Notes under the pieces: model-generated | The model's database searches: none | Told to the model about the DNA's origin: nothing | What the model saw: only the letters and a program-made list of their open reading frames with translations | Made by a program: the position numbers and the translations under genes | Shown here: positions 1-64,000 of the stretch, piece by piece | Layout: every line of letters begins with the position of its first letter | Numbering within the stretch: the first letter of the stretch is position 1 | NCBI GenBank assembly: GCA_963789115.1 | Contig: CAWBJH010000001.1 | Coordinates: 72,816 to 136,815, forward strand | Length of the DNA: 64,000 bases | Direction of reading: 5' to 3' | Source: an uncultured delta proteobacterium | Lineage (GTDB): Bacteria; Desulfobacterota; Binatia; Binatales; Binataceae

Positions 1-14
1 CGTTATCGCTTCGC

Positions 15-1160
15 TTGGGACGCAATCCATACAGGGAACCTTTCACAGCTCTTGCGGATCGCCTGGGACTACATCTGAACGGGATACAGACTGCCGTCGC
101 CACTCCTACGTTCCTGCTTGCTTTTGAGCCGCTGGTAAACCTCCCACTGTGGCAAGCCTATTGGACATGGATCGGGCTCCTCGCAGCGTGCCTGGTGGCC
201 GCGCTGTGGCTGATGCTGGGCCGACACTCGTCGAGGTTGCCGCCGACAACCGCGCTGGTACTCGCCGCCTTTGCTATCCTTTACCCTCCGACCAGGGCCA
301 ACTTCGCGGCCGCCCAGAGCCAGATTCTCATCCTGCTTATTCTCGCCCTGATGATGAGGCTGCTGGAATCCGGATACGACGCCTCTGCCAGCCTGCTGCT
401 CTCCGGGGCGGTGCTTCTCCGTGCTTATCCTCTGCTTCTAGTCGGCTACTTTGTGCTCAAACGACGATGGAAAGTGGTCGCGTTCACGGTCGCAGGAGTT
501 TTGGCAGGAGGGATCGTGACCGTTGTGGGGATCGGTCCGGCCAGGGCCTTCTCATTCCTGGGCGCTGTGGGCCTGGCCCCAAGTAGGAACTTTCTCTCCT
601 TGAACGCTATTGGCTCTCTTCCTCCTCAGGTCGCGCATTCAACCGACAACGGATCCATACAGAATGCCATGACCATGCTCTTCCTTCTCCTGTATCCGCG
701 CCGGAGTAACCAGCTCGCAACCTCAATCGCTGCGCGGCTTACGGAAGTCATCCTCCTCGGGCTCACGCTGGCGGCTACCAGGAGTGACACCGATGACCAA
801 GCGCAGGAATGGCCGGAATTGTGTCTGTGGATTGCGGCGATGGTCATGCTCCCGCCGATCTCGTGGGAGCATTATCGCGTTCTCCTGTTGATCCCTTATG
901 CTCAGTTGGTGATCGCATACAACGAGGGGAAAGCCGGCCGGGCCGCGCTTTCGATGATCGTAGTCAGCTACTGTCTGACGATAGTGTTCGATGTCGCGAG
1001 TATGGGCCTGAGCGTTCCCGCAAAGGGCGTTCGTATACTCGATTTGAAATGGCTGCCGCCGCTGGTCTTGGTGCAGTTGATGGTGCCGCTGAGCGCGTAC
1101 GTCGCCGCTTATTGGACGATCAAAGGCGGGACGACGCGGCGCGTAGCCGCTCAAGCCTAG
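15..1160 (+). CDS. Polytopic integral membrane protein, possibly a GT-C/DUF2029-like glycosyltransferase. The reading frame stays open to the window start, so the gene is probably 5'-partial
   Basis: Long ORF with many hydrophobic helices and an R-AYPLLL-type motif. The codon at 15 is TTG with no upstream in-frame stop. Confidence 0.4.
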   Translation: MGRNPYREPFTALADRLGLHLNGIQTAVATPTFLLAFEPLVNLPLWQAYWTWIGLLAACLVAALWLMLGRHSSRLPPTTALVLAAFAILYPPTRANFAAAQSQILILLILALMMRLLESGYDASASLLLSGAVLLRAYPLLLVGYFVLKRRWKVVAFTVAGVLAGGIVTVVGIGPARAFSFLGAVGLAPSRNFLSLNAIGSLPPQVAHSTDNGSIQNAMTMLFLLLYPRRSNQLATSIAARLTEVILLGLTLAATRSDTDDQAQEWPELCLWIAAMVMLPPISWEHYRVLLLIPYAQLVIAYNEGKAGRAALSMIVVSYCLTIVFDVASMGLSVPAKGVRILDLKWLPPLVLVQLMVPLSAYVAAYWTIKGGTTRRVAAQA

Positions 1161-1175
1161 CTACGATCGCGACAA

Positions 1176-2819
1176 GTGGCCTTGGCACAAACATCGCTGC
1201 GCCCCTTGCTCGAATCATCGGGCCCCGGCCGCGCGCGGGCCGCGCCCATTTCGCTGGTACGCTACTCGCCCTACCTGATCCTGGTGCTGGTGATCGTGGC
1301 GGATACTAACCGCTGCGCGGACCCCGACCTCTGGGGCCATATCCGCTTCGGCCAGGCAATTCTCGCCACTCGCCATCTGCCGGTTCGCGATCCTTACTCC
1401 TACTCTGCCGCGGGTTACCTCTGGCGCGATCACGCATGGCTCTCCGAGGTCGTAATGGCCGGCTTTTACGGGGTGCTCGGCGTAGTCGGACTGAAGATCA
1501 TGAAGGTTGCGCTGTGCGCCGCGACGATCATCCTGATGGCGCTGGCGGAGGGCGAGAGCGGCGCGCCGTCCGGGGTGCAGCTCGCGGTGCTGACCGTGGC
1601 GGCGGTGGCGCTGGCGCCGCAGATGCAGTTCCGGCCGCAGTTGTTCACGTTCGCAATGCTGGCCGCGATCATGTGGATGATCGCGCGCGACGACAACCGC
1701 CGCCGCGGCCGGCTGTGGATGGCGATCCCGATGCTCGCGGTATGGGCCAACCTGCACGGCGGCTTCATCATCGGTCTGGCCGCGCTCGGGATTTACGCCG
1801 GCTTTGCGATCCTGGAAGACTTGCCCGCCGGCCGCGGCTTGGGCCGCGGCGTAGTCCTGCTCGCGATCGCGCTCGGCGGGGCGCTTGCCACCTTGACGAC
1901 TCCCTACGGCCTCGGCTCGTGGTCGGCGGTGGCGCAGACGCTGAGCAGCCCGATGACGCGGCTCGCGGTGGCGGAGTGGCAGCCATTTTCCGCCACGCTC
2001 CGCGAAACGTGGCGCGAGTCTCCGTGGGCGCTGGTCTATTTCGCCTGCGCGATCGCGATGTTCGCCGCGCTCTGCGCCTCGGTGATACGGGCGCCGCGCG
2101 CGGGTGGGGCGGGACCCGCCGCGGTCGCAATCCTGATGGCTGGTGCGACGGTCTTCTCCGGCCGCAACATGGCGCTATTCGTTGTGACCGCGGTCGGACC
2201 GCTGGCGCGGCGATGGGCCGCGATGCGAGAGGGTGGGGCGGGCGTCCCTGCCCGCCATCCCAGGGCGGGCACGGAGGCCCGCCCCACTGCTGATGTCGGC
2301 GCAGCGCGACAGGCTGCCGCCAAAAGCAGTGTGCATCCGCTACTCGCGGTCGCGGCAGCGACCGCGTTGGCCGCATACACGGGGTTGTTCTCGACCCGGC
2401 TCAGGGAGGTCACACCGTGTCCCGCGGGCGCCGTCGCCTTCATGGATAGCCACGGTCTGCACGGCAACATTCTGAATGAGTATTCCTGGGGCGAGTACCT
2501 GATCTGGCACGAATGGCCGCGGTCGCGAGTGTTTATCGACAGCCGCTACGAGACGGTCTACCCGAAACAGGTGATGAGCGACTATCTCACTTTCTTCTTC
2601 GACCGCCCAGGCGCCGACAAGGTATTGACCGGCTATCCGCACGACTACGTTCTGGTTCCCCCAAAATCCGGTGCCTATCGGGTAACCGCCCGAAGCAGGG
2701 ATTGGAAGCTAATCTACCAGGACCCAATTTCAACGCTCTTCGCCCGCGCTAATTCAGCGGCAGCAAAGGTCCCGGGATTGCCGGCCAGCGGACCCAAGCC
2801 GTCGAACCTGTTTCCGTGA
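1176..2819 (+). CDS. Large polytopic membrane protein with a C-terminal soluble domain. Putative GT-C-type glycosyltransferase or membrane protein of unknown function
   Basis: 547-aa ORF with more than 10 hydrophobic segments. It lies directly downstream of the previous membrane protein on the same strand. Confidence 0.4.
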   Translation: MALAQTSLRPLLESSGPGRARAAPISLVRYSPYLILVLVIVADTNRCADPDLWGHIRFGQAILATRHLPVRDPYSYSAAGYLWRDHAWLSEVVMAGFYGVLGVVGLKIMKVALCAATIILMALAEGESGAPSGVQLAVLTVAAVALAPQMQFRPQLFTFAMLAAIMWMIARDDNRRRGRLWMAIPMLAVWANLHGGFIIGLAALGIYAGFAILEDLPAGRGLGRGVVLLAIALGGALATLTTPYGLGSWSAVAQTLSSPMTRLAVAEWQPFSATLRETWRESPWALVYFACAIAMFAALCASVIRAPRAGGAGPAAVAILMAGATVFSGRNMALFVVTAVGPLARRWAAMREGGAGVPARHPRAGTEARPTADVGAARQAAAKSSVHPLLAVAAATALAAYTGLFSTRLREVTPCPAGAVAFMDSHGLHGNILNEYSWGEYLIWHEWPRSRVFIDSRYETVYPKQVMSDYLTFFFDRPGADKVLTGYPHDYVLVPPKSGAYRVTARSRDWKLIYQDPISTLFARANSAAAKVPGLPASGPKPSNLFP

Positions 2820-2962
2820 AGCGCAGAGCAGCATTCGGGCGTCTCAATCTGAAGGCTTTCTGAACTTGGTCTTTTGGATTGAAGTGGCGGCGGTCGCCCC
2901 CGGCGCATGCGTCCCGCCCGCTTCTGGCTGAACTGTGAGCGAAACGCCGAAGTTTCACCGTC

Positions 2963-3835
2963 CTAAATCAGCCGCAGTTCCTTCATTACCGCGCGCAGCT
3001 TTTCGGCGGGGCCGGGGGACATCTGGGCCAGCGGCATCCTGAGCTCCGCGCTGCACTTGCCCATGAAGGCGAGCGCCTGCTTGACGGGAATCGGGTTGCT
3101 CTCCAGGAACAGCGCGCGCATCAGCGGCAGCATCTTGAAGTGAATGTCCCGCGCGCGCGCGTAGTCGTCGGCCAGTGCCGCCGCGACCAGCTCGTGCATC
3201 TCGCGCGGCATCACGTTGGTGACCACCGAAATCACGCCGCTGGCGCCAAGCGCCATCATCGGCAGGGTCATCGAGTCGTCGCCCGACAGGATCGTCAGGC
3301 GATCGCCGCACAGCCGCCGGATGTCGGAGATCTGATCGATCGAGCCCGACGCCTCTTTCACGCCCACGATGTTCTTGATTTCGCAAAGGCGGGCGAACGT
3401 CTCCGGCAGTATATTGGAGCCGGTGCGGCCCGGGATGTTGTAGGCGATCAGCGGCAGGTCAACGCTAGCCGCGATCATCTTGTAGTGCTTGAAAATTCCG
3501 TCCTGGGTCGGCTTGTTGTAGTAAGGTGAAATCAGCACCGCGCCGTCCGCGCCGGCGGCGCGCGCGAAGGTTGTCAGCCGAATCGCCTCGGCCGTCGAGT
3601 TGGAGCCGGTCCCGGCCAATACCGGAACCCGCCTGTGCGTCTGCTCGATTGCGATCTTGATTATCTGCTCGTGCTCGAGGTGGGTGAGCGTGGCGGATTC
3701 CCCGGTCGAGCCGCAGGGAAAGATCCCGTCCACGCCTCTCTGTATCTGCCATTCGATGATCTCGCGCAGCGCGGTCTCGTCCACCGCTCCGTCGCGAAAC
3801 GGGGTCACGATCGCCGACAACGCACCGTTGAACAT
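2963..3835 (-). CDS. dapA: 4-hydroxy-tetrahydrodipicolinate synthase
   Basis: The translation MFNGALSAIVTPF...GSTGE...YNIPGRTG matches DapA along its full length. The start is reset to the internal ATG at 3835. The upstream 88 aa of the ORF are Arg-rich noise. Confidence 0.9.
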   Translation of the reverse strand: MFNGALSAIVTPFRDGAVDETALREIIEWQIQRGVDGIFPCGSTGESATLTHLEHEQIIKIAIEQTHRRVPVLAGTGSNSTAEAIRLTTFARAAGADGAVLISPYYNKPTQDGIFKHYKMIAASVDLPLIAYNIPGRTGSNILPETFARLCEIKNIVGVKEASGSIDQISDIRRLCGDRLTILSGDDSMTLPMMALGASGVISVVTNVMPREMHELVAAALADDYARARDIHFKMLPLMRALFLESNPIPVKQALAFMGKCSAELRMPLAQMSPGPAEKLRAVMKELRLI

Positions 3836-3852
3836 TCGCTTGCTCCCTCTGC

Positions 3853-4767
3853 TCAGCGCTTTACCGCGACCAGTTCGGCAGGATTGACTTCGACCCGCCC
3901 GCGAAACACCTCGACCGCCTCGCCGGTCATGAAAACGTGATTCTCTCCTTCGCCCCGCTCGCGCCATTCGATTTCGAGGTTTCCGCCGCGAAGCGCGACC
4001 GTCGCGCTCCGCCCGCTCCGTCCGGTCAGCACCGCGGCGACCAGCGCCGCGCATGCGCCCGTCCCGCAGGCCAGGGTCTCGCCCGAGCCGCGCTCCCATA
4101 CGCGCATCTTAAGAAGGTTGCGCGAGACGGGAAGGATGAACTCGGTGTTGACCCGGCGCGGGAAGAACGGATGGTTCTCGAAATTGCGGCCGAGGTTCGC
4201 GAAGTCGTGCTCGTCCATCCGGAAGACCGCCTCGTCGCTCAGGAACACCACGCAGTGTGGATTACCCATCGACACCGCCGTGATTCGTTCGATGCGCCCG
4301 CCCACGTCGAGCGGATGGTCTATCACGCGGCCGTCGGCTGCGACCGGAATTTCGCGCCCCTCCAGGATCGGCTCGCCCATATCGACGGTCGCCGCGACCA
4401 CGCGCTCGCTCGAATCGAGCCTCACCGCGACGGTCATTATGCCGCAGTCGGTCTCGATCGCGATCGGGTTCTTGCGGACCGCTGCGCGCTCCCAGGCCAG
4501 CCGCGCCAGGCATCGTATCCCATTGCCGCACATCTCGCCCCGGCTGCCGTCGGCGTTATACATCTCCATCCGCAGGTCGGCGATGCGCGACGGGCAGAGC
4601 ATGATGAGCCCGTCGCCGCCGACGCCGAAGCGGCGATCGGAGAGCCGGCGCGAGAGTGCCGCCGGGTCGGCGGGACGCACCTGGTCCGCGACCACGAAAA
4701 TGTAGTCGTTGCCGCAGCCGTGCATCTTGATGAACTCCAGCGTCCCCATCGCAAGAGATCCTTCCAT
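3853..4767 (-). CDS. dapF: Diaminopimelate epimerase
   Basis: Contains the DapF motifs HGCGNDY near the N-terminus and GNPHCV...ACGTGACA in the C-terminal half. It sits immediately upstream of dapA on the same strand. Confidence 0.9.
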   Translation of the reverse strand: MEGSLAMGTLEFIKMHGCGNDYIFVVADQVRPADPAALSRRLSDRRFGVGGDGLIMLCPSRIADLRMEMYNADGSRGEMCGNGIRCLARLAWERAAVRKNPIAIETDCGIMTVAVRLDSSERVVAATVDMGEPILEGREIPVAADGRVIDHPLDVGGRIERITAVSMGNPHCVVFLSDEAVFRMDEHDFANLGRNFENHPFFPRRVNTEFILPVSRNLLKMRVWERGSGETLACGTGACAALVAAVLTGRSGRSATVALRGGNLEIEWRERGEGENHVFMTGEAVEVFRGRVEVNPAELVAVKR

Positions 4768-4887
4768 TCTGACTTTTCGAACATGCGATTCCTAGGCCGG
4801 TGGCGGACCCAGCGCCAAGTCGCAACGCGGCTGACCATGGCGTCCGGCCACGTGCAGGGCACGAGTTCGGTTCGAGCCCTTCCGGCC

Positions 4888-5298
4888 TCAGTCCGGAGAG
4901 GGCTGGAGTCGAATCGCCTGCGAGCGTGACGTGCTCTGCAAAAGGCCGACCCAATAGTCGGCGAGGCCGTATTTCGCGCGTAACAGCTGGCGGATGTGGC
5001 GATGCCCGTCCGGATTGGGAACGGCCTCTGCGAGGTAGGGGCGGCGCTGACCGTTGCGGTCGAGTTCGACGCGTGGGTGGGCGAGGATGTGTTGATAGAA
5101 AGGACGCTCGGGAGTCGCCGCCTCGATCCACGAAACTGTACCCTCGTCGGCAATCCATACGCGCGTTGTGCGAGGTGAACCCTCGGCGCTGACCGTGTGA
5201 ATGACAACGACCTCGCTGCCCTCCAGTGCCCACCACGTGATTGCACCGGCTGCAACGCCGATCACCGCGATCGCCGTCAGCGCGTGTTTCCAAGACAT
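4888..5298 (-). CDS. Membrane-anchored PNPOx-like split-barrel protein, DUF385/deazaflavin-dependent nitroreductase-like
   Basis: N-terminal transmembrane helix, then a pattern HTV.AEG.PRTTRVW...FYQHILAHPRVEL.RNGQRR resembling DUF385 and Ddn-family proteins. Confidence 0.4.
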   Translation of the reverse strand: MSWKHALTAIAVIGVAAGAITWWALEGSEVVVIHTVSAEGSPRTTRVWIADEGTVSWIEAATPERPFYQHILAHPRVELDRNGQRRPYLAEAVPNPDGHRHIRQLLRAKYGLADYWVGLLQSTSRSQAIRLQPSPD

Positions 5299-5322
5299 CG
5301 ACGCCGCTACCTTAGTTAAATC

Positions 5323-6574
5323 CTACAGTTCCACCAGCTTCTCGTGGCGGATCAGATCCTCGAAGCTCTCGCGCTCGCGGATCACGTGCGCCTTGTCGTC
5401 GTCCACCAGCACCTCGGGCGCGCGCGGCCGGGTGTTGTAGTTCGACGCCATCACGAAGCCATACGCCCCCGCGCTCATCACCGCGAGCAGGTCGCCGCTG
5501 CGCGGCTCGTGCAACTCGCGGTCGCGGGCGAAGAAATCGCCGCTCTCGCATACCGGGCCGACTACGTCGGCGGTGACCGTGCGTGCGCCGGCGCGTTGCT
5601 CGACGGGCCAGATCGCATGGTAGGCCTCGTAGAGCACCGGGCGAATCAGGTCGTTCATCGCGCCGTCGACCACGATAAAGCGCTTGACGTCGGTCTCCTT
5701 CACGTACAGGACGCGCGTGACCAGGATTCCGGCGTTGCCGACGATCACTCGTCCCGGCTCCATGATCAGCTTGAGGCCGAGTCCCGTGAGCGGCGCGAGC
5801 AGTGCCGCGGCGTACTCGGCGGGCGCCGGCGGTTGCTCCTGGTAGGGGATTCCCAGCCCGCCGCCCAGGTCGAGGTAGCGCAGCGCGAGACCGTCGGCGC
5901 GCAGCCGGTTCACGATCGCGGCGACCTTGCCCGCGGCCTCGGTGAAGGGCGAGGTTTCGGTAATCTGCGAGCCGATATGGGTGCTGAGTCCGACCGGTTC
6001 GAGGTCTTTGAGCGCGCGCGCCTGGGCGTAGTATTCGAGCACCTGCGACAGCGGCACGCCGAACTTGCTGGTGCGATGGCCGGTGGAGATGTGCGGATGG
6101 GTGCCCGGATCGAGATCGGGATTGACCCGCAGGCTGACCGGCGCCCGCATCCCCATCCGGCGCGCAACCTCGGCTATCCGATCGAGCTCGGGCGCCGATT
6201 CGACGTTGATCATCAGGATGCCGGCCTTCAGCGCCGCCTCGATCTCCTCGTCGGTCTTGCCCACGCCGGAGAAAACGATCTTCCTGGGGTCCGCGCCGAC
6301 TTTGAGGCATCGCGCCAGTTCGCCGCCCGAGACGACATCGAATCCGGAGCCCATCGATTCGAAGAGCTTGAGCACACTCAGGTTCGACAGCGCCTTGACC
6401 GAGTAGCAGACCAGATGGTCGGCGCCCTTGAAGGCTTCGCTGAAGACGCGGTAATGGCGCCGCAGGGTGCGGGCGCTGTAAACGTAAAATGGCGTGCCGA
6501 GGCGCGCCGCCAGTTCCGTCAGCGAGAACGTCCTCGGCGAACAGCCGATCGTTCTTGTACGTGAAGTAGTGCAT
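5323..6574 (-). CDS. lysA: Diaminopimelate decarboxylase, reading frame broken by a 1-nt frameshift near codon 18 at about 6513-6521
   Basis: The N-terminus MHYFTYKNDRLFAEDV is in one frame. The remainder ELAARLGTPFYVYS...KLFESMGSGFDVVSGGEL...EPGR is in the -1 frame. Both are classic LysA. Confidence 0.8.
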
Positions 6575-6695
6575 CCCGACTTTTTCGGCGGCCCTGGAGT
6601 CCCGGTCTCAGCGGGTGAACGTGCCTTTTATCATACCGTAAGCCGCCAGATAAGCGCGCCGGTCAGGGCGTGCGAAGGAGCCGGAACCGCACCGT

Positions 6696-7187
6696 TCAGG
6701 GCAGTGGGGTGGGGGTGGGCATGATGTAGGTCTCCGGATTCGGCGGCGGCGCCGGTGCAACGCGCCTGAACTCGACCACGTTGGAGGGTTCGCCGCGCGT
6801 TTCGTCCTCAGTCACGGAGATGACGTCGTAGCGATAGACGCGGCCGGTCTCGGTGGCGGTGTCGATATATTCAAACTTGAGCACCTTCTGGAAGCGCTCA
6901 CGGTCGGTAACCGGCAGCCTGACCAGCGGCTCGAACGATTGGCCGGGCTCAGCGCGCATCACGATGAAGCCCGCCAGGTCCTTCATCTTGCGGCCTCGCG
7001 AGTAAAGCTCGGGGCGCGGCCACGCGAGCCGGATTCCATCCTTGTCGGCGCTTGCCGTCAGAGCGACGATCTTCTCGGGCTGCACCAGCTCGGGCGGCAT
7101 CGGGCGTCCCTTCACACCGCATCCCGTGATCGCCGCCGCCACAGAGAGCGCGCCGGCCGCGGCGATCCAGTTTTTCGGGCGCCTCAT
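6696..7187 (-). CDS. Lipoprotein of unknown function at the LppL/LptM-like position between lysA and argH
   Basis: Start MRRPKNWIAAAGALSVAAAITGC has a signal peptide and lipobox. The start ATG overlaps the argH stop by 4 bp. Confidence 0.7.
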   Translation of the reverse strand: MRRPKNWIAAAGALSVAAAITGCGVKGRPMPPELVQPEKIVALTASADKDGIRLAWPRPELYSRGRKMKDLAGFIVMRAEPGQSFEPLVRLPVTDRERFQKVLKFEYIDTATETGRVYRYDVISVTEDETRGEPSNVVEFRRVAPAPPPNPETYIMPTPTPLP

Positions 7188-8674
7188 CGGCGCGTCAGCT
7201 CTGCCAGGCGCCGGCGCACGAGTCGGGGCGCGGGGCCGCCGGCCACCCGCCTTGCCGCGATCGAGCTTTCCGCCGACAGCAGCTCGAGCGCATCCTCGCG
7301 GAACGCGAGCGAGCACTGGCGCAGGTCGTGGATGGTCAAGTCGGTGAGCGGGCGATTGCGGACCGCAGCGTGGCGGGCCAGCAGGCCGACAATTTCATGG
7401 GCTTGTCGGAACGGCACGCCGCGTTTGACCAGGTACTCGGCCAAGTCGGTCGCGAGCGCCCATCCCCCGGCCGCCTCGCGCATCGCCCGGGTGTTGAACG
7501 CGAGCCGCGGCCACAGCCTTGCCATCAAGTCGAGCGAAGGCTTGATCGAATCGAGCGCGTCGAAGACCCGCTCCTTGTCCTCCTGCAGGTCGGAGTTGTA
7601 GGCGAGCGGCAGGCCCTTGAGCACCGTGAGCATCGCGACTAGGTCGCCGGCCACGCGCCCGCTCTTGGCCCGGATCAACTCGAGCAGGTCCGGGTTCTTC
7701 TTCTGCGGCATCATCGAGCTCCCGGTCGCGAACTCGTCGGGGATCGTGACGAAGCCGAACTCGGCGCTCGACCACAGGATGATCTCCTCGCTCATCCGCG
7801 ATAGATGGATGGCCGCGATGGCGGAGGCGGAAAGGAAGTCGAGCACGAAGTCGCGATCCGATACGGCGTCGATGCTGTTCTCGGCCAGTTTCCGGAACTT
7901 GAGCTCGCGTGCGACGAACCGGCGATCGATCGGCAGCGTGGTCGCGGCCAGCGCCCCCGCCCCGAGCGGCATCACCGCGCTGCGCTCGCGCGCCTGTGCG
8001 AAGCGCTCGCGGTCGCGATCGAGCATCTCGACGTAGGCGAGCAGGTGATGGGCCAGCGAGACCGGCTGCGCGCGCTGGAGATGAGTGTAACCCGGCATCA
8101 CGCTGTTCACGTGCCGCCGCGCAACCCCGATCAGCGCGGCGCGCAGGCGCGCGAGGGACCGCATTACCTCGTCGATCTCGTCGCGCAGGAACAGCCGGAG
8201 ATCGAGCGCCACCTGGTCGTTGCGCGAACGGGCGGTATGGAGCTTCGCGCCGGCGGCGCCGATCTTCGCGATCAGCCGGCGCTCGATGGCGAGATGGATG
8301 TCTTCGTCGGAGAGCTCGAAACGGAAACGCCCGCCGCCGATCTCGCGCTCAATCCGCTCGAGTCCCGCCACGATGCGGGCCGCCTCGCGACGCGTGATTA
8401 GTCCCACGTGCGCCAGCATCCGGGCGTGCGCGATCGAGCCGCGGATATCGTGGCGGTAGAGCCGCCGGTCGAACGGCAGCGAGGCCGTGAACGCCTCGAC
8501 TTCCTTGAGCCGGCGGCGCGCGAATCGCCCGCGGATGAGACCTCCGCGCTGTCCAGCGTGCGCCTTCGAAACTTGAGACCTTTTGTTGTCGCTCACGCGA
8601 GGTTGTCGGTTGACACGCGAGGCCAACTCAGGAGAGCCTTCCGCAATCTTCGCAAACCCGGGTGCGTACTCCAT
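7184..8674 (-). CDS. argH: Argininosuccinate lyase. The start is uncertain: either the ATG at 8674, which has an SD supplied by the repeat hairpin, or the GTG at about 8596
   Basis: Full-length ArgH similarity including LIRGRF, the SRNDQ motif and the GSSMMPQKKNPD signature. Confidence 0.9.
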   Translation of the reverse strand: MEYAPGFAKIAEGSPELASRVNRQPRVSDNKRSQVSKAHAGQRGGLIRGRFARRRLKEVEAFTASLPFDRRLYRHDIRGSIAHARMLAHVGLITRREAARIVAGLERIEREIGGGRFRFELSDEDIHLAIERRLIAKIGAAGAKLHTARSRNDQVALDLRLFLRDEIDEVMRSLARLRAALIGVARRHVNSVMPGYTHLQRAQPVSLAHHLLAYVEMLDRDRERFAQARERSAVMPLGAGALAATTLPIDRRFVARELKFRKLAENSIDAVSDRDFVLDFLSASAIAAIHLSRMSEEIILWSSAEFGFVTIPDEFATGSSMMPQKKNPDLLELIRAKSGRVAGDLVAMLTVLKGLPLAYNSDLQEDKERVFDALDSIKPSLDLMARLWPRLAFNTRAMREAAGGWALATDLAEYLVKRGVPFRQAHEIVGLLARHAAVRNRPLTDLTIHDLRQCSLAFREDALELLSAESSIAARRVAGGPAPRLVRRRLAELTRR

Positions 8675-8678
8675 ATGT

Positions 8679-8916
8679 GCCCTCTCCCTGCGAAGCTGGG
8701 CGAGGGTGAGGGTGAGGGACCATACGGCGCCGCATTGGCTGCGCGGCGCCGAGGATTGAAGCGCCGCACGCTACCTCAAGCGCTTGCGACGCCGGCGTTT
8801 CGGCGGGAAGCGGAGGCAGAATCGAATGTCGCTGCCGGCGCAGCGACGCTGCGGTCCCTCTCCCGACGGTCGAAGCGACCGTCGGCCTCTCCCGACCCGG
8901 GAGAGGCCATCGCAGA
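8679..8916. repeat. Structured GC-rich intergenic repeat, copy A. It has two conserved blocks, five perfect or near-perfect hairpins and a variable spacer
   Basis: About 85% identical to 53844-54067. Hairpins include ccctctccc/gggagaggg, cggcgccgcg/cgcggcgccg, gtcgctgc/gcagcgac, cgacggtcg/cgaccgtcg and gcctctccc/gggagaggc. Confidence 0.8.
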
Positions 8917-9195
8917 TGGCGTCCGCGAGCTTCGTGATTACCTCTCATGCGAGGCGAGTCTACCAAAGTTCACGCATCAGGGCGTACAGGCGATAACCGG
9001 CCTTGCGCGCGCTCACCGCGTTGGTCGCATCTCGCACGGGCATCCGCGCGCCGCGCAACTGATCACGCCGTTGGGGTGGGTGATATGCACGTTCATCTTG
9101 TGATGGCACTTGGGGCAGTTGCCGCCCGGCGCGCGCGGGACCGCCCGTAGCTGCGGGCGTGGCGGCCTGAACTGGATGACCTTGCCCAAGCCCGG

Positions 9196-10428
<1,233 letters not shown>

Positions 10429-10439
10429 GTTATCTCCCT

Positions 10440-11390
10440 TCACAGCTCGTGCGGTGTCCAGGCCGCCATCTGGGTCAGAAGCTCCGGCCGCACCAGCCAG
10501 AGCATCACGGCTTTCTGTGTGTGCAGGCGGTTCTCGGCCTGCTCGAGCATGATCGATTGCGGGCCGTCTATCACGTCCTCGGTGACCTCTTCGCCGCGAT
10601 GGGCCGGCTGGCAATGCATCACGACCGCCTCGCGATGGGCATGCTTCATCAGCGCCCGGTTGACTTGGAAGCGCTTGAAGTCGCGCCGTCGCGCGGCGGC
10701 CTCCTTCTCGCGGCCCATCGAGGTCCAGGTGTCAGTGTACACGACTTCAGCGTCCTTGACCGCCTCGACCGGGTCGTTGGTCAGCAGCCCCAGCTCCTCG
10801 CGGCGCATCCGGGTGACAAAACTCTTCTCGGGCTCGTAGCCGGCGGGGCACGCGATCCTCAATTCGAAATGTGCCAGGGCCGCCGCCTCGATCCAGCTCT
10901 GGGCGAGATTGAAGCCATCACCGACGAAAGCGACCTTGAGCTTGTGCAAAGCGCCGAAGCGTTCGCGCAGCGTGAGCAGGTCGGCAAGCAACTGGCAGGG
11001 ATGGAGCAGGTCGGTGAGACCGTTGATGACGGGGACATCGGCCTCGCGCGCGAGCTCAACGCAGGTCTGATGGGCGAAGGTGCGGATCATGATGAGATCG
11101 ACCCATCGCGAGAGGTTGCGCGCGACGTCCTTGACCGATTCGCGCTCGCCGATGCCGATGTCGGTCGGCGCGAGATAGATGGCATGGCCGCCAAGCTGGG
11201 CCATCCCGGTCTCGAACGTGATCCGGGTGCGCAGCGATGGCTTCTGGAAGATCATCGCCAGGGTGCGCCCGCGCAGGTAAGGATGCTCGAGGCCGCCCTT
11301 GAGCTCGCCCTTGAGCCGCGCGCCGAGCGCCAGCAACGCCGAGAGCTCGGCGCCGGACAGGGAGTTGAGATCCAGGAAATCCCGCTTCAT
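10440..11390 (-). CDS. argF: Ornithine carbamoyltransferase
   Basis: Contains the STRTR-like carbamoyl-phosphate motif SLRTR, the HCQPA motif (HCLP-like) and the overall OTCase architecture. Confidence 0.9.
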
Positions 11391-12568
11391 CCCAGTGCGT
11401 GCCGGATTATCCCCAGCCCCTCATCGGCCTCCTTGATAGTCAGGTTGAGCGGCGGAAGAAGTCTTAGCACATTGCCCGCCGTGGCGTTGACTATCAAGTG
11501 TTGCTTGAGACAGGCCTCCACGACCGGCCGCGCCTCGTGCGCCAGTACGACTCCGATGATCATGCCCTGGCCACGCACCTCGACAATGCGCTTGTCGCTC
11601 CGGGCCATCTCGCGCAATTGCTCGATGATATACGCGCCGACCCTGGCGGCGTTCTCCAGCACGCCCTCCTGCTCGAACGCCTCGATTACGGCGAGCGCCG
11701 CGGCACAGGCTACCGGATTGCCGCCGAAGGTGGTGCCGTGACTGCCGGGGGTGAAGCTCTCCGCGATATCCGCCCGCGCGAGCATCGCGCCGATCGGCAG
11801 ACCGCCTCCCAGAGCCTTCGCCAGCGTCATGAGATCGGGGCGGATACCGGCGTGCTGATGCGCGAAGTACAGGCCCGTGCGGCCCATCCCGACCTGCACC
11901 TCGTCCAGGATCAGCAGCAGGTTGGCGCGGTCGCAAAGCTCGCGCATCCGCTTCAGGTAGTCGGGGCGCGGCACCACCACGCCGCCTTCTCCCTGGATGG
12001 GCTCGACCATGATGGCGACCGTGTCGGGTCCGACCGCGCGCTCCATCGCGGCGACATCGTCGAACGGCACCAGCCTGAAGCCAGGCATCAACGGCTGGAA
12101 GCCCTGGTGATATTTTTCCTGGCCGGTTGCGGTCAATGTCGCCAGCGTACGCCCATGGAAGGAGCCGAGCGCGGTGAGAATCTCGAAGCGTCCGCCGCCC
12201 CGATTGTGGCCCCATCGCCGCGCCAGCTTGATCGCCGCCTCGTTGGCCTCGGCGCCCGAGTTGCCGAGAAACACCCGCGCATCGCCGAACAGGCGGCACA
12301 GTTGTTCCGCCAGGCGCGCCATCGGCTCGGTATGGAACACGTTGGAGACGTGGATCAGCCGGGCGGTCTGCTCCTGGATCGCGCGCACGACTCGCGGATG
12401 GCTGTGGCCGAGGCTGGTGACTGCGAGCCCGCAGAAGAAGTCGAGGTAGCGGTCACCGTCGGCGTCATAGAGCCAGGCGCCTTCACCGCGCACGAAGGCG
12501 AGCGGGAGGCATCCGTAGATATTGACCAGGTATCGATGGGTTTTCTCGACGATTTCTGAATTATTCAT
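11387..12568 (-). CDS. argD: Acetylornithine aminotransferase
   Basis: Class-III aminotransferase fold. Its stop overlaps the argF start, and it sits between argB and argF. Confidence 0.85.
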   Translation of the reverse strand: MNNSEIVEKTHRYLVNIYGCLPLAFVRGEGAWLYDADGDRYLDFFCGLAVTSLGHSHPRVVRAIQEQTARLIHVSNVFHTEPMARLAEQLCRLFGDARVFLGNSGAEANEAAIKLARRWGHNRGGGRFEILTALGSFHGRTLATLTATGQEKYHQGFQPLMPGFRLVPFDDVAAMERAVGPDTVAIMVEPIQGEGGVVVPRPDYLKRMRELCDRANLLLILDEVQVGMGRTGLYFAHQHAGIRPDLMTLAKALGGGLPIGAMLARADIAESFTPGSHGTTFGGNPVACAAALAVIEAFEQEGVLENAARVGAYIIEQLREMARSDKRIVEVRGQGMIIGVVLAHEARPVVEACLKQHLIVNATAGNVLRLLPPLNLTIKEADEGLGIIRHALG

Positions 12569-12616
12569 TGCGACCGATCCGTTGCGGAGCCCGGCGGCAA
12601 AATGTAAAGTGCCGCT

Positions 12617-13558
12617 TTAAAATTGCCGGCTTCCCGAGCGGACCCGGCGCGCGGCGCGCTTGAGGTCCGCCACCCTGGCAGTGTGGCTTACGACTTCGGT
12701 GCCCACGCCGGAACGGGTGAAAATCTCGAGCAGCACGGCGTGGCGCACGCGGCCGTCGATTACGTGGGTCTTCGGCACCCCGGCGCGCAGCGCGCCGATG
12801 CAGCATTCGACCTTGGGGATCATGCCCTCGGCGATGACTGCGCGCGCGATCAGGCGCCGAGCGTTGGCCGCTTCCAGCGTCGAGATCAGGCGTCCCGCCG
12901 AGTCCTTAACGCCCTCGATGTCGGTCATCAGGATGAGCTTCTCGGCCCTGAGCGCGGCGGCAATTTTGCCGGCGGCGACGTCGGCGTTGATGTTGTAGGT
13001 CTGGCCGTCGCGGCCGGATCCGATCGGCGCGATCACCGGGATGAAGTTGTCGTCCTCCAGGGTGCGGATCACTTCCGGGTTGACGTCGACCACTTCCCCG
13101 ACCAGTCCGACATCGACCCGGCTCGAGCGCCCGTCCTTCTGCCGCACCATCATGCGCATCTTGCGCGAGACGATCAGATCGCCGTCCTTGCCCGAAAGTC
13201 CCACCGCGCGTCCGCCCTGGCGCGAGATCAGCGCAACGATTTCCTTGTTGATGCGCTGCAGCACCATCTCGGCCGCTTCCATGGTCTCGGCGTCGGTTAC
13301 GCGCATCCCACGTACGAACCGCGACTTGAGTCCGAGCTTGCCGATCAACTCGCTGATCTGCGGGCCGCCCCCATGGACGATCACGGGGTTGATGCCGACC
13401 AGCTCGAGCAGCACCACGTCCTGGGCGAAGCTCTGGCGCAACTCGGCGGTCTGCATGGCGTGGCCGCCGTACTTGATTACGAAGGTCTTGCCGCGAAAGC
13501 GCTGGATATAGGGCAGCGCCTCGATCAGGATCTCGGCGCGTTCAATCAACTCGCGCAA
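12617..13558 (-). CDS. argB: Acetylglutamate kinase
   Basis: KYGG...HGGGPQI amino-acid-kinase motifs. The start is set to the TTG at 13558 after GGGGAGA (a CTG at 13561 is also possible). The longer ORF prefix is unlikely to be translated. Confidence 0.85.
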
Positions 13559-13691
13559 CAGTTTCTCCCCCGAAGCGATTTTCCAGGACGGCGCGCACGG
13601 AAGCCCGCCCCGTTGCGAAAAGAGACTCGCCACTGTCGAAGCGGGGCGGGCGTTGCGGCCCGCCTCTGATGAGAGCCGGCTGATGCGTCCA

Positions 13692-15092
13692 CTACAGGAT
13701 GTAACGCGAGAGGTCCTCGTCCCTGACGATCGGATCGAGGCGTTCATGAACGAACGCGCCGTCAACCTTGATCTCGCGAGAGCCGAGCTCGGGTGCGTTG
13801 AACGATACGTCCTCCAGCAGCCGCTCGAGCACGGTGTGGAGCCGGCGCGCGCCGATATTCTCCGAGCGGGCGTTGACCTGCGCCGCGATCTCGGCCAGCG
13901 CCGAGACCCCGTCTTCGGTGAAGCCCAGCCGCACGTCCTCGGTTTCCATCAGCGCGACGTACTGGCGCGTCAGGGCGTTCTCGGGCTCGGTCAGGATGCG
14001 GATAAAGTCCTCCTTGGTCAAGGCTTTGAGCTCGACCCGGATCGGAAAGCGTCCTTGGAATTCGGGAATCAGGTCCGAGGGTTTGGTGACGTGAAAAGCG
14101 CCGGAAGCGATGAACAGGATGTGGTCGGTGCGCACCGTTCCGTACTTGGTATTGACCGATGAGCCTTCGACGATCGGCAGAAGGTCGCGCTGTACGCCTT
14201 CGCGGGATACGTCGGGCCCGCGGTTGGCCTCGCGCCCGGCGATCTTGTCGATCTCGTCGATGAACACGATGCCCGATTGCTCGGTGCGGCGAATCGCCTC
14301 GACCTTGACCGCCTCCATGTCCATCAGGCGCGCGGCCTCCTCCTGGGTGAGTATTTCAAGCGCTTCGGGAATTTTGACCGAACGCCGGCTGGTCTTCTTG
14401 GGCATGATCTGGCTGAAGAGTTCTTTCATGTTCACGCCCATCTCTTCCATTCCCTGCGGCGTGAAAACCTCGACCATCGGGATCGCCTGGGCGTTGACCT
14501 CGATCTCGACTTCGCGCTCGGCGAGATGGCCATCGCGCAGTAGCTTGCGGAGCTTCTCGCGGGTCTCGGCGTGCGAGTCGGAAGCGACGTTCTGGAGGTT
14601 CCCCTCGGGCGTGATCCCGATGGGTGCGCGGGGCCTGGTCGAGCGGGGCAACAGGATATCGAGCAGGCCCTCTTCAGCAGCCTCTCGTGCGCGCACCGCG
14701 ACGCGCTCGCGTTCCTCCTCGCGCACCATCTTGACCGAGGTTTCGACCAGATCGCGGATGATCGACTCGACGTCGCGTCCGACGTAGCCGACCTCGGTAT
14801 AACGGGAGGCCTCGACCTTGACGAACGGGGCCTGGGCGAGCCGCGCCAAGCGGCGCGCGATCTCGGTCTTGCCGACCCCGGTGGGGCCGATCATCAGGAT
14901 GTTCTTGGGCACGATCTCGTCGCGCAGCTCAAGGGCGACGTTTTGCCGGCGCCAGCGGTTGCGCAGCGCGATTGCGACGGCGCGCTTGGCGTCGTGCTGC
15001 CCGACGATGTAACGGTCGAGCTCGGAGACGATCTCCCGCGGCGTCATCACGTGAGGAGGCGCGAGCCGCTCGGCCTGGGTTTTGGCGCTCAC
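13692..15092 (-). CDS. hslU: ATP-dependent protease ATPase subunit HslU
   Basis: Walker A motif GPTGVGKT and HslU-specific segments such as [10 protein letters not shown]. Confidence 0.95.
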
Positions 15093-15655
15093 AACTCCTC
15101 CATTATAAGCCGATCGTTGGTGTAGACGCAGATCTCGGATGCGATTTTCATCGCGCTCTCGGCGATTGCACGCGCGCTCATCGCCGGGTTGTGACGGACC
15201 AGCGCGCGCGCCGCCGCCAGCGCGAAATTGCCCCCCGAGCCGATCGCCAGCACTCCGTCGTCGGGCTCGATGATGTCGCCCGAGCCGGAGATCAGCAGCG
15301 AGAGCTCCTTATCGGCCACGATTAGCATCGCCTCGAGCCGCCGCAGCATCCGGTCGGTGCGCCAATCCTTGGCCAACTCGACGGCGGCGCGGCGCAGATT
15401 GCCGTTGAACTCCTGAAGCTTGCCCTCGAACTTTTCAAACAGGGTGAGCGCGTCGGCGGTCGAGCCGGCGAAGCCCGCCAGCACCGCGTCGTTGAAGAGC
15501 CGGCGTACCTTGCGCGCGCCGCGTTTGATCACAGTCTGCCCCACGCTCACCTGTCCGTCCCCGGCTATCACGACATGGCCGTCGTGGCGCACGCACAGGA
15601 TGGTCGTGGCGCGGACCTTGGTTTCGGGTTCGACCTCAGGCGCGCGGATGGGCAC
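15089..15655 (-). CDS. hslV: ATP-dependent protease subunit HslV. It has an apparent 17-aa extension before the catalytic Thr-Thr
   Basis: The conserved core runs from [19 protein letters not shown]... to ...GSGG. The only in-frame start is the GTG at 15655. Confidence 0.85.
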
Positions 15656-16538
15656 GTCGATAGACCTCTTTGAGATGGTTCACGCTCAAATGCGTGTAGC
15701 GCTGGGTGGTGGCGAGGCTCGCGTGTCCGAGCATCTCCTGGATCGAACGCAGATCGGCTCCATTGTTGAGCATGTGGGTGGCAAAGCAATGGCGCAGTCC
15801 GTGCGGAGTGATCGGGGTGCGGAGCCCGGATTGGGCCAGCCGCCGGGCGACCATCGCCTCGACCGCGCGGGTGGTGAGCCGCCCGCCGCGCAGGTTGGTG
15901 AAAACCGGGGCATGCGGCTCCGAGGCCACCGGCATCACGCGCCGCCAATCCGCGATCGCCTCGAGCGCGGGCTCGCCGATCGGTACCAGGCGGTCCTTGT
16001 TGCCCTTGCCCCGGCGCACCATCACCATCCCCAGCTCCTCATTGATGTCGCGCCAGTCGAGACCGCAGAGCTCGCTGACCCGCAGCCCCGACGAGTAGAG
16101 CGTCTCCACGATCGCGCGATCGCGCAGCGCCGCCGGGCGCAAGCCGCGCGGATCCGACTCAATCAGGCGGCGGACCTCGTCCTGCTGGAGAATCGCGGGC
16201 AGGCGCCGTTCGATTTTCGGCGCGCGCAAGGCGCCGGCGGGGCTGGGGATACCTCGCACCGCCTCGCGCCATCGAAAGAACGCCTTGACGGCGCTCAGGC
16301 GGCGCTGAACGGTCGAGCGTCGCGAACGCTTCATCATCTCGGCCAGGTAGGTGCGAATGTGGTCGGCATCTATTTTCTCGACTGAAACGGTCTGGTCGTT
16401 CTGGCCGAGCGCGGCGCCGCGCTCGAGCAGAAAGCGGCGGAAGTCGAGGAGGTCGCGGCGATAGCTCCGGACCGTGTTGTCCGCGGCCCGCGACGCTTTG
16501 GACAACGCCACGGCAAACGCCTCCACCTCCGCAATCAT
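15636..16538 (-). CDS. xerC: Tyrosine recombinase XerC
   Basis: R...HxxR...Y catalytic motifs ([10 protein letters not shown]...TQRYTH) in the conserved xerC-hslVU arrangement. Confidence 0.85.
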
Positions 16539-16597
16539 CGACTCGCGCGCTCTCAGACCAGCGGCTATGCTATCAAGGGCGTCCGGATCGCAAAAGT

Positions 16598-16900
16598 ATG
16601 CTCGACTGTTGGCATTGCGGCGCCGCCATAGAGGTCAAGGAGAAGGTCGGGTTTCGCCAGGTTTGCGGGAAATGCGACCGGCCGGTGCACCTCTGCCGCA
16701 ACTGCCGTTTCTACGACCCCTCGTATCACAACCAGTGCCGCGAGACGCAGGCGGAGCTGGTCGCCGACAGGGAGCGGGCGAACTTCTGCGAGTACTTCGC
16801 GCCCCGGGACGCATCCGGCGCGCGCCGAGCCGGCGCCTGCGGGCGTTCCCCGGCGCAATCGACGCGCGAACGGCTCGACGCGTTGTTCACAAAGAAATGA
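16598..16900 (+). CDS. Small Cys-rich zinc-ribbon protein, hypothetical
   Basis: Contains CWHC...CGKC...CRNC...C..C motifs. Its stop overlaps the next gene's ATG in an ATGA arrangement. Confidence 0.55.
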   Translation: MLDCWHCGAAIEVKEKVGFRQVCGKCDRPVHLCRNCRFYDPSYHNQCRETQAELVADRERANFCEYFAPRDASGARRAGACGRSPAQSTRERLDALFTKK

Positions 16901-17316
16901 AAACGGCGCGCAGCAGGGCCGTGGCGGCGGGTTTGAGCGCAGCGCTGGCAGCGCTCTGGATCTGCGGATGCACGCCACCCAACAGTGCGCGCGGCGTGGT
17001 CGACCGGTTCATCGAGGCCCACTACATCGCGATCAACCTCAAGACGGCCGGCCCGCTGTGCACCGGCTTGGCGCTCGACAAGCTGCGCAAGGAAATGGCA
17101 CTGACCGAGGGCTATGCGATCGACGCCGGCACGCGCAAGCCCGTCATTCACTACAAGCTCAAGGCAGAGCGCGACGGACCAGGCGATCACGTCACGTTCC
17201 TGTTCGTCGCGACGATCGATGTTCCCGAGGGCGGGAGCTTTGCCAAGAACTGGATGATCACGGCGCGCAAGGAAGGCGGGAGCTGGAAAGTGTCAAACTT
17301 CAGCGAGTACGACTGA
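16897..17316 (+). CDS. Lipoprotein, hypothetical
   Basis: MKTARSRAVAAGLSAALAALWICGC signal peptide and lipobox. It is translationally coupled to the zinc-ribbon gene. Confidence 0.6.
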   Translation: MKTARSRAVAAGLSAALAALWICGCTPPNSARGVVDRFIEAHYIAINLKTAGPLCTGLALDKLRKEMALTEGYAIDAGTRKPVIHYKLKAERDGPGDHVTFLFVATIDVPEGGSFAKNWMITARKEGGSWKVSNFSEYD

Positions 17317-17350
17317 GCAGGGCGAGGGAAAGAGGGCGGCGAGCGAAACG

Positions 17351-18781
17351 ATGGCGGATCGGCTGGCGGCGATAATCCTTGCGGCGGGACTGGGAACCCG
17401 GATGCGCTCGGCGCGCGCCAAGGTGCTGCACGAGCTCGCGGGCCGCCCGATGATCGCGCGGACCGTGCAGGCTCTGGCCGCGCTGGCCGCGGACCCGATC
17501 GTGGTGGTGGTGGGTCATCAGGCCGACGAAGTCGAGAAGGGGGCGCGCCAGGCGTGCTGCGACTCGCGGCTCCGGTTCGCCCCACAGAGCGAACAACGCG
17601 GCACCGGCGACGCCACGCGCCGCGGCTACCAGGCGATCGGCGGGGATTTCGATGGCGATGTGATGATCGTTTACGGTGACACGCCGCGACTCCGCCCGCA
17701 GACGCTGCGGGCCTTTGTTGCGGAGCATCGCAGGCGCGGCGCGGCCTTCTCCTTCATCAGCGCGGTACTCGACGATCCGGCCCAGTACGGTCGCGTGATT
17801 CGAGATTCAGGCGGCGGGGTCCGCGCGATCGTGGAGGCGTGCGACGCCCCTGTCGCGCAGTCCGGTATCATGGAAATCAACACCGGCGTCTACCTGGCGA
17901 AGTCGGGCTTTCTGCGCTCCGCGCTGCCGGAGCTCAAGCCCGGCAACAACCAAGGGGAGTACTACCTGACCGATCTGGTCGATATCGCCTGCCGCCGGGG
18001 ACTCAAGGTCGAGGCCTGCCTCGGCGAGCATCCCGCGGAGTTCGCGGGAATCAATTCGCGCAAGGAGTTGGCGCAGATGGAAGCGGAAATCCGTCACGCG
18101 GTGAACAACAGGCTAATGGAGACGGGGGTGACTCTGGTCGATCCCGCTACCGCCTATATCGGCGAGCAGGTCGAAATCGGCCGCGACTGTATAATCGGCC
18201 CTAACGTGCAGATCCTGGGCAAGAGCCGCATCGGCGAGGGCGTGCGTATCGAAGGTACCGCCTATCTTCGCGACGTCACGGTCGGCGACCGATGCCATCT
18301 CAAGCTCGGCGTGTGCGCCGAGGAGTGCACGATCGGTCCGGAATGCGAAATCGGTCCGTTCGCGAACCTGCGCGCCGGCACCGAGCTCGAAGGCCGCAAC
18401 CGGATCGGCAACTTCGTCGAGACCAAGAAGGCGCGCATCGGGCGCGGCACCAAGGCGAGTCACCTCTCGTATCTCGGCGACGCGATCATCGGACGCGAGA
18501 CCAACGTCGGATGCGGGGTTATCACGGTCAACTACGACGGCTACGACAAACATCTGAGCCAGATCGGGGACCGATGCATGGTAGGATGCGACAGCCAGTT
18601 CGTGGCGCCGGTCAAGGTCGGCAACGACGTCTACGTGGCTTCGGGCACCACTATCCTGCGCGACGTGGCCGACGGCGCGCTCGTCATGTCGTATCATCGG
18701 CAACAGGAGAGGCCCGGATGGACCGCGGAGTTTCACCAGCGTCATCGGGGACGCCGGCCGTGGTGGGCCGAAAAAGAGTGA
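17351..18781 (+). CDS. glmU: Bifunctional UDP-GlcNAc pyrophosphorylase and GlcN-1-P acetyltransferase
   Basis: N-terminal LAAGxGTRM nucleotidyltransferase motif and C-terminal left-handed beta-helix hexapeptide repeats. Confidence 0.9.
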   Translation: MADRLAAIILAAGLGTRMRSARAKVLHELAGRPMIARTVQALAALAADPIVVVVGHQADEVEKGARQACCDSRLRFAPQSEQRGTGDATRRGYQAIGGDFDGDVMIVYGDTPRLRPQTLRAFVAEHRRRGAAFSFISAVLDDPAQYGRVIRDSGGGVRAIVEACDAPVAQSGIMEINTGVYLAKSGFLRSALPELKPGNNQGEYYLTDLVDIACRRGLKVEACLGEHPAEFAGINSRKELAQMEAEIRHAVNNRLMETGVTLVDPATAYIGEQVEIGRDCIIGPNVQILGKSRIGEGVRIEGTAYLRDVTVGDRCHLKLGVCAEECTIGPECEIGPFANLRAGTELEGRNRIGNFVETKKARIGRGTKASHLSYLGDAIIGRETNVGCGVITVNYDGYDKHLSQIGDRCMVGCDSQFVAPVKVGNDVYVASGTTILRDVADGALVMSYHRQQERPGWTAEFHQRHRGRRPWWAEKE

Positions 18782-18871
18782 GTTGATTGGATGCTCCAGT
18801 GGGGGTAAAGTCGTTTTCAATTACAGCGAGAATGGGAGGTAACGAGGTAGCCAAATAGCAATGTAACGGAG

Positions 18872-19045
18872 AGTAGCGCCAGGACTCACAATCGTGAGTT
18901 GACGAGGTGGAAGCTTATCGAACAATTCGGCGGATGGCTTCCCGGTTCCACGATCGTTAGAGGCGGACAAAACCTGCGGGCGACCGCGCGACAACAACCG
19001 TCTCAAGTGGGCGTAGCAAATCGCTCCGCTACGACCTTCTAAACT
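18872..19045 (+). ncRNA. glmS_ribozyme: glmS ribozyme (GlcN6P-dependent self-cleaving riboswitch). The predicted cleavage site is between A18875 and G18876
   Basis: AGCGCCAGGACU(P1: CACAAUCGUGAG)UUGACGAGGUGGAAGCUUAUCGAACAAUUCGGCGGAUGGCUUCCCGGUU matches the glmS ribozyme core. It is immediately 5' of glmS and the local GC is lower. Confidence 0.85.
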
Positions 19046-19165
19046 CTCCCATCAGGCCGGTCAAAACTCAGCTCGGCAACACGAGACAAGGTCGACGTTT
19101 GCCGGGCTCTCCAGCAGTGCGCTGCGCGGAGAATGTATGCATCGCGGAGAAGGAGAGCACGAAAC

Positions 19166-20998
19166 ATGTGCGGAATAGTTGGTTACATCGGATGGGAAGA
19201 GGCTTGCCCAATTCTGCTCAATGGGCTGCAGAAGCTCGAATATCGCGGTTACGACTCGGCCGGAATCGCGACCGTGACGGACAACGGCAAGATGGAGGTC
19301 CGGCGCGCCGCGGGAAAGCTCGGAGAGCTGCGCAGGCGGTTGGAGGAGTCGCCGCTGGCGGGCAAAATCGGCATCGGGCACACGCGATGGGCCACGCACG
19401 GCCGCCCCTCCGAGGAAAACGCGCATCCGCACAAGGCGGGCCCGGTCGCCGTGATTCACAACGGAATTGTCGAGAACTTCGTCGACCTGCGCGCCGCCCT
19501 GCTCAAACGCAACCACAAGCTGCGCTCCGAGACCGACACCGAGCTGATCGCCCATCTTATCGAAGAGCGCCTAAGGGAGGGCCTGGGGCTCACCGAGGCG
19601 GTGCGGATGGCGGTGCGCGAGCTGCGCGGCTCGTTTTCGATCGTGGTGCTGTGCGAGACCGAGCCCGACAAGCTGGTCGCGGCCAAGACCGCCACGCCCC
19701 TGGTGATCGGCTTCGGCAAGGGCGAGAACTTCGTCGCTTCCGATATCCCGGCGCTGCTGGAGCATACCCGGCGCGCGATGGTGCTCGAAGACGGCGAGAT
19801 CGCGGAGGTCAGCGCCAAGGCGGTGCGCCTGATGAGCTTCGACGGCACCCCGGTAGCGCGCGCCCCCCGCACTATCGAATGGGACGCAGTCGCGGCGACC
19901 AAGGCCGGCTTCCAGCATTATCTGCGCAAGGAGATCAGCGAGCAGCCACAGGCCTGGATCGACACGATGGCGGGGCGGGCCAGCGCCGGCTCGGCGGCGG
20001 TGACCTTTGAGGACGAGGTGCTGCCGCCGGGCGGTCCCGAGGCGATCGGGCGGATAGTGTTCGTCGCGGCGGGCGCCTCCTACATCACCTCGCTGATCGG
20101 CAAGTACATAATCGAGGAGCTGAGCGGGATTCCGGTCGAGGTCGACTATTCGCACGAGTTCCGCTACCGCCAGCCCACGATCGACCGGCGCACGACGGTG
20201 ATCGCCGTATCGCAGTCGGGCGAGACCGCCGACACGCTGGCAGCGATGGAAGAGAGCAGGCGGCGCGGGAGCCATCTGATCGCGGTGACCAACACGGTTG
20301 ACTCGTCGATCGCGCGCAAAGCCGACGCCCGGATCTACACGCGATGCGGCCCGGAGATCAGCGTCACCACCACAAAGTGCTTCCTGACCCAGATCGAGGC
20401 CTACTACCTTCTTGCGATACACCTGGCGGCCCGGATGGGTAGGCTTTCGGAAGGCGAAGGCGAAGCGATACTGAAACCGGCCTTTGCCATTCCGGCGCAG
20501 ATCGAAACCGTGCTGGGACTGGAGGATCAGATCAAGGCGATCGCGCACAAGTACTTCAACGCACGCGACTTCTTGTACCTGGGACGCGGAATCAACTTTC
20601 CGGTCGCGCTTGAGGGCGCGCTCAAGCTCAAGGAGATTTCCTACATCCACGCCGAGGGCTACTCGGCGGGAGAGATGAAGCACGGGCCGATCGCGCTGAT
20701 CGACGAGTCGATGCCGGTTGTGGTGATAATCCCGCACGACAACGTGTTCGAGAAGACGCTGTCAAACCTGAAGGAAGTCGAGTCGCGCAAAGGCAGGATA
20801 ATTGCGCTTACCGATCGGTCGAGCGCCGAGTTGAAGAGCGTTGCGCAAGACATCATAGAGGTTCCCGCCACCCATCGGATGCTGACGCCGGTGCTGATGA
20901 CGGTGCCGCTCCAACTGCTCGCCTATCACATCGCAGTGCTGCGCGGCACCGACGTCGATCAGCCGCGCAACCTCGCCAAGTCGGTGACGGTGGAGTAG
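19166..20998 (+). CDS. glmS: Glutamine--fructose-6-phosphate aminotransferase
   Basis: Start MCGIVGY with catalytic Cys2, after an AGGAGAG RBS. SIS domains and the C-terminal ...VAKSVTVE are present. Confidence 0.95.
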   Translation: MCGIVGYIGWEEACPILLNGLQKLEYRGYDSAGIATVTDNGKMEVRRAAGKLGELRRRLEESPLAGKIGIGHTRWATHGRPSEENAHPHKAGPVAVIHNGIVENFVDLRAALLKRNHKLRSETDTELIAHLIEERLREGLGLTEAVRMAVRELRGSFSIVVLCETEPDKLVAAKTATPLVIGFGKGENFVASDIPALLEHTRRAMVLEDGEIAEVSAKAVRLMSFDGTPVARAPRTIEWDAVAATKAGFQHYLRKEISEQPQAWIDTMAGRASAGSAAVTFEDEVLPPGGPEAIGRIVFVAAGASYITSLIGKYIIEELSGIPVEVDYSHEFRYRQPTIDRRTTVIAVSQSGETADTLAAMEESRRRGSHLIAVTNTVDSSIARKADARIYTRCGPEISVTTTKCFLTQIEAYYLLAIHLAARMGRLSEGEGEAILKPAFAIPAQIETVLGLEDQIKAIAHKYFNARDFLYLGRGINFPVALEGALKLKEISYIHAEGYSAGEMKHGPIALIDESMPVVVIIPHDNVFEKTLSNLKEVESRKGRIIALTDRSSAELKSVAQDIIEVPATHRMLTPVLMTVPLQLLAYHIAVLRGTDVDQPRNLAKSVTVE

Positions 20999-21039
20999 GG
21001 CGCGCGCAGCGGCTGCGCGCCGCGGTGCGGGCAATCGGC

Positions 21040-22901
21040 ATAGGGGGTAGCGGCGGACCGCTACTCCCCTGCCACACCACCGGACATGCGGGTCCGCATC
21101 CGGCGGTTCGGAAGGTTGAGGTTAATCGGCAAGGCGAGGAACTCCGAGTCGGTCGTAGTAGCGGATGGTGAGTCCGGTCTGGACCAGCTTGGCAGCGCGA
21201 TACCACCAGCGCCGTCCGGTGACAGCGGCCTCGGCCGCCGCGACGTGAGGCAGTCCGAGTCTACGCAGCTCGGTGTAGATTTTGGGGCCACGCTTCCACT
21301 GCTTGAGTTGCAGCGCACGCAGACGATGGCGAATCCACTTGTCGTGGTCAGCGAAGGCTCCCGGTGTATCCGCCAGTTGGAAGTACTGCTTCCATCCCGG
21401 CAGATAGCTCCGTAGCTCCGCCACCACCGTGCGCAGACTTCGCCCGCCGCTGCGCCGGGTAATCTGGCGCACCCGTTGCCTGAGCATCGCGGTGGCCTTG
21501 GGAGCGACGCGGCGCATGACCGCACCGCCCTTGCCGTACCAGAAGCTGAAGCCAAGCAAGCTCCGCTTCGATACCGGCGCCACCGCGCTCTTTTCGCGGT
21601 TGACTCGTAGCCGGAGCCGCGCGTACAGACGCTCCAGCGCCGTCATTACCCGCTCGCCCGCGCGCTTGGACCGCACGTACACATTGCAGTCGTCGGCATA
21701 GCGGACGAAGGCATGGCCGCGCTTCTCCAACTCCTTGTCGACCTCGTCGAGCAGCAGATTGGCCAGCAGCGGTGACAGTGGTCCGCCCTGCGGCGTCCCC
21801 TCCAGGCGCTCCACCACTACCCCGTTGGCCATCATGCCGGCCTTGAGGTAGCGGCGGATTAATCGCAGCAGGCGGCTGTCGCCGACTCTTCTCGCCAGCC
21901 TTCCCATCAGCACATCGTGATTGACGCGGTCGAAGAATTTCTCCAAGTCCACGTCCACCACCCAGCGCCGGCCTTCCCTGACGTAGCGCTGCGCGGATAA
22001 AACCGCGTCGTGGGCGCTGCGCCCCGGTCGAAAGCCGAAGCTGTGCTCCGAGAAGCTGGGGTCGAATAGCGGCTGCAGCACCTGCAGGATGGCCTGTTGG
22101 ATAAGCCGGTCGAGCACGCACGGGATGCCCAGTTCGCGCATCCCGCCGCCCGACTTGGGAATCTCCTGCCGCCGCACCGGTTTCGGCTGGTAGGTGCCGC
22201 CCAGCAGTTGCTCGCGCACCCCTGACCAGCGCTCCATCAAGCATTGCGGCAGTTCTTCCACTGTCATCCCATCGACCCCGGGGCTGCCCCGGTTCTCCCG
22301 CACCCGCGCCAACGCCGCCTTGACGTTGCCGCGCGCGACCACCTGCTCCATCAGGTGGTCGTCTCCCGAGCGCACCTTCCCGTTCGTCATCGTCGGCGCT
22401 TCGCCACTTCGCCCAGCCCTCGGAGCTTCACTCCTGGGCTTGAACGCAAGTTCCGCTTGCGCGGAGTTCCGGCGCCTGGCGCGGTTCGGACTCACGATGG
22501 TTTCGCTCTCCCTTCCGTTCGGCCCTTCACCAACTCGGCTTTCAAGGCCCTGCCCTCTCCGGCTGGCTACTACGGCCTCGGCTGACTTCTCGCGCCGCCT
22601 TATGGCGTCACCCTTCCAGGCGCAGGGCGAGATCTCCCCAGGTAAGACTCCGTGACCTTCCCCGCACAACCGCCGGATCTACGCAGTGGCTCCTTGGCCG
22701 CGAGGGCTTCGCGGTCTTTTGCCCGCTCGCCCTGAGCCACCGCGCCTTGTATCCGATTCCTGTTCGTCGGCTCGCGGGTTTGCTCCACGCTTCTTTCAGC
22801 GATTGCCTCGCGGCTCATCGCCTTGCGCTTCGCTAGTGCTCGCTGCGGTCTGCTCACACAGGGGACTTTCACCTCACAAGTCACGCGTCGTGCTGGGCAC
22901 A
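21040..22901 (-). mobile_element. Bacterial class C (IIC) group II intron, about 1.86 kb, with boundaries approximate at the 3' end
   Basis: The 5' GUGUG lies directly after the U-tract of a rho-independent terminator. The RT/maturase ORF is internal. Domain V- and VI-like hairpins lie downstream of the ORF at about 21030-21095. Confidence 0.75.
21122..22390 (-). CDS. Group II intron reverse transcriptase/maturase, about 422 aa, with no endonuclease domain
   Basis: RT motifs including YADD and a C-terminal X/maturase region. The start is set to MTNGKVRS. The upstream part of the long ORF covers intron RNA domains I-III. Confidence 0.85.
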   Translation of the reverse strand: MTNGKVRSGDDHLMEQVVARGNVKAALARVRENRGSPGVDGMTVEELPQCLMERWSGVREQLLGGTYQPKPVRRQEIPKSGGGMRELGIPCVLDRLIQQAILQVLQPLFDPSFSEHSFGFRPGRSAHDAVLSAQRYVREGRRWVVDVDLEKFFDRVNHDVLMGRLARRVGDSRLLRLIRRYLKAGMMANGVVVERLEGTPQGGPLSPLLANLLLDEVDKELEKRGHAFVRYADDCNVYVRSKRAGERVMTALERLYARLRLRVNREKSAVAPVSKRSLLGFSFWYGKGGAVMRRVAPKATAMLRQRVRQITRRSGGRSLRTVVAELRSYLPGWKQYFQLADTPGAFADHDKWIRHRLRALQLKQWKRGPKIYTELRRLGLPHVAAAEAAVTGRRWWYRAAKLVQTGLTIRYYDRLGVPRLAD

Positions 22902-22940
22902 CAAAAACGGGCGGGCGGCGGATTCTTCCGCCGCGCGCCC
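22902..22940 (-). terminator. Rho-independent terminator of the lipoprotein gene, which is also the IIC intron target hairpin
   Basis: GGGCGCGCGGCGG-aagaauc-CCGCCGCCCGCCC followed by UUUUUG, then the intron 5' GUGUG. Confidence 0.7.
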
Positions 22941-23016
22941 GAGACTGGATTTCCGCTGCAGCTCCGGCAACTGGACGCGCCCTCCGGCCTTGAGGGCTTG
23001 ATCGCCCTACCTTTTC

Positions 23017-23376
23017 CTACCGGAGGTTCTGCTTGGGGACGAAGCCCTGGTAACCTTTGAAGGGCCCTTCGAGCAATTCGACGCGAGCGCCCACTGAATC
23101 TCTCGCGATTATCCTGACCCGCGTCGCCTGCTCCGCGTCTTTGGACTCCCCGCCGCGCACCATCCCGTCCAGCATCGACACGAAGCTCCTCTGGCCATCG
23201 GTCATCGGGCCTTTCATCGCCCTTCGAATGTCAAGCGCGGCCTTGTAGATTTCCTCGTTCTGATAGACTTTGACCGTATGCTCGTCCCTGCCGGCAACTA
23301 ATCGATGGCTGCATCCGCATGCGCCAAGCGCGATTACGAGAACGGCCACACTGAGACCAAACTTGCGAAAACCCAT
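23017..23376 (-). CDS. Small lipoprotein, hypothetical
   Basis: MGFRKFGLSVAVLVIALGACGC lipobox, 119 aa. Confidence 0.6.
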   Translation of the reverse strand: MGFRKFGLSVAVLVIALGACGCSHRLVAGRDEHTVKVYQNEEIYKAALDIRRAMKGPMTDGQRSFVSMLDGMVRGGESKDAEQATRVRIIARDSVGARVELLEGPFKGYQGFVPKQNLR

Positions 23377-23552
23377 TTTTCATTTCCCCGCTCGATAAGA
23401 AGTCATACGCGAGTCGCTCGAGCTTCATGCATATGAGGGATCAAAACCGCCGGCGGACACACCGTTGCCGGGTGCCCGCCGGTGCCCTCCTGCCGAAGAG
23501 TGCGCAGGCTTACGTTACAGTTGTAATGCCGTCTGCGACGCCTCTCCGCTGC

Positions 23553-24509
23553 TTATTGGGCCAGCTTGGAATGCACGGTACCTGACGCCCAAAGATCGCC
23601 GAAGACACCGAACGACTCTGTGACCGGCGACGTCGTCCGTGGCAGGTTGGCGAACTCCACGTGTGAAACAATGTCGACCTTCGGGTCGTTGCAGCACTCG
23701 GCGAAAGAATTTGCGCTGCCGCAAATGCCGAAGGCCGAAATATAGAAGTGGATCACCGCTGACGAGCCAGAATCGTTGGCGAAAGGAAGAGTCGCCGTCT
23801 GTACGGCCTCCGTACTGGTGACGTAGCCGCCGCCGCCGGGATTGAGGCAGGTTCCGTTTCCCGCACCAGTGCAACACGCATACGGCGCACCAGCTCCGGT
23901 GCAGCTACTGTTACTGGTGGTACCCAACCACTGGTTGGCGCAGTTGTACGGTGATTTGGTGCCGGGCAAAGTCCCAGTGCATTCCAGTTTGCATCTCGCA
24001 TCCTCCGAGGCGGCCTTGGGGCCCCCGCAGATCCGAGTGGTGAAGCCTGTGGCGGTCGGGTTAAAAACCTGAATGTCCTTCGTTTCGGTGAATGGGCCGT
24101 CGTAGAACACATTGAAGTCCCCTTCGCCGACGAGACTTCCGGCACCGTCGTAAGTGATCTGCATCACTCCGCTCATTTTGGAATCCGGCCCGAACACAAG
24201 GCCCTTGAGCACGGCAGCCGCTTCCGATTCGCTAACCCCGGTAGGAAAGGTGAGGCTTGAGCTGCACTTTCCGTGCGTACCAAAGTCCACACCCAGTTCG
24301 TGTACGGCAGCCTGGAGGCCCGCGCTCGGGGCTCCAAACGCGGACCCCGAAGCCGAGTCGTTCAGGTCCGCTTCAAACTCTGAAACGTAGGTCCCGGTGA
24401 TATTGGCGTCGCTGAACGTGTTCGCCGCCATCGCCTCAACCGGGGTCATCACCGACCCAGCGAATGCCGCAGCCAGAACACAACAGAACAGTTTCCTGAT
24501 TTTCATCAA
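23553..24509 (-). CDS. Secreted Cys-rich protein of unknown function, with about 20 Cys in the mature part. The gene is lower in GC than its surroundings
   Basis: Signal peptide MMKIRKLFCCVLAAAFAGSVMTPVEAMA, then Gly/Ser/Thr/Cys-rich stretches (CTGAGAPYACCTGAGNGTC, AECCNDP). No family recognised. Confidence 0.6.
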   Translation of the reverse strand: MMKIRKLFCCVLAAAFAGSVMTPVEAMAANTFSDANITGTYVSEFEADLNDSASGSAFGAPSAGLQAAVHELGVDFGTHGKCSSSLTFPTGVSESEAAAVLKGLVFGPDSKMSGVMQITYDGAGSLVGEGDFNVFYDGPFTETKDIQVFNPTATGFTTRICGGPKAASEDARCKLECTGTLPGTKSPYNCANQWLGTTSNSSCTGAGAPYACCTGAGNGTCLNPGGGGYVTSTEAVQTATLPFANDSGSSAVIHFYISAFGICGSANSFAECCNDPKVDIVSHVEFANLPRTTSPVTESFGVFGDLWASGTVHSKLAQ

Positions 24510-24841
24510 AAGCTCCTTTCGGTGTTCATTGCGCCGGAAAATTCCGTGGCCTTCGCTTTTAGCAAGAGATGATGACTGGCCGGTGACGCCGTCGCGAATC
24601 TTCTATGAAGCGACGATCACGAAAGGGTGACTCCTTTTGACCCAGGTTTAGGCCGCTAATTGTTGCGCTCGCTTCTGCCCTGGAATCTTCGCGTGAAAAT
24701 CTTAGTGCTGTCTTCTTCCAAGCGTCACAAGTACGTAACCACCCCTCGCTAAGCTCAACCCGTACATCGTTCGGCGGCCGCGGGGGGCGCGGGGTGACCT
24801 CCCTGCCCGTGCCCCTCGAGCGGCCAGCCGTAGCAGGAGGC

Positions 24842-26722
24842 GACATGAAACCAAGAGTCTCGAAAGCCTTTGTGCCGAGCGCAGGGTCGGGGGTTGTTCG
24901 CCGCGCGATCCTGGCGGCGGCGCTGATCTGGTTGGTGGCGTCGTGGTCGACGGCGGTATGGGCGACTATCATACAGGGTGACTTCTCGATCTTCGGGGAT
25001 CTCAGCTCAAGATGGTCTGGGCGATGGGGTGAGGGCTCGGCGCAGGGCGGCACCTCGTCGGATATATCCAATGCCATTCCCGGCAACGCGCCGACCGAGA
25101 CCGGCGGCAGCTTCGACTTCAGTCACTGGGATCTGGTCCAGGCCCGCCAGATAGTCAACGTGCGGCCCGACTATCATTTCGTCAAGAATTACAAGCTGCT
25201 GGACCGGATCGATTTGCCGCTGCTCAAGGACGCGGACTTCTTCGCGATCTATCGCGGCTGGTACGATGCGTTCCCTGATCTCAAGCCTGACGGGCGCGCC
25301 GAGACCGCCCGCGACTGGAGCGCTTACACCGAGAAGGACAAGATAGACGAGTTCGAGCGCGACGACCTGCGGGAATACTATGGTCAGCTCAACTTCAGCG
25401 ACAACTTCTCGATGCGAGTGGGCAAGCAGCAGGTGATCTGGTCGGAGGCCGACGCGCTGTCGGGCACCGACGTAACGAATCCCACCGACTATCGCTATCA
25501 CTGGAACCATTTTGAGTCGGCTGAGGACCTGCGCGAGAACCTGCGGATGGTGAAGCTCGACTACATCCTGCCCGACTTCCTGAAGACCGCCAGCAACCAG
25601 CTTGAACTCTTCTGGATCCCCGGCGACTGGGAACACGGTGCGCTCATCGTCAATAGTACCGAAGATGCGCGCAGCCCGTACGTGGCCCCGGTGGCGCTGA
25701 ATGCGGCCAGCTATGAAAACCAGTCCGGGGAACCCTACCGCAGCCAGCTCTTTGGCGACGACGGCGCGGCGCCGATGACAACGCTCGGGCCTCTAAAGAC
25801 GTGGTTTCTCGACCTGCACACCATCTATTACCAGAACAAAATTCCCAACTCGCTTGCCAGCAGCGAGGGTGGCGCTCGCTACTCGACCCTACTACCGATC
25901 GGGAATGGCCTCCAGACCAGCTTGATCTGGCTATACGAGGCGCGCAGCGACAAGGAAGGATTTTGCCTGACCTGCGGGATGCCGGCCGGGGCGCAGCCCT
26001 TGTTCAAGTCGGGCGGTCCCCCCGGCTCCTACCTGCTTTTCAATGTGTGGGACTACGGTCCGCCACGCATGTCGAATAACGTGGGGACCATCCGGGTGCC
26101 CGTGCAGATCGAGTATGTCCGCCAGAATTACTTCGACATGACTGGGACCTACTATGACAAGGATTTGACCGATATGGTCTATCGCTACGACTTCCTCTAT
26201 TCTCCCAAGATCGGTTCGGCCTTCTTCTGCGGAAGCCAGAAACAGCCGAGCGGAGTCGTTTCAGGCTCCTACTTCGATGACAGCTGTACCCGCTGGACCG
26301 AGTTCACGCGCTGGATCGTGGCCGCCGACCGGCCGACCTACATTCCGTGGCTGTCCAAGCAGCACACCTTCCTCACCGCGCAGAACACGGTGACCTGGTA
26401 TCCGGATCGGCACCAGAACGCGGTGCCTTACTTTCCCACCGACGTTGGAAAGCTGCGCGAGATCAGTAACTTTTTCTTCCTGGGGGCGACAAACTGGCTA
26501 ATGAACGGCCAGTGGACGGCGCTGAACGTCTTGGAATGGGATTGGGACAACAATTGCGGTGCGCTCTCCTCGACAAACTCATACCGTTACTCGGAAAATG
26601 TGCTGTTCGGCCTCAACGCGGTTTGGTACGTGGGACGAAGCGGCCGCTTTACCGACCCCTACGCGCTCAGCCGCGCCCAGCGGGACAACGAACTCGAGTT
26701 TCGCTTCACTTATGAACTCTGA
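24842..26722 (+). CDS. DUF1302-like outer-membrane protein, predicted beta-barrel
   Basis: About 625 aa with a signal peptide, rich in aromatic and Gly/Asn/Asp residues like beta-barrel proteins. The start is set at the ATG after AGGAGG. The assignment is from memory of the family and partner context. Confidence 0.5.
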   Translation, partial: DMKPRVSKAFVPSAGSGVVRRAILAAALIWLVASWSTAVWATIIQGDFSIFGDLSSRWSGRWGEGSAQGGTSSDISNAIPGNAPTETGGSFDFSHWDLVQARQIVNVRPDYHFVKNYKLLDRIDLPLLKDADFFAIYRGWYDAFPDLKPDGRAETARDWSAYTEKDKIDEFERDDLREYYGQLNFSDNFSMRVGKQQVIWSEADALSGTDVTNPTDYRYHWNHFESAEDLRENLRMVKLDYILPDFLKTASNQLELFWIPGDWEHGALIVNSTEDARSPYVAPVALNAASYENQSGEPYRSQLFGDDGAAPMTTLGPLKTWFLDLHTIYYQNKIPNSLASSEGGARYSTLLPIGNGLQTSLIWLYEARSDKEGFCLTCGMPAGAQPLFKSGGPPGSYLLFNVWDYGPPRMSNNVGTIRVPVQIEYVRQNYFDMTGTYYDKDLTDMVYRYDFLYSPKIGSAFFCGSQKQPSGVVSGSYFDDSCTRWTEFTRWIVAADRPTYIPWLSKQHTFLTAQNTVTWYPDRHQNAVPYFPTDVGKLREISNFFFLGATNWLMNGQWTALNVLEWDWDNNCGALSSTNSYRYSENVLFGLNAVWYVGRSGRFTDPYALSRAQRDNELEFRFTYEL

Positions 26723-26759
26723 GCCCGGAGCTGGGTGGAGCAGGTGGTGCGATGCCGTC

Positions 26760-27475
26760 CGGAAAACTGCCGCATCCCAGATTTCGACCGGAAGCGACGC
26801 CGAGGAACGGCTGTGGTTTGCGGTCCTCGCACAAGGACTTAAGGACTTCATCAGCGGCGGACGCGACGCTCGAGGTGGCGCCAGGAGCCAGAAGTCTCCC
26901 ACAGCGTGTAGTCGAGACGCCGAACTCTGGCTTTTTGACGACTCCTGGCGAGTTGGCGGCTTTATGTGGGTCGCCGACCTTTGCGCTGTCGACCCCGAGG
27001 TTGTCCGAGGACGGCTGCTCGAGGAAGGTCGCCTGAACGGAGGTGAGACACGGGCTCCAGCCGCATCGCAGCGAAAGTTTCAAGCTCTCCTCGGACCCGT
27101 TCTTCGTCGAGAAGGTTCGCGGCATCGTAGGACTTTATGGCAATCCTCCGGACAAGGCGCTGGTGCTGGGCCTCGACGAAAAGAGCCAAATCCAGGCGCT
27201 GGAATGCAGCCAGGCGGTGCTACCGATGGGGCTGGGCTACGTCGAATGCGCGACCCACGACTACTATTGCCACGGTACCACCACCCTGTTTGCAGCGCTC
27301 AACATTCTGGACGGTTCGGTGATCCGGCAGTGCAAGCCGCGCCATCGTCACCAGGAGTTACTCTTTCATGCAGGGTGGTTCTGCCAGCGGCCAAGTGTCT
27401 CGTCTCGAAAATCGTTTTTCCGCATCCTGCCAGGGCCTGCCAACCACCCAAGGCGAACTCCGGGCTAATCAGTCG
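26760..27475 (+). pseudogene. IS630-family transposase remnant, truncated and frameshifted
   Basis: ...[50 protein letters not shown]... matches the IS630 transposase core. The second half of the DDE domain is missing. Upstream pieces lie in other frames. Confidence 0.65.
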
Positions 27476-27483
27476 CAAGCCCC

Positions 27484-28806
27484 TTACGGTGCCGCTCTGA
27501 CCATCGCCTCCACCGTGCAGAACTGCTTGTCCACAGCGCCCATGTTGATGTACCAGCATTCGCGCTCGGGCGTTTGCTGGCCGGGCAGGTAGCACATCGA
27601 GGCGTATCCGCCCTGAACGTCGTAGGAACCGGCGCCGACAATGAATTCGCGCTTGAAGGGATAGACCGCCACCCTTGCGTCAGGCACCGGACGGTCGCGG
27701 TAGGTCAGCCAGTAGATATGGGTGCGCCAGAGTTGCCCGCGCCGGTCGTAGGTATCGATGTATGGTTCGAACCAGACTTCGGAGTCGAGGTACACGACCG
27801 TGCGCGAGTCGAGCGCGCGACTGGCCTGGCCGACATCGCGCCGCGGCGTGGCCTCGACCACGTACATGTGGCGCAACTCCCAGTTCTCCGGGCAGGCGGA
27901 GGCGCCGCCGTCGTACGGGCAGGTTACCTCGGGCGAATGAATGGCGTGCACGCAGCCGAGCATCTCCTTTTCCCCCAGGAAGCGGTAGTCGTACTGCTCG
28001 GTCTTGGGATTAAAGCCCGAGTAGTGGTCAGCGTCATGCGTCTGGGCAGAACTGGCGGTGCTCAGGATCGACTCGTCGAGCCGGCGCACGCGCCGCGAAC
28101 CCGGCGACCAAGTCCAGCTATCGTCGCCCCGATTCGGGTCCGCGTAGCGAAAGCGGATAAGTCCGTCACCGCGGTCTTCGGCGGGCGCGAGGATCGGATA
28201 AAGCGCGAACAGCCAGAGCCGATTGGACTGCTTGAAGTCGGGATCGGCAGGCAGCGGCTCGACCTCGGTACGCCCCACCAGGTTGTAGCCCGCGTAATGA
28301 CCAACCACGATACGCTCGACGACTCGCCTTGAGCGGCCGGGAGAAACGTACTCGCTCGGGCAGTCGAAAAAGCGCAGGTCGTAGTCGTCGGACCCCGCAG
28401 GGCGGAAAACGTTGTTCCAGATGATTTTGGTTGCGGCGTACGGATCGTTAACGTCGATCAGCGGGAAGGGCTGACCAGCGACATAGCCGACGAGGCTGCG
28501 ATGTGCAGAGTCGAGGCTCACCTGGCTCGAGTACTTTTCGGTCGCTTCCGTGTACGGCGGCGGCCAATCGACTCGCTCGGTCGGCACGATGTTCATCCGC
28601 ATGTCGTGCTTCACCATGTACAGCACGCCTGGTGACACCAAATCCTTGACCCGGTCGGCGTCTTGCGCCGAGATGACATCGCCGGGTCTGACGCCGGCCT
28701 GCGCGCCCGCGCCAAGGAGCGCGGCTTCGACGAGCAGAGCGGCCCCGCCGAGGAGCAATTTGCGTCTCCAATGCTGAATCATACTGGCTTGCCCTCCGAG
28801 CACCAT
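27484..28806 (-). CDS. DUF1329-like periplasmic protein with a LolA-like fold, partner of DUF1302
   Basis: 440 aa with a signal peptide. The N-terminal pattern is ISAQDADRVKDLVSPGVLYMVKHDMRMNIVPT. There is a GAGGAAA RBS. It sits 3' of macAB on the same strand. Confidence 0.5.
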   Translation of the reverse strand: MVLGGQASMIQHWRRKLLLGGAALLVEAALLGAGAQAGVRPGDVISAQDADRVKDLVSPGVLYMVKHDMRMNIVPTERVDWPPPYTEATEKYSSQVSLDSAHRSLVGYVAGQPFPLIDVNDPYAATKIIWNNVFRPAGSDDYDLRFFDCPSEYVSPGRSRRVVERIVVGHYAGYNLVGRTEVEPLPADPDFKQSNRLWLFALYPILAPAEDRGDGLIRFRYADPNRGDDSWTWSPGSRRVRRLDESILSTASSAQTHDADHYSGFNPKTEQYDYRFLGEKEMLGCVHAIHSPEVTCPYDGGASACPENWELRHMYVVEATPRRDVGQASRALDSRTVVYLDSEVWFEPYIDTYDRRGQLWRTHIYWLTYRDRPVPDARVAVYPFKREFIVGAGSYDVQGGYASMCYLPGQQTPERECWYINMGAVDKQFCTVEAMVRAAP

Positions 28807-28960
28807 GAGAGATTTTCCTCAAGGTCTTGGATTCCCGCTGCTGTCGCGGCAATGGCGCAGTACCCCAGCCTTGAGGGTTGGTCCCGTTTAGCCAATTGCG
28901 CGAGACGGGTTCAACCACGAATGTGTGAACGTTTCGTGTCTTGCGCGAGACCTGGATCGG

Positions 28961-31102
28961 TCACTCGTAGCGGAGGGCCTCGATCGGGTTCAGCATCGAG
29001 GCTTTGTACGCCGGGTAATAGCCGAAGAACACGCCGACCGCGGCAGCGAAGGCGAATCCGCCCACGACCGCCGCCGGCGAAATCAGCGTCGGCCATTGCG
29101 CCAGCGCCGACAGCACCTTGGAGGCGACTATGCCCAGGGCTACGCCGGCAAGCCCGCCCATCGCGCTGAGCAGCGCCGACTCGACCAGGAACTGCAACAG
29201 GATGTGCAGGCGGCGCGCCCCGATCGCCATCCGAATCCCGATCTCGCGCGTGCGCTCGGTCACCGACACCAGCATGATGTTCATGATCCCGATCCCGCCC
29301 ACCAGCAGCGAAATCGAGGCGACCGCCGCCAGCAGCAGCGTCATGACCCGGGTGGCGCTCTCGGAGGCCTGCGCGATTTCGTTGAGACTGCGCACGGTGA
29401 AGTCGTCGTCCTGCCCGGGTTGAATGTGATGGCGGCGATGCAGCACCTGCTGGACCTCGTCCTGCGCCGCGCCGACATCCTGGGCGTCACGCGCCTTGAT
29501 GAAGATCATGTTGACGACCCCGGAGATCTTGGGCGGGCTCCCGAACGGGCTGATGATTGTGGTACCCGACTGGTACACCGGGTTCTGGGCAGTCGTGATC
29601 GGGACGTTGAGGTAAGGATTCAGGACCGGATTGGTCGACCCCGTGGTGCTCGACGGCACGCTGGCGCTGACCTGTGAGGTGCCCAGCACCTTTCGCTCGG
29701 CCGTACTGAACGGAAGGAGCACGACGTTGTCCTGGTCCTGGCCGTAGCCGGATTGGCCTTTGACCGCGAGTACTCCCACCACGCGCAGCGGAAAATTCTT
29801 GACCCGGACCGCGGTGCCGACCGGATTTTCGCCCGGCACGTAGAGATTGTTCACCACCGACTGGCCGAGCAGGCATACCGGCGCTGCGCTGCGCGTCTCC
29901 TCGTCCGTGAAGTTGCGCCCGGCGGCGACCGGCCAGTCGCGGATCGTGAGGTAGGCGGGCGTCGTGCCGTTGATGCCGGTGCTCCAGTTCTGGTTGCCGT
30001 AGACGACCTGCGTCACCTGGCGGTCGATATAACTCACCGCGGCAACCGTGTGCACTTCCTTCTGGATCGCCTCGGCGTCGGCCACGGTCAGGGTCGAGGT
30101 ACTGCCGGAGCCGACGCGCACGCCGCTGGACGTGGTGGCGCCGGGCAGGATGACCAGCAGGTTCGTTCCCAAGCTCTGGATCTGCTGCTCGACCGAGTAG
30201 CGCGCGCCGTCACCCACCGCAACCATCGCGATCACCGCGGCTACGCCGATGAAGATACCGAGCATCGTGAGCACCGCGCGCGTCTTGTTGCGGTTAAGCG
30301 CCCGCGAGGCCGCGCTCAGCGCCATCGCGCCGAACGTCCACGCCCCGCCGCCCCGTCGCGCCGCCGCCGCGTCGGCCGGCGCCGCGATTGACGGCGCGGC
30401 GGCGGGGGCGATTTGGCCCTTGCGCTGGTCCGAGACAATCGCCCCGTCGCGGAAAGTCACCACGCGATCGGCGTAAGCGGCAACGTCGGCATCGTGGGTC
30501 ACCACGATCACCGTGATGCCGTGCTCGCGGTTCAGCCGGCTGATGATTTCCATGATCTCGCGCGAGTTGGTCGAGTCGAGATTGCCGGTGGGCTCGTCGG
30601 CCAGCAGGATCGCGGGCTCGTTGACGAGCGCGCGCGCGATCGCGACGCGTTGCTGCTGGCCGCCGGAGAGCTGGTTGGGATTGTTCTGCCCACGTCCCTG
30701 GAGCCCGAGCATTTCGAGCAGCTTCTCGGCGCGTTCCTTTCTGTCGCTGTTCCATTGCGAGGAGTAAAACAGCGGCAGCTCGACGTTCTCGAGCGCCGTC
30801 GTCCGCGAGAGCAGGTTGAAAGTCTGAAAGACGAAGCCGATCCGCCGGCTGCGGACCGCCGCCAATTCCTGTTCACTGAGCGAGGCGACGTCGACGCCTT
30901 CGAGCAGGTAGCTGCCCCCCGTCGGCTGGTCCAGGCATCCGATGATATTCATCAACGTGGACTTGCCCGAACCCGAGGCGCCCATGACCGCGACAAACTC
31001 GCCGCGCTCCACGCGCAGGTTCACGCCGATGAGCGCGCGCACCTCGATCTCGCCCATCTGGTAGGTCTTGTCCAGACCGACGATCTCGATAACCGGAACC
31101 AT
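28961..31102 (-). CDS. macB: MacB-type ABC transporter with fused ATPase and FtsX-like permease
   Basis: Walker A motif GASGSGKST, LSGGQQQRVAIARAL signature, then a permease with a large periplasmic loop and four TM helices. Confidence 0.85.
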   Translation of the reverse strand: MVPVIEIVGLDKTYQMGEIEVRALIGVNLRVERGEFVAVMGASGSGKSTLMNIIGCLDQPTGGSYLLEGVDVASLSEQELAAVRSRRIGFVFQTFNLLSRTTALENVELPLFYSSQWNSDRKERAEKLLEMLGLQGRGQNNPNQLSGGQQQRVAIARALVNEPAILLADEPTGNLDSTNSREIMEIISRLNREHGITVIVVTHDADVAAYADRVVTFRDGAIVSDQRKGQIAPAAAPSIAAPADAAAARRGGGAWTFGAMALSAASRALNRNKTRAVLTMLGIFIGVAAVIAMVAVGDGARYSVEQQIQSLGTNLLVILPGATTSSGVRVGSGSTSTLTVADAEAIQKEVHTVAAVSYIDRQVTQVVYGNQNWSTGINGTTPAYLTIRDWPVAAGRNFTDEETRSAAPVCLLGQSVVNNLYVPGENPVGTAVRVKNFPLRVVGVLAVKGQSGYGQDQDNVVLLPFSTAERKVLGTSQVSASVPSSTTGSTNPVLNPYLNVPITTAQNPVYQSGTTIISPFGSPPKISGVVNMIFIKARDAQDVGAAQDEVQQVLHRRHHIQPGQDDDFTVRSLNEIAQASESATRVMTLLLAAVASISLLVGGIGIMNIMLVSVTERTREIGIRMAIGARRLHILLQFLVESALLSAMGGLAGVALGIVASKVLSALAQWPTLISPAAVVGGFAFAAAVGVFFGYYPAYKASMLNPIEALRYE

Positions 31103-31117
31103 CGCGGTCCCTGACCC

Positions 31118-32320
31118 TCAATGCGGAAAGTGAAGTGACGAAGGGGGTGGAGGACCGCCCGTGCGGCCGGCCTGGACCTGCTCGGTCACGACCGCGTCGC
31201 CTGGCTTCAGGTCGCCGCTTATGACTTCGACGTTGCTGCCGTCGTCGAGCCCGGTGACGATCGAGACCCGCTTGAGCTGTCCACCCTGCTCGACATATAC
31301 GCCGGCCCGCCGCGAGGTCTGGGGGGCCTCCGAATTGGCCGCGGCCGCGTGTTGATGCTTCATGCGCGCGAAGCGCAGCGCCGGCACCGGTACGCACAGC
31401 GCATTGTCGCGCCGCGCGGTGACAATCGTCACGTTGGCCGTCATCCCGGGCTTGAGCAGCAACTCGGGGTTGGCGACATTGAGCACCACGTCATAGGTAA
31501 CCACGTTCTGCACCGTGATCGGCGCCTGCCGCACCTGGCCAACGACGCCCTCGAACACGCGATCCGGGTACGCATCGACCCGGAAATCTGCCGGCTGTCC
31601 GAGTTGCAGGTTGCCGATATCGGACTCGCTCACGTTGGCGTCGACCTGCATCTTGGTCAGGTCCTTCGCGATCAGGAACAGGGTCGGGGTCTGAAAGCTC
31701 GCGGCCACGGTCTGCCCGACGTCGACGTTGCGCGAGACCACGGTACCATCGACCGGAGAGATGATGTTCGTATAGTCGAGCTGGACCTGCGCGTCGCGCA
31801 GATTAGCGTGCTGCTGCTGGATATTGGCCCGGTCGAGCGCAACCTGGGCTATAGCCTGATCGTAGGCGCTGCGGGCGCTGTCAACCGTGTCCTGCGACAC
31901 CGCTTCCACCTTGAGCAGATCACTGTCGCGCTCGAAGGTGATTTTCTTGTAAGCCATGTCAGCCAGGTCCTTGCCGAGCTGGGCCTTGGCGTTGGCCAGC
32001 GCGGCCGCCATTTCGTCCACTTTGACCTGGAACGGGCGTGGGTCGATCTTGGCGATCAGTTGGTTCTCTTTGACCGGCGAGTTGAAGTCCGCGTAGAGCG
32101 TCTGAATCGGCCCCGAGACGTAGCTGCCGACCTGCACAACGATCACCGGGTTGACGGTGCCGGTTGCGATCACGGCGCGCACTATCGAGCCGCGCGTGAC
32201 CGGCGCGGTAACATACGTGGCCGCGGGAGAGCTGAAGCGCCAGAAGTAAATGGCCAACGCCAGCAGAATCACAGCGCCGGCCCCCGCCCAGAGCGTGATT
32301 TTCGAGGTCGGACGGATCAT
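31118..32320 (-). CDS. macA: Periplasmic adaptor subunit, HlyD/MacA family membrane fusion protein
   Basis: N-terminal TM helix, coiled-coil, and beta-barrel and lipoyl domains of efflux adaptor proteins. It is immediately upstream of macB. Confidence 0.8.
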   Translation of the reverse strand: MIRPTSKITLWAGAGAVILLALAIYFWRFSSPAATYVTAPVTRGSIVRAVIATGTVNPVIVVQVGSYVSGPIQTLYADFNSPVKENQLIAKIDPRPFQVKVDEMAAALANAKAQLGKDLADMAYKKITFERDSDLLKVEAVSQDTVDSARSAYDQAIAQVALDRANIQQQHANLRDAQVQLDYTNIISPVDGTVVSRNVDVGQTVAASFQTPTLFLIAKDLTKMQVDANVSESDIGNLQLGQPADFRVDAYPDRVFEGVVGQVRQAPITVQNVVTYDVVLNVANPELLLKPGMTANVTIVTARRDNALCVPVPALRFARMKHQHAAAANSEAPQTSRRAGVYVEQGGQLKRVSIVTGLDDGSNVEVISGDLKPGDAVVTEQVQAGRTGGPPPPSSLHFPH

Positions 32321-32489
32321 CAGGTTATCAGGTTATCCAGGGCGGACTCGGCCCGGGATGCGCCAACTCGTCAGCAATCATAATATACGTTAGACGATTG
32401 CGCTACGCGCGCGTTTCATCTTGACCCGCGCTGCCGTCCCGGTCAGGAGTCGGCGCCGCGTTGACAGGAGTCGGGAGGTCCTCGCGGCT

Positions 32490-33674
32490 ATGACGGACAG
32501 CGCCCCGCTTTCGGGAATTAAGGTGATAGACCTGACCCGCTACCTGGCGGGACCCTTCTGCACGCAGATCCTAGGCGACTACGGCGCCGAGATTCTCAAG
32601 ATCGAGCCGGTCAGGGGAGCGCGCACCGAGCTGGGTGACGCCCCGGGCCGCGACAGTTACTTCTTTCTGAGCGCGAACCGCTCCAAGAAGAGCGTGCTGA
32701 TCGACGCCAAGCGTCGCGAGGGCCTCTCGGTGCTCAAGCGGCTTGCCGAATCCGCCGATGTAGTGGTGGATAATTTCCGTCCGGGTGTGATCGAGGCAAT
32801 GGGCCTGGGATACGACGAGCTGGCCGCGCGCAATCCGCGCATCATCTGTGCCAGCATCTCCGGATTCGGGTCGAGCGGGCCGCTGCGCGACTTTCCGGGC
32901 TTCGACCAGATCGCGCAGGGGATGTCGGGTCTGATGAGCGTGACCGGGACGGCGGAGAGCGGTCCGACGCGCGTGGGGATCGCGATCTGCGATCTGCTGG
33001 CCGGAATCTTCGCCGTGCAGGGGATAGTGCTGGCGCTCGAAGCGCGCCATCGCACAGGCCGCGGCCAGCGCGTGGAGACATCGCTGCTCGAGTCCATCGT
33101 GAGCATCCTGAGCTGGTCGGCCGGGATCTACTTCGAGACCGGAAGGACTCCCGCGCCCCAGGGCAACCATCATCCACTCGCGTCTCCGCACGGCGTGTTC
33201 CGCGCCTCGGACCGGCCGTTCAATATTGCGGTCGGCAACGAGGCGATGTGGGCGAAATTCGTTGAGCTGATCGGACGCCCGGAGCTGAAGTCGGATCAGC
33301 GCTTCACCGGCGTTGGGCAGCGGCTCAGGAATCGCGCCGCGCTGACTGACGAAATCAACCGGGCACTGGCGGCTCATCCGGCGGAGTATTGGATCGACCT
33401 TTTGAACCGCGAGGGGATTCCCTCTGGGCCGATTCTGACCATCGAGGAGATGTTCAACCATCCGCAGATCGCGGCGCGTGAGATGCTGCTGAAGATGCCG
33501 CATCCGGGGCGCGGCAGCTTTATGACCACCGGACTCCCGGTAAAGCTCTCGGCCACGCCGGGCCGGATCACTCGCCCGCCCATCGCGGGCGAGCATACCG
33601 AGGCGGTGCTGAGCGCGCACCGATTTAGTGCGGAAGAGATAGCAAAGCTCCGCGCCGCCGGCGTGATTGGGTGA
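32490..33674 (+). CDS. CoA-transferase family III (CaiB/BaiF-like)
   Basis: GIKVIDLT...AGPFC N-terminus and full-length family III CoA-transferase pattern. Confidence 0.8.
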   Translation: MTDSAPLSGIKVIDLTRYLAGPFCTQILGDYGAEILKIEPVRGARTELGDAPGRDSYFFLSANRSKKSVLIDAKRREGLSVLKRLAESADVVVDNFRPGVIEAMGLGYDELAARNPRIICASISGFGSSGPLRDFPGFDQIAQGMSGLMSVTGTAESGPTRVGIAICDLLAGIFAVQGIVLALEARHRTGRGQRVETSLLESIVSILSWSAGIYFETGRTPAPQGNHHPLASPHGVFRASDRPFNIAVGNEAMWAKFVELIGRPELKSDQRFTGVGQRLRNRAALTDEINRALAAHPAEYWIDLLNREGIPSGPILTIEEMFNHPQIAAREMLLKMPHPGRGSFMTTGLPVKLSATPGRITRPPIAGEHTEAVLSAHRFSAEEIAKLRAAGVIG

Positions 33675-33770
33675 ACCTGTCGCAGACCGTCCTGACGCCG
33701 ATGCTCGCGGACGAGCGCAATCGCCGCCGCCAGGCTTTCTCGCGCCTCGTCCTTGGTACGCCCCCCGAAT

Positions 33771-35531
<1,761 letters not shown>

Positions 35532-35848
35532 GCTCTAAAACTACCGTCCCGGCGGAATTATGCGGCGCGTCCCAAGCGGGCGCAGGAATATGTGGGCGGG
35601 CTGCCTATAGGTGCAGCCTGAGGCTGGCTCGCAAGAAACCACGGACATCGTGCAAACAAGTAATACTACTACACTTGCTTGGCTTTCGCTAACACCGCGC
35701 GTTTCGTCCGGCAAGCCGCACCCCCACCTCTACGAGCCGCCGCTCACCCCACAATTATAGACACGAAACGAAGGTTCCGCCGCTAATTCGCGTAAAGCGC
35801 CGCTTTTGCTGGCCTTGCGGGCCTGCGCCCTCTATCTTGCTCTAATAG

Positions 35849-35876
35849 TTTGACGATCCGGGCGCCACTCTAATCT
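35849..35876 (+). promoter_or_regulatory. Putative sigma-70 promoter for the CaCA gene
   Basis: TTGACG, then a 15-16 bp spacer, then TAATCT, about 25 bp upstream of the GTG start. Confidence 0.3.
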
Positions 35877-35901
35877 AGCGGCCGGGTCTCGGAGCCGGGC
35901 C

Positions 35902-36924
35902 GTGATTGCCCATGTCTTAATCCTGCTGATCAGCTTCGTGGTCATTTTGGCCGGCTCCGAACTGTTCACGAACGCGGTGGAGTGGGCCGGCCATCGGATG
36001 GATGTGGCCGAGGCCGCCGTCGGCAGCCTGCTGGCCGCGGTCGGGACTGCGCTGCCGGAGACCTTCATCCCGGCGGTCGCGATACTGATGGGCGCCGAGG
36101 GGCAAAGCGAGGCGCACCACGCGGTCGGCGTAGGCGCCATAATCGGGGCGCCCCTGATGCTCTCGACGATCGCGCTGTTCGTGATGGGGATGGCGGGAAT
36201 CGTCTACCGCAAACGGCGCGATCGAAGCGCGCTCAAGGTATCGCGCCAGGACGGGCGGCGCGACCTCGCGTTCTTCTTTCCGATATTTCTCGCGGCGGCG
36301 ATAGTCGGGCTGGGCCATCCTGGCGCGATCGCGCGACGCATCATCGCACTGGCGCTGCTCGGCGTTTACGGGATCTACGCCGCCACGATGCTGCGGCTCG
36401 AGCGCAGCCCCGAGAGCGCGGTCGAGCACGGACTTTACGCGGAGCTGCTGATGGGAGGAAGCCCGGATGCGCCGCGCGGGCTTGCGATCGCCGCGCAGGT
36501 GATCGTCGCAATGTTCGCTATTCTCCTGGGCGCGCGCGAATTCGTCGAGCAGGTGGTACTTCTCTCAGGGCACCTCGGGCTCAACCCGGGGGTGGTATCG
36601 TTGATCTTAAGTCCGCTCGCTACCGAGTTGCCCGAGAAGTACAACTCCGTGGTCTGGATCCGCCAGCGCAAGGACCATCTCGCCCTCGCCAACATCACGG
36701 GCGCGATGGTCTTTCAGTCATGCATTCCGGTGTCGCTCGGCCTCGCGTTCACGGCTTGGCATCTGACGCCGCCCGAGCTGTTGGCGGGGGGCATCGCGCT
36801 GGTCTCGGCGGGACTCCTGTTCGTGAACCTGCGGGAGGGGGAGTTGGGCACGCTAAGCCTGATGGTCGGCGGCGCGGCCTACGCAATCTTTCTCGCCGGC
36901 CTCTTGATTCTCGGGGCGCTGTAA
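35902..36924 (+). CDS. Sodium/calcium exchanger (CaCA, YrbG-like) membrane protein
   Basis: Two alpha-repeat motifs (GTALPETF and ATELPEKYNSVVW) and about 10 TM helices. GTG start. Confidence 0.7.
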   Translation: MIAHVLILLISFVVILAGSELFTNAVEWAGHRMDVAEAAVGSLLAAVGTALPETFIPAVAILMGAEGQSEAHHAVGVGAIIGAPLMLSTIALFVMGMAGIVYRKRRDRSALKVSRQDGRRDLAFFFPIFLAAAIVGLGHPGAIARRIIALALLGVYGIYAATMLRLERSPESAVEHGLYAELLMGGSPDAPRGLAIAAQVIVAMFAILLGAREFVEQVVLLSGHLGLNPGVVSLILSPLATELPEKYNSVVWIRQRKDHLALANITGAMVFQSCIPVSLGLAFTAWHLTPPELLAGGIALVSAGLLFVNLREGELGTLSLMVGGAAYAIFLAGLLILGAL

Positions 36925-37025
36925 ACGCGACCGGCTCTCGCGAAAGGACCTGCGGCGCTGCTAATCACTCGTTTTTCCGCAGCCTGCTAAACCTTGGATG
37001 TCCTTCTATTGGCCTTGGCTGGATT

Positions 37026-38873
37026 TCAGGCGCTAAGGAAGAACATGGCGATGTCGGCGTTCAGGTTCGGGTCGTCGTGTACCGCTTCACCAGATTCGCT
37101 GTTCAAGCAGATCTCGCGCAGCACCCGGATGCCGATAGCCTCGCAAAGTTCTCGGACGTCAATGATCGACGCGAATCGACGATTCGGAGTGTCGTACCAT
37201 TCGTAGCCGTAGAGCCCCGGAACCGTGGGCGAGCGACCCTGTTCGTAATACATCTGCCGGAGCTTACGATACGCGAAATTGGGAAAGCTCACGATGCCCA
37301 GCCCGCCGACGCGCGTGATCTCGCGCAGGATGCCCTTGGTGTCGGTGATGCATTGCAGGGCCTGGGAGAGCACCACCACGTCGAACTGCTTGTCGCGAAA
37401 ACTGTTCAACCCATCGTTGAGATCCGCGTTGATGACGTTGAGGCCGCGCGAGACACATTCGAGGACGGCCCGCTCGTCCACCTCCAGGCCGACCACGCGG
37501 CCATGACCCTTGGCAATGAGCTCGGCCATGAGCTGGCCGCTGCCGCATCCCAGGTCCAGGACACTGCTGCCGGGCGGAATCTCATCCACCAGGATTCGCA
37601 GGTCCACGCGGTCGCCTTGAAAAAAGGAGCTCGATGACAGCTGCGGCGCTGACGTTTCATGACGGTCGCCGCCGAGGGGCGGTCCGGTCAGGTTGTCGAG
37701 GAACCCGCGGACCAATCCGCCGTAGGTGTCGACGCTGTCCGCGAGCAGGAACGCATCGTGGCCGCTGGCGCTCGTGACCTCGCAATACGACACGGGCTTG
37801 TCGAGCGCCAACAAAGCGTCGGCGATCTGCCGGCCTTGCTCCGGCGGGAACAGCCAATCGCTCGAGAAGCTTACCACCAGCCACCGGCATTGCGACGGAG
37901 CGAGCGCGGCCTGCAACGTTGTCGGCGTGTCGCCGACGTTGAACAAGTCCATCACCATCGACAGGGTTACGTAGCTGTTGGCGTCGAACCGCTCGACGAA
38001 TCTGTCGCCCTGATAGGCCAGATAGGAGCCAACCGAGAACTTCTTTTCGAACGCGGTCGGCACGGCCCGCGGGCGCAGCCGGCTTGGGTCGAACTTGGCG
38101 GTCATCGACTCGGGCGACAGGTACGTGATGTGCCCGAGCATGCGGGCCAGCGCGAGACCGACGGCGGGTCCCTGCCCGCCGTAGTAGCGGCCGCCGTGGT
38201 AGTGCGGGTCGTGCATGACGGCGTTACGTGCCACCACGTCGAACGCCAACGCCTGGGTGGTGAGCCGGGGCGCTGTCGCGATCGCCACGCACACGCGGAC
38301 CCGGTCGGGATGGCGGATTGCCCAGGTGATAGCCTGGTGCCCGCCCATCGACCCGCCGATTACTGCGCGCAGCTTGCGGATGCCAAGATGGTCGATCAGC
38401 CACCGCTGCACTTCCACGGTGTCGGCGGTGGTTATGGTGGGGAAGTCCGACGCGTACGGCTGACCGGTGAGGGGATCGATACTGTTCGGGCCGGTAGTGC
38501 CGCGGCATCCGCCAAGGATGTTGGAGCAGACGACGAAGTACCGCTTGGTGTCGATGAAACCGCTCGGCCCGACGACCACGTCCCACCATCCGGGAAGGTC
38601 CGCATCGTCGTGGCGGGCCACGTGCGAATCGCCGCTGATAGCGTGGCAGATCAGCACGGCGTTGTCTCCGGCCTCGCTCAGCTCTCCATAAGTCTCGTAG
38701 GTGACACTGACTTCCGGCAGTTCGCCGCCGAGTTCCAGTTTCAGCGGGGTGTCGAACGTGACGTGCCTGGCATGCAGCAACGGCGCGGCGGAGCGGACCG
38801 CGTCGCTGCTATCGAAATCGCGCGGCGGCTTTGTCTGATGGCCGAGCGGCTGCGTGGTCCGAGATTTCACCAT
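37026..38873 (-). CDS. metX: Homoserine O-acetyltransferase MetX fused to a MetW methyltransferase-like domain
   Basis: N-terminal alpha/beta-hydrolase MetX with GGSMGG. C-terminal MetW-like SAM-methyltransferase domain with LDLGCGSG. Confidence 0.85.
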   Translation of the reverse strand: MVKSRTTQPLGHQTKPPRDFDSSDAVRSAAPLLHARHVTFDTPLKLELGGELPEVSVTYETYGELSEAGDNAVLICHAISGDSHVARHDDADLPGWWDVVVGPSGFIDTKRYFVVCSNILGGCRGTTGPNSIDPLTGQPYASDFPTITTADTVEVQRWLIDHLGIRKLRAVIGGSMGGHQAITWAIRHPDRVRVCVAIATAPRLTTQALAFDVVARNAVMHDPHYHGGRYYGGQGPAVGLALARMLGHITYLSPESMTAKFDPSRLRPRAVPTAFEKKFSVGSYLAYQGDRFVERFDANSYVTLSMVMDLFNVGDTPTTLQAALAPSQCRWLVVSFSSDWLFPPEQGRQIADALLALDKPVSYCEVTSASGHDAFLLADSVDTYGGLVRGFLDNLTGPPLGGDRHETSAPQLSSSSFFQGDRVDLRILVDEIPPGSSVLDLGCGSGQLMAELIAKGHGRVVGLEVDERAVLECVSRGLNVINADLNDGLNSFRDKQFDVVVLSQALQCITDTKGILREITRVGGLGIVSFPNFAYRKLRQMYYEQGRSPTVPGLYGYEWYDTPNRRFASIIDVRELCEAIGIRVLREICLNSESGEAVHDDPNLNADIAMFFLSA

Positions 38874-38879
38874 CCGGCT

Positions 38880-40187
38880 CTATCGCTGCGATGCTGCCAG
38901 CGCCTGGTCGAGATCCGCGATGATGTCGCGCACGTCCTCGACACCCACCGACAAACGCACGTACTCAGGCGTCACGCCGGTCTGCGCCTGCTCTTCAGGC
39001 GTGAGCTGCGAGTGCGTGGTCGTGGCCGGGTGGATGATCAACGATTTCACGTCACCGATGTTCGCCAGATGGCTGAACAGCTTGATGCTGTTGATCAACC
39101 TGACGCCTGCTTCCTTGCCGCCCTTGATGCCGAAGCCGACGATTGCACCCTGTCCGTCCGGCAGGTACTTCTTCGCATTGGCGTAATCGGGGTGGCTGGG
39201 TAGACCCGGGTAGTTCACCCACTGCACGGCAGGATGCTTCTCGAGGAATTTCGCCACGGCTAGCGCGTTCTGAGAGTGCCGCTCCAGCCGCAGGTGCAAA
39301 GTCTCCAATCCCAGCAGCGTCAGGAACGCTCCAAACGGGCTCTGGCAGGCACCCGTGTCGCGCAGCCAGTGGGTCCGGATGTGGAAGATGTAGGCGATGT
39401 TGCCGATCGGCCGCAACGCCTCCTCGAACACCAGCCCGTGATACGACGGGCTGGGCGCGGTGAATTCCGGCCACTTCTGCGGGTCCTTGGCCCACGGGAA
39501 CTTAGCACTATCGACAATCGCGCCACCAAGGTGCACGCCATGGCCGCCGATGAACTTCGTCGTCGAATACACGACGATGTCGAAGCCGTGCTCGATCGGA
39601 CGGAACAGGGCCGCAGTGAGGGCCGTGTTGTCGATAATCGTGGGCAGACCGTGGTTGTGCGCGAGGTCGGTGATCTTGCGATAGTCCGGCACGTCGTTCT
39701 TCGGGTTGCCAGGCGTCTCGATGTACACCGCACGGGTGTTTTTGTCCACCAGCTTGCTGATTTCCTCGGGCCGCTTCGGATCGAAGAATCGGACCTCAAC
39801 GCCGAGTTTCGGAAAGGTCTGCGTGAACAGCGTCCACGTCCCGCCGTATAGGCTGTTGGCGGAGATCAGGTTTTGCCCCGCATGCGTGATCGTCAGCAGG
39901 GACGCAGTGATTGCCGCCTGCCCGCTGGCAAACGCCAGCCCCGCTGCGCCGCCGTCGAGCGCCGCTAGGCGCTTTTCGAGGACGTCGTTGGTGGGGTTCA
40001 TCAGGCGAGTGTAGATGTTGCCGAATTCACGCAAGCCGAACAGATTTGCCGCGTGCTCGGTATCGTGGAACACGTAGCTGGTCGTCGCATAGATCGGCAC
40101 GGCGCGGGCCGTCGTGGTGGGGTCTGGCACTTGGCCGGCGTGTAACGCTTGGGTGGCGAGTCTGTAGTTTGCTGTGTTGTCTGACAC
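38880..40187 (-). CDS. metY: O-acetylhomoserine sulfhydrylase (aminocarboxypropyltransferase)
   Basis: PLP-dependent Cys/Met-metabolism enzyme with STTKFIGGHG (the lysine is in the TKF segment). GTG start after AGGAGA. Confidence 0.9.
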   Translation of the reverse strand: MSDNTANYRLATQALHAGQVPDPTTTARAVPIYATTSYVFHDTEHAANLFGLREFGNIYTRLMNPTNDVLEKRLAALDGGAAGLAFASGQAAITASLLTITHAGQNLISANSLYGGTWTLFTQTFPKLGVEVRFFDPKRPEEISKLVDKNTRAVYIETPGNPKNDVPDYRKITDLAHNHGLPTIIDNTALTAALFRPIEHGFDIVVYSTTKFIGGHGVHLGGAIVDSAKFPWAKDPQKWPEFTAPSPSYHGLVFEEALRPIGNIAYIFHIRTHWLRDTGACQSPFGAFLTLLGLETLHLRLERHSQNALAVAKFLEKHPAVQWVNYPGLPSHPDYANAKKYLPDGQGAIVGFGIKGGKEAGVRLINSIKLFSHLANIGDVKSLIIHPATTTHSQLTPEEQAQTGVTPEYVRLSVGVEDVRDIIADLDQALAASQR

Positions 40188-40232
40188 TTTAGGGTCTCCT
40201 TCGCTTATGTTCTGATGCGCCAGGGCTGCAGG

Positions 40233-40436
40233 TCAGGATTTGACCTCGCCCAATCTTCCAGTCCGCACGTCGTAGATAAAGCCACGCACAGGGAACGTGT
40301 CCTCCGGTTCTTCATATTGTGCCAAGAGGCTCAGCACCCGACGCTGTACACGGTACGGGTGTCCACCAGCCCTTTTTGATCTCGTCGAATTTTCAGGCCC
40401 ACTCCTGGTAAAGCACCGTGGACAAGTATCGCTCAC
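40233..40436 (-). CDS. Small ORF between cysK and metY, hypothetical and possibly not coding
   Basis: 67-aa ORF that overlaps the cysK 3' end in another frame. No recognisable family. Confidence 0.2.
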
Positions 40437-41355
40437 CCGCGTCGGGCAGCACAGTGACGATGGTTTTGCCGGCTAACTCGGGCTTCTTTGCGAGCCGTAC
40501 GGCCACCGCTACCGCTGCGCCGGACGAAATGCCGACCAGCATGCCCTCCTCGCGAGTCAAGCGCCGTGCAAAGGCGACTGCTTGCCCGCTATCCACCTGC
40601 TCGACACTGTCAACCAGCGACAGATCCAGCGTCTCAGGAATGAAGCCGGCGCCGATGCCCTGGATTTTATGCGGACCAGGCTTGAGTTCCTGGCCCGCAA
40701 GTTTCTGCGTGATAACCGGGCTTTCCTTCGGCTCGACAGCAACCGAGATGATTTGCTTCCCCTTGGTCTTCTTGATGAACCGGGACACGCCTGTAATGGT
40801 GCCGCCGGTGCCAACACCCGAGACAAAAATATCGATGGCGCCTTGGGTGTCGTCCCAGATTTCCGGTCCCGTGGTCTTCTCGTGAATCGCCGGATTGGCG
40901 GGATTGTTGAACTGCTGAGGCATGAAATACCGCTGCGGGTCGGAGTCCAGGAGCTGCTGCGCCTTGGCAATCGCACCTGGCATACCCTTCGGCCCCTCGG
41001 TCAGAATCAACTCGGCGCCCAGACCGAACAGCACGCGGCGCCGCTCCACGCTCATCGTATCGGGCATCGTCAGCAACACCTTGTATCCGCGCGATGCACC
41101 GACGAACGCCAGCGCGATGCCCGTGTTGCCGCTGGTCGGTTCGAGGATCACTTGGCCCGGTTTAAGCAAGCCCTTCTGCTCCGCGTCCCAGATCATCGCC
41201 GCCCCGATGCGGCACTTGACCGAATAGGACGGATTACGCCCCTCGATCTTCGCCAACACTGTGGCCTTGGCCCCGTCGGTAACGTGGTTCAGCTTGACCA
41301 GCGGCGTGCGTCCGATCGAATACGAATTGTCTTGAAAGACTCCTTGCGTACTCAT
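40393..41355 (-). CDS. cysK: Cysteine synthase A (O-acetylserine sulfhydrylase)
   Basis: PSYSVKCR motif with the PLP lysine, GNTG, and GERYLST at the C-terminus. The start ATG follows AGGAG. Confidence 0.9.
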
Positions 41356-41635
41356 GTTTTCCGCTCCTGTAGGGGGAGGGTTCCGCCTCCCATTGCGCAG
41401 TGATGTGGTCATTTATCTCTCCCCGGCCACGGTCCATCTGCTACTGCCGGCTACGGGCATTTCGGCAATGTGCTGAACCGGGTGGAGAATTACGGCTGGG
41501 CATTATCCGCCAAGTTGGGGATCGGCTCGCGACGCTTCACTGTAGCGCCGCCCTCCGGTGCGCCACGGTGGCAGCGCATCGCCGCTGCTCGCCAACGTCT
41601 ATTATTGCGGCGCGACCGCGACCGGCCTTGGCAGT

Positions 41636-42514
41636 TCAAGTGGAAAAGGCGGCGCTGTTTACTCGCGCACGGAAACGCCCCGCCACAAAATACCCGTACA
41701 GGAGATACAGGTCCAAAAGTATCACCACCGCCCAAAGGCTGTACGCTCCGGACGACCCAAACAGCCTTAGGTCGATGATGGTTCGCGCGAGGCCGAATCC
41801 TACGATCCAGGCATCGAAGCTCATGCATATCCGCCTGAACGTCTCGGTGTGCACATAGCGAATCAGAAAGGCGCCGAGTGGAAGACCCAGCAGTACCGCG
41901 GGCGCGATCGGAGCCACCAGGTGAATGCTATAGGAGCTGTACAATCCCAAGGCCCAGTACGCGACCGCGGTCAGCGTCGTCTCCACCAGGCGCACGGTCC
42001 CCAGCGTGGCACGAAACTCCTGCTTGTCGAGTCCCTGATTGTTGAACATCAGGGCCAGAGGAGGCCCTGAGATAGTGGTGGTCGCGTAAAGCGTCCCGAC
42101 GCCGAGACCGAGCGGCACCCCGGCCGCGTGTTCGGCATGAATCGGCCGCCGAAAGCCCGCAGCCTGCAAGAGAATCAAGGGGAGCAGCACGACGTACGTA
42201 CAAAACTTGACCCATCCGGGATTTGCGCTGGTCAACAGATAGCTTCCGATCAGGATGCCGGGAACCAAGCCAAGGAGAATCGGAACTGCGCGCCGGCGAA
42301 CCATGGTAAGACTCCCGCGGCTCAGCACGACGAGCCAACTGTTTATCGCAAGCTCGACCAGGACTAGGGCGGGACTCAAGACCTTGTTAGAAAAGAACAA
42401 CAGCGCGACCGGAACCGTCAGTGACGAGAACCCGTATCCAATCGCGCCATTGACCGTCGCTGCAAAAAGCGCGATCGCGAACAGAAACAATTCGCCGTTC
42501 TGGAGGCTGAACAC
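41636..42514 (-). CDS. TauE/SafE (TSUP, DUF81) family anion exporter
   Basis: LFLFAIALFAATVNGAIGYGFSSLTVPV... with 7-8 TM helices. GTG start after GAGGA. The upstream 480 aa of the long ORF are antisense to polB. Confidence 0.7.
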   Translation of the reverse strand: MFSLQNGELFLFAIALFAATVNGAIGYGFSSLTVPVALLFFSNKVLSPALVLVELAINSWLVVLSRGSLTMVRRRAVPILLGLVPGILIGSYLLTSANPGWVKFCTYVVLLPLILLQAAGFRRPIHAEHAAGVPLGLGVGTLYATTTISGPPLALMFNNQGLDKQEFRATLGTVRLVETTLTAVAYWALGLYSSYSIHLVAPIAPAVLLGLPLGAFLIRYVHTETFRRICMSFDAWIVGFGLARTIIDLRLFGSSGAYSLWAVVILLDLYLLYGYFVAGRFRARVNSAAFST

Positions 42515-42655
42515 GCTTATCCTCGTCAGGGCAGCCGTCAGATCATCTCGGTCGGGGGCCTTCCCCCTAAGCACCGCGAATAGATTACTTATAGAGTCTG
42601 GTAACTTATATAAAGGGACCCTGGCAGGCAAGCGCCCCGCCACGCACAATCGGCG

Positions 42656-44990
42656 ATGGACGTCCCATCGATGAGCCCCTATCAGGCGATTCGCGACCAA
42701 TTCTACGGCAACCGTCTGCTGTTCGGCGATCCCGCCGACCGCGGCGTGGTCGCGATTGAGATCGTCCCGCCCAATCAGGTCGAGGCCGTAAAGCGGGTCG
42801 AGGGGAAAGTGGTCCGCGAACGCCGTCCTTTGAGGCTCTTCGCGGTGCTCGCCGACCGCGCGCTGCTCGAGGGTTTCAAGGGTCCGCACGCGATAGCGGA
42901 GCTCAAGGGCGACTTCAACTTCCACCACCTGGCGACCTTCGCCGCGCTCGATTCGCTCGAGGCTGCCAAGCGTCATCTCCGGCGCGTCAGCGGCAAGCCG
43001 CCGGGCGCTCGCGACGCGCCCTACCTGGTGCTTGCCGATCCAGTTGAGCAGCACCTGATGCTGACCGGGACGACATTCTTCATGGGGATGGAATTCGCCC
43101 AGCTCCATCGGATGCAGATCGATATCGAGACTTACATCAGTCCGGGCTTCGAGTTCCCCTCTGCCGCGCGCGAGGGCGACCGCGTGGTCGCAATCGCGAT
43201 CACCGACTCGGCCGGCTTCGAGCGCGTGCTGTCGGGGGCTGAGATGGACGAGCGGGCGACGCTCGAGGAGTTCGTACGGATCGTGCGCGAGCGCGATCCC
43301 GACGTCGTCGAGGGCCACAACCTGTTCCGCTTCGACCTCGAGTACCTCGAGGCCCGGGCGTGCCGCCACGGGGTCAGGCTGACGCTGGGCCGCGACGGGA
43401 GCGAGCTCAGCGCGCGTGCCTCGCGGCTCCAGATCGCCGAGCGGGTGATCGCGTATCGCCGCTACGACGTGTGGGGCCGCAGCATTGTGGACACCTGGAT
43501 CCTCGCCCAGCATTACGACATCGCAAGCCGCGAGCTGGAGGGCTTCGGGCTCAAGGAGCTGGCGCGGCACTTTCGTATCGCGCGGCCGGGCCGCGTTTAT
43601 ATCGACCCCTCCCGCATCAGCTCCTACTACGACCATCGCCGCGACGAACTCCTGGAGTACGCGCTCGACGACGCGCGCGAGGCGGGCGCGCTGGCCGAAA
43701 GGCTCGCGCCGAGCTACTTCGTGCAGGCGCAGATCTTCCCGTACTCGTACCAGAACGTTTACCTGCGCGGGAACGCGACCAAGATCGACGCGCTGATGAT
43801 CCGCGCCTACCTGGCCGCGGGCCATTCGATCCCGGCCTGCAACGAACCGCGCGAGGTCGCGGGCGGCTATACGGAGATCCGGCGATGCGGCGTGGCGCGC
43901 AACGTGCTCCATTGCAACGTCACCTCGCTGTACCCGTCGCTGATGATTCAGTACGGGCACGGCCCTGGCGCCGACCGGCTCGGCGTGTTCCTGGAGATGC
44001 TGCGCGGTCTGCGAAGCTTCCGCGTTCAGGCCAAGGCGCTGGTGCGCGAGCTCGAAGGTCTAAAGCGGCGCGACCTCGAGGCGCTCCAGCAGACCTTCAA
44101 GATCCTGATCAATTCGTTCTATGGCTATCTCGGGTTCGCGCTCGGCCATTTCAACGACTTCGCACAGGCCAACGCCGTGACCAGGCGCGGGCGCAACCTG
44201 ATCCGGCGCGCGGTCAAGGAGCTCGAGGCGTGTGGGGCGAGCGTGATCGAAGTCGATACCGACGGTATCTACTTCGTTGCGCCGCCGGGCGCCGACGCCC
44301 AGGCCGCGGCAGACGCACTGATCGGGGCGGTCGGCGCCGCGATGCCCGAGGGGATACGGCTGGAGATCGACGGGTGCTACACCGCGATGTTCAGCTACAA
44401 GATGAAAAACTACGTGCTGCTCGACGAGAGCGGCGTGATGACTATTCGCGGCTCCGGGCTCAAGTCGCGCGGGCTGGAGCGCTTCCAGCGCCGCTTCATG
44501 GAGGAGATGTTCCGGTTGCTCCTGGAGGAACGGCGCGAAGCGATTCCGGCGCTCTTCGAGGAGTACCGACGAAGGCTCGAACATCACGAGTTCGAAATCA
44601 CGGGCCTGATGAAGACCGAGACCTTGCAGGATTCGCTCGAACGTCTACCGCGCCAAGCGAGGCGGCAAGCGCCGCAACGTGTCGGCCGCCTACGAGTTGG
44701 CGCTCAAGTCCGAGCGCCCGTACTTAAGCGGCGACCAGATCTCGTACTACGTGACCGGCCACAGCCCCAAGGTCAAGGTTGCCACGTCGGCGAAGATGGC
44801 TGCGGAATACGACCCGGCCAATCCCGACGAGAACGTCGAATACTACCAGGCCAAGCTCGCGGAGCTTTACCACAAATTCAGACCCTACGTGGAGCGCGAG
44901 GGACTGTTCGCGGCCTCTCTGCTCGAAGCCGCGCCGGAGCCCGAACAGACCGAGATGTTTGGCGCGCCCGCCGCAAACACGAGGGAGTAG
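42656..44990 (+). pseudogene. polB: Family B DNA polymerase (Pol II-like), interrupted by a +1 frameshift at about 44643. Motif A reads N-V-T-SLYPS instead of D-x-x-SLYPS
   Basis: Exo I motif IDIET, Exo II motif HNLFRFD, Exo III motif YALDD, and the KILINSFYG and VDTDG motifs. The C-terminus ...RRNVSAAYELALKS...ISYYVTG continues in another frame (44679-44990). Confidence 0.75.
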
Positions 44991-45022
44991 CGGCATCGGG
45001 TGGCGTTCCGGCGCGGACTCGT

Positions 45023-45045
45023 TTTTCACTTTTCACTTTTCACTG
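45023..45045. repeat. Left inverted repeat flanking the hicBA cassette (TTTTCACTTTTCACTTTTCACTG)
   Basis: AT-rich TTTTCAC iterons. An inverted partner lies at 45755-45775. Confidence 0.6.
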
Positions 45046-45269
45046 CTTAACATGTTTCGCCAATCCAGCACGCGGACCGCGCGGTGTAGCGCGCCACAGC
45101 CGGCGAAGATGCAGACCACCCGCTTTTGCTTTTTTCCCTGCGCTCTGAAAAGTGTCAGAGGGCTGTGCCGCCGGCAGCGACAAAGAACCGTAGGGCAGGT
45201 ATGGTGGGCCGAGCCGGCAAGGGCGATGCGTCGTCGGCGCTGCGGGGTTCAACCGGAGGAGTGTGCACG

Positions 45270-45479
45270 ATGCGTACCTTCAACATAGTGATTGAGCGGG
45301 ACCCCGACACCGGCCTGTACGTTGGTTACATCCCTGGCTGGCCGGGCGCCCACAGTCAGGGAAAAAACCTCGACGAGCTCAGGCGGAATCTTCAAGAGGT
45401 GGTCGAGATGCTCCTCGAGGACGGCGAGCCGAAGTTGGAGTCTGAGTTCGTCGGAATCCAAACCATCCGAGTGGCGTAG
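45270..45479 (+). CDS. hicB: HicB-like antitoxin (UPF0150 fold, short form)
   Basis: MRTFNIVIERDPDTGLYVGYIPGWPGAHSQGKNLDEL... after a GGAGGA RBS. It lies immediately upstream of hicA. Confidence 0.75.
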   Translation: MRTFNIVIERDPDTGLYVGYIPGWPGAHSQGKNLDELRRNLQEVVEMLLEDGEPKLESEFVGIQTIRVA

Positions 45480-45481
45480 CC

Positions 45482-45706
45482 ATGGGCTCAATCCCCGTCC
45501 TCAAGCCGCGCGAAGTGGTCGCGCTGCTCGAGCGGCTGGGGTTCGTGGAGGTGCGTCAGCGCGGGTCTCATCGCCAGTACAGGCACGCCGACGGGCGCGG
45601 AACGACTGTGCCCTTCCACGCCGGCAGCGATATCTCACCGACGTTGCTGCGAAAGATCGCGCGCGACATCGGAATAACCGTCGAGGACCTGCTCGGTCGC
45701 CTGTGA
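45482..45706 (+). CDS. hicA: HicA mRNA-interferase toxin (YcfA-like)
   Basis: 74 aa with RGSHRQY...H motif and an LERLGF N-terminus. Confidence 0.8.
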   Translation: MGSIPVLKPREVVALLERLGFVEVRQRGSHRQYRHADGRGTTVPFHAGSDISPTLLRKIARDIGITVEDLLGRL

Positions 45707-45754
45707 GCGTTGCCGGACCTCACGCGGACCACTCGCGCTGTGCTGTATGGCAGG

Positions 45755-45775
45755 CAGTGAAAAAGTGAAAAACAG
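45755..45775. repeat. Right inverted repeat flanking the hicBA cassette (CAGTGAAAAAGTGAAAAACAG)
   Basis: It is the reverse complement of the left repeat with one or two mismatches. Confidence 0.6.
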
Positions 45776-45787
45776 AAGGGACGAGAC

Positions 45788-46861
45788 ATGCCGCAGGAAG
45801 CGTCACAACTCGACTGGAACCGGATAAAGAAGTTCGCCGAGTCGACGATGAGCGACCTCGGTATCGCCGCGCAAAGCGCGCTGAGCTACATCGGCGACAA
45901 GCTTGGCATCTTCCGCGCACTCGACGGTGCGGGATGGGTCACCAGCGCTGAGCTGGCTGGGCGCACCGGGCTCAGCGAGCGCTACATCCGCGAGTGGCTG
46001 GGCGCGATGGTAGCGGCGCGCTACGTCGAGTACGACCCGGCGGCGTGCAAATTCTTCCTCCAGCCGGAGCACGCGATGGTGCTTGCGCGGGACGATTCGC
46101 CGTTTTTCTTCGGCGGCTTCATGCAAATGATCGTGCCCAACGCCGGCATGGCGCCCAAAGTCGCCGAGGCGTTCAAGACCGGCAAGGGCGTGCCGCAGAG
46201 CGAATACCCGCCTGAAACCTTCGAGGCTGTCGAGCGTCTCTCAGCCTCGATGTATCAGGACCGCTTGGTCCGCAAGTGGCTGCCGACGATGCGGCAGGTG
46301 GTAACGGCGCTGTCCGAGGGCGGCGCCGCGCTGGATGTGGGATGCGGCAGCGGGCGGGCGGCCATCGCTCTCGCCAAGGGATTCCCGAAAGCGCGCGTGT
46401 CAGGCTACGACGCGCATCCGGAGTCGATCGAGCGCGCCCGCAACAACGCGCGTGCCGCGGGCGTGCAGGGGCGGGTGAGTTTCGAGACGGTCGATTGCAC
46501 CAGGCTGCCGGCCGAGCGATGGGACCTGATCACCACCTTCGACGTGGTCCACGAGTCGGTCGATCCGGTCGCGCTACTCAGCTCGATTCGCGACGCGCTC
46601 AAACCCGACGGCACCTACGTGATGCTCGAGATGAACATGTCGGCGAATCTCGAGGACAATATCAACCCGCTCGGGCGCCTGATGTACTCGATATCGACGC
46701 TCTACTGCATAACGGTATCGCTGGCGGGCGGCGGCCCCGGAATCGGCGCCGTGATGGGCGAGCCGAAGGCGCGCGAGCTGTGCCAGCAGGCCGGCTTCAC
46801 CAGGTTCCGCCGCCTGCCGATCGAAGACGCCTTCTCGGCGCTGTACGAAATTCGCCGGTGA
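45788..46861 (+). CDS. Class I SAM-dependent methyltransferase with an N-terminal winged-helix dimerisation domain
   Basis: LDVGCGSG motif I and an N-terminal HTH-like region. Confidence 0.75.
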   Translation: MPQEASQLDWNRIKKFAESTMSDLGIAAQSALSYIGDKLGIFRALDGAGWVTSAELAGRTGLSERYIREWLGAMVAARYVEYDPAACKFFLQPEHAMVLARDDSPFFFGGFMQMIVPNAGMAPKVAEAFKTGKGVPQSEYPPETFEAVERLSASMYQDRLVRKWLPTMRQVVTALSEGGAALDVGCGSGRAAIALAKGFPKARVSGYDAHPESIERARNNARAAGVQGRVSFETVDCTRLPAERWDLITTFDVVHESVDPVALLSSIRDALKPDGTYVMLEMNMSANLEDNINPLGRLMYSISTLYCITVSLAGGGPGIGAVMGEPKARELCQQAGFTRFRRLPIEDAFSALYEIRR

Positions 46862-46965
46862 GAGCACTCAGCAGCGGTTGCTGAGCCAAGTCTCCGCGCA
46901 ACCTTGAGCGGGGTGATGCGTCTTGCTGGGTGAAGAAGAAATGCCCCAGGAGGAGTTTACATCCG

Positions 46966-47463
46966 ATGCGATACAAAAGGTTTCTGCCAGTTTTATGCTT
47001 TGCTGCGGCGTGGGCGCTGCCCACGACGGCCTTGGCGCAGCCTCACGGGCCGGGAGGCCCCATGGGACCGCTGCCGATGCCCCTGATGCTCGTTCTCAGG
47101 CACGCGGATCTCACCACTGAGCAGCAGACCCACGTTCGGCAGATTATGGATGCCAATTTCGCCCAGGCGCAGCCGCTGATGAAGCAGCTCGATGCCGTTC
47201 ACGATCAGATTGCGGACAAGCTGATGAGCACCGGTCCTGTCGAGGCCTCCGATATCGCTCCGCTTCAGCAGCAGGAGGCCAAGATCCATCAGCAACTCGA
47301 TCAGCAGGTGCTGTCGACGACGCTGCAGATTCGCGCACTGCTCACGCCAGACCAGTTAGCCAAGGCCGCGGAGCTGCATAACAAGCTCAAGTCGTTGCGC
47401 GCGCAGATGGAGGCTCTGGTCGGCGATGGCGGGCCGCCGCCGATGGGACCTCCGGGCTTCTGA
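46966..47463 (+). CDS. Spy/CpxP/ZraP-family periplasmic LTxxQ-motif protein
   Basis: Signal peptide, two LTxxQ motifs (LTTEQQ and LTPDQL), and Pro/Gly-rich termini. RBS AGGAGG. Confidence 0.65.
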   Translation: MRYKRFLPVLCFAAAWALPTTALAQPHGPGGPMGPLPMPLMLVLRHADLTTEQQTHVRQIMDANFAQAQPLMKQLDAVHDQIADKLMSTGPVEASDIAPLQQQEAKIHQQLDQQVLSTTLQIRALLTPDQLAKAAELHNKLKSLRAQMEALVGDGGPPPMGPPGF

Positions 47464-47492
47464 TAGGATCGCAAGAACGCAACGATTAGCGC

Positions 47493-48110
47493 ATGCGGTG
47501 GGCTCCCGTTCCGGGGCGCCCACCGCGAGTGCATCGGATGAGGGAGAAGGCAGTTTACGAATCAGTGCCGCCGGTAGCTGAGCTGATCGCAGACGCGCAG
47601 TCGGGCGACGAAGCGGCGCTGGAGCAAATCATTCGCGGTTATCAGGGGCGCGTTGCCGCGATGGTGATTTCACTAATCGGCGATGACAGCGAATGGCAGG
47701 ATGTCTGTCAGCAGGTCTTCGTCAAGATGGTGCTGGGCTTGCCGCGGCTCAAGGACCTTGAGGTCTTCGAGCCCTGGCTCTTCAGGATCGCGCGCAACTC
47801 CTGTTTTGACCACCTGCGTCGTCGTCGCCGCTGGCGGTTCATGGTTCCCTGGGAGAAATGGCACGACTCAATAGCTTGCGAGCCGGATCAAGACGCGGAA
47901 TCGAGAAGCTTCCTCCTCGAAGGCGCAATCGGACGTCTGCCCGCGGATCAACGCGAATTAGTGACGCTGATCCGGGATCGGCGCTGGAGCTACCGGCGAC
48001 TGGCGCGCTTGACCGGGGATAGTGTCGCGGCGATAAAGTCGCGGCTGTTTCGCGCGCGCCGGCGCCTTCGGCAGCTTATGAGCGAACGTGAATCTGACGA
48101 TGAGAGTTGA
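47493..48110 (+). CDS. ECF (sigma-70 family group IV) sigma factor. An alternative start is at 47538
   Basis: Region 2 (FEPWLFRIARN) and region 4 (SYRRLARLTGDSVAAIKSRLFRARRRL). Confidence 0.8.
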   Translation: MRWAPVPGRPPRVHRMREKAVYESVPPVAELIADAQSGDEAALEQIIRGYQGRVAAMVISLIGDDSEWQDVCQQVFVKMVLGLPRLKDLEVFEPWLFRIARNSCFDHLRRRRRWRFMVPWEKWHDSIACEPDQDAESRSFLLEGAIGRLPADQRELVTLIRDRRWSYRRLARLTGDSVAAIKSRLFRARRRLRQLMSERESDDES

Positions 48111-48519
48111 AAGAATCTCCTCGCGAAGAAATAACCGGCTGGCGCGCGAGCCGAATCTGCCCGGCGATTTCGCGCGGCGCGTGATCGCGAAGGCGCGCCT
48201 CGAACAACGTCAACGGAGAATCCGCCGCCGCGTCGCAGCCGCGGTCTGTGCGGTCCTGGTCACGGCCACGATCTCGCTGGCCGCTTTCATGCACTCGGGG
48301 CGCAACCCTCTCGCTTCGCACGAATCGCGGCCGATGGCGCAGGCGGGATGGCAAGAGCAATCGCTGGAAGAGGCGCGCGCATATCAGCTCGCGCAAGAGA
48401 CGGAGCCGAACCAAATCGGAGACTATCTACTGCCCGGCGCGGGAGCACTGACGGAATTCGCCTACGCTTACACCGACGCGTCCTGGCAGTACGACCCGAA
48501 CTGGAGCTATAGCCGCTGA
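48100..48519 (+). CDS. Putative membrane-spanning anti-sigma factor
   Basis: Overlaps the sigma factor stop (ATGAGAGTTGA). Short cytoplasmic N-terminus, one TM helix and a periplasmic tail. Confidence 0.5.
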   Translation: MRVERISSRRNNRLAREPNLPGDFARRVIAKARLEQRQRRIRRRVAAAVCAVLVTATISLAAFMHSGRNPLASHESRPMAQAGWQEQSLEEARAYQLAQETEPNQIGDYLLPGAGALTEFAYAYTDASWQYDPNWSYSR

Positions 48520-48548
48520 CGTTGGCCGAGCGGGGAACGCCCCCGGAG

Positions 48549-50417
48549 TTACTCGATCATGCGCGCGCGCAAGAGCCATGTAAGGCGCGGCACGATCTTC
48601 GCCCAATCGGCAACCACGCCGATGGTTGCCCGCTCAAAGATCGGCGCCTCGGAATCGTTGTTGATCGCGACCACGGTCTGCGCACGCTTGATCCCTACGA
48701 TGTGATTCGGTGCGCCGCGTACTCCGACCGCGATGTAGAGTCGAGGATCGATCGCCTTGCCGGTCAGCCCGACCTGCAACTGGCGCGGCACCCATCCGGC
48801 GTCCGTGACTTGGCGCGTCGCGCAAATTCCCGCGCTGAGCGCCCGCGCAAGCTCCTTGACGCGCTCCACACCCTCGGCCCCCACGCCCATTCCGATTCCG
48901 ACCACGAGCGCCGCTCCTTCCAGCGGCTGCACGGACGGATCGAGCAGCGTGTGCGCCTTGACCAGCCGTGAGAGCGGGGGTTTGAGCTCGAGCCGAACCT
49001 GCTCCAGTTCCGCCTTGCGCGAGCCGTTCGGCTCGGCCATCTCCAGCACTCCCGCGCGCACAGTCGCCATCTGCGGGTAGGTCTTCGAGAGAATCGGCGC
49101 GACGATATTGCCGCCGAATACGGGCTTGAGCGCGACCATCCGCGGCGGTGCCGACCGCGGCGTCGCCACTGGGGCGGGTGCCGACCGATTCTCGGCGTCA
49201 AGCTCGATTGCGATCGCGTCGCCCGTGAGCCCGAGTCCAAGTCTCGCCGCCAGCCGCGGGCCCCAATCGCGTCCGCGCTCGCTGGCGCAAATCAGGAGAC
49301 CCCACGGCTCGCGCTCGCGCACCACCACCGCCATCGCTTCGGCGGCCGCCTCGGGCGTGTAGGGCGCCAGCGCGGCGGAATCGAGGATGAGCACGCGGTC
49401 GGCGCCGTAACTTGCGAGCATCGAGGCGTGGCGGACGAGCGACGCGAAACCGACTGCGATCAACGCTCCGCCCAGTTGCGTGGCCAGATCGTCGCCCCGC
49501 GAGAGCATTTCCAGCGAACCCCGCGTGACCTGGCCGGCGAGATTGGTCTCGCACGCCACCCACAGATCGCGCCCGCGGGCGGCGCCGCGCTGTACGCCGC
49601 TGATCTGCCGGCGCGCGGGCGGGCGCACACGCAAGGCTCCCAGCTCATTGAGTGCCGCCACGATCTGGGCGGCTGCGCGCACCGGGTCGGCGCCGTCGAT
49701 CATCCGGCATTCTGTTTTCGGGGATTGCTGAGCGCGAATTTCCTGCACCCAGGTCGGAGAGCCCGCGAAGCCGAACTTGTTCACGTCCGGGTCGAGGTCC
49801 GCTGCGCGCACCGACTCGATCGGGCGAGTCTTGGCATTTTCGGCGGCGTCGGGCTGGACCCGGATCGGCTGCGCGACGCCTTCCGCGCAGGTCAGCAGCG
49901 CCGGCAGGCGACATTCGATCTCGTCGTAGCCTTCGTCGCTCTCGCGCTCGGCGCGGACTCGATCGCCGTCGATTTCCAGCTTGCATACGCCCGTCACCTG
50001 CGCGATTCCGAGCAGCTCCGCAATCTCGGGACCGACCTGTCCGGTCTCCGCGTCGAGCGAATATTTGCCCAGCAGGATCAGGTCGAAGCGTTCGCGCTTA
50101 AGCCACGTAGCGAGCGCCCGTGCCGTGGCGAGCGTGTCGGAGCCGGCGAAGGCGCCGTCCTCGAGGTGCACCGCGCGGTCCATCCCCATTGCGATCGCGT
50201 CGGTCAGCGCCTGCCTGGCCTGCGGCGGGCCCATCGTCACCACAGTAAGGGTCGCATTGAAGCGCTTCTTGAGCGCGCCCGCGAGCGAAATCGCGCGCAG
50301 GTCGAAGGCGCTGATCACGGCGGGGCCGTCGCGGCGGATGGTTTTGGTCACCGCATCGAAGTTGGCGTCTTCGACCAGCGGGATCTGCTTGATACAAACT
50401 ACGATCTTGCTCAACAA
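48549..50417 (-). CDS. Electron transfer flavoprotein, with beta and alpha subunits fused in one polypeptide
   Basis: N-terminal EtfB (IVVCIKQIPLVED...) and C-terminal EtfA with the FAD-binding segment ...YIAVGVRGAPNHIVGIKRAQTVVAINND..., in a continuous frame. Confidence 0.8.
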   Translation of the reverse strand: MLSKIVVCIKQIPLVEDANFDAVTKTIRRDGPAVISAFDLRAISLAGALKKRFNATLTVVTMGPPQARQALTDAIAMGMDRAVHLEDGAFAGSDTLATARALATWLKRERFDLILLGKYSLDAETGQVGPEIAELLGIAQVTGVCKLEIDGDRVRAERESDEGYDEIECRLPALLTCAEGVAQPIRVQPDAAENAKTRPIESVRAADLDPDVNKFGFAGSPTWVQEIRAQQSPKTECRMIDGADPVRAAAQIVAALNELGALRVRPPARRQISGVQRGAARGRDLWVACETNLAGQVTRGSLEMLSRGDDLATQLGGALIAVGFASLVRHASMLASYGADRVLILDSAALAPYTPEAAAEAMAVVVREREPWGLLICASERGRDWGPRLAARLGLGLTGDAIAIELDAENRSAPAPVATPRSAPPRMVALKPVFGGNIVAPILSKTYPQMATVRAGVLEMAEPNGSRKAELEQVRLELKPPLSRLVKAHTLLDPSVQPLEGAALVVGIGMGVGAEGVERVKELARALSAGICATRQVTDAGWVPRQLQVGLTGKAIDPRLYIAVGVRGAPNHIVGIKRAQTVVAINNDSEAPIFERATIGVVADWAKIVPRLTWLLRARMIE

Positions 50418-50534
50418 GTCCAGGTCCTCCTCATGCGGGGGAGGCTAACCGACGAGCTGGGCGCCATGCAACGGGATTTGTCAGTCCGAACCGCCCCGCT
50501 TAAGGAGCGCGCCGCGATCGGGTAGCTTCGCGAT

Positions 50535-51422
50535 GTGAGGGCCAAATCGGCATCGGGCGTCGCGTTGCTGTTTATTGCGATGGTTATCGTCGCGCACCCG
50601 TGCTGTGCGATACCCGGCCGGGGGAATCGAATCGTGTCGCTGGAGCCGCCGGTCACCGAGATCCTGTTCGCGCTCGGAGCGGGACCGGATGTTGTCGGCG
50701 TCTCGCAGTACTGCGATTATCCCGAGGCGGCGAAGAGGCTGCCGAAGGTGGGCACTTTTCTTACTCCCAACGTCGAGGCGATCGCCGGGCTGCGCCCGAC
50801 CCTGGTAATCGGGAGTGCGATCGCGTCGAACCTGCGCGAAGTCCGCGCGCTGCGGGCGATGGGTTTTCCGACCCTGATGGTCAAGGACGACTCCCTGGAA
50901 GACATCGAGGGGTCAATCGCGGCGATCGGCGGCCGCATCGGACTTGAGCGGCAGGCGCACGAGTTGCTCGACACGATACGTTCGCACGTCGAAGCCGTGC
51001 GCGAGCGGCTCAAGGGCGTAGCGCCGCGCACGGTCGTGATGCTGGTGGGGCATCAGCCGATGGTCGCGGTCGGGCGCGGCACGTTTCTCGACCAGCTGTT
51101 GACACTGGCCGGCGGAATCAATATCGCGGACCGCGCGGCACAATCGTGGCCCCGCCTGAGCCTCGAGTACATCATCGCGACCGCCCCGGATGTGATCCTC
51201 GACGGGCAGATGGGCAGCGATCCCGCGTCGCCGCGAACCTTCTGGTCGCGCTACCCCGCGATCCCCGCGGTCCGCGAGCATCGCGTGTACGGTTATCCGC
51301 AAGACATGATGCTCCGTCCGGGGCCGCGCGTGTGGCAATCGCTGGAGCTGCTGGCCGCGATGATCCATCCCGAGGCGACCCCGGCGAATCTGAGGACGGC
51401 CGCGCGGGCGGCGCGCAACTGA
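50535..51422 (+). CDS. ABC transporter periplasmic substrate-binding protein, BtuF/FecB-like (cobalamin, heme or siderophore)
   Basis: Signal peptide and class III substrate-binding protein pattern. Confidence 0.75.
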   Translation: MRAKSASGVALLFIAMVIVAHPCCAIPGRGNRIVSLEPPVTEILFALGAGPDVVGVSQYCDYPEAAKRLPKVGTFLTPNVEAIAGLRPTLVIGSAIASNLREVRALRAMGFPTLMVKDDSLEDIEGSIAAIGGRIGLERQAHELLDTIRSHVEAVRERLKGVAPRTVVMLVGHQPMVAVGRGTFLDQLLTLAGGINIADRAAQSWPRLSLEYIIATAPDVILDGQMGSDPASPRTFWSRYPAIPAVREHRVYGYPQDMMLRPGPRVWQSLELLAAMIHPEATPANLRTAARAARN

Positions 51423-52498
51423 TGGGCGTGGGCGCAGCCGCCGGCCCGCCGCGCGCGTCCGCTCCCCAAGCTGACGGGGGCGCGCTCTCCGCCGCGTACC
51501 TGACCCGCGCCCGGACGGTGTGGACACTGATTTTGCTGCTGGTGGCCACGGCCGCGGTGTCGATCGTCGCGGCGGCGGTGGGCAGTGTCCACATCAACCT
51601 GGTCCGCGCGATCGGCGACGCCGCCAGCCCCGACCGCGCGATCTTCGTGGACGCCCGATTGCCGCGCATCCTGATGGCGGCGATCGTCGGCGCGGTGCTG
51701 GCGGCGGTCGGCGCCGCGCTGCAGGCGCTGGTCCGCAATCCGCTGGCGGAAGGCGGAATCCTGGGAATCTCCGGGGGCGGCGCCTTCGGCGCAATCCTCG
51801 CAATTGTCCTGGGCGTGAAGATCGGCGGTGAGGCCGCCGGCGTCCCGCTCCTGGCGTTCGCAGGGGCGCTGCTCTCGACCATCGCGGTCTACCGGCTCGC
51901 CCTGGTCGACGGGCGGCTCGAGCCGTTCACACTGTTGTTGGTGGGCGTGATCTTCAACGCGTTCTGGGGCGCCGCGATCATGATTGTCAACAGTGTGGTC
52001 AACTTCTACGTCACTCACACCATCCTGTTCTGGCTGATGGGCAGCTTCGAGGCACCGACCTATCGCGAGGTTGCGACCGTGGCGGTGGCGGGAATCGCGG
52101 GCTTCGCGGTGCTGTTCGTGCGCGCGCGCGACATGAACCTGCTGAGCCTGGGCGACGACGCGGCCGGCGAGCTGGGCGTGGACGTCGACGGGCTGAGGCG
52201 CGCCATCTTCGTCGCGACCTCGGTGATGATCGGCGCGGCGGTTTCGGTCAGCGGCATAATCTCCTTCGTCGGGCTGATCGTCCCGCATATCGTCCGGCTG
52301 GCGTTCGGCGCCGACCATCGCATTCTGCTGCCGGCCTCGTTTATCGCCGGCGCGGCCTTCATGATCGCGGCCGATCTGCTTGCCCGCACCGTGATCGCGC
52401 CCTCGGAGCTTCCGGTCGGCGCGATCACGGCGCTGTGCGGCGGCCCGTTCTTCGTCTTTCTGCTGCGTCGCGAAGGACGCAGGACGCTCGCCCGGTGA
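51422..52498 (+). CDS. ABC transporter permease, FecCD/BtuC family
   Basis: About 9 TM helices and a FecCD signature. The start overlaps the substrate-binding protein stop (TGATG). Confidence 0.8.
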   Translation: MGVGAAAGPPRASAPQADGGALSAAYLTRARTVWTLILLLVATAAVSIVAAAVGSVHINLVRAIGDAASPDRAIFVDARLPRILMAAIVGAVLAAVGAALQALVRNPLAEGGILGISGGGAFGAILAIVLGVKIGGEAAGVPLLAFAGALLSTIAVYRLALVDGRLEPFTLLLVGVIFNAFWGAAIMIVNSVVNFYVTHTILFWLMGSFEAPTYREVATVAVAGIAGFAVLFVRARDMNLLSLGDDAAGELGVDVDGLRRAIFVATSVMIGAAVSVSGIISFVGLIVPHIVRLAFGADHRILLPASFIAGAAFMIAADLLARTVIAPSELPVGAITALCGGPFFVFLLRREGRRTLAR

Positions 52499-53310
52499 GC
52501 GTAAGGCCACAAGGCGCGGCACTTCGCGCGACGGAAATTTCGGCCGGCTACGGCGGCCGCCAGGTGCTCCATCGCGTCTCCCTCGAAGTGGGGTTCGGAG
52601 AGCTGCTCGCGATCGTGGGGCCAAACGGTGCGGGCAAATCAACCATCCTCAGGCTGCTCGCGGGGTCGCTTGAGCCGTGGCAGGGCACGATCGAGCTGCT
52701 GGGCAAGCCGCGGGCCGACTTTGACCGGCGCGATTTGGCCCGCAATGTCGCGACCGTCGCGCAGGACAACGTGGTCGCATTTCCATTCACGGTGCTGGAG
52801 GTCGTCCTGATGGGCCGCGCGCCGCATCTGGGGCTGCTCAGCTTCGAGAGCGCCCGCGACCTCGCGATCGCCGACAACGCGCTCGAGACGCTCGGGCTGA
52901 CGCCGCTTAAGGCGCGCTACGTCCAGGAACTGTCGGGCGGCGAGCGCAAGCGCGTGGTGCTGGCGCGGGCGCTGGCGCAAGAGCCGAAGGTCGCGCTGCT
53001 CGATGAGCCGACGGCTTTCTTGGACTTGAAGCACGTCGCGGAGATTTTCGCGATCCTGAAGCGGCTGTGCGCCGAGCGTGGTCTGGCCGTGATCGCGACG
53101 CTGCATGATCTCAACGCGGCGGCGCTTTACGCCGATCGCGTGCTGCTGCTCAAGGACGGCGCAGCGGTGGCGTGCGGTCCGCCCGAGCAGGTTTTCACGG
53201 CCGAAAGTCTTCGCGCGGTTTACGAGACCGAGATCTACGTCGGGCGCAATCCCGCGACCGGCGCGCTGATGGTCCTTCCCGCCACCGGCGTGCCGCGTCC
53301 TGCGGACTGA
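52495..53310 (+). CDS. ABC transporter ATP-binding protein, FecE/BtuD-like
   Basis: GPNGAGKST, LSGGERKRVVLARAL and LLDEPT motifs. The GTG start overlaps the permease stop. Confidence 0.85.
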   Translation: MSVRPQGAALRATEISAGYGGRQVLHRVSLEVGFGELLAIVGPNGAGKSTILRLLAGSLEPWQGTIELLGKPRADFDRRDLARNVATVAQDNVVAFPFTVLEVVLMGRAPHLGLLSFESARDLAIADNALETLGLTPLKARYVQELSGGERKRVVLARALAQEPKVALLDEPTAFLDLKHVAEIFAILKRLCAERGLAVIATLHDLNAAALYADRVLLLKDGAAVACGPPEQVFTAESLRAVYETEIYVGRNPATGALMVLPATGVPRPAD

Positions 53311-53525
53311 CTCTTCGGCTTGCGATAGTATCGGCGGTCGCACCAGACTCATCGCGATGAATCTACAGCCCTGGCGGTACGCGGCGGATCCGAAGTCTTA
53401 ATGGAAATTCTGGTTAAAAAGGCTATCGTCATTCAGCGCCAACCGCTTCGGAGACAGAGGAGAGGTGGTGTCTTGAAAGTCAAAGTGGAAATTCCCGATA
53501 AAATCGGGAACAGCTGGAGCGCTTC

Positions 53526-54116
53526 ATGAACCACCACGACGCGTACGGCAAACGCCTTATGGGAGTGGTGGCGGGGGACGCATTTGTGCCCAATCGAAAG
53601 ATCAACTACGGAGGCATACTCAGCGACGGCGATATCAAACCCAAGATCGACGGCGTGGTCGGTGAAACGTTGGCGGTCGAGATACAGGCCGGGTGGTCGA
53701 AGCCTGCTCGGGCCGCCATCCTGGATCTCATTTGCAGTGACGAGTACCCGTCGAAACTTCTGCTCGTGATCGGCCCTCCGAACAGTGGCGGGTACGGCGG
53801 CCCGCGCCACAACTTCTACACCAAAGCTCGAGGGTTTTTCTTCGCCCTCTCCCTGCAAAGCTGGGAGAGGGTCGGGGTGAGGGACCTTGCGGCGCCGCGT
53901 TTGGCTGCGCGGCGCCGAGGATCGAAGCGCTCCGGCCGTTGCGTGGTTGGCCCTGGCGAAAAAAGGCGCGCGCAACCAAATGTCGCTGCCGGCGCAGCGA
54001 CGCTGCGGTCCCTCACCCGACGGTCGCAGCGACCGTCGGCCTCTCCCCTCTGGGAGAGGCCATTGAAGAAGCTCCGCCGGCAAGTTTGTCAAGGAACTTC
54101 CCACTCAGGACCGTAG
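53526..54116 (+). CDS. Hypothetical protein. The first ~105 aa look genuine. The C-terminal part is read through the structured repeat and is doubtful
   Basis: GGAG RBS. N-terminus MNHHDAYGKRLMGVVAGDAFVPNRKINYGGILSDGDIKPKIDGVVGETLAVEIQ..., possibly PD-(D/E)xK-like. The ORF runs into repeat copy B. Confidence 0.35.
   Translation: MNHHDAYGKRLMGVVAGDAFVPNRKINYGGILSDGDIKPKIDGVVGETLAVEIQAGWSKPARAAILDLICSDEYPSKLLLVIGPPNSGGYGGPRHNFYTKARGFFFALSLQSWERVGVRDLAAPRLAARRRGSKRSGRCVVGPGEKRRAQPNVAAGAATLRSLTRRSQRPSASPLWERPLKKLRRQVCQGTSHSGP
53844..54067. repeat. Structured GC-rich repeat, copy B
   Basis: It has the same two blocks and five hairpins as 8679-8916. Loop nucleotides differ while the stems are conserved. 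Confidence 0.8.
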
Positions 54117-54188
54117 CGCGATCTCTTAAGGCTGAATCAGCGCCGGCGCAATTGCCCTTGTCCGATAACGTCGGTACCCTTCTCAGCG

Positions 54189-54893
54189 ATGATGACGCAG
54201 GTGGGCGGGCTCAGCCTGATCTTCGACGCCGACGACACGCTGTGGGATTCCAACATCTATTTTCTGGAAGCCGAGGCGGACTTCGTCGCGGCGCTCGAGG
54301 AGGCCGGCGTATCCACCGACAGCGCCCGGGTGCGCGCCGCAATCCGCCGCTGCGAGCTCGAAATCATCCGCAGCCACGGCTACGGGCGGCGCCCGTACGT
54401 GATGCTGCTCTGCCGGGTGACCCGCGAGGTGGCGCCGCTTAAGCTTCATGCCCGGGTCTTCCCTATCGTCGAGGAAATCGGGGAGCGCCTGACAAGCCGG
54501 CACTGCGAGCTTCTGCCCGGCGTCGAGCCGACGCTCGCCGAGCTCGCCGGGCGCCATCGATTACTGCTGTTCACCAAGGGGCAGCACGAGGAGCAGACCG
54601 GCAAGCTCGCGCGTTCCGGGCTCGGCGCGCTGTTCAGCCGGGTGGACGTAGTGGCGGAAAAGGACGTTGCAGCGTATCGCCGGCTGATCGTCGAGGCCGG
54701 GCTTGAGCCGTCAGTCAGTTTCATGATCGGCAACAGCCCGCGTTCGGACATCAATCCGGCGCTCGCGGCCGGGCTGCGCGCGGTCTATATCCCGCATCCG
54801 CACACCTGGGAGCGCGAGCACGAGCCGATCGATCACTCGGATGAGAAGATAATCTCACTTCCAGACTTCCAGAGTCTGCTGCAAGTGTTCTAG
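54189..54893 (+). CDS. HAD-superfamily hydrolase
   Basis: DADDTLWD motif I and later HAD motifs. Confidence 0.7.
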   Translation: MMTQVGGLSLIFDADDTLWDSNIYFLEAEADFVAALEEAGVSTDSARVRAAIRRCELEIIRSHGYGRRPYVMLLCRVTREVAPLKLHARVFPIVEEIGERLTSRHCELLPGVEPTLAELAGRHRLLLFTKGQHEEQTGKLARSGLGALFSRVDVVAEKDVAAYRRLIVEAGLEPSVSFMIGNSPRSDINPALAAGLRAVYIPHPHTWEREHEPIDHSDEKIISLPDFQSLLQVF

Positions 54894-54906
54894 ACTATAT
54901 TTCCCG

Positions 54907-55818
54907 ATGCCGACCGATAGTCTCAGCGGGGAGGCCCTGCTCGCAGAGCCGCCCGTGTTCGCACTCCGCCGTCGGCGCAAGCCGCCGCTTGCGTTGCGCC
55001 CGCTCCATCGCGCCTGGCGCCGGACGATCGACGAAATCGATGTCACGCGCCTGGTGCTTCCGGTGCGCGCTTTGCCGGCCTCACTTGAAGGCTTGGTGGC
55101 GTGCCAGATCAGCGATTTCCATGTCGATCGCGACGAGGACGTGGAGCGGCTGGAGAAGGCGGTGACACTGATCAATCACCATCGCCCCGACCTGGTGTTC
55201 CTGACCGGCGACTATTTTTCCGGACCGGAAACGACGCGCCGCTATCTGGGCGCGTTTCGCCGCGTGCTGGGCGAGCTTCGTCCTGCGCTCGGCACCTTCG
55301 CGATCGCGGGCAACCACGATCACTGGTCCTCCTTCGACCGCATCGCCGTCGCCCTGCGCCACGCGGGCGCCGACGTGCTCGCCAACCAAAATTGCCGGCT
55401 CAACGTGCGCGGCGAGATGCTCGTGGTGGTGGGGGTGGACGATTTATGGGCGCGCCGCGCCGAGCCGTCGCGGGCCTTCGCCGGCGTGCGGCCCGGCGAG
55501 TGCACGATTGTGCTGGCCCACAATCCCGATACCGCACTCTACATCCGCCACCTCAAGCCCGGCGTGGTGCTGTCGGGGCATACGCACGGCGGCGTGGTGC
55601 GGATTCCGCTCTACGGCTCGCCGCTGCGATCGATTCTCCGCCTCGGCAGGCAGTTCTACTCGGGGCTCAACCGGTTCGACGACTTTTACATCTACACCAA
55701 TCGCGGGCTGGGGACGTTCTGGCTCCGCGTCCGGGTCAACTGTCGTCCCGAACTATCGCGCTTCCATCTCGCGCCGCTCCACGATTCGTCGCACTCCAAC
55801 GGAAGGCACCACCGGTAG
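54907..55818 (+). CDS. Metallophosphoesterase (calcineurin-like)
   Basis: DFH...GDYF...GNHD...GHTHGG motifs. Confidence 0.75.
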   Translation: MPTDSLSGEALLAEPPVFALRRRRKPPLALRPLHRAWRRTIDEIDVTRLVLPVRALPASLEGLVACQISDFHVDRDEDVERLEKAVTLINHHRPDLVFLTGDYFSGPETTRRYLGAFRRVLGELRPALGTFAIAGNHDHWSSFDRIAVALRHAGADVLANQNCRLNVRGEMLVVVGVDDLWARRAEPSRAFAGVRPGECTIVLAHNPDTALYIRHLKPGVVLSGHTHGGVVRIPLYGSPLRSILRLGRQFYSGLNRFDDFYIYTNRGLGTFWLRVRVNCRPELSRFHLAPLHDSSHSNGRHHR

Positions 55819-55842
55819 CGGCGCGCCAACGGGCAACGGGCG

Positions 55843-56763
55843 GTGAGCGCCAGGACGGTCGCGGTCGCCGGGGCATCCGGCTTTATGGGGCGAGCGATCG
55901 CGCGCCGGTTGGCCACGATACCGGACTTGCAGCTCCGCCTGATGTCGCGAAATCCCGACGCCGCACGCGCCCGGCATGGCGGGATTGCCGGCGAATTCGT
56001 GCGCGCCGACGTGAGCGACCTCGCGTCGCTGAAGCGGGCGGTTTCGGGCGCAAGCGCCGTGGTCAACGCGGTCCAGTTCGACGGCTACCCAATCGAAGAC
56101 CCGCGGCGCGGGCTGACCTTCGAGCGGGTCGATTATGGCGGCACGATAGCGATGCTGGACGCCGCCAAGTCGGCTGGCGTCGCGCAGTTCATCTACATCA
56201 GCGGCGCCGCGGCCGACGAGTCGAGCGGTCATCCCGCGTTTCGCGCCAAGGGAAAGGCGGAGCGCGCAATCCGCGAGTCGGGGCTCGCGTTCACTATCTT
56301 CCGGCCCTCGCTGGTCTATGGCCCGGAGGACAAGGTGGTGAACACGTTCGCGAAGGCGCTCCGCTTCGCTCCGGTGTTCGCCGTGCCTGGCACCGGGCGT
56401 CAGAAAGTTCAGCCCGTGCTGGTGGACGATCTTGCCGCGTGCGTGACGCTGGCGATCGAGGGCCGCGGACGGAACAGTACCTACGAGATCGGCGGACCCG
56501 AGCTGATGACGTTCGACGACCTGATTCGCCTAATCATGGAGCTGACGGGCCGTCGCCGGCCGATCATTCACATACCCGAGTCGCTGATGCGCGCGGCGGG
56601 CGCGCTTGCCGAAAAGCTGCCGCGGCCGCTTTTCTCGCGCGACGCGGTAAGATTTGTGACAGCCGACAACGCCTGCGACATCGCGCCGCTGGTCAGAGAC
56701 TTCGGCGTTCAGCTAACACCCGCGCGCCAGGGGATGGCGTACCTGGCGCTCGCGGTGAGTTGA
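55843..56763 (+). CDS. NAD(P)-binding epimerase/dehydratase-family protein (NmrA/NDUFA9-like)
   Basis: N-terminal GASGFMG Rossmann motif. Confidence 0.7.
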   Translation: MSARTVAVAGASGFMGRAIARRLATIPDLQLRLMSRNPDAARARHGGIAGEFVRADVSDLASLKRAVSGASAVVNAVQFDGYPIEDPRRGLTFERVDYGGTIAMLDAAKSAGVAQFIYISGAAADESSGHPAFRAKGKAERAIRESGLAFTIFRPSLVYGPEDKVVNTFAKALRFAPVFAVPGTGRQKVQPVLVDDLAACVTLAIEGRGRNSTYEIGGPELMTFDDLIRLIMELTGRRRPIIHIPESLMRAAGALAEKLPRPLFSRDAVRFVTADNACDIAPLVRDFGVQLTPARQGMAYLALAVS

Positions 56764-56904
56764 GCTTTGCTCCCTCTCCCTAGACCTCCAGGGTTCAGGC
56801 GATTCTCACGTGCTGCTTTAAGTTCGCTGCAGCCGGGCCTACCGACCAGACCGGGAAGTTCCGCGCGGGTCCGTGCGACAAGGGCGACCGATGGAGAAGC
56901 AGCT

Positions 56905-57819
56905 CTACGCATTCACCCAAAGACCGGCGACCGCTTCCACCAGTTGGCCGCAGTGCCTGACGCTGGCGGCCAATTCGTCGGCGGTCGCGCCGGTCGCGCC
57001 CTCGATAGCGGCCACTTGCGCCGTGAAGTTCGGCGGTTTCAACTCAAACGACTCGACTGCCCGGAGCGAGCCCTTTTCGTTGACGAAATATTGGCGGTTG
57101 AGCGCGAACAGCACCTGCACGATGCAGCCGACGGCGCGGAACAGGCATCCCGCGACGTAGTGGACGTTGCCGCGACCCGCCGGTTTGTCGGCGATCGCCG
57201 TCGAGAAGCGCGCCTCGTAGAGGTACTTGTCGATTATCGCGCGGCGCATCGCAGGCGGGTACTCCGCGGTGAGCCGCTTGAGCGCGCGTAGCACCCCGCC
57301 GGGGTCGTGAAGTGCGCGGCAGTAATGGACCTCGCCCATGTAGATGTGGTTGTGGAAGCCGGCTGGATGGCCGATCTGGTAGTCGCAGGTGATTTGCCCC
57401 GCGCTACATCGCGCGACGACGTTGGCGACCTTGTCAAGGTCGCGGTATAGAAAATCCACGTGACGGCCCTCGATCAACAGCCATCCGCCGCCGTTGATCC
57501 ACGGACCCCATTCGCCGAACGGCGTCACCAGGCCTTCCACCGGCATGCTCGTTGTGCGCGGGTCATTCGGGACTCGTCCGCCGCCCGAGGGAAGCGAGTG
57601 TGCCGGCGAAGAATGGCGGTGGTCGAGCTGGCGCGCCAACTCCGACAGCTCCGCGATCGAAAATCGCTGCTCCGGATAGTAGTAGAGCCCCAGGTCGAGG
57701 TCGGAATCTTCGTGCGCGGTACCTCGCGCCCATGAGCCGCCGAGCGCGACTGCGGCCATTCCCGCCAGCTTGCTCAGGCGTTCGGCGATACGCTCGGCTG
57801 CGTCGATAGCCGTGTACAT
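56905..57819 (-). CDS. Nucleotidyltransferase-domain protein (KNTase-like)
   Basis: GSWARGTAHEDSDLDL motif. The start is set to MYTAIDAAERI. Confidence 0.6.
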   Translation of the reverse strand: MYTAIDAAERIAERLSKLAGMAAVALGGSWARGTAHEDSDLDLGLYYYPEQRFSIAELSELARQLDHRHSSPAHSLPSGGGRVPNDPRTTSMPVEGLVTPFGEWGPWINGGGWLLIEGRHVDFLYRDLDKVANVVARCSAGQITCDYQIGHPAGFHNHIYMGEVHYCRALHDPGGVLRALKRLTAEYPPAMRRAIIDKYLYEARFSTAIADKPAGRGNVHYVAGCLFRAVGCIVQVLFALNRQYFVNEKGSLRAVESFELKPPNFTAQVAAIEGATGATADELAASVRHCGQLVEAVAGLWVNA

Positions 57820-57916
57820 GACTGACTGCGCCGCGAGGCCCGCCAATCGTGCCTCCCGCGTCGAGTTACATGATAGCCGCGCCGCGGCGCATCGGTCAGC
57901 AGGCAAATCCGACCTG

Positions 57917-58654
57917 TCATCGCGGCGCAAACGCACGCATGAAGCCCGAGAGGTAGGCTTGATGCAACGCTTTGCGGGGAATTTTTGCCGCGCGCGCGAC
58001 GATGCGATCGAGCGCGCGACAGGCCTCGGGCGAACGGGCTATCAGCCGCGCCCGGTTGGCGGCGTGAAAGGCGGCTAGTCCGCGCGCGGTCCATCGCGAG
58101 GCGAAGAACCGGTTGAGCCGCGAATAGGCGGTGGCGCGCTGGATAAAGTTGCGGCGGATTTCCGGGTCGGCGAGGCTGGTCTCCTCGGCGACCGGCAACT
58201 CGGAATAGCTGCGAACCATCGCGTCGGCGAAAAGTCCGCGCCCCTCGCCCGGGGCGGGAACCTCCACGTCCGTCAGCCCGCAGCTCGGCGAACCGCTTTT
58301 GAAAATGTAACCGGCGAGCGACTCGCGGGCGAGGGTTTCCAACCGCCGCCTCGCATACGCGCGCATCGCGCGGGTGTGGTCGCGTCCGCTGTTTGCTCCC
58401 ACCAGTCGAGTCTCGCGCCCGCGCCGCACCAGGTTGATCGGCTCGCGTGGCACGCCTAGTCCAAGCTCGACCTCGGGGCATACGGGAACGAAGTCGAAGC
58501 GCCGCGCGAGACTGTCGGCTACGAGGCGGCTTCGCTTGTCGCCGCCGTCGTAGCGCACGTTGTGGCCGAGCAGGCACGCCGAAACCCCGACTTTCGGCCT
58601 TGGAGAATCGGCGGCCCGGTTGGCGCGATGGTCCGGGCGAGGCGCGGGTTTCAC
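57917..58654 (-). CDS. DUF523/DUF1722-domain protein (YbbK/YbgA-like)
   Basis: VGVSACLLG...RYDGG...FVPVCPEVELGLGVPREP. The GTG start abuts the upstream gene's stop. Confidence 0.6.
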   Translation of the reverse strand: MKPAPRPDHRANRAADSPRPKVGVSACLLGHNVRYDGGDKRSRLVADSLARRFDFVPVCPEVELGLGVPREPINLVRRGRETRLVGANSGRDHTRAMRAYARRRLETLARESLAGYIFKSGSPSCGLTDVEVPAPGEGRGLFADAMVRSYSELPVAEETSLADPEIRRNFIQRATAYSRLNRFFASRWTARGLAAFHAANRARLIARSPEACRALDRIVARAAKIPRKALHQAYLSGFMRAFAPR

Positions 58655-58655
58655 G

Positions 58656-59414
58656 TCACGCGAGCACGCGCGGATAGCCGGGAGTGAGGCGGGGCATTTC
58701 GAGTCCAGCCTGTGCGACCCGCCGCGCCAGCATCTCGAGGTACAGTTCGGCCAGCTCCTGGTTGTCGCGGGTCTTGAGCCCGTAGGTGATGCAATCGTAG
58801 GTGAAGCCGCTGCCGGGCGGGCCGAAGAAGTTCGCCGCGCGCGGGATCCATTCCCTGAGCGCGGCGTTGACCTTCTTCTTTCCGAAGCGCTCGACCGCGG
58901 CGCGCAACTGGCCGTACGCAAACGCGTCGTGATCGGCCTCTTCCTCCAGGATCAGCTCGGCGGCCCGGCTATGCGGCGCGTAGCTCGATTCCCGGTAATT
59001 CTCGGCGATCATCATCAGCCCCGGCGTGTCGAGGCTCAGGCTCGCCATCAACAGATCCAGCTCGCCCGCGGCGCGCTCGGCGAAGTATCGGGGAGCCTCG
59101 AACGAGGGCGCCTTGAGCGCCGGCAGCATCTGGCGTTCGGCTAGGTTCTCGCTTATCCCGAGCTCGGCGAGCGCGCCGAAGACCAGGGCGGCGTGCTTGC
59201 GCTCTTGGCGAAGGTTCTTTTCCACGGTCGTGCGCAGCGCCGGATCGGTGAGTGTCGTCAGAGCTCGCGCGTAGCCGTCGGCGGTAAGCTTTTCGGCTAT
59301 TGCGTGTGCAGCGAGCACCCGCGACAGCACCTTGAGGTAGTGCGGCTCGACCTTGCCCGCGGCGATATCGGCGGCCTCGAAGCTGCGCGGCGCGAACTTC
59401 CTGCGCGCAGGCAT
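58656..59414 (-). CDS. Ferritin-like diiron-carboxylate protein (PaaA/C- or MiaE-like)
   Basis: Two ExxH motifs (ERKHA and EEADH) in a helical protein of about 250 aa. Confidence 0.5.
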   Translation of the reverse strand: MPARRKFAPRSFEAADIAAGKVEPHYLKVLSRVLAAHAIAEKLTADGYARALTTLTDPALRTTVEKNLRQERKHAALVFGALAELGISENLAERQMLPALKAPSFEAPRYFAERAAGELDLLMASLSLDTPGLMMIAENYRESSYAPHSRAAELILEEEADHDAFAYGQLRAAVERFGKKKVNAALREWIPRAANFFGPPGSGFTYDCITYGLKTRDNQELAELYLEMLARRVAQAGLEMPRLTPGYPRVLA

Positions 59415-59424
59415 CCAGCGCCCT

Positions 59425-59856
59425 TCAGGCCCGGGAGGGCAACGCTACGGTCGCGGTGCCCGGCGTGGTTTTCTCGCCCTTGGCGTTTTCGACCCAGATC
59501 TCGCAGTCCACCAGATGATCGCCGTTCTCGACGCGCTTGCCTGTGATCTTGCCGCGGCACACGATCTTCGAGCCGGGCCGATCCATCCCGCGGTACTGGA
59601 CGGCCAGCTTCTTGAGCGTGCCATGCTCGCCGGCAAAGTCGGTGATCAAATGGCCCAGGAACGCGTTCTTAAGGGCGCCATGGAGGATCACGCCGGGCAG
59701 TCCATTGGCTAGCGCGAAGTCCTTGTCATAATGGATCTGGTAGAAGTCGCCCGAGGCGCCGGCATACCTGACTAACTGCTGAGTGGTGGGATCTTTCTCG
59801 AGCGGCGCAATCTCCTGTCCGACTTCGAGGTCTTCGAAGTAAATCTGCTTGGCCAT
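59425..59856 (-). CDS. MaoC-like (R)-specific enoyl-CoA hydratase, hotdog fold
   Basis: DFYQIHYD...GVILHG motif. Confidence 0.75.
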   Translation of the reverse strand: MAKQIYFEDLEVGQEIAPLEKDPTTQQLVRYAGASGDFYQIHYDKDFALANGLPGVILHGALKNAFLGHLITDFAGEHGTLKKLAVQYRGMDRPGSKIVCRGKITGKRVENGDHLVDCEIWVENAKGEKTTPGTATVALPSRA

Positions 59857-59872
59857 GATGGAATCCTCCGGC

Positions 59873-60322
59873 CTAGTAGCGAATAGTGGTCGAGCGCTGG
59901 ATCACACAGAGCTGATCGAACTGATTTGTGTAGCGCGTCTCGGTTACGATAAAGACCATCGGGCCGAGCCTTCCCTGCGATTCGCGCAGCTCGGCCAGTC
60001 GCGAGACCACCGCGATTCGATCGCCGGCCCGGATCGGCTCGAAGTATTCCCACTCCGAGCCGCCGTCGAGTCCGCGCAACGTCTGCATGTTGAGCGGTAC
60101 ATTGAAGAAACCTCCGCCGAGCGAACGGCAGAAGGTCGGCGGCGCCACCATCCCGCCGAATCGGGTAAGGCGCGCCTGCTTCTCGTTGTTGAAGATCGGG
60201 TTGGGATCGCCGATCGCCTCGGCGAAGCGGCGAATTGCGCCGCGCTCGATTTCGACCGTGTGCGGCTCGCTTTCGCGACCGATCATTTTTCTTGCTTCGT
60301 CGGTAACAATCTTGTCTTCCAT
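59873..60322 (-). CDS. Hotdog-fold dehydratase partner (MaoC N-terminal-like, FAS1-DH-like)
   Basis: 149 aa, paired with the downstream MaoC hotdog protein in a HadAB-like arrangement. Confidence 0.55.
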   Translation of the reverse strand: MEDKIVTDEARKMIGRESEPHTVEIERGAIRRFAEAIGDPNPIFNNEKQARLTRFGGMVAPPTFCRSLGGGFFNVPLNMQTLRGLDGGSEWEYFEPIRAGDRIAVVSRLAELRESQGRLGPMVFIVTETRYTNQFDQLCVIQRSTTIRY

Positions 60323-60398
60323 CTCCGCTCCCTTGGTTGCCAGGATTCCTGACTACATACCATAGCCCGCGCGACAAACTGAATGGAGGAACCATCCG

Positions 60399-60698
60399 AT
60401 GGCGAAGCTCACTTCCGACGAGGTCGCCGAGCGCCTCGAGCAGCTCAGCGGCTGGGAATTCAAGGACAACGCGATCAACAAGCTGTTTCGATTCAAGGAG
60501 TTTATGGAGGGTATCCGGTTCGTCAAGCAGGTGGCCGAGATCGCCGAGGCCGCTGACCATCATCCCGATATCGCGATCAACTACACTCGTATCCGCTTCT
60601 CGTGCAGCACGCACAGCGAAGGCGGCGTGACCGCGAAGGACTTCAAGCTGGCCGGCGAGATCGAGCGCGCGTTCAAGGCTGCCGGCGGGCAGCGCTAG
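60399..60698 (+). CDS. Pterin-4a-carbinolamine dehydratase (PCD/DCoH)
   Basis: EAADHHPDI motif, 99 aa. Confidence 0.8.
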   Translation: MAKLTSDEVAERLEQLSGWEFKDNAINKLFRFKEFMEGIRFVKQVAEIAEAADHHPDIAINYTRIRFSCSTHSEGGVTAKDFKLAGEIERAFKAAGGQR

Positions 60699-60802
60699 CG
60701 CCGTTGCAACTTTCTTCGCCAAATTTCACAGCGCGCAGCAAGAGGGCGGCCCGAGCCGGCACGCGCATTGGCAGCAACAAGCTGGAACGGCACCGGCCCG
60801 CG

Positions 60803-61456
60803 TCAGCGTTTGCGCGGAACGAAGTGCTGGACGCCTGCGCCGGCGTTGTCGATCTCGCGGATCAGGTCGGCCAAGTCCTCGAGGTCGTTGACGAAATCGA
60901 TATCCGAGGTGTCTACCACCAGCAGCGGCGCCTCGTCGTAGTAGAAGAAAAAATCGCGATAGGCGGCGGAGACCCGCTCCAGGTACTCGATGCTGATGGC
61001 TCGCTCGAAGTCGCGGTTTCGCCGGCGCAACCGCTCAGCGAGCACCGCGGCGTTGGCCCGGATATAAACCACCAGGTCGGGCTTGGGCATCTTCGCGTCC
61101 AGCAGCGGATAAACGCGCTCGTAGAGCGTAAGCTCGTCGGGCGCCAGATTCAGCCGGGCGAAAATCCTGTCCTTGGCGAACAGGTAATCGGCGACCGTAG
61201 CTTGCGCGAAGAGATCCTGCTGCGCCAGTTCGCGTTGCTGGTTGTAGCGGGTCAGCAGGAAAAAAAGCTGGAGCGGAAAGGCGTACTTGTCGGGATCCTG
61301 GTAGAATCGTGACAGGAACGGATTGCTCGCCGCATCCTCGAGCACCAGCCGCCCATTGAGCTGGACGGCAAGCGCCTGGGCCAGGCTGGTCTTGCCGACG
61401 CCGATCGGCCCTTCGACCGCGATGTAGCCTCGCCGCCGCCGCATCGAGCCGTTCAA
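60803..61456 (-). CDS. Deoxynucleoside kinase (dGK/dAK family)
   Basis: IAVEGPIGVGKTS P-loop and a DRY-like ERS motif. Confidence 0.75.
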   Translation of the reverse strand: MNGSMRRRRGYIAVEGPIGVGKTSLAQALAVQLNGRLVLEDAASNPFLSRFYQDPDKYAFPLQLFFLLTRYNQQRELAQQDLFAQATVADYLFAKDRIFARLNLAPDELTLYERVYPLLDAKMPKPDLVVYIRANAAVLAERLRRRNRDFERAISIEYLERVSAAYRDFFFYYDEAPLLVVDTSDIDFVNDLEDLADLIREIDNAGAGVQHFVPRKR

Positions 61457-61505
61457 CCGCTATCGGCGAAGCGTCTGGTCGCGAGAATCGTTCTTGCGCA
61501 CCCTG

Positions 61506-62363
61506 TTAGTGCCGTTTGGCCTTGGCGCGCAGCTTGGCGACCTCGGCGTCGGGAGCGCCGGCGCGCTCCATCAGGTCCGCCGCGGTCGAGTAGTCGGGCG
61601 GATCCCGCGACAGGTAGGTCTGCGCGAGTTCCATGTTGGCGGCTTTGTCGTCGGGATCGAGGCCCAGCACGTCGTTGAGCATTTTGAAGGTGACATCAGG
61701 CGTTCCCGCGAGCTTGGCGGCCTGGTTGGCGGAATGCAGGACCTTATCGGCAGCCGAATCGAGCGAGGTCTGGCCCGTCGCCTGGGTGATTAGCATGTAA
61801 GCGCGGATCGCGGCATCGTAGGCCTTGAGCGCGTCGGCATATTTCTTTTGCCCGGCCAGATCGTCGCCCTGCTGGGCGATAATCGGCGCGGCCTGACCAA
61901 GCGTGGCGAGCGCGTGCTGACGCACCGCCTTCGACTTGCTCTGGACCATGACGTCCTTCAGCGTGGCTAGCCCTTCGTCGAACTTGCCGATCTTGATGTC
62001 GCCCATCGCATCGTCGGCCTGGCTCGCCATCTGCTTGACCAGCCGGTAGTAGCGGACCTTGCTCGTCAGCTTCTGGTCGGTGGGGTCGAGCATCGAGGCT
62101 GCGTCGTACTCGCGCCCGGCGCCCTCCTCGTCGCCGAAGAATTCATCGAGCTGGGCCAGGGCCTTGTGAGCGTCGAGCATCTTGGGATCGAGCTTGACAG
62201 CCTGCTCGAACTCCGCCCGCGCGTCCTTCCAATCCTTCTTGTCGTAATGGTCAACGGCCTGGTCGAAATGGCGCTGAGCCTCGGACTTGCAGCCGCCGAG
62301 CATCATCGCCACGGCCAGGGTCAGCGCGGGGAGTAAGGCCGCGCTCGCAATTCGTAGGCGCAT
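61506..62363 (-). CDS. TPR-repeat lipoprotein
   Basis: LGGC lipobox and tetratricopeptide-like helical repeats. Confidence 0.6.
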   Translation of the reverse strand: MRLRIASAALLPALTLAVAMMLGGCKSEAQRHFDQAVDHYDKKDWKDARAEFEQAVKLDPKMLDAHKALAQLDEFFGDEEGAGREYDAASMLDPTDQKLTSKVRYYRLVKQMASQADDAMGDIKIGKFDEGLATLKDVMVQSKSKAVRQHALATLGQAAPIIAQQGDDLAGQKKYADALKAYDAAIRAYMLITQATGQTSLDSAADKVLHSANQAAKLAGTPDVTFKMLNDVLGLDPDDKAANMELAQTYLSRDPPDYSTAADLMERAGAPDAEVAKLRAKAKRH

Positions 62364-62462
62364 CGAATCAATTCCTTCGTTAGCGGTTGGTCCGGCAAAT
62401 TCGCGAGTCGAGTCTTGAAGAAATCCGCCGGAGTTGTCAAGGCGGTCTGCTGCCGCACCCTG

Positions 62463-64000
62463 TCAGGCCTTGCTCGCGCGAGCCGCGGGAGGCGGCGGCT
62501 CCTGGGTCTGGCCGGCGGCGGGCTGGACGCCGTCGGGATTGGGCTGCAAGTTCGCGGCGGCCTGTGGAATCAGGCGGATCGAGGGGTCGCGCTTGAAGGA
62601 GTCGAGCAGCCGGCGCGAAATCTCGTCCATCACCTGGTTTCGCACCCGCACGTCGACCGGATAGCGCACGGTGAGGCGGACTCCCTCGGGGCTGAGCTTG
62701 ATGCGGCTTTGCGGGCGGGGCGGCTCCATCTTGAGGTTGAAGCGCCGCGCCATCTGGCGCGACTCCGCGCGCGCCACGTCGCGATAGCGGGCGAAGACCT
62801 CGTCCACCGCCTCGGTGAGCCGCTTCTCAACCATCCGGTAGTCACAATCCGGCGAGATCATCAGCTCGATTTCGTCCCATCCCAGGCCGGTGCCGTAGGC
62901 GCGATTGGCGAACTTGTCGCGGAATACCACCGAGTTGGGCAGTACCGCGAGCCTGCCGGTGGGCTCGCGCTGGCCGCCTTCGCCGCCCAGCTCCATCAGC
63001 GTGAGCTTGGTCAGCCCGATGTTGATTACTTCGCCGCGCACGCCCTGCACTTCGATCCAGTCGCCGATCTTGATCCCGAAGCGGCCGCCGATCCGGAAGT
63101 ATCCCGCGATCGACAGGATCACGTCCTGCAGGGCGACCGCGATGCCGGCGGTGGCCAGCCCGATCATGGTGGCGAGCGAGCTGATCTCACTGACGAACTC
63201 GAAGGCCAGCACGATCGCAATCAGGATACCGATCACAACGTTGCGCAACAGCACCATCTGGCTGCGGCGGTGGCGGTCCTCAACGTAGCGGGAAGCGACG
63301 CTGCGCCACCCCATCCCGACCGCGAGCAGAACGGCAAGGATTATCGAGAGCGTGATCGCGCGTGTTACCAATCCCGAGAGTTCTGCGATCGCGCGCTGGG
63401 CCTCCTCGTCCCTCCATCCCTTGAGGTTGGCGTCGTAGCGCGCGAACAGCAGCGACATCCTGGAGAGGGGGAGCAGCGCCGCGGCGATTTGCTTGCGCCG
63501 GTCGAGCAGGACCTCGAACTGCCTTTTGCGTGCCTCGATCGTAGCGGGGCTCTCGCCCGGCTCGGCGCCGGCTTGGCCGACAAGCCCGCGCGCGGCGGCG
63601 CCGAGCTGGATCATCGCCTGTTGAAGCGCCGAGCGGCTTTGATGGGTCGCGTCCCTGAGCCCGTCGGTCTCCGCTATTCGCCGCTCGATCGAATCGATCT
63701 TCTGGCGCAGCCGCAGCCAGGCCCGCCCCCGGTCGAGGAGTGCAGTGGGCTCGACTGCGGGTTCGGGCCGGGACAGATTGCCGGCAGGCGCAGCGGGCGC
63801 GCCCTCGCCGCCGGCTTGCGGCGTCGTGCGTTCCAGTTCGTCGATTTGATTGAGCAGCGTGCCGGCAGCATTGCTGCTTTCGGCGCCGCCCTCGAACTGG
63901 CTCATGGTCGCCAGAAGGTCGGCCCGCGACTGCGCCAATGCGAGCTGGTTCTGCGCGTCGGCCAGTTCGCCCGCGACCTGATCGCGTTTGCGCCTGGGCG
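62463..64000 (-). CDS. Mechanosensitive channel, MscS/MscK-like, with a long N-terminal coiled-coil domain. Its 5' end probably lies beyond the window
   Basis: TM3 and beta-domain pattern GDWIEVQGVRGEVINIGLTKLTLMEL. The frame stays open to the window end. Confidence 0.7.
   Translation of the reverse strand, partial: PRRKRDQVAGELADAQNQLALAQSRADLLATMSQFEGGAESSNAAGTLLNQIDELERTTPQAGGEGAPAAPAGNLSRPEPAVEPTALLDRGRAWLRLRQKIDSIERRIAETDGLRDATHQSRSALQQAMIQLGAAARGLVGQAGAEPGESPATIEARKRQFEVLLDRRKQIAAALLPLSRMSLLFARYDANLKGWRDEEAQRAIAELSGLVTRAITLSIILAVLLAVGMGWRSVASRYVEDRHRRSQMVLLRNVVIGILIAIVLAFEFVSEISSLATMIGLATAGIAVALQDVILSIAGYFRIGGRFGIKIGDWIEVQGVRGEVINIGLTKLTLMELGGEGGQREPTGRLAVLPNSVVFRDKFANRAYGTGLGWDEIELMISPDCDYRMVEKRLTEAVDEVFARYRDVARAESRQMARRFNLKMEPPRPQSRIKLSPEGVRLTVRYPVDVRVRNQVMDEISRRLLDSFKRDPSIRLIPQAAANLQPNPDGVQPAAGQTQEPPPPAARASKA

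Follow-up and report, generated by a model that had tools for sequence, protein, structure and literature searches.

A 64,000-nt stretch of DNA from an uncultured member of Candidatus Binatota (called the window throughout) carries nearly the same array of GC-rich hairpins at two sites, each time wrapped around a different spacer. In a sequence-only reading the two copies had been taken for an undescribed family of structured repeats, either REP/MITE-like or encoding a structured RNA. The question raised by this locus is what kind of element it is, at which level (RNA or DNA) its hairpins are maintained, and how it came to lie at two unrelated sites.

Several classes of bacterial repeats are relevant for comparison. 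REP, BIME and REPIN sequences, reportedly described by Stern in 1984, by Bachellier in 1999 and by Bertels and Rainey in 2011, are short GC-rich extragenic palindromes that come as inverted doublets and whose arms are better conserved than the spacer between them; they also occur inside operons, where they form stem-loops in the mRNA. Typical of REP and REPIN are tens to hundreds of copies and a cognate RAYT gene (a Y1/HUH transposase) that has the repeats at its flanks. MITEs as well as ERIC, RIME, Correia and BOX elements are 100-300 bp long, non-coding, modular and structured, and are present in some strains only.

Results

Architecture of the two copies

Within the 64-kb window, blastn delimits the shared stretch to positions 8679-8916 (copy A) and 53844-54069 (copy B), and no third copy is found there. 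The claim of two copies was borne out, with a first block of ~86 nt (8679-8763 in copy A, 53844-53929 in copy B), a second block of ~95 nt (8822-8916 and 53976-54069, respectively), spacers of 46-56 nt and an end of copy B at 54069. The arms are 88-95% identical between the two copies and block 1 differs at ~10% of its positions. The spacers (8766-8821, 56 nt, in copy A and 53930-53975, 46 nt, in copy B) are unalignable, and blastn detected no similarity of either to the other or to the remainder of the window. From left to right, each copy consists of a left unit, hairpin H3, the spacer, hairpin H4 and an inverted right unit containing hairpin H5; the gap between the two units is 120-131 nt long and holds H3, H4 and the variable spacer.

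Copy A is flanked by a small ORF and by argH of an arg operon, and its flanking genes lie on the minus strand. Its left unit (8680-8718, plus strand), which is of the BoxC/TM type discussed below, starts with the C-block CCCTCTCCC (8680-8688), followed by a loop (8689-8697) and by two G-blocks separated by the loop TGA, namely GGGCGAGGG (8698-8706, one mismatch) and GGGTGAGGG (8710-8718); hairpin H1 spans 8680-8706. Also on the plus strand lie H3 (8725-8751; CGGCGCCGC / GCGGCGCCG, 9 bp) and, beyond the spacer, H4 (8828-8847; GTCGCTGC CGGC GCAGCGAC). The right unit (8853-8907) is an inverted TM-type unit read on the minus strand, with GGTCCCTCTCCC at 8853-8864 and the hairpins H5 (8864-8884) and H6 (8885-8907; CCTCTCCC / GGGAGAGG).

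Copy B has a 3'-truncated gene on one side and a HAD-hydrolase gene on the other, and its flanking genes lie on the plus strand. Its left unit (53845-53886, plus strand) is composed of CCCTCTCCC (53845-53853), the loop TGCAAAGCT, GGGAGAGGG (53863-53871), TCG, GGGTGAGGG (53875-53883) and ACC. It is followed on the same strand by H3 (53890-53917, 10 bp, perfect) and H4 (53982-54001), and on the minus strand by the right unit (54007-54060) with H5 (54018-54038) and H6 (54039-54060).

The five hairpins previously proposed to be perfect all exist. Copy B has each of them without a mismatch, whereas H1 of copy A contains one (in GGGCGAGGG) and H3 of copy A lacks its last pair. A sixth, long-range helix had been missed. 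It is formed by GGGTGAGGGACC (53875-53886) and its perfect partner GGTCCCTCACCC (54007-54018) in copy B, and by GGGTGAGGGACC (8710-8721, plus strand) and 8853-8864 with one mismatch in copy A. This helix encloses H3, the spacer and H4, and was recovered in every fold, whichever strand was used and whether the parameters were those of RNA or of DNA.

The left unit is a near-canonical BoxC/PIT/TM_ECO motif

The motif TM_ECO, earlier called BoxC and PIT, is an intrastrand-triplex motif described by Holder et al. (NAR 2015, PMC4666352), with earlier reports on BoxC/PIT by Bachellier (1990s) and by Hoyne and Maher (2000, 2002). It follows the pattern CCCTCNCCC N3-6 GGGNGAGGG N3 GGGNGAGGG and occurs 3610 times in 262 proteobacterial genomes, always in intergenic positions, without strand bias and often as inverted pairs; it has neither promoter nor terminator activity and is associated with local rearrangement (PMC4666352). 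The E. coli motif adopts an intrastrand triplex when its DNA is single-stranded, a structure that Holder et al. did not see in vivo (PMC4666352).

The left module CCCTCTCCC-loop-GGGAGAGGG-TCG-GGGTGAGGG matches the published motif almost base for base. The three 9-nt blocks (CCCTCTCCC, GGGAGAGGG and GGGTGAGGG) have nearly the same sequence as in TM_ECO, the 3-nt second loop TCG of copy B is the one present in E. coli site 20 (CCCTCTCCCTGTGGGAGAGGGTCGGGGTGAGGGC), and the mismatch of copy A occupies the same position as in the 'mm' variants. When 53844-53886 was compared with E. coli by blastn, sites covering at least 80% of the query were found in 4085 of 5426 complete genomes, and the best hits listed were 82-87% identical over 93% of the query. 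With at most one mismatch allowed, the three blocks (CCCTCNCCC, GGGNGAGGG, GGGNGAGGG) are found in both left units (8680-8718 and 53845-53883), and the same three blocks are present in the right units on the minus strand.

Loop lengths set the element apart from the published motif. Loop 1 of the left units is 9 nt long, as compared to 3-6 nt in TM_ECO, and loop 2, which is exactly 3 nt in TM_ECO, is 3 nt in the left units and 23 nt in the right units, where it forms a hairpin. The strict TM_ECO pattern has no match in the window, and two matches once loop 1 is allowed to reach 10 nt. The element departs from this strict pattern in loop lengths only.

The arrangement of the units is likewise that of BoxC/TM_ECO: the element is intergenic, is found on either strand, forms an inverted pair in which GGGTGAGGG faces CCCTCACCC, and lies at sites of local rearrangement. 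The hrpB-mrcB gap of E. coli K-12 has the same topology as the element, namely TM(+), 16 nt and TM(-), with the GGGTGAGGG / CCCTCACCC blocks facing each other as in the window. Here the gap between the units is 120-131 nt and holds two extra hairpins, in contrast to the 16 nt of hrpB-mrcB, and the host belongs to Candidatus Binatota, whereas the published occurrences are from 262 proteobacterial genomes. Since the left unit is near-canonical and the right unit is the same three-block motif in inverted orientation, we regard the element as an expanded inverted BoxC-type pair. The term 'undescribed' had to be given up, as the end modules are the published BoxC/PIT/TM_ECO motif together with a widespread hairpin-carrying variant of it.

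Because the blocks are identical, the base triads of a triplex formed here would equal those of TM_ECO. The left unit is also a formal G-quadruplex motif, an alternative non-B structure to the triplex: its G-rich strand reads G3 N3 G3 N3 G3 N3 G3 (8698-8718 and 53863-53883, plus strand).

The right unit carries a hairpin in its second loop

On the minus strand, the three blocks of the motif recur in the right unit, where loop 2 is 23 nt long and folds into H5. The 3' module was captured by the pattern CCCTCNCCC, 12-36 nt, CCTCTCCC, 3-7 nt, GGGAGAGG, which occurs twice in the window against a chance expectation of 0.00. Among the matches listed, this pattern is present in more than 120 IMG/VR contigs, often with several matches in one contig; these lie on both strands and also form inverted pairs. 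Their middle segment is almost always a hairpin whose sequence varies. The listed matches contain 163 distinct middle segments, 103 of which have an uninterrupted helix of at least 4 bp, with 78 distinct arm sequences; 71% of the middle segments fold at -5 kcal/mol or below, as compared to 37% of shuffled sequences. The IMG/VR loci (L004-L123, e.g. L031, L035, L051, L060, L069 and L100) share a widespread unit consisting of CCCTCACCC, a variable hairpin (its loop often being TTC or TGC) and CCTCTCCC-loop-GGGAGAGG. The triplex database would miss this hairpin-carrying variant, since its loops are limited to 6 nt or less. When the left unit was compared with the reverse complement of the right unit, copy B reached 70.5 (shuffle maximum 67.5), and the 64.5 of copy A fell inside the shuffle range (maximum 69.0).

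A resemblance to an Rfam family was also found. The minus strand of 54009-54062 in copy B matches whalefall-1 (RF01762) with 27.3 bits and E=1e-5, short of the 37 bits set as gathering score; copy A gave no whalefall-1 match at E<=10. A search of the whole window at gathering scores and of both copies at E<=10 returned only this sub-threshold match and noise for the element, and in 12 contigs rich in the hairpin-carrying units no unit reached a gathering score, a tRNA being the only family found. Whalefall-1 was rated likely RNA by Weinberg et al. (2010, PMC2864571), who described it as a stand-alone ncRNA from whale-fall metagenomes only. In its consensus (a CUCUCC hairpin, a second hairpin and GGGUGAGGAC), the blocks agree in order and in sequence with those of a BoxC/TM unit with a hairpin in loop 2. 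The right unit on the minus strand shares with whalefall-1 the CUCUCC/GGAGAG hairpin, a variable second hairpin and the following GGGUGAGG; it differs in being one half of a palindromic DNA repeat, with a sub-threshold score for copy B only. Judged from these sequences, whalefall-1 may represent one subtype among these DNA repeats.

A wider proposal is that all BoxC units with a hairpin in loop 2, including whalefall-1 and both right units, form one unrecognised cross-phylum class, and that the Binatota composite is a mobile REPIN-like doublet with its own trans-acting machinery. We consider this proposal speculative and rather unlikely; if true, the class would so far have been missed both by the triplex database, with its loops of 6 nt or less, and by Rfam.

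Elsewhere in the window, a glmS ribozyme (RF00234, 84.3 bits) is located at 18864-19014 (plus strand), upstream of a 621-aa ORF (19133-20998), and group II intron domains are located at 22522-22817 (minus strand; RF02001 with 121.6 bits, RF01998 with 41 bits). The 515-aa ORF adjoining these intron domains (21122-22669, minus strand) probably encodes the intron-encoded reverse transcriptase.

Folding and distribution of the differences between the copies

The copies fold far more stably than shuffled sequences (z -4.8 to -8.4), on both strands and also with DNA parameters. In the two blocks, copies A and B differ at 3 of 114 helix positions and at 15 of 64 other positions (Fisher p=2e-5). Both observations would be expected if the element encoded a structured non-coding or cis-regulatory RNA with six helices kept by selection, and the avoidance of stems by substitutions fits selection on RNA structure as well. 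Further points in favor of such an RNA come from the wider class: the resemblance of the copy B minus strand to a family rated likely RNA (PMC2864571), the retention of the middle hairpin with 78 different arm sequences among the matches listed, and a modest same-strand excess, again among the matches listed, of IMG/VR units with a downstream Shine-Dalgarno sequence and start codon (49 vs 29) or a T-run (18 vs 6).

Against an RNA stands that the helices are palindromes, which fold equally well on either strand and with DNA parameters. Each of the three helix changes breaks a pair in copy A. The previous statement that the differences avoid the stems is supported. Between the two copies there is no compensatory or double change in the 114 helix positions, a comparison of n=2 with little power. 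The orientation of the element speaks against an RNA as well: both copies are on the plus strand, with genes on the minus strand at copy A and on the plus strand at copy B, and they are therefore oppositely oriented with respect to local transcription. No promoter-like site was found at the element and terminator-like matches are weak only. Neither copy reaches an Rfam gathering score, copy A lacks the whalefall-1 match altogether, and the 12 unit-rich contigs gave no Rfam family except the tRNA. Finally, the orthologous site is empty in relatives and the gene arrangements are disrupted, as detailed below. Taken together, the opposite orientation, the strand-equal folding, the lack of compensation, of an Rfam score and of orthologous conservation make a dedicated structured RNA very unlikely.

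Two other candidate functions were discarded. An intrinsic terminator was rejected, as no T-run follows H6 and the one weak minus-strand match, at H4, is confined to copy B. Protein-coding frames through the element were rejected as well, as they have no homologues and their downstream parts are mutually frameshifted between the copies.

Copy A separates a small ORF from argH

Copy A lies in a minus-strand arg cluster (argB-argD-argF-argG-...-argH). ArgH homologues place the host in Candidatus Binataceae, phylum Binatota. The best match of the window ArgH is 82% identical, the relatives L224, L225 and L226 being 79-82% identical, and the GTG start of argH (7184-8596, minus strand) matches the homologous N-terminus of the relatives. 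A 58-aa Cys-rich small ORF follows argG (9013-9189, minus strand) and is conserved in the window and in the three relatives, for instance at 9855-10031 in L226 (where it is a 58-aa gene call) and at about 9857-10033 in L225. Its sequence, MGKVIQFRPP...CPKCHHKMNVHITHPNGVISCAARGCPCE..., contains a CxxC ... C ... CxC pattern and has no match in Pfam. In these three syntenic Binataceae relatives the stop of the small ORF overlaps the start of argH (GTGA), which suggests translational coupling of the two genes there.

In the window, the small ORF-argH junction contains ~410 nt (8600-9009) that are absent from the three relatives, with copy A at the center. Direct repeats, CGCGGTGAGCG (9020-9010) and CGCGTGAGCG (8599-8590), flank this stretch, whose outer parts (82 and 95 nt around copy A) are not common to copy B.

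The terminal hairpin of copy A had also been suggested to provide the Shine-Dalgarno sequence of argH. A GAGGG is indeed located 5 nt upstream of an in-frame ATG at 8674, and in the mRNA the GGGAGAGGG motif would form the 3' side of a stem of 9 bp. Starting at this ATG would add 26 codons to argH which have no counterpart in the relatives and whose GC3 is only ~63% (counted by hand), and the homology of ArgH starts at the GTG at 8596. A Shine-Dalgarno role of copy A is therefore doubtful.

The arg region of other Binataceae also contains TM-pair elements, which are different from the one described here and occupy the hslU-argB gap (5306-5455 in L226, 5197-5447 in L225). One of them fits the strict TM_ECO pattern (CCCTCTCCC GTGACC GGGAGAGGG TAA GGGTGAGGG), and in the L225 element both loops are expanded into hairpins. 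The hslU-argB gap of the window has no TM-pair element.

Copy B adjoins a truncated gene

The gene upstream of copy B (53526-53795, plus strand) is truncated at its 3' end: it corresponds to residues 1-90 of a homologue of 145 aa (84% identical; P0122, L228). The similarity breaks off at 53795, leaving 48 nt up to copy B, and the final 55 codons are absent from the whole window. It has no match in Pfam. From this comparison, 53526-53795 is probably a pseudogene made by rearrangement next to copy B. The 48 nt to the left of copy B are further unique sequence not common to copy A.

A short-read contig from the same population (JBAPPA010000145.1 of the MAG GCA_049279895.1, L229), whose MAG has an OTC identical to that of the window, ends at approximately position 53898 of the window, i.e. 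55 nt into copy B and inside H3. This end could reflect an assembly break at a repeat or a drop in coverage at a GC hairpin.

Searches for further copies and for signs of mobility

Searches for the composite, i.e. for units combined with H3, H4 and the ACC/GGT extension, were performed with exact patterns, with ORFs and by blastn in collections that exclude the host genome, and the composite was found nowhere else. By blastn, PLSDB contains no composite copy. An exact 21-mer pattern had only one chance match in genome contigs, inside an ExbD gene, a 28-base pattern had no match in metagenome contigs, and five composite-specific patterns had either no match in IMG/VR or chance matches in coding sequence encoding LRGAEE; exact-pattern scans of this kind miss diverged copies. 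At the protein level, a search of 5.8 billion protein clusters with all six frames joined into one query revealed no spurious ORFs across further copies, and a search of 1.84 billion representatives with the read-through ORF 53526-54113 gave matches in the domain of the upstream gene only. When both copies were compared by blastn with 2 Mb of loci, including 80 loci with HAD homologues and the three Binataceae arg loci, only the BoxC-like ends matched. The designation as a family was accordingly not sustained, with no third composite copy in the window or in the collections searched, which exclude the host genome. Since these searches detected the central hairpins H3 and H4 and the ACC/GGT extension at no other site, the case for a dispersed repeat family is built on two copies (n=2).

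Exactly two detectable copies, in the window and in the same collections without the host genome, would also be expected from a one-off ectopic duplication or gene conversion of two BoxC-type clusters, without a family or a mechanism of mobility. Unrelated spacers and rearranged flanks are expected at unstable TM_ECO loci (PMC4666352) and agree with this explanation. The ~10% differences in block 1 together with the different spacers count against it and indicate that a one-off event would not be recent; further Binataceae carry related TM-pair elements in gaps elsewhere, and the MAG contig ending inside copy B weakly suggests assembly trouble at a repeat. We consider a one-off event improbable.

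The empty orthologous site and the size of the element bring a classical MITE into consideration, i.e. a deletion derivative of an IS that is mobilised in trans via its terminal inverted repeats. The element resembles MITEs and the mosaic repeats ERIC, RIME, Correia and BOX in its size of ~230 bp, its non-coding, modular and structured nature, its variable internal spacer and its pattern of presence in the window and absence from relatives; its ends are imperfect inverted repeats (GCCCTCTCCC / GGGAGAGGCC, 9/10), and a direct repeat of 10-11 nt bounds the larger insertion at copy A. However, no target-site duplication was found at 8679/8916 or 53844/54069, the boundaries of the shared 238 nt, and the direct repeat bounds ~410 nt whose outer parts are not common to copy B. 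Because of the missing target-site duplication and the unshared unique flanks, we do not equate the 238-nt stretch with a mobile unit. What look like terminal inverted repeats are the outermost hairpin arms of the paired BoxC-type units, a motif that Holder et al. could not connect with transposons (PMC4666352), and no parent IS with these ends was found in the window or in the collections searched. A classical MITE is thus an explanation to which we assign little likelihood.

Discussion

The best reading of the data is that the element was inserted or rearranged, at the DNA level, into two unrelated intergenic sites. The evidence for insertion of DNA includes the empty orthologous site in three relatives and the disrupted arrangement of the flanking genes at both loci. 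In our view, each locus is probably a lineage-specific, non-coding composite palindromic DNA repeat built as an inverted pair of BoxC/PIT/TM_ECO-type units. A unit comprises the C-block CCCTCNCCC, a loop, the G-block GGGAGAGGG, a second loop and the G-block GGGTGAGGG; the left unit is near-canonical, the inverted right unit has H5 in its second loop, and the gap between them would have grown to 120-131 nt with H3, H4 and the variable spacer. Pairing between the facing blocks GGGTGAGGGACC and GGTCCCTCACCC would allow the element to extrude in its entirety as a long branched hairpin or cruciform.

Such a composite repeat would be dispersed at the DNA level in a manner similar to REP, REPIN and BIME sequences, either by a trans-acting enzyme that works on hairpins of single-stranded intermediates, or because the non-B structure provokes recombination or template switching. 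No transposase or RAYT is known for BoxC. The stems would be kept by maintenance of the palindromes or by the needs of the dispersal process and not by an RNA function, with loops and spacer drifting while the palindromic arms persist. Effects on expression would be a by-product, e.g. stem-loops in the arg mRNA that might uncouple the small ORF from argH.

Of the two alternatives offered by the sequence-only reading, the REP/MITE-like one points to the right neighborhood, whereas the structured RNA is disfavored by the lack of compensation, the opposite orientation, the lack of a score at the Rfam gathering level and the empty orthologous site. Like REP and REPIN sequences, the element may be an inverted doublet of GC-rich palindromic units, although its two units align above shuffled sequences in copy B only; its arms are better conserved than its spacer and, in the case of copy A, it lies within an operon. 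It differs from them in lacking a GTAG/GGAG-type 5' tetranucleotide and in having a three-block triplex motif with accessory hairpins in place of the single palindrome of REP. From MITEs and the mosaic repeats it is distinguished by the absence of a target-site duplication and of a detectable parent IS, and by terminal repeats that are BoxC hairpin arms.

An apparently new structured element is thereby re-filed under a described class of repeats, which prevents a false call of a novel RNA. The known range of the BoxC/TM motif is extended to the uncultured phylum Binatota, where its 9-mers are almost those of E. coli and where it is elaborated with embedded hairpins that are invisible to the published triplex searches (loops of 6 nt or less). 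Whalefall-1 is suggested to be a relative of these DNA repeats and not an isolated ncRNA. The two loci add two cases that fit the published link between this motif and rearrangement: at copy A a putatively coupled gene pair has been split, and at copy B a gene has been truncated.

Follow-up and report, generated by a model that had tools for sequence, protein, structure and literature searches.

In the genome of an uncultured soil bacterium (family Binataceae, candidate phylum Binatota), the glmU-glmS spacer carries a glmS ribozyme that, in our reading, is complete and very probably active as a glucosamine-6-phosphate (GlcN6P)-dependent self-cleaving riboswitch in the 5' leader of glmS, with its own promoter and with shut-off of the gene as the outcome of cleavage. 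The element lies within a 64-kb window (the whole stretch of DNA that was analysed) with a GC content of ~64%, which agrees with the high-GC genome proposed by an earlier interpretation made from the letters of the DNA (hereafter, the sequence-only reading); the neighbourhood also encodes HslU and a MacB-type transporter, in line with the hslVU and MacAB neighbours that this reading had named, as well as arginine-pathway genes. On the forward strand, glmU (17351-18781; 476 aa, stop TGA 18779-18781; NCBIfam TIGR01173, 498 bits, cut-off 367) is followed by glmS (19166-20998; 610 aa; NCBIfam TIGR01135, 789 bits), whose true start is the ATG at 19166 (N-terminus MCGIVG), preceded at a distance of 8 nt by a Shine-Dalgarno motif read from the sequence (GGAGAG, 19152-19157). 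An identical copy of the GlmS protein is encoded in the MAG GCA_049279895.1, and a taxonomy check assigned 80/80 of the closest GlmS loci to Candidatus Binataceae or 'delta proteobacterium' MAGs.

Structure of the ribozyme and its peripheral helices

An Rfam scan of the entire window, run at gathering thresholds, returned a match to RF00234 (glmS) at 18864-19014 on the forward strand (84.3 bits, gathering score 37, E = 6.4e-18) that spans model positions 1-167 of 167 and is thus not truncated. This score far exceeds chance expectation, and the related ribozymes reached 77-95 bits against the same model in 16/16 relatives tested. The covariance-model search, proposed by the sequence-only reading as a check of its own claim, bears out the ribozyme, and its same-strand placement between the two genes is confirmed as well. 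The strings quoted in support of that claim are all present (AGCGCCAGGACU at 18875-18886, GACGAGG at 18901-18907, GCUUAUCGAACAAUUCGGCGGAUGGCUUCCCGGUU at 18913-18947 and the P1 hairpin GACUCAC-AAUC-GUGAGUU at 18883-18900), and its predicted cleavage product, starting at G18876, agrees with the Rfam-based scissile bond between A18875 and G18876. Of the interval that it gave (18790-19170), just 18876 to ~19010 is ribozyme proper; on its 5' side lie the -10 hexamer of the promoter and the leader, and on its 3' side the downstream leader together with the ribosome-binding site of glmS.

The pairings (all on the forward strand) follow the known architecture, with the pseudoknots P2.1 and P2.2 defined after the Thermoanaerobacter tengcongensis numbering (PMC7125110). 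Directly 3' of the cleavage-site strand lies the P1 hairpin (18883-18889 with 18894-18900), and the core is made up of P2.2 (18877-18880 and 18882 with 18928-18932), P2.1 (18903-18905 with 18918-18920) and P2 (18909-18914 with 18937-18942). The periphery comprises P3 (18943-18946 with 18953-18956), the pseudoknot P3.1 (18948-18951 with 19007-19010), P4 (18960-18966 with 18998-19004) and P4.1 (18973-18979 with 18984-18990), the last closed by a GNRA loop (GCGA, 18980-18983). Since the core strings A↓GCGCC (the arrow marks the scissile bond), GACGAGG, UAUCGA and UCGGCGGAUG equal the consensus letter for letter, P2.1 (CGA:UCG) and P2.2 (CGCC+G:CGGCG) can form; the fold check suggested by the sequence-only reading showed that the helices from P1 through P4.1, together with the two core pseudoknots, are all possible. 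The cleavage-site segment UA↓GCGCCAG (18874-18882), in which A6 is bulged, is invariant in 46/46 relatives.

Comparison of 46 distinct related sequences showed 95.5% of the pair cells to be paired, against 32-40% when the partners were slid, and 25 pairs with compensatory changes on both sides; none of 500 shuffles matched the observed values. The changes are spread over P1 (5/7 pairs; 97.8% of cells paired), P2 (2 pairs, 100% paired), P4 (6/7 pairs) and P4.1 (4/7), and extend to P3.1, where CCAC:GUGG is replaced by GCAC:GUGC in one relative (L066) and by UCAC:GUGA in another (L024), while P2.1 and P2.2 are invariant, which fits the structure and gives no covariation evidence. The minimum free energy (MFE) fold of the whole spacer was not significant (z = -1.03), a value that is no guide to a pseudoknotted RNA such as this one.

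An extra hairpin that the Rfam model does not include (P5, 19012-19028, forward strand) follows immediately 3' of P3.1; it shows compensatory changes in 6/6 pairs (94.6% of cells paired in the 46 sequences) and was predicted independently by RNAalifold. Two mismatches are seen in the window copy, both in peripheral elements: U-C in P5, for which a perfect alternative register exists (19012-19017 with 19028-19033), and C-C in P4.1 (18974/18989). Judged by its sequence, the element is a genuine glmS ribozyme, a new member of a known RNA family with a few lineage-specific additions.

Candidate promoter, gene order and a possible glmU-glmS transcript

A candidate sigma-70-type promoter (18783-18811, forward strand; -35 TTGATT 18783-18788, 17-nt spacer, -10 TAAAGT 18806-18811) begins 2 nt past the glmU stop. 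The corresponding element (TTGnnn-17-nAnAAT) recurs at fixed spacing in 45/47 related ribozyme loci, 46-77 nt upstream of the cleavage site, with a mean score of 8.4 of 12 over the 47 loci versus 4.7 in equal-length glmS coding controls, and with scores of at least 9 in 23/47 loci versus 0/43 controls. The window promoter, whose -10 hexamer is weaker than that of its relatives, reaches 8 of 12, which was too low for the generic promoter scan to report it. The sole promoter that the generic scan did report (TTGACG-16-AACAAT, 18899-18926) falls inside the conserved core uuGACGagg, and we treated it as a chance match.

From the position of the promoter we infer a transcription start near 18818 and a 5' leader of ~58 nt (18818-18875, forward strand), which would also be the 5' cleavage fragment. 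It contains AUGGGAG (18832-18838) and the segment GGAGAGU (18868-18874); a GAGG box and GAGAGUA are conserved in the leader alignments of the relatives. A leader peptide ending at a UAG that overlaps the cleavage site was considered and rejected, as it is confined to one clade (L060; GUG/AUG...UAG) and not conserved: the window has only an AUG-UAA frame, and L039 is without a start codon.

The conserved promoter, together with ribozyme units that stand apart from glmU, makes the ribozyme most simply a 5' leader element, like its counterparts in Firmicutes. In the ribozyme-bearing genome loci, wherever the contig reaches it, and in the 47 leaders analysed, glmS lies downstream on the same strand, with at most 450 nt between ribozyme and start codon in the relatives and 150 nt in the window (where the ATG is 291 nt past the cleavage site). 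We reason that transcription would start near 18818, from the promoter just past the glmU stop, longer transcripts probably being added by read-through from glmU, and that at high GlcN6P the RNA would take this metabolite as cofactor and cut itself between A18875 and G18876, freeing the leader fragment, which should then end in a 2',3'-cyclic phosphate, and leaving the glmS mRNA with a 5'-hydroxyl end. The net outcome would be feedback repression of GlcN6P synthase with glmU spared.

In a different reading, the two genes would mostly share one transcript and the ribozyme would chiefly cut this bicistronic RNA, lowering glmS while the glmU mRNA persists, as a ribozyme analogue of how RNase E and GlmZ govern the E. 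coli glmUS operon; this is close to the role given to it by the sequence-only reading (uncoupling glmS from a glmU cotranscript), and we regard it as possible but doubtful. It draws on the same-strand distance of 94 nt from the end of glmU to the cleavage site, interrupted only by a weak terminator-like hairpin (18792-18807; 6 pairs including G-U), on the ~14 ribozyme-bearing relatives in which glmU directly adjoins the ribozyme unit, and on the glmU-glmS spacers of 40-160 nt in nearly all ribozyme-less relatives, which suggest an ancestral operon; its physiological logic would be that of E. coli glmUS (PMC4152352). Against it stands the promoter conserved between glmU and ribozyme in those 45/47 loci, as well as the promoter-ribozyme-glmS units that are not beside glmU in at least 12 relatives, from which it follows that the module works without glmU. 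In seven of the relatives (L004, L037, L056, L060, L063, L071, L074) other DNA or genes lie between glmU and the ribozyme, for instance a gene of the beta-lactamase family and a GST gene in opposite orientation, and in a further five (L047, L057, L061, L062, L077) there is no glmU within 3.5 kb. Uncoupling as the main role is therefore not well supported, although read-through from glmU is possible, and cleavage would then also sever the glmU-glmS transcript.

Predicted cleavage product and the ACUCUCC box

For the 5' leader riboswitch that we favour, two routes to shut-off can be envisaged: the cleaved glmS mRNA may be degraded in the 5'-to-3' direction by an RNase J-type exonuclease, by analogy with Bacillus, or its ribosome-binding site may become occluded once the leader strand is lost, as modelled below. 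Collins et al. in 2007 reportedly found that in E. coli cleaved glmS-leader transcripts were destabilised only when RNase J1 was supplied. In Bacillus subtilis the 5'-OH glmS mRNA is degraded by RNase J1 (PMC3997798, PMC4152352), RNases E/G, J and Y are often present in delta-proteobacteria (PMC3997798), and an E. coli ribozyme reporter strain carries an RNase J1 gene (PMC7967978).

The second route centres on a closing helix, P0, formed between the leader segment GGAGAGU and a conserved ACUCUCC box (19043-19049, forward strand) that is also complementary to the Shine-Dalgarno GGAGAG. Six pairs of P0, whose 5' strand covers nucleotides -7 to -2 before the scissile bond, are conserved in 46/46 sequences, where L048 and L175 carry a compensatory change (GAAAGU:ACUUUC) and L163 has a G-U pair; RNAalifold found the helix de novo, and analogous helices of different sequence exist in other lineages. 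The energy of P0 in single sequences is not significant (z about -0.6); what speaks for the helix is that its position is conserved and that its pairs covary in the alignment, not the energy of individual sequences.

These complementarities suggest, without proving, that cleavage triggers occlusion of the ribosome site. Before cleavage, P0 would hold the box and leave the Shine-Dalgarno free; after it, the leader fragment, held only by the 6-7 bp of P0, would dissociate, and the released box would pair with the Shine-Dalgarno at 19152-19157, blocking translation with no need for RNase J. Both P0 strands are nearly invariant in the 46/46 sequences despite variable flanks, which fits a three-way constraint among Shine-Dalgarno mimic, anti-Shine-Dalgarno box and Shine-Dalgarno. 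The best partner of the box in the downstream leader falls within 32 nt before the ATG in 35/47 leaders, extended matches occur in L037 (CUCCCGC:GCGGGAG) and also in L044, L054, L186 and L004, and in the window, L054, L163, L186 and L008, leader strand and Shine-Dalgarno region are identical in sequence. In folding models that treat the ribozyme as a closed domain, the mean unpaired probability of the Shine-Dalgarno region was 0.39 when the leader was native, 0.30 when it was shuffled and 0.26 when it was left out, with a fall of more than 0.1 in 24 sequences and a rise in 2, and in the window the modelled box:Shine-Dalgarno pairing went from 0.00 to 0.84. A similar three-part layout is found in an unrelated high-GC lineage (L094, L138, L160), where the leader has GAGAGC or GGAGC, the downstream part has GCUCUC or GCUCC, and the Shine-Dalgarno is GGAGC.

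Several observations weigh against such a switch, and we consider it unlikely. CUCC-rich strands are complementary to every Shine-Dalgarno, which renders part of the signal trivial, and in a clade with a different Shine-Dalgarno (AAAGGAGCG; L012, L016, L079, L028 and others) the complementarity is just 4-5 bp and the motif has its own local hairpin beside it. The modelled effect is modest, the p-values are inflated by kinship among the sequences, the window model pairs the box with AUGGGAG (18832-18838) instead of forming P0, and the far longer complementarity between leader and 3' flank in some relatives would keep the fragment bound. The broader proposal that the glmS ribozyme of Binataceae, and perhaps of other high-GC lineages, has its own scission-actuated, RNase J-independent expression platform seems to us improbable to a like degree.

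Further candidate pairings were looked at in this region. An apparent U-A/C-G compensation between the box extension and the pre-Shine-Dalgarno region (L117 versus L198) is explained equally well by a local hairpin (CCCUGC...GCAGGG) and was not counted. A second element, GCUCUCC (19106-19112, forward strand), was read from the sequence in the downstream leader, and in MFE models of the window it can pair with GGAGAA (~19128-19133) or with the Shine-Dalgarno. For a second long-range helix across the family, joining leader positions -58 to -9 to the 46 nt past the box, there was no general signal, the mean pairing energy within loci being -25.7 kcal/mol versus -24.2 for unrelated pairs; in some clades (L148, L077, L071, L156) the pairing is strong.

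Distribution and relation to known systems

The ribozyme is present in 28/80 related genomes and absent from 52/80, including L002 and L003, whose GlmS proteins are nearest in the tree, and is therefore dispensable within Binataceae. That it is a decaying or non-functional relic which still scores against the covariance model is very improbable, since this patchy presence and the two peripheral-helix mismatches of the window copy would fit decay, but every catalytic-core position equals the consensus, promoter, P0, P5 and box are all kept, the scores of the relatives are uniformly high (77-95 bits) and the structure, to judge from its widespread compensatory changes, is under purifying selection.

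To our knowledge, the glmS ribozyme stands alone among natural ribozymes in using a metabolite as cofactor. It has been described as a Gram-positive device (PMC5473149, PMC4152352), and the literature searched contrasts it with the small RNAs of Gram-negative enterobacteria; we found no published description of it in Binatota, Deltaproteobacteria or Chloroflexi/Acidobacteria in that literature, which did not include phylum-list papers, and the present locus places it in an uncultured phylum. The window element shares with the ribozymes of Bacillus subtilis, B. anthracis and Thermoanaerobacter tengcongensis the cleavage site A↓GCGCC, a P2.2-P2-P2.1 core with identical conserved nucleotides, P1, the P3/P3.1/P4/P4.1 periphery with its GNRA loop, and the position in the glmS 5' leader on the same strand behind what appears to be its own promoter. 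It differs from them in its uncultured high-GC Binatota host, in being wedged directly past glmU, in the added P5, P0 and conserved ACUCUCC box, in the long gap to the start codon and in its patchy presence within one family.

With E. coli glmUS the locus has in common the order glmU-glmS and, by prediction, a post-transcriptional GlcN6P feedback that acts on glmS only (PMC4152352), and, if read-through occurs, an intercistronic cut that would separate the fates of the two genes. Unlike the GlmY/GlmZ-RapZ system, in which RNase E cuts, a small RNA rescues the glmS mRNA and the spacer (161 nt) has no ribozyme, in Binataceae the ribozyme occupies the window spacer, and the RNA would cut itself, taking GlcN6P as cofactor, and so switch expression off. 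GlmZ and GlmY gave no Rfam match in the 64-kb window, and their genes could sit elsewhere in the genome. Under the switch hypothesis only, the leader would also resemble the E. coli thiM TPP and lysC lysine riboswitches, with three elements (anti-anti-Shine-Dalgarno, anti-Shine-Dalgarno and Shine-Dalgarno) in mutually exclusive pairings; unlike their ligand-induced refolding, the trigger would be an irreversible scission that detaches the anti-anti-Shine-Dalgarno strand. If true, this would amount to scission-actuated translational repression of glmS in which RNase J is not needed, and P0 with its anti-Shine-Dalgarno-like box offers a testable answer to how cleavage silences genes where RNase J1-type decay may not operate.

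The 28/80 genomes with a promoter-ribozyme module, set against the bare glmU-glmS junctions of nearly all the others, provide a natural comparison for gain, loss or replacement of such a module. A search for decayed ribozymes in the long spacers of three ribozyme-less relatives (L003, L018, L076) gave no Rfam matches, and the MITE-like repeat GTCATTCYGAGCG was not found in the window. The spacer of L003 instead carries a GIY-YIG gene flanked by inverted repeats.

The glmS ribozyme behind glmU

The Rfam scan of the whole window at curated thresholds returned three matches, among them a complete glmS ribozyme (RF00234, model 1-167) at 18864-19014 (+; 84.3 bits, where the gathering score is 37; E 6.4e-18), with the scissile bond between A18875 and G18876. 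It is situated between glmU (17351-18781, +; TIGR01173, 498 bits) and glmS (+; TIGR01135, 789 bits), whose correct start codon, the ATG at 19166 (giving MCGIVG...), follows AAGGAGAG (19150-19157, +). The sequence-only reading had proposed a glmS ribozyme at this place, with a cleavage product starting at G18876; the ribozyme is confirmed, the predicted scissile bond agrees with that product, and all the strings it quoted were found in the region.

Nested helices were taken from the Rfam alignment, and the pseudoknots were placed via mutational mapping of the core of the Thermoanaerobacter ribozyme, in which P2.2 comprises C2-G56 to C5-G53 plus G7-C52, and P2.1 comprises residues 28-30 with 43-45 (PMC7125110). 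All the expected pairings could be positioned in the window: P2.2 (18877-18880 and 18882 with 18928-18932), P1 (18883-18889 with 18894-18900), P2.1 (18903-18905 with 18918-18920), P2 (18909-18914 with 18937-18942), P3 (18943-18946 with 18953-18956), P3.1 (18948-18951 with 19007-19010), P4 (18960-18966 with 18998-19004) and P4.1 (18973-18979 with 18984-18990), the last one capped by a GCGA (GNRA) loop and containing a C-C mismatch, the sole flaw of this copy within the family model. For 46 distinct Binataceae-type sequences, aligned and counted over the full structure with its pseudoknots, 95.5% of the pair cells were paired, versus 32-40% when partners were slid by 1-3 columns; both sides had changed in 25 of the 56 pairs, and none of 500 shuffles reached the observed values. 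Covariation was strong in P1, P4 and P4.1 and was also present in P3.1 (GCAC:GUGC in locus L066, UCAC:GUGA in L024), while P2.1 and P2.2 showed no variation in these sequences and are likewise invariant across the family (PMC2258182). Judged by all the features of sequence and structure that define RF00234, the element belongs to that family.

The best-supported reading is the standard glmS ribozyme action: with GlcN6P as cofactor, the RNA would cleave at A18875|G18876 and glmS would consequently be repressed. Bacillus uses RNase J1 to degrade the cleavage product with its 5'-OH end (PMC3997798; PMC4152352), and since delta-proteobacteria often carry RNase J (along with RNases E/G and Y; PMC3997798) an analogous route is plausible in the Binataceae host.

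In the literature searched, the ribozyme is described from many Gram-positive bacteria, and from few groups only (PMC5473149, PMC2258182). The enterobacterial glmUS operon, by contrast, relies on the GlmY/GlmZ system and has no detectable ribozyme (PMC4152352). Our literature search gave no paper on a glmS ribozyme in Binatota or Deltaproteobacteria. Some groups with diderm envelopes or high GC, such as Deinococcus-Thermus, Fusobacteria and Synergistetes, already have known glmS ribozymes, which makes their presence in Binatota less surprising. The window's element is thus a new member of a known ribozyme family; what sets it apart is the unusual host, the unusual place directly behind glmU, the patchiness within one family, and two lineage-specific additions (P0 and P5) to the ribozyme fold.

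Distribution among the Binataceae

Binataceae are placed in the candidate phylum Binatota. A GlmS identical to that of the window is encoded by MAG GCA_049279895.1, and a scan using one genome per species recovered 80 further GlmS loci (71-83% identical), all of them labelled Candidatus Binataceae or delta-/unclassified proteobacterium MAGs. The surroundings described from sequence alone (high GC, hslVU and MacAB as neighbours) agree with the ~64% GC of the window and with the HslU, MacB-type transporter and arginine-pathway genes encoded nearby. The arginine-biosynthesis run upstream of glmU, followed by hslU, occupies 7184-15092 on the minus strand (argH 7184-8674, argG 9196-10614, argD 11387-12568, argB 12617-13765, hslU 13692-15092). 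Just downstream of glmS lies a group II intron (21122-22817, minus strand; RF02001 (D1-D4-3) at 22647-22817, 121.6 bits; RF01998 at 22522-22605) with a reverse transcriptase/maturase ORF (21122-22669, minus strand; TIGR04416, 404 bits), and a fused metX-metW ORF is found at 37026-38873.

Of the 80 genome loci, 28 carry the ribozyme according to iterated nhmmer searches, and so does L001, the window's own twin. All 16 nhmmer-positive loci tested pass Rfam (77-95 bits), and Rfam found no match in nine tested loci lacking an nhmmer match, long-spacer loci included. Nearly all the ribozyme-less genomes have a glmU-glmS gap of ~40-160 nt, the exceptions being the long spacers of L003, L018 and L076. 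Since the ribozyme-bearing loci are split on the GlmS neighbour-joining tree (mostly in one large clade, with exceptions, and with the window grouping with ribozyme-less L002 and L003), the tree implies that the promoter-ribozyme module was lost or gained several times in Binataceae. Metagenomes, scanned for a core pattern specific to this lineage, contributed ~25 further Binataceae-type ribozymes and ~35 from other high-GC lineages; in the latter, GlmS shares 36-51% identity with that of the window and no glmU lies upstream.

The spacer of L003 (3060-3460) holds a 101-aa ORF with a GIY-YIG nuclease domain (Pfam PF01541, E 9e-17); a 37-nt inverted repeat (TGTCATTCCGAGCGCTGCGCGAGGAATCTCATGCCAC) borders it on both sides, and the whole looks like a small mobile element. 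MITE- or REP-like palindromes (GTCATTCTGAGCG...CGCTCAGAATGAC) were observed in L018 (3310-3390) and in the glmS leaders of L039, L047, L057, L061 and L071, and explain a large share of the differences in length among the relatives' leaders and spacers; none was found in the window.

A probable promoter, and the link with glmU

When the 130 nt preceding the scissile bond were aligned, a TTGnnn-17-nAnAAT element stood out as conserved. Scored against TTGACA/TATAAT, 45 of 47 ribozyme loci have this promoter-like element, 46-77 nt before the cleavage site (the other two carry an insertion), with a mean score of 8.4 of 12 versus 4.7 in equal-length segments inside glmS, and with scores of at least 9 in 23/47 loci versus 0/43 controls. 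The window's candidate (TTGATT 18783-18788, 17-nt spacer, TAAAGT 18806-18811, +) begins 2 nt past the glmU stop codon and is weaker than most; it implies a putative transcription start near 18818 and a 5' cleavage fragment of 58 nt.

Between glmU and the ribozyme, L060 carries a beta-lactamase-family gene (933-1832; Pfam PF13354, E 9e-44), L074 an ORF (1581-2495) of beta-lactamase-family likeness as judged from its N-terminal sequence, and L004 a glutathione S-transferase gene on the opposite strand (2162-2773); in five other ribozyme loci no glmU was found within 3.5 kb. Given the conserved promoter and these loci, the promoter-ribozyme-glmS unit is best read as autonomous and the ribozyme as a 5' leader element. 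The uncoupling of glmS from a glmU cotranscript, suggested earlier from sequence, is thus probably not the main role, though it may retain a part: because the only terminator-like hairpin after glmU is weak, read-through is likely, and the ribozyme would also cut such transcripts.

The closing helix and a possible expression platform

Two helices extend beyond the family model. The P5 hairpin (19012-19028, +) shows compensatory changes in all six pairs, and the closing helix P0 joins GAGAGU at -7 to -2 (GGAGAGU, 18868-18874, in the window) with an ACUCUC(C) box (19043-19049) ~170 nt downstream. P0 occurs in 46/46 sequences; L048 and L175 show a compensatory change (GAAAGU:ACUUUC), L163 has a G-U pair, and RNAalifold predicted both helices unguided. 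Analogous leader:3'-flank helices of other sequence, with their own compensatory changes, were identified in other high-GC lineages (GAGAGC:GCUCUC in L094 and L138, AAGAGC:GCUCUU in L167, GGAGC:GCUCC in L160, GAUGAGU:ACUCAUC in L150, GGUGAGU:ACUCACC in L200), and in L112, a metagenome locus of such a lineage, a leader segment also pairs 3' of the ribozyme; closing helices may thus be widespread. We found no description of P0 in the literature searched, which lay outside the main surveys of the family, and do not claim it as unreported.

These lineage-specific additions may constitute a new kind of expression platform, in which cleavage would detach a Shine-Dalgarno-mimic leader strand and free an anti-Shine-Dalgarno box. 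We consider this proposal unlikely. Consistent with it, both P0 strands are conserved well beyond the need of a simple helix, the glmS Shine-Dalgarno sequence (GGAGAG, 19152-19157) has its complement in the 3' strand, and the 5' strand equals the Shine-Dalgarno region in several loci. In 35 of 47 leaders the best partner of the box anywhere in the downstream leader falls in the 32 nt that precede the ATG (with extended matches of 7-11 bp in several), and the mean unpaired probability of the Shine-Dalgarno region drops from 0.39 (native) to 0.30 (shuffled) and 0.26 (leader removed) in folding models where the ribozyme is set as a closed domain (0.36 vs 0.28 in unconstrained ones), although the relatedness of the sequences inflates such statistics. 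Against it, any Shine-Dalgarno sequence pairs with CUCC-rich strands, one clade has only 4-5 bp of complementarity and a local hairpin beside the Shine-Dalgarno sequence instead, and in the window model the box favours AUGGGAG (18832-18838) over the P0 strand.

The window also has a second GCUCUCC element (19106-19112), which could form a local hairpin with GGAGAA (~19128-19133) or, alternatively, pair with the glmS Shine-Dalgarno sequence.

Follow-up and report, generated by a model that had tools for sequence, protein, structure and literature searches.

An element on the minus strand of the analysed stretch of 64,000 nt (the window), positions 22902 to 21034, is an intact bacterial group II intron retroelement of class C (IIC) in a Candidatus Binataceae genome, a reading to which we assign a probability of about 0.95. 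The class had already been proposed in an earlier note on this DNA, and it is upheld by Rfam and protein matches, by IIC features and by the terminator at which the element sits. Judging from a second copy and an empty site, this intron beside glmS was apparently mobile in the recent past. It is an ordinary, textbook case of a well-known kind of element and leaves current understanding unchallenged. The features are listed in Table 1.

Table 1. Coordinates in the window of the IIC intron, its parts and its neighbours.
Feature	Position	Strand	Basis and remarks
Complete group IIC intron	21034..22902	-	1869 nt, GUGUG to GCCGAU; identity limits of L001, empty site L082, Rfam
Domain I core	22647..22817	-	RF02001 (group-II-D1D4-3), 121.6 bits versus gathering score 32, full-length match
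11-nt bulge ACGAACAGGAA	22757..22767	-	Unpaired in RF02001 alignment; conserved AGGAA, epsilon' region of domain I
EBS1 (AAAA), hairpin loop GCAAAAGA	22717..22720	-	Intron positions 183-186; covariation
Domain II/III region	22522..22605	-	RF01998 (group-II-D1D4-1), 41 bits versus gathering score 35
RT/maturase in domain IV, probable start	21122..22495	-	Pfam RVT_1 and GIIM, TIGR04416; stop TAA 21124-21122
Domain V, 32 nt	21076..21107	-	RF00029 alignment, RNAfold, consensus fold of 30 relatives
Domain VI	21036..21074	-	RNAfold; consensus fold with many compensatory changes
IBS1 (UUUU)	22903..22906	-	Last four 5' exon bases, within terminator U-tract; complementary to EBS1
Presumed IBS3 (U)	21033	-	First 3' exon base; junction from L001 and L082
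Rho-independent terminator of lipoprotein-like gene	22903..22941	-	Sequence, RNAfold; serves as 5' exon stem-loop target
WA005_17550, 119-aa lipoprotein-like hypothetical protein	23017..23376	-	Translation; upstream gene, same orientation as intron
glmS	19133..20998	+	NCBIfam NF001484, TIGR01135; convergent with intron, context only

Boundaries, second copy and empty site

The intron begins with GUGUG at 22902, directly against the U-tract of the preceding terminator (0 nt between them, where 1-2 nt had been claimed), and ends with GCCGAU at 21034. This is 35 nt from the stop codon of glmS (20996-20998) on the other strand. These boundaries are not a matter of chance, because they are fixed by a second copy (L001) and by an empty site (L082). 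L001 is an essentially identical copy at an unrelated site, placed right behind a hairpin and T6. Its identity with the window runs from GTGTG to GCCGAT, no differences being detected over 1869 nt, and the two copies encode 100% identical proteins. The 5' end had thus been correctly placed at GUGUG in the earlier note, but its 3' end near 21040 has to be moved to 21034 on the evidence of the L001 identity limit and the L082 junction. Some 28 nt of extra similarity past the 3' end, seen between the window and L001, was rejected: here BLAST had merely extended the match through GC-rich DNA, with gaps and at low identity, and true identity stops at GCCGAT. The junction is ambiguous by 1 nt (there is a T on both sides), and only the canonical intron ends, GUGYG and AY, decide it.

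The empty site L082, on a related metagenome contig, was reached through homologues of the 119-aa protein encoded upstream of the intron. It reads CCGCCCGTTTTT followed immediately by TGCCCGCACCGCGG, so that the flanks of the window are joined exactly, 22903 to 21033, and it lies between a lipoprotein gene and the 3' end of glmS. The earlier note had staked its reading on an empty site reconstituting the flanks, and L082 joins both of them precisely. JGI metagenome contigs were also scanned by exact pattern, once for the junction expected at an empty site and once for the end of glmS together with the hairpin; neither scan gave a match. The predicted ligated exons across the intron site read GCCCGCCCGUUUUU joined to UGCCCGCACCGCGG, with CCCGUUUUU followed by UGCCCGC at the junction itself. 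Elsewhere in the 64-kb window BLASTN detected no further copy of the intron. The assembly that contains L001 (GCA_049279895.1) has the junction at the glmS site as well (L083), which gives at least two copies per genome. Judging from the empty site in a relative and the second copy at another terminator, the insertion is precise.

Two essentially identical copies at different sites point to very recent transposition, and this bears on whether the element is still competent. It might be IIC by descent and by now an immobile or non-splicing relic at its site next to glmS. Low transcription is expected behind the strong, intact terminator ahead of it, and the region yielded no promoter-like site, so that expression of the intron depends on read-through. 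We nevertheless regard such a relic as improbable: the reading frame is undamaged and retains YADD and every domain, the catalytic RNA elements are all intact and agree with the family consensus, a relative still has the empty site, and the identity of protein and nucleotide sequence at two sites speaks for a recently active element.

The intron RNA

Three Rfam group II models match the intron, namely RF02001, RF01998 and RF00029. The last of these, which covers domains V and VI, scored 36.6 bits in a regional search (E 4.9e-5), just below its gathering score of 40; such a score is expected if the shortened domain V of IIC introns fits the general model less well. Features described for IIC introns are a CGC catalytic triad, a distal domain V stem that lacks 2 bp relative to IIA and IIB introns, and an 11-nt bulge with AGGAA (PMC1702495). 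In the RF00029 alignment, the CGC triad of domain V is located at 21105-21103, opposite the AGC of the consensus, with the G-U wobble kept. The domain has a 2-nt bulge and a short distal stem, four columns of the distal stem-loop being deleted with respect to the Rfam consensus, and its loop is GACC instead of a GNRA tetraloop. All 30 relatives used for the consensus fold have this CGC triad, and the base pairs next to it vary in a compensatory manner. The domain V hairpin named in the earlier note was therefore correct, and it folds with a catalytic triad, the IIC-specific CGC, as that note had demanded of it. The domain VI hairpin given there is real as well, but it corresponds to the distal part only; the full domain is longer (21074-21036) and includes a bulged A at 21041. 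This A, 7 nt from the 3' splice site, is the candidate branch point, and the bulged UA to which it belongs is invariant among the 30 relatives. Together, domains V and VI are supported by 13 compensatory pairs in this set.

The non-coding RNA amounts to about 500-600 nt, consisting of 88 nt 3' of the ORF and, according to which start codon is used, 407-512 nt 5' of it, which agrees with the small ribozyme of class C. That an EBS2 is absent is implied only by RF02001, an IIC-type model which the intron matches over its full length; a stem-loop is found at the position of IBS2.

The intron-encoded protein and its probable start

The ORF annotated from ATG 22390 to 21122 encodes 422 aa and contains YADD, RVT_1 and GIIM, with a TIGR04416 match of 404 bits; NCBI already names the product a group II intron RT/maturase. 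Its architecture is RT, X/maturase and a short D region, and no endonuclease domain was found in a Pfam and protein-family search. Each of these points (YADD, X domain, no endonuclease domain) had been noted earlier and is borne out. The best relative of solved structure is the GsI-IIC RT (PDB 6ar1), which matches over its full length with an E-value of 1.5e-133, followed by the IIC RTs of E. rectale and R. intestinalis (7uim, 3e-95, then 1.8e-81 and 3.1e-80). In the same PDB comparison the IIA enzyme LtrA gave 1.7e-38 and the IIB enzyme T.el4h 1.2e-35, leaving a gap of about 95 or more orders of magnitude between the best IIC RT and the IIA/IIB enzymes. The earlier note had named clustering of the protein with non-IIC classes as fatal to its proposal; the nearest among the solved enzymes compared are all IIC.

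The protein probably starts at GTG 22495, giving 457 aa, and not at the ATG at 22390 used both by NCBI and in the earlier note. The upstream start is preferred because relatives have a conserved GTG or ATG 35 codons upstream, preceded by a GGAGAG-type ribosome-binding site, and because the upstream frame is open in 62 of 64 relatives. At the position of 22390, relatives mostly have a GCG codon. A 422-aa ORF about 510 nt after the 5' end, as first described, is present, but its start probably lies further upstream. Variability by codon position gave no usable signal for the N-terminal extension, since the sequences were compared ungapped and indels blur the result. The conserved GTG/ATG of the extension, with its strong ribosome-binding site, appears to lie inside domain IV. 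A soil and sediment sub-lineage of IIC introns thus appears to encode some 35-45 additional N-terminal residues that are conserved there and absent from GsI-IIC. That this extension is functional, and not a passive leader, seems to us rather unlikely; if so, it might for example provide an extra contact with an RNA or DNA stem-loop or a site of translational autoregulation.

The insertion site

The translated product of the upstream gene WA005_17550 has a signal peptide and a lipobox-like motif (LGAC), and the gene is conserved in relatives. Both this gene and glmS are uninterrupted by the insertion. The terminator stem (22941-22908) consists of 6 bp, a C-C mismatch and 8 bp closed by an AGAA loop, that is, a GC-rich stem of 14 bp, followed by U5 (22907-22903), and the last 50 nt before the intron fold at about -30 kcal/mol (RNAfold). 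A terminator with a GC stem and U5 is thus indeed present 5' of the intron, although it is not the "perfect" one described before, as the stem has one C-C mismatch. A simple terminator scan did not flag it on the minus strand because, with this mismatch, the unbroken part of the stem and the T-run are too far apart.

For glmS transcripts, no obvious terminator was seen ahead of the intron. As a possibility weaker than that of a functional N-terminal extension, antisense read-through from glmS might dampen expression of the intron.

Exon recognition and terminator targeting

IIC introns are described as having an EBS1-IBS1 pairing of only 3-4 bp and a terminator stem-loop where IBS2 would otherwise be (PMC1702495). 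We analysed this pairing in 42 distinct flank-plus-intron sequences. EBS1 paired with the last three exon bases in 38, 42 and 41 of the 42, with 20, 8 and 16 double changes, respectively. None of 500 shuffles reached the observed covariation, and slid controls were 30-51% paired versus 91.7% for EBS1-IBS1. Covariation is found at exon positions -1 to -3, and position -4 is paired in only 19/42. The first base of the 3' exon is mostly T or C among relatives.

A hairpin is present at the IBS2 position in both copies and in most relatives. The 5' flank is terminator-like in 33 of the 42 distinct relatives versus 41 of 820 control 50-mers (5%), and the relatives sit mostly at sites made up of a hairpin and a T-tract. 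Insertion targeted to terminators, as first suggested, is in agreement with these results: both copies abut a hairpin with T5-6, most relatives have terminator-like sites, and the intron shares its strand with the gene upstream of it.

These data also bear on the class. Several bacterial classes other than IIC lack an endonuclease domain too, and the RF00029 match stays below its gathering score, points that would speak for an intron of class A, D, E or F, or a IIB-like one, that lies near a terminator by coincidence. We consider this highly improbable, given that the CGC triad, a distal domain V stem with two pairs fewer, an AGGAA bulge of 11 nt and an EBS1-IBS1 pairing of 3-4 bp are IIC-specific, that the closest solved proteins are IIC throughout, and that the terminator association of both copies and the relatives far exceeds the controls. 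Hardly credible at all is an intron of the IIC-attC type, a known IIC sub-lineage that also targets stem-loop DNA (PMC3001079), and that would use integron attC sites instead of terminators: a U-tract comes after the target hairpin, which lies 75 nt past the end of a chromosomal gene, in the orientation of that gene, neither the genes called around L001 nor the ORFs examined beside the intron in the window showed integron features, and the relatives are mainly behind hairpin-plus-T-tract sites.

Proposed mechanism

For the intact IIC intron, read-through of the terminator would yield a precursor RNA, whose intron part would be bound by the protein, which would assist splicing, either hydrolytic or through a branch at A21041. 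The resulting RNP would recognise a terminator-type DNA stem-loop together with 3-4 bases (EBS1-IBS1) and one further base (EBS3-IBS3), and would reverse-splice into this target, which is probably single-stranded. As the protein is endonuclease-less, a nascent DNA strand at the replication fork would prime cDNA synthesis. Insertion behind terminators would spare genes. This scheme follows what is established for IIC introns in general (Toor 2006; Robart, Seo and Zimmerly 2007).

Significance and comparison with known systems

Beyond annotation the significance is small: what is added is one IIC intron with clean, fully established limits, from a phylum that has been little studied. It makes a useful worked example, combining an occupied site, an empty site and a second copy with very clear EBS1-IBS1 covariation in the lineage and terminator targeting. 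GC-rich, endonuclease-less IIC RTs could also have practical use as enzymes of the GsI-IIC kind.

The closest known system is GsI-IIC of Geobacillus stearothermophilus, with residues 3-392 of which residues 13-404 of the present protein align at the E-value given above. Both have RT, X/thumb and a short C-terminal DNA-binding region, and both lack an endonuclease. They differ in host, Bacillota in the case of GsI-IIC and a GC-rich Binatota-type MAG here, and in the N-terminal extension of about 45 residues that is probable here from the conserved upstream GTG. B.h.I1 (Bacillus halodurans) and O.i.I1 (Oceanobacillus iheyensis) are the biochemically and structurally characterised IIC ribozymes, whereas the intron described here is known from sequence. 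They share with it the CGC triad, the short domain V, the 11-nt AGGAA bulge, the EBS1-IBS1 pairing of 3-4 bp and a terminator stem-loop at the IBS2 position (PMC1702495); the GACC loop of domain V and the long, GC-rich distal part of domain VI set the present intron apart. The RNP of the Eubacterium rectale (E.r.) IIC intron (7uim) and the R.i. and E.r. RT domains (5hhj, 5hhl), which account for the three next-best matches, stand further off than GsI-IIC and come from Firmicutes of the gut.

Limits of the intron and copies at other sites

The 422-aa protein of the window is encoded, with identical sequence, on a 9-kb contig locus of GCA_049279895.1 (L001) whose gene neighbourhood (MazE/PemK, outer-membrane efflux protein) is unrelated to that of the window. 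The alignment showed that identity between the two starts in the T-run just 5' of GTGTG and stops at ...GCCGAT (window 22902 and 21034), and every mismatch of the BLAST alignment falls outside this interval. An intron-free site was found on a related 988-bp metagenome contig (L082; ENA contig ERZ27251294 k141_1669339), which encodes a lipoprotein 84% identical to that of the window and has the 3' end of glmS on the other strand. The sequence separating these genes is ...CCGCCCGTTTTT followed directly by TGCCCGCACCGCGGCG..., exactly the two flanks of the intron in the window, 22903 being joined straight to 21033. The limits of identity and the empty site together therefore define the intron given in the table. 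The junction is ambiguous by 1 nt because a T is present on either side, and was settled by the canonical termini, GUGYG at the start and AY at the end. The 3' end, placed near 21040 in the earlier note, is at 21034.

Another contig of GCA_049279895.1 (JBAPPA010000516, L083) contains the lipoprotein gene of the window, the terminator and intron nt 1-68 and then ends; the glmS site and the L001 site are therefore both occupied in this assembly, which harbors at least two copies. A Logan contig (L084) likewise ends after the lipoprotein gene, the terminator and the 5' start of the intron. In L001 (4661-5241), the second copy is located ~800 nt downstream of the MazE/PemK toxin-antitoxin pair and adjoins two small hypothetical genes.

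Features of the intron and its flanks (window coordinates)
Feature	Position	Strand	Remarks
glmS	19133-20998	+	stop codon 35 nt from intron 3' end
Lipoprotein-like gene, 119 aa	23376..23017	-	upstream of intron, same orientation
Terminator stem	22941-22908	-	6 bp, C-C mismatch, 8 bp, AGAA loop
U5 tract	22907-22903	-	directly 3' of terminator stem
Group II intron, 1869 nt	22902..21034	-	second-copy identity and empty site
RT/maturase ORF, annotated start, 422 aa	22390..21122	-	YADD present
Domain VI	21074-21036	-	bulged UA

Flanking genes and the target terminator

The GC-rich hairpin begins 75 nt past the lipoprotein-like gene on the minus strand. The hairpin and U5 tract noted earlier ahead of the intron are present; the stem, described as perfect, contains one mismatch, and the spacer of 1-2 nt is absent, the GUGUG start lying immediately past the last U. 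The insertion keeps the terminator of the lipoprotein gene intact. The L001 copy is also preceded by a hairpin and T6 (GGCGGCCC-CGACT-GGGCCGCC-TTTTTT), a terminator that appears to belong to a 137-aa ORF (L001 5592-6005). When L082 (748-860) was compared with window 23016-22903 (-), the 3' exon was conserved throughout and the 5' exon over its last 12 nt, and the terminator region could not be aligned in its 5' half; the L082 hairpin is longer and imperfect, with closing pairs GGGCGG/CCGCCC.

The stop codon of glmS, on the opposite strand, is 35 nt from the intron, and the insertion leaves glmS untouched. No hairpin plus T-tract was found between glmS and the intron (region 21000-21030), which contains a GC hairpin alone, GCGCGCAG-CGG-CTGCGCGC, with no T-run; the nearest plus-strand terminator-like site (AGGGCTTGATCGCCCT then ACCTTTTCCT, 22993-23008) is located past the intron. 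Since no obvious terminator thus separates glmS from the intron, glmS transcripts may, judging from the sequence, read through the intron in antisense. Directly 5' of glmS is a full-length glmS ribozyme (RF00234, 18864-19014 (+); 84.3 bits, gathering score 37). This ribozyme is best known in Gram-positive lineages, and its presence in a Binataceae-type genome may deserve mention for its phylum distribution.

Intron RNA and encoded protein

Rfam covariance models matched RF02001 (group-II-D1D4-3) at 22817-22647 (121.6 bits, gathering score 32) and RF01998 at 22605-22522 (41 bits, gathering score 35); a regional search matched RF00029 (D5-D6) at 21108-21034 with 36.6 bits (E 4.9e-5), slightly below its gathering score of 40. 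According to Toor et al. 2006 (PMC1702495), IIC introns are distinguished from others by a domain V whose triad is CGC and whose distal stem is shorter by 2 bp, an 11-nt AGGAA bulge, an EBS1-IBS1 pairing of 3-4 bp and a terminator stem-loop at the IBS2 position. All of these were found in the window intron, in agreement with its earlier assignment to class C. In the RF00029 alignment, CGC (21105-21103) stands opposite consensus AGC with the G-U wobble retained, and four columns of the distal stem-loop are deleted. Among the 30 distinct relatives used for a consensus fold, CCGC does not vary, and compensatory changes (13 pairs in total) affect domain V pairs 16/35, 18/33 and 20/29 and most domain VI pairs; domain V folds with its catalytic triad. 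The bulge ACGAACAGGAA (22767-22757) occupies the 11 unpaired positions of RF02001, and the terminator stem-loop stands where IBS2 would be in both the window and L001. The domain VI-like hairpin of the earlier note is real, and is the distal part only of a longer domain VI. Its bulged A (21041), 7 nt from the intron 3' end in the usual branch-point geometry, is a candidate branch point.

The annotated ORF matches Pfam RVT_1 (3.6e-40) and GIIM (1.3e-17), and NCBIfam TIGR04416, 'group II intron reverse transcriptase/maturase' (404.6 bits, cut-off 300). As had been read from the sequence, it lacks an endonuclease domain, none being detected with Pfam/NCBIfam; the protein stops ~45 residues past the maturase domain. 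Its closest solved relatives are without exception IIC enzymes: the Geobacillus stearothermophilus GsI-IIC RT (6ar1; E 1.5e-133, full length), the E. rectale RNP (7uim; 3e-95) and the R.i./E.r. RT domains (5hhj and 5hhl; 1.8e-81 and 3.1e-80). LtrA (IIA) and T.el4h (IIB) gave 1.7e-38 and 1.2e-35.

The start of this protein is probably not ATG 22390, the internal ATG at which the NCBI call (group II intron RT/maturase) begins. The aligned codon is GCG in most relatives, and GTG, ATG or TTG occurs exactly 35 codons upstream in 39/65 distinct relatives (several more are offset by one codon), with a conserved ribosome-binding site of the GGAGAG type ahead of it. The reading frame stays open across these 35 codons in 62 of 64 distinct relatives, versus ~40% expected by a rough estimate for random 65% GC sequence, and many database calls for relatives are 457 aa. 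In the window, GTG 22495 (-) behind GGGAGAG, probably the true start, gives a 457-aa protein beginning 407 nt into the intron. This IIC sub-lineage appears, from these alignments, to have a conserved ~35-codon N-terminal extension (window 22391-22495 (-); upstream of the RT match in related loci L002-L081), with consensus roughly V/M-S-L-..-Q-.-ELPLEGRGEAP...RSGEA.

Target choice among related introns

The target rule is a stem-loop followed by 3-4 nt complementary to EBS1. In the window, EBS1 is AAAA (22720-22717 (-), loop GCAAAAGA), complementary to the terminator U-tract. In 42 distinct flank-plus-intron sequences from related introns, the three final bases of the exon are paired with their loop partners in 38/42, 42/42 and 41/42 cases, with 20, 8 and 16 double changes (for example CAC/GUG, ACG/CGU, UUC/GAA and GCA/UGC). 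None of 500 shuffles reached this covariation, and sliding the partner by 1-3 columns lowered pairing from 91.7% to 30-51%. Exon position -4 is paired in just 19/42.

A GTDB genome scan yielded 80 loci whose proteins share 60-82% identity with that of the window, in Myxococcota-like, Gemmatimonadota, Longimicrobiales, Acidobacteriota, Binatia and other hosts; in 42 distinct flanks the start of the intron could be located. The 50 nt ahead of it had a mean folding energy of -25.3 kcal/mol, versus -13.9 for 820 control 50-mers of the same loci (Mann-Whitney p ~8e-19), and the last 8 nt contained on average 4.0 T versus 1.4. A simple terminator criterion held for 33/42 flanks versus 41/820 controls; the flanks are phylogenetically non-independent, many belonging to one multi-copy Longimicrobiales intron, and each is still a separate insertion site. 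Individual Longimicrobiales MAGs (L013-L031, L035, L059, L060) carry many copies of this intron (5' end GUGGGCCCGG, EBS1 CAC, IBS1 GUG), with at least five loci from isolate 15054db9 and four from d8bee37e. No obvious hairpin plus T-tract is present at sites L017, L018, L023, L025, L026 and L027, suggesting that targets were chosen less strictly in an expansion burst.

Mobility and placement among known introns

Beyond the anatomy, precise insertion and at least two copies observed here, the intron would be expressed by terminator read-through, its protein would aid splicing, and the RNP would reverse-splice into DNA folded as a terminator-type stem-loop. Because the protein has no endonuclease, cDNA synthesis would be primed by a replication-fork strand. 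These steps follow the established biology of IIC introns (Toor 2006; reportedly also Robart, Seo and Zimmerly 2007). The results support the interpretation first given to the element: it is an ordinary, intact IIC intron in a Candidatus Binataceae MAG, apparently recently mobile, and adds one more example to a well-known kind of intron.

Follow-up and report, generated by a model that had tools for sequence, protein, structure and literature searches.

The locus lies in a window of 64 kb, which is the whole stretch of DNA that was analysed, and its features are collected in Table 1. The genes macA, macB and DUF1329 share the minus strand, each with its own profile matches. A barrel gene converges on DUF1329 from the other strand, 761 bp apart, and a decayed IS630 transposase gene is found between the two. 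All this agreed with the arrangement described in the original prediction.

Table 1. Position and nature of the features at the locus (window coordinates)
Feature	Position	Strand	Description
Group II intron	21034-22899	-	RF02001 (121.6 bits), RF01998, RF00029
Intron reverse transcriptase/maturase ORF	21122-22669		Intact; RVT_1, GIIM
Small lipoprotein (lipo119)	23017-23376	-	119 aa, lipobox LGAC; downstream of the Cys-rich gene
Cys-rich secreted protein	23553-24506	-	317 aa, signal peptide, 14 Cys
Barrel	24845-26722	+	Outer-membrane beta-barrel, 625 aa; divergent DUF1302-superfamily member (by profile methods)
IS630-family transposase gene, internal fragment	27046-27360	+	Positions 107-209 of 299 of NF033545
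DUF1329	27484-28782	-	Periplasmic protein of the LolA superfamily, 432 aa
macB-DUF1329 spacer	28783-28960	-	178 bp; 154 bp with the upstream ATG as start
macB	28961-31102	-	Fused ATPase-permease type VII ABC transporter, 713 aa
macA	31118-32320	-	Membrane-fusion (periplasmic adaptor) protein, 400 aa, N-terminal membrane anchor
Family III CoA-transferase	32421-33674	+	PF02515 (E = 2e-123); divergent from macA, 100-bp gap

The macA, macB and DUF1329 genes

MacA matched HlyD_D23 (E = 1e-21) and TIGR01730 (161.8 bits, cut-off 94.9). MacB matched the Pfam families ABC_tran (1e-33), MacB_PCD (6e-50) and FtsX (3e-19), and its closest solved structure was the PDB MacB 5lil (E = 1e-132), the alignment being interrupted at query residues 481-562. 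The domain architecture of the two proteins is that of MacAB-TolC, as is the macA-macB order with a gap of 15 bp. The helical hairpin of MacA is shared as well, as seen in the orthologue of locus L006, in which the domain PF25876 was matched. In contrast with MacAB-TolC, neither protein reached its NCBIfam equivalog cut-off (MacB, 537 vs. 966; MacA, 206 vs. 342 bits with model NF008606), and the MacB periplasmic domain carries a conserved, clade-specific insertion of 45-50 aa rich in S, T, P and N (about residues 481-530), which was found in 12 orthologues. A further difference is that the Binataceae genes have a constant downstream DUF1329 gene and no TolC gene nearby, with no TolC-like gene being found within the 64-kb window. 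The most constant neighbour is the CoA-transferase gene, which adjoins macA in 38 of the 51 listed loci that contain macB.

The DUF1329 ORF spans positions 27484-28806 of the minus strand, with 28782 being the likely start, since the resulting 432 aa are those of the homologues. The protein has a signal peptide without a lipobox and matched PF07044 (E = 6e-48, 164 bits) and LolA_like PF17131 (32.6 bits, cut-off 30). Its alignment to the Aromatoleum DUF1329 protein reached 99.7% in hhalign, and its profile gave a weak match to the LolA-like PDB entry 9tp6 (E = 0.004). The structure model was poor, with a pLDDT of 53.7, too low to judge a cavity.

The short gaps originally claimed between the three genes hold for macA-macB and do not hold for macB-DUF1329, where 154 to 178 bp are found. 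The direct repeat GTCTCGCGCAA occurs twice in this spacer. The orthologous spacers range from 145 to 355 bp, most being near 240 bp; an AT-rich block is conserved in the largest clade, and locus L034 has a promoter-like match in its spacer. No terminator-like site was seen in the spacer here or in loci L021 and L034, the three that were scanned. Both L021 and L034 have a strong terminator after the first DUF1329 copy, and a separate terminator and separate promoter-like sites serve the second tandem copy. Given the length of the spacer, the conserved AT-rich block and the L034 match, DUF1329 could possibly be transcribed from a promoter of its own, independently of macAB.

The barrel gene and the inserted block

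The profile searches assigned DUF1329 and MacB_PCD as anticipated and left DUF1302 unassigned, as neither Pfam nor NCBIfam matched the barrel ORF with the threshold relaxed to E ≤ 10. More sensitive profile comparison aligned it to the Aromatoleum DUF1302 protein (hhalign, 97% probability, E = 8e-11), and all 10 distant profile matches that were scanned were PF06980 members. As judged by these methods, the barrel is a remote, divergent DUF1302 relative.

The distance from the DUF1329 stop to the glmS stop is 6,485 bp here; the six orthologous loci compared have 22-579 bp, and their DNA homology to the window ends at the two stop codons. The extra 6.5 kb contains the IS630 fragment, the barrel gene, the Cys-rich and small lipoprotein genes and, as its left part, the group II intron. 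The genes of this block have a GC content of 0.59-0.60 (0.59 for the Cys-rich ORF, correctly described as of lower GC) vs. 0.64-0.66 for the neighbouring genes. Remains of mobile elements are present at both ends. The IS630 fragment (NF033545, E = 2.6e-14; 53 bits, short of the cut-off of 100) sits at the junction with the DUF1329 3′ end, and no second IS630 copy was found in the window. The intron is inserted right behind the lipo119 terminator, a strong hairpin 3′ of the gene, with its 5′ end GTGTG following the T-run. None of the 76 DUF1329 loci surveyed has a homologue of the barrel, the Cys-rich protein, lipo119 or the IS630 element, and none has a DUF1302-like gene within 10 kb. By this comparison of loci, the block (about 21034-27483) is a lineage-specific insertion between the DUF1329 and glmS stop codons, found in this genome only.

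The Cys-rich protein belongs to a small family (14 database matches) with no known domain. Homologues of lipo119, 50-56% identical, directly follow Cys-rich homologues. The pair was found in loci L165 and L168, and in decayed form in L167. The order in L165 is Cys-rich, lipoprotein and barrel homologue, and the association of all three is known from two loci, the window and L165. The gene context thus suggests that they probably form an outer-membrane cassette of their own. The MacAB-DUF1329 system does not include them as conserved components. Since the glmS distances differ as given above and no DUF1302-like gene accompanies DUF1329 in the 76 loci, we conclude that the barrel gene was inserted beside DUF1329. 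The occurrence of the Cys-rich/lipoprotein pair elsewhere, once beside a barrel homologue, likewise argues that the barrel was brought to DUF1329 and not split off from it. This gives no support to the idea that an IS had split or inverted a DUF1302/DUF1329 pair. The Cys-rich protein, with its conserved lipoprotein partner in a different genomic context, did not bear out as cargo or accessory of MacAB either.

Distribution in Binataceae and related systems

We have surveyed the loci with DUF1329 as the anchor; 64 of the 76 had enough upstream sequence to be assessed. The assessable loci all came from GTDB species representatives of Binataceae, the one family of uncultured bacteria from which the evidence on the module is drawn. 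The order macA-macB-DUF1329 recurs in 52 of the 64 (81%), with macB upstream and on the strand of DUF1329, and is thus present in about fifty species. The module carries one to four tandem DUF1329 copies, often two to four, and the orthologues downstream of macB are 67-80% identical. At least three flanking contexts surround an intact three-gene core (rpoD/CoA-transferase…glmS; CoA-transferase or CMAS plus fatty-acid desaturase…amidohydrolase/YchF; and sulfite reductase/CysH…AsnS), with rpoD, glmS and even the CoA-transferase being replaced. Close DUF1329 paralogues (68-78% identity) occur without macAB in the remaining 12 assessable loci. In L075, and apparently also in L068, DUF1329 lies beside rpoD and macAB is absent. 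The retention of gene order across differing flanks supported the proposed physical coupling of DUF1329 to macAB as one that is not accidental.

The DUF1329 family is tied to the handling of hydrophobic substrates, e.g., monoterpenes and fatty esters. Canonical sets comprise four genes, DUF1302, DUF1329, YCF48 (COG4447) and MMPL/RND, as in AmeABCD of Castellaniella defragrans and in cofitness clusters of Shewanella and Pseudomonas. The three proteobacterial plasmid loci inspected carried all four. The Binataceae module shares the DUF1329 family with these sets; it differs in using a MacAB-type ABC pump instead of an MMPL/RND engine, as had been proposed, and it has neither YCF48 and MMPL/RND partners nor an adjacent DUF1302 barrel. 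The assignment of AupA and AupB to DUF1302 and DUF1329 was not borne out, as the source paper calls AupA FadL-like and names neither family.

As in LolCDE-LolA, there is a genetic link between an ABC transporter of the MacB superfamily and a soluble LolA-superfamily protein, and the logic may be the same, with ATP-driven extraction of a hydrophobic moiety followed by chaperone carriage. Unlike in the Lol system, which has no MacA adaptor, a single chain combines ATPase and permease, its best matches being MacB and not LolC/E, and the carrier, often in tandem copies, is about twice the size of LolA. In CusCFBA, a tripartite efflux pump is accompanied by CusF, a chaperone for its substrate in the periplasm. 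By analogy, a soluble periplasmic carrier encoded in the same operon could supply a tripartite pump, although CusCFBA is driven by an RND engine, transports metal and consists of unrelated folds. The relay of a MacB-like transporter, a LolA-like protein and a barrel is not as new as the original prediction held: it has already been predicted for Borrelia BBJ23-BBJ29, with an Omp85 barrel (PMC13078400). The Borrelia cluster is plasmid-borne, has no MacA and has a small LolA-like carrier, unlike the Binataceae module with its DUF1329 carrier and no barrel or a DUF1302-like one.

Alternative readings and proposed mechanism

An ordinary MacAB efflux pump could lie beside an unrelated DUF1329 gene with its own promoter through local synteny only, DUF1329 then working elsewhere, e.g., in catabolic pathways that use a binding or chaperone protein in the periplasm. 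The spacer features and promoter-like matches are compatible with this, as are the transcription signals of the second tandem copy and the solo DUF1329 genes of the same subfamily, some of which come after three CoA-transferase genes (L011, L025). However, the core has been kept together despite replaced neighbours, its order is retained in most assessable loci, and no terminator-like site separates macB from the first DUF1329 copy in those scanned. We regard this reading as rather unlikely, if worth keeping in mind. Secretion of DUF1329 itself by MacAB through a TolC-like duct appears very improbable. The gene adjacency would allow it, and MacAB-type pumps are established exporters of periplasmic peptides, MacAB-TolC exporting the enterotoxin STII from the periplasm. 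Nevertheless, a protein of about 45 kDa, probably folded, would be too large for a TolC-type duct, the LolA-like domain points to ligand carriage, and solo paralogues occur without the pump.

The three-tier relay first proposed, with MacAB as the engine, DUF1329 as the carrier, the adjacent DUF1302-type barrel in the outer membrane, the Cys-rich protein as cargo or accessory and the pair split by IS630, is in our view improbable. In its favour, the barrel is genuinely related to DUF1302, the two families cooperate in other bacteria, in L003, L088 and L119 a barrel homologue has a DUF1329 paralogue beside it, and one of at least three further barrel paralogues of the source genome (P0003, P0004, P0007) could serve in trans. 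Yet no second genome shares this arrangement, and the barrel gene lies within the insertion. Among 80 metagenomic loci with barrel homologues, any DUF1329 was found in two and macAB in none, which speaks against the barrel as the outer-membrane tier. The barrel-paired DUF1329 copies belong to a different paralogue group (52-53% vs. 67-80% identity for the macAB-linked group), and the Cys-rich protein goes with a conserved partner in a separate context.

It seems fairly probable that the region consists of two unrelated units set side by side by mobile elements, the first being MacAB with DUF1329 as the proposed carrier. This unit (27484-32320, minus strand) comprises the MacB ATPase-permease, the MacA adaptor and at least one soluble periplasmic DUF1329 protein. 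ATP-driven motions of the MacB periplasmic domain would act on a hydrophobic or lipid-like molecule at the periplasmic side of the inner membrane, and DUF1329 may give this molecule to the pump or take it from the pump, resembling LolA with LolCDE or CusF with CusCBA. Because MacA bears a hairpin, a TolC-like exit duct may be encoded elsewhere. The second unit is the inserted barrel/Cys-rich/lipoprotein block with its IS630 fragment and group II intron. We see MacAB-DUF1329 as a novel form of type VII ABC plus LolA-like systems, with a mechanism that we infer from sequence, and as a pairing undescribed in the literature searched and distinct from the DUF1302/DUF1329/YCF48/MMPL sets.

A conserved macA-macB-DUF1329 module in Binataceae

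The window DUF1329 was used as query to scan one genome per GTDB species, which returned 76 loci, essentially all from Binataceae and with 67-80% identity, and the window proteins were then run by tblastn against these loci. Sixty-four loci were assessable, having either a visible macB or 4 kb or more of sequence upstream. The macA-macB pair was directly upstream of DUF1329 and on the same strand in 52 of them, with one to four tandem DUF1329 copies after macB, the remaining 12 being dispersed solo DUF1329 paralogues. This supported the part of the original prediction that had coupled DUF1329 physically to a MacAB-type transporter.

The genes flanking this core varied. In the window's clade, the upstream genes are rpoD and a family III CoA-transferase in divergent orientation, with glmS downstream, and the largest clade has amidohydrolase and YchF genes downstream of the module. 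A cyclopropane-fatty-acid-synthase-like gene replaces the CoA-transferase directly upstream of macA in three loci (L026, positions 3363-6234, L028 and L040), two of which (L026 and L040) have a fatty-acid desaturase there as well. In one locus (L079), the module is preceded by sulfite reductase and CysH genes and followed by AsnS, and in L004/L007 (12361-14079) two desaturases lie downstream of DUF1329. Among the 51 listed loci that contain macB, the CoA-transferase adjoins macA in 38. Since the flanking genes change while the three-gene core is kept through all flank types, the module is more than a frozen chromosome segment. A transporter of the MacB-type ABC kind, a MacA with a hairpin and a DUF1329 protein of the LolA superfamily are thus encoded by a conserved gene module. 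This module, specific to Binataceae, is the finding worth keeping, and it is narrower than what had been originally proposed. Separately, DUF1329 paralogues with 76-78% identity were seen in two loci that lack macAB (L011, 6195-11269; L025, 6227-11233), each directly behind a tandem array of three family III CoA-transferase genes, an arrangement that hints at a link of DUF1329 to CoA-transferase-dependent catabolism.

Features of the window, with positions, strand and supporting matches
Feature	Position	Strand	Characteristics
glmS ribozyme (RF00234)	18864-19014	+	full-length, upstream of glmS; 84.3 bits, E=1.8e-18
group II intron	21034-22899	-	intact reverse transcriptase/maturase
119-aa lipoprotein gene	23017-23376	-	lipobox LGAC; strong terminator hairpin follows
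Cys-rich secreted protein gene	23553-24506	-	317 aa, 14 Cys, no domain match; divergent from the barrel ORF
barrel ORF	24845-26722	+	625 aa; signal peptide, C-terminal FRFTYEL motif, good ribosome-binding site
IS630 transposase fragment	27046-27360	+	model positions 107-209 of 299; E=2.6e-14; 53 bits (cut-off 100)
DUF1329 gene	27484-28806	-	PF07044, E=6e-48, 164.4 bits (gathering score 23.1)
macB	28961-31102	-	713 aa; ABC_tran 116.9, MacB_PCD 170.8, FtsX 69.8 bits, all above cut-off
macA	31118-32320	-	400 aa; HlyD_D23, E=1e-21, 77.6 bits; TIGR01730, 161.8 bits (cut-off 94.9)
fused alpha/beta-hydrolase (MetX-like)-MetW ORF	37026-38873	-	flanking housekeeping region
family B DNA polymerase gene	42656-45148	+	flanking housekeeping region; also near rpoD in L006

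The window is identical in sequence to contigs of GCA_049279895.1, a MAG assigned to Candidatus Binataceae (phylum Binatota). In the window MacB, the N-terminal ABC ATPase and the permease form one fused chain, the permease having the MacB periplasmic core and an FtsX-type C-terminal transmembrane domain; the protein matches the solved MacB structures in the PDB (5lil, 5nik and 5gko) at E=1e-125 to 1e-132. The macA gene is immediately upstream, with a gap of 15 bp, and encodes an adaptor with barrel-sandwich, beta-barrel and hairpin regions, the helical hairpin family PF25876 matching the orthologue from the L006 locus. Because both proteins fell below the NCBIfam equivalog cut-offs (536.8 vs 966 bits for MacB in NF007826, 206 vs 342 bits for MacA), their scores identify them as family members and not as demonstrated orthologues of the E. 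coli pump. No TolC-like protein was found among the window ORFs tested. The PDB match of MacB was interrupted at residues 481-562. An S/T/P/N-rich insertion of 45-50 aa was noted at the end of the periplasmic domain (residues about 481-530, window 29510-29660); it carries the conserved anchor motifs NPY, VP.T and FG..KI.GVVN in 12/12 aligned orthologues and is absent from the solved MacB structures.

The assignment of the third gene to DUF1329 was borne out by the Pfam search. The protein also matched LolA_like PF17131 (32.6 bits vs a cut-off of 30, E=8e-8), aligned to an annotated DUF1329 at 99.7% in hhalign and has a signal peptide without Cys, as a secreted soluble protein of the LolA superfamily. 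Translation probably starts at the second ATG (28782), since the DUF1329 homologues are 432 aa long. An AF2 model built on 38 sequences of 68-80% identity was too poor for a fold search (pLDDT of 53.7), and LolA-like structures gave weak profile matches only (9tp6, E=0.004).

The inserted block and the barrel

The distance between the DUF1329 and glmS stop codons was 22-579 bp in six orthologous loci vs 6485 bp in the window. DNA similarity to the relatives ended at these two stop codons, the spacers not being alignable, and the genes lying in between had a GC content of 0.59-0.60 vs 0.64-0.66, with GC3 also lower. Homologues of the barrel, the Cys-rich protein, the 119-aa lipoprotein and the IS630 transposase were found within 10 kb of DUF1329 in none of the 76 loci. 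The proposal that an IS630 element had split or inverted a native DUF1302/DUF1329 pair thus finds no support in these loci, and the arrangement is better described as the arrival of a barrel cassette beside DUF1329 through mobile DNA.

The IS630 sequence is, judging by its profile match, a remnant and not a complete DDE transposase: only one internal fragment was detected, with no further IS630 parts in other reading frames. An open frame at 26700-27497 (+), within the ORF 26559-27500, overlaps the barrel 3' end and the IS630 fragment and contains ERLWFAVLAQGLKDF, then AELWLFDD; without family match, it is probably not a gene. At the other side of the block, the group II intron starts directly after the T-run of the lipoprotein terminator (5' end GTGTGCCCAGCACGACGCGTGAC) and its far end, at ~21034, lies about 35 bp away from the stop codon of glmS. 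Class C group II introns have a habit of targeting terminators. Sequence similar to the intron 5' end was also observed after the DUF1329 terminator of L052 (11357-11384), and a reverse transcriptase 82% identical to that of the window lies between tandem DUF1329 genes in L058 (8199-9745). A 28-bp match between the window and L052 was considered as native spacer and rejected, because it resembles the intron 5' end.

The family of the Cys-rich protein is small (14 matches), and a profile search of the PDB found nothing for it. Homologues of the protein occur in a context of MPAB_Lcp_cat, Cys-rich protein, ~118-aa lipoprotein, P450, MscL and PMT_2. The Cys-rich/lipoprotein pair is present without a barrel in L168 (1568-3005), as a decayed copy in L167 (5764-7122) and, in L165 (8001-11541), with a 674-aa barrel homologue (54% identity) after the lipoprotein on the same strand, this being the sole pair with a barrel among the three loci. 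The motifs ITYDGAGS, RICGGP, SPYNC, GGGGY, HFYISAFG.C and SFA.CCNDP are conserved. On the basis of these three loci, the conserved partner of the Cys-rich protein is the small lipoprotein, which a DUF1302-like barrel sometimes accompanies, and not MacAB, whose accessory or cargo it had been suggested to be. The gene arrangement thus indicates that the whole cassette was relocated to the window site beside the IS630 remnant.

The barrel had been expected to belong to DUF1302, yet it gave no match in Pfam or NCBIfam even at E<=10 and did not reach the PF06980 gathering score (23.2 bits). Only 3 of 41 members of its family reached PF06980 at E<=0.01, and these over the N-terminal ~220 model positions only. 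We have then searched a profile of the 41 homologues against 1.84 billion representative proteins. Beyond the barrel's own tight family, full-length proteins were found at E=1e-28 to 1e-13, and all ten that were scanned were PF06980 members (55-80 bits). An Aromatoleum EbN1 protein annotated as DUF1302 aligned with the profile in hhalign at 97% probability (E=8e-11), and the motif LREYY..LNF.D..S.R.GKQQV.W.E.D lies at the centre of this alignment. Profile methods therefore indicate that the protein, which has an outer-membrane beta-barrel fold, is a remote relative of DUF1302.

The single barrel protein as query found no relatives in the metagenome scan, relatives being found with an alignment (A1) as query. 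The 80 metagenomic loci with barrel homologues (48-57% identity, 32 of them with at least 2 kb on both sides) contained macAB in no case and DUF1329 in only two, the latter with 52-53% identity and hence from a different paralogue group. L003 represents one further barrel-DUF1329 pair. The physical coupling to MacAB, which held for DUF1329, thus did not extend to the barrel.

Transcription signals and alternative readings

A simpler reading of the conserved neighbourhood, and the main rival to a functional module, is that DUF1329 merely lies beside macAB and is transcribed from its own promoter. The macB-DUF1329 gap in the window is 154-178 bp, and orthologous spacers span 145-355 bp with a conserved AT-rich block; together with one promoter-like match in this spacer of L034, these features make an internal promoter before DUF1329 possible. 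Consensus scans of the window region revealed no terminator-like site between macB and DUF1329, with promoter- and terminator-like counts at chance level, and the spacer, which shows no conservation among the relatives closest to the window, had no Rfam match. The 11-mer GTCTCGCGCAA was seen twice in it, 46 bp apart (window 28860-28950, -), and may represent an operator or have arisen by chance. Likewise, no terminator-like site was found between macB and the first DUF1329 copy in L021 and L034. A strong intrinsic terminator (stem of 15-16 bp with 12 G-C pairs) is located between the first and second copies (L021, 9830-9966; L034, 11321-11456), with several promoter-like sites downstream of it and ahead of the second copy. 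These predicted signals fit macA-macB-DUF1329(1) as a single unit, whereas the extra DUF1329 copies look like separate transcription units, since a terminator and promoter-like sites stand between the copies.

The full relay of the original prediction, with the adjacent barrel as outer-membrane component, is unlikely at the window locus. The barrel does lie next to the DUF1329 gene and is distantly related to DUF1302, but its homologues keep other company, and the gene content indicates that the "island" consists of two units that mobile DNA has brought together; therefore, the barrel and the Cys-rich protein offer no basis for inferring pump function. A barrel paralogue encoded elsewhere and acting in trans is possible. 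DUF1329 as a secreted cargo of MacAB was rejected on size and fold. Overall, the observed gene arrangement was partly confirmed and its interpretation partly supported.

Relation to known systems and proposed role

DUF1302 and DUF1329 are known from four-gene sets whose other two members are an MMPL/RND transporter and a YCF48/BNR protein. Such sets show cofitness in Shewanella, Kangiella and Pseudomonas and are required on fatty esters in P. putida; AmeABCD of Castellaniella has been linked to monoterpene metabolism, with the RND protein AmeD characterised as an efflux transporter, and a "Nanopod" cluster was highly expressed in a benzene-degrading culture. The two families are widespread in degraders of hydrocarbons, terpenes and fatty esters and give strong mutant phenotypes, their biochemical role not being known. 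AupA and AupB, which had been equated with DUF1302 and DUF1329, do not belong in this comparison, as AupA was called FadL-like by its authors and neither family was mentioned. Exactly the DUF1302/DUF1329/YCF48/MMPL set was present at the three proteobacterial plasmid loci inspected. In the window, by contrast, the DUF1302-like and DUF1329 genes converge with an IS fragment between them, instead of being adjacent and co-oriented, and no YCF48 or MMPL was detected among the ORFs tested.

The module also differs from LolCDE-LolA, which has a separate LolD ATPase, a LolC/LolE heterodimer, no adaptor and a LolA of ~200 aa, vs a fused MacB-type chain, a MacA adaptor and a 432-aa DUF1329. LolCDE-LolA, FtsEX-EnvC and YbbAP-TesA are established type VII ABC transporters with periplasmic partners. 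In the literature searched, we found no description of DUF1329 or DUF1302 together with MacB.

MacB-type transporters do not transport across the inner membrane and act by mechanotransmission on periplasmic-side substrates. For this reason, the most plausible role of the module would be the extraction or expulsion of a hydrophobic or lipid-like molecule. As a soluble carrier, DUF1329 would give the molecule to the pump or take it from it, and a TolC-like duct encoded elsewhere may be the exit, if MacA docks one. The tandem, diverging DUF1329 copies may reflect several ligand specificities. Because genes for lipid-modifying and acyl-CoA enzymes recur beside the module (CoA-transferase, cyclopropane-fatty-acid-synthase-like and desaturase), they point weakly to fatty-acyl-type ligands.

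A bolder reading, which we consider improbable, is that the module constitutes an unrecognised type VII ABC class. A MacB-type extractor would hand lipid or hydrophobic non-lipoprotein cargo to large LolA-like DUF1329 carriers, diversified by tandem duplication, that shuttle it through the periplasm, possibly to DUF1302-type barrels elsewhere. If that reading were true, small hydrophobic molecules would travel by a Lol-like route in Binatota, and DUF1329 would gain a defined biochemical role, transferable to the widespread DUF1302/DUF1329/MMPL systems.

The practical value of the pairing is limited, the organisms being uncultured and the mechanism only inferred. A second independent engine paired with DUF1329, a MacB-type ABC and not an MMPL/RND transporter, would narrow the possible roles of this family: as such an engine acts on periplasmic-side substrates, it makes a carrier of hydrophobic ligands in the periplasm a more likely role for DUF1329 than that of an esterase or a barrel-maturation factor. 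It would likewise extend the few known partners of type VII ABC transporters (LolA, EnvC, TesA and MacA/TolC).
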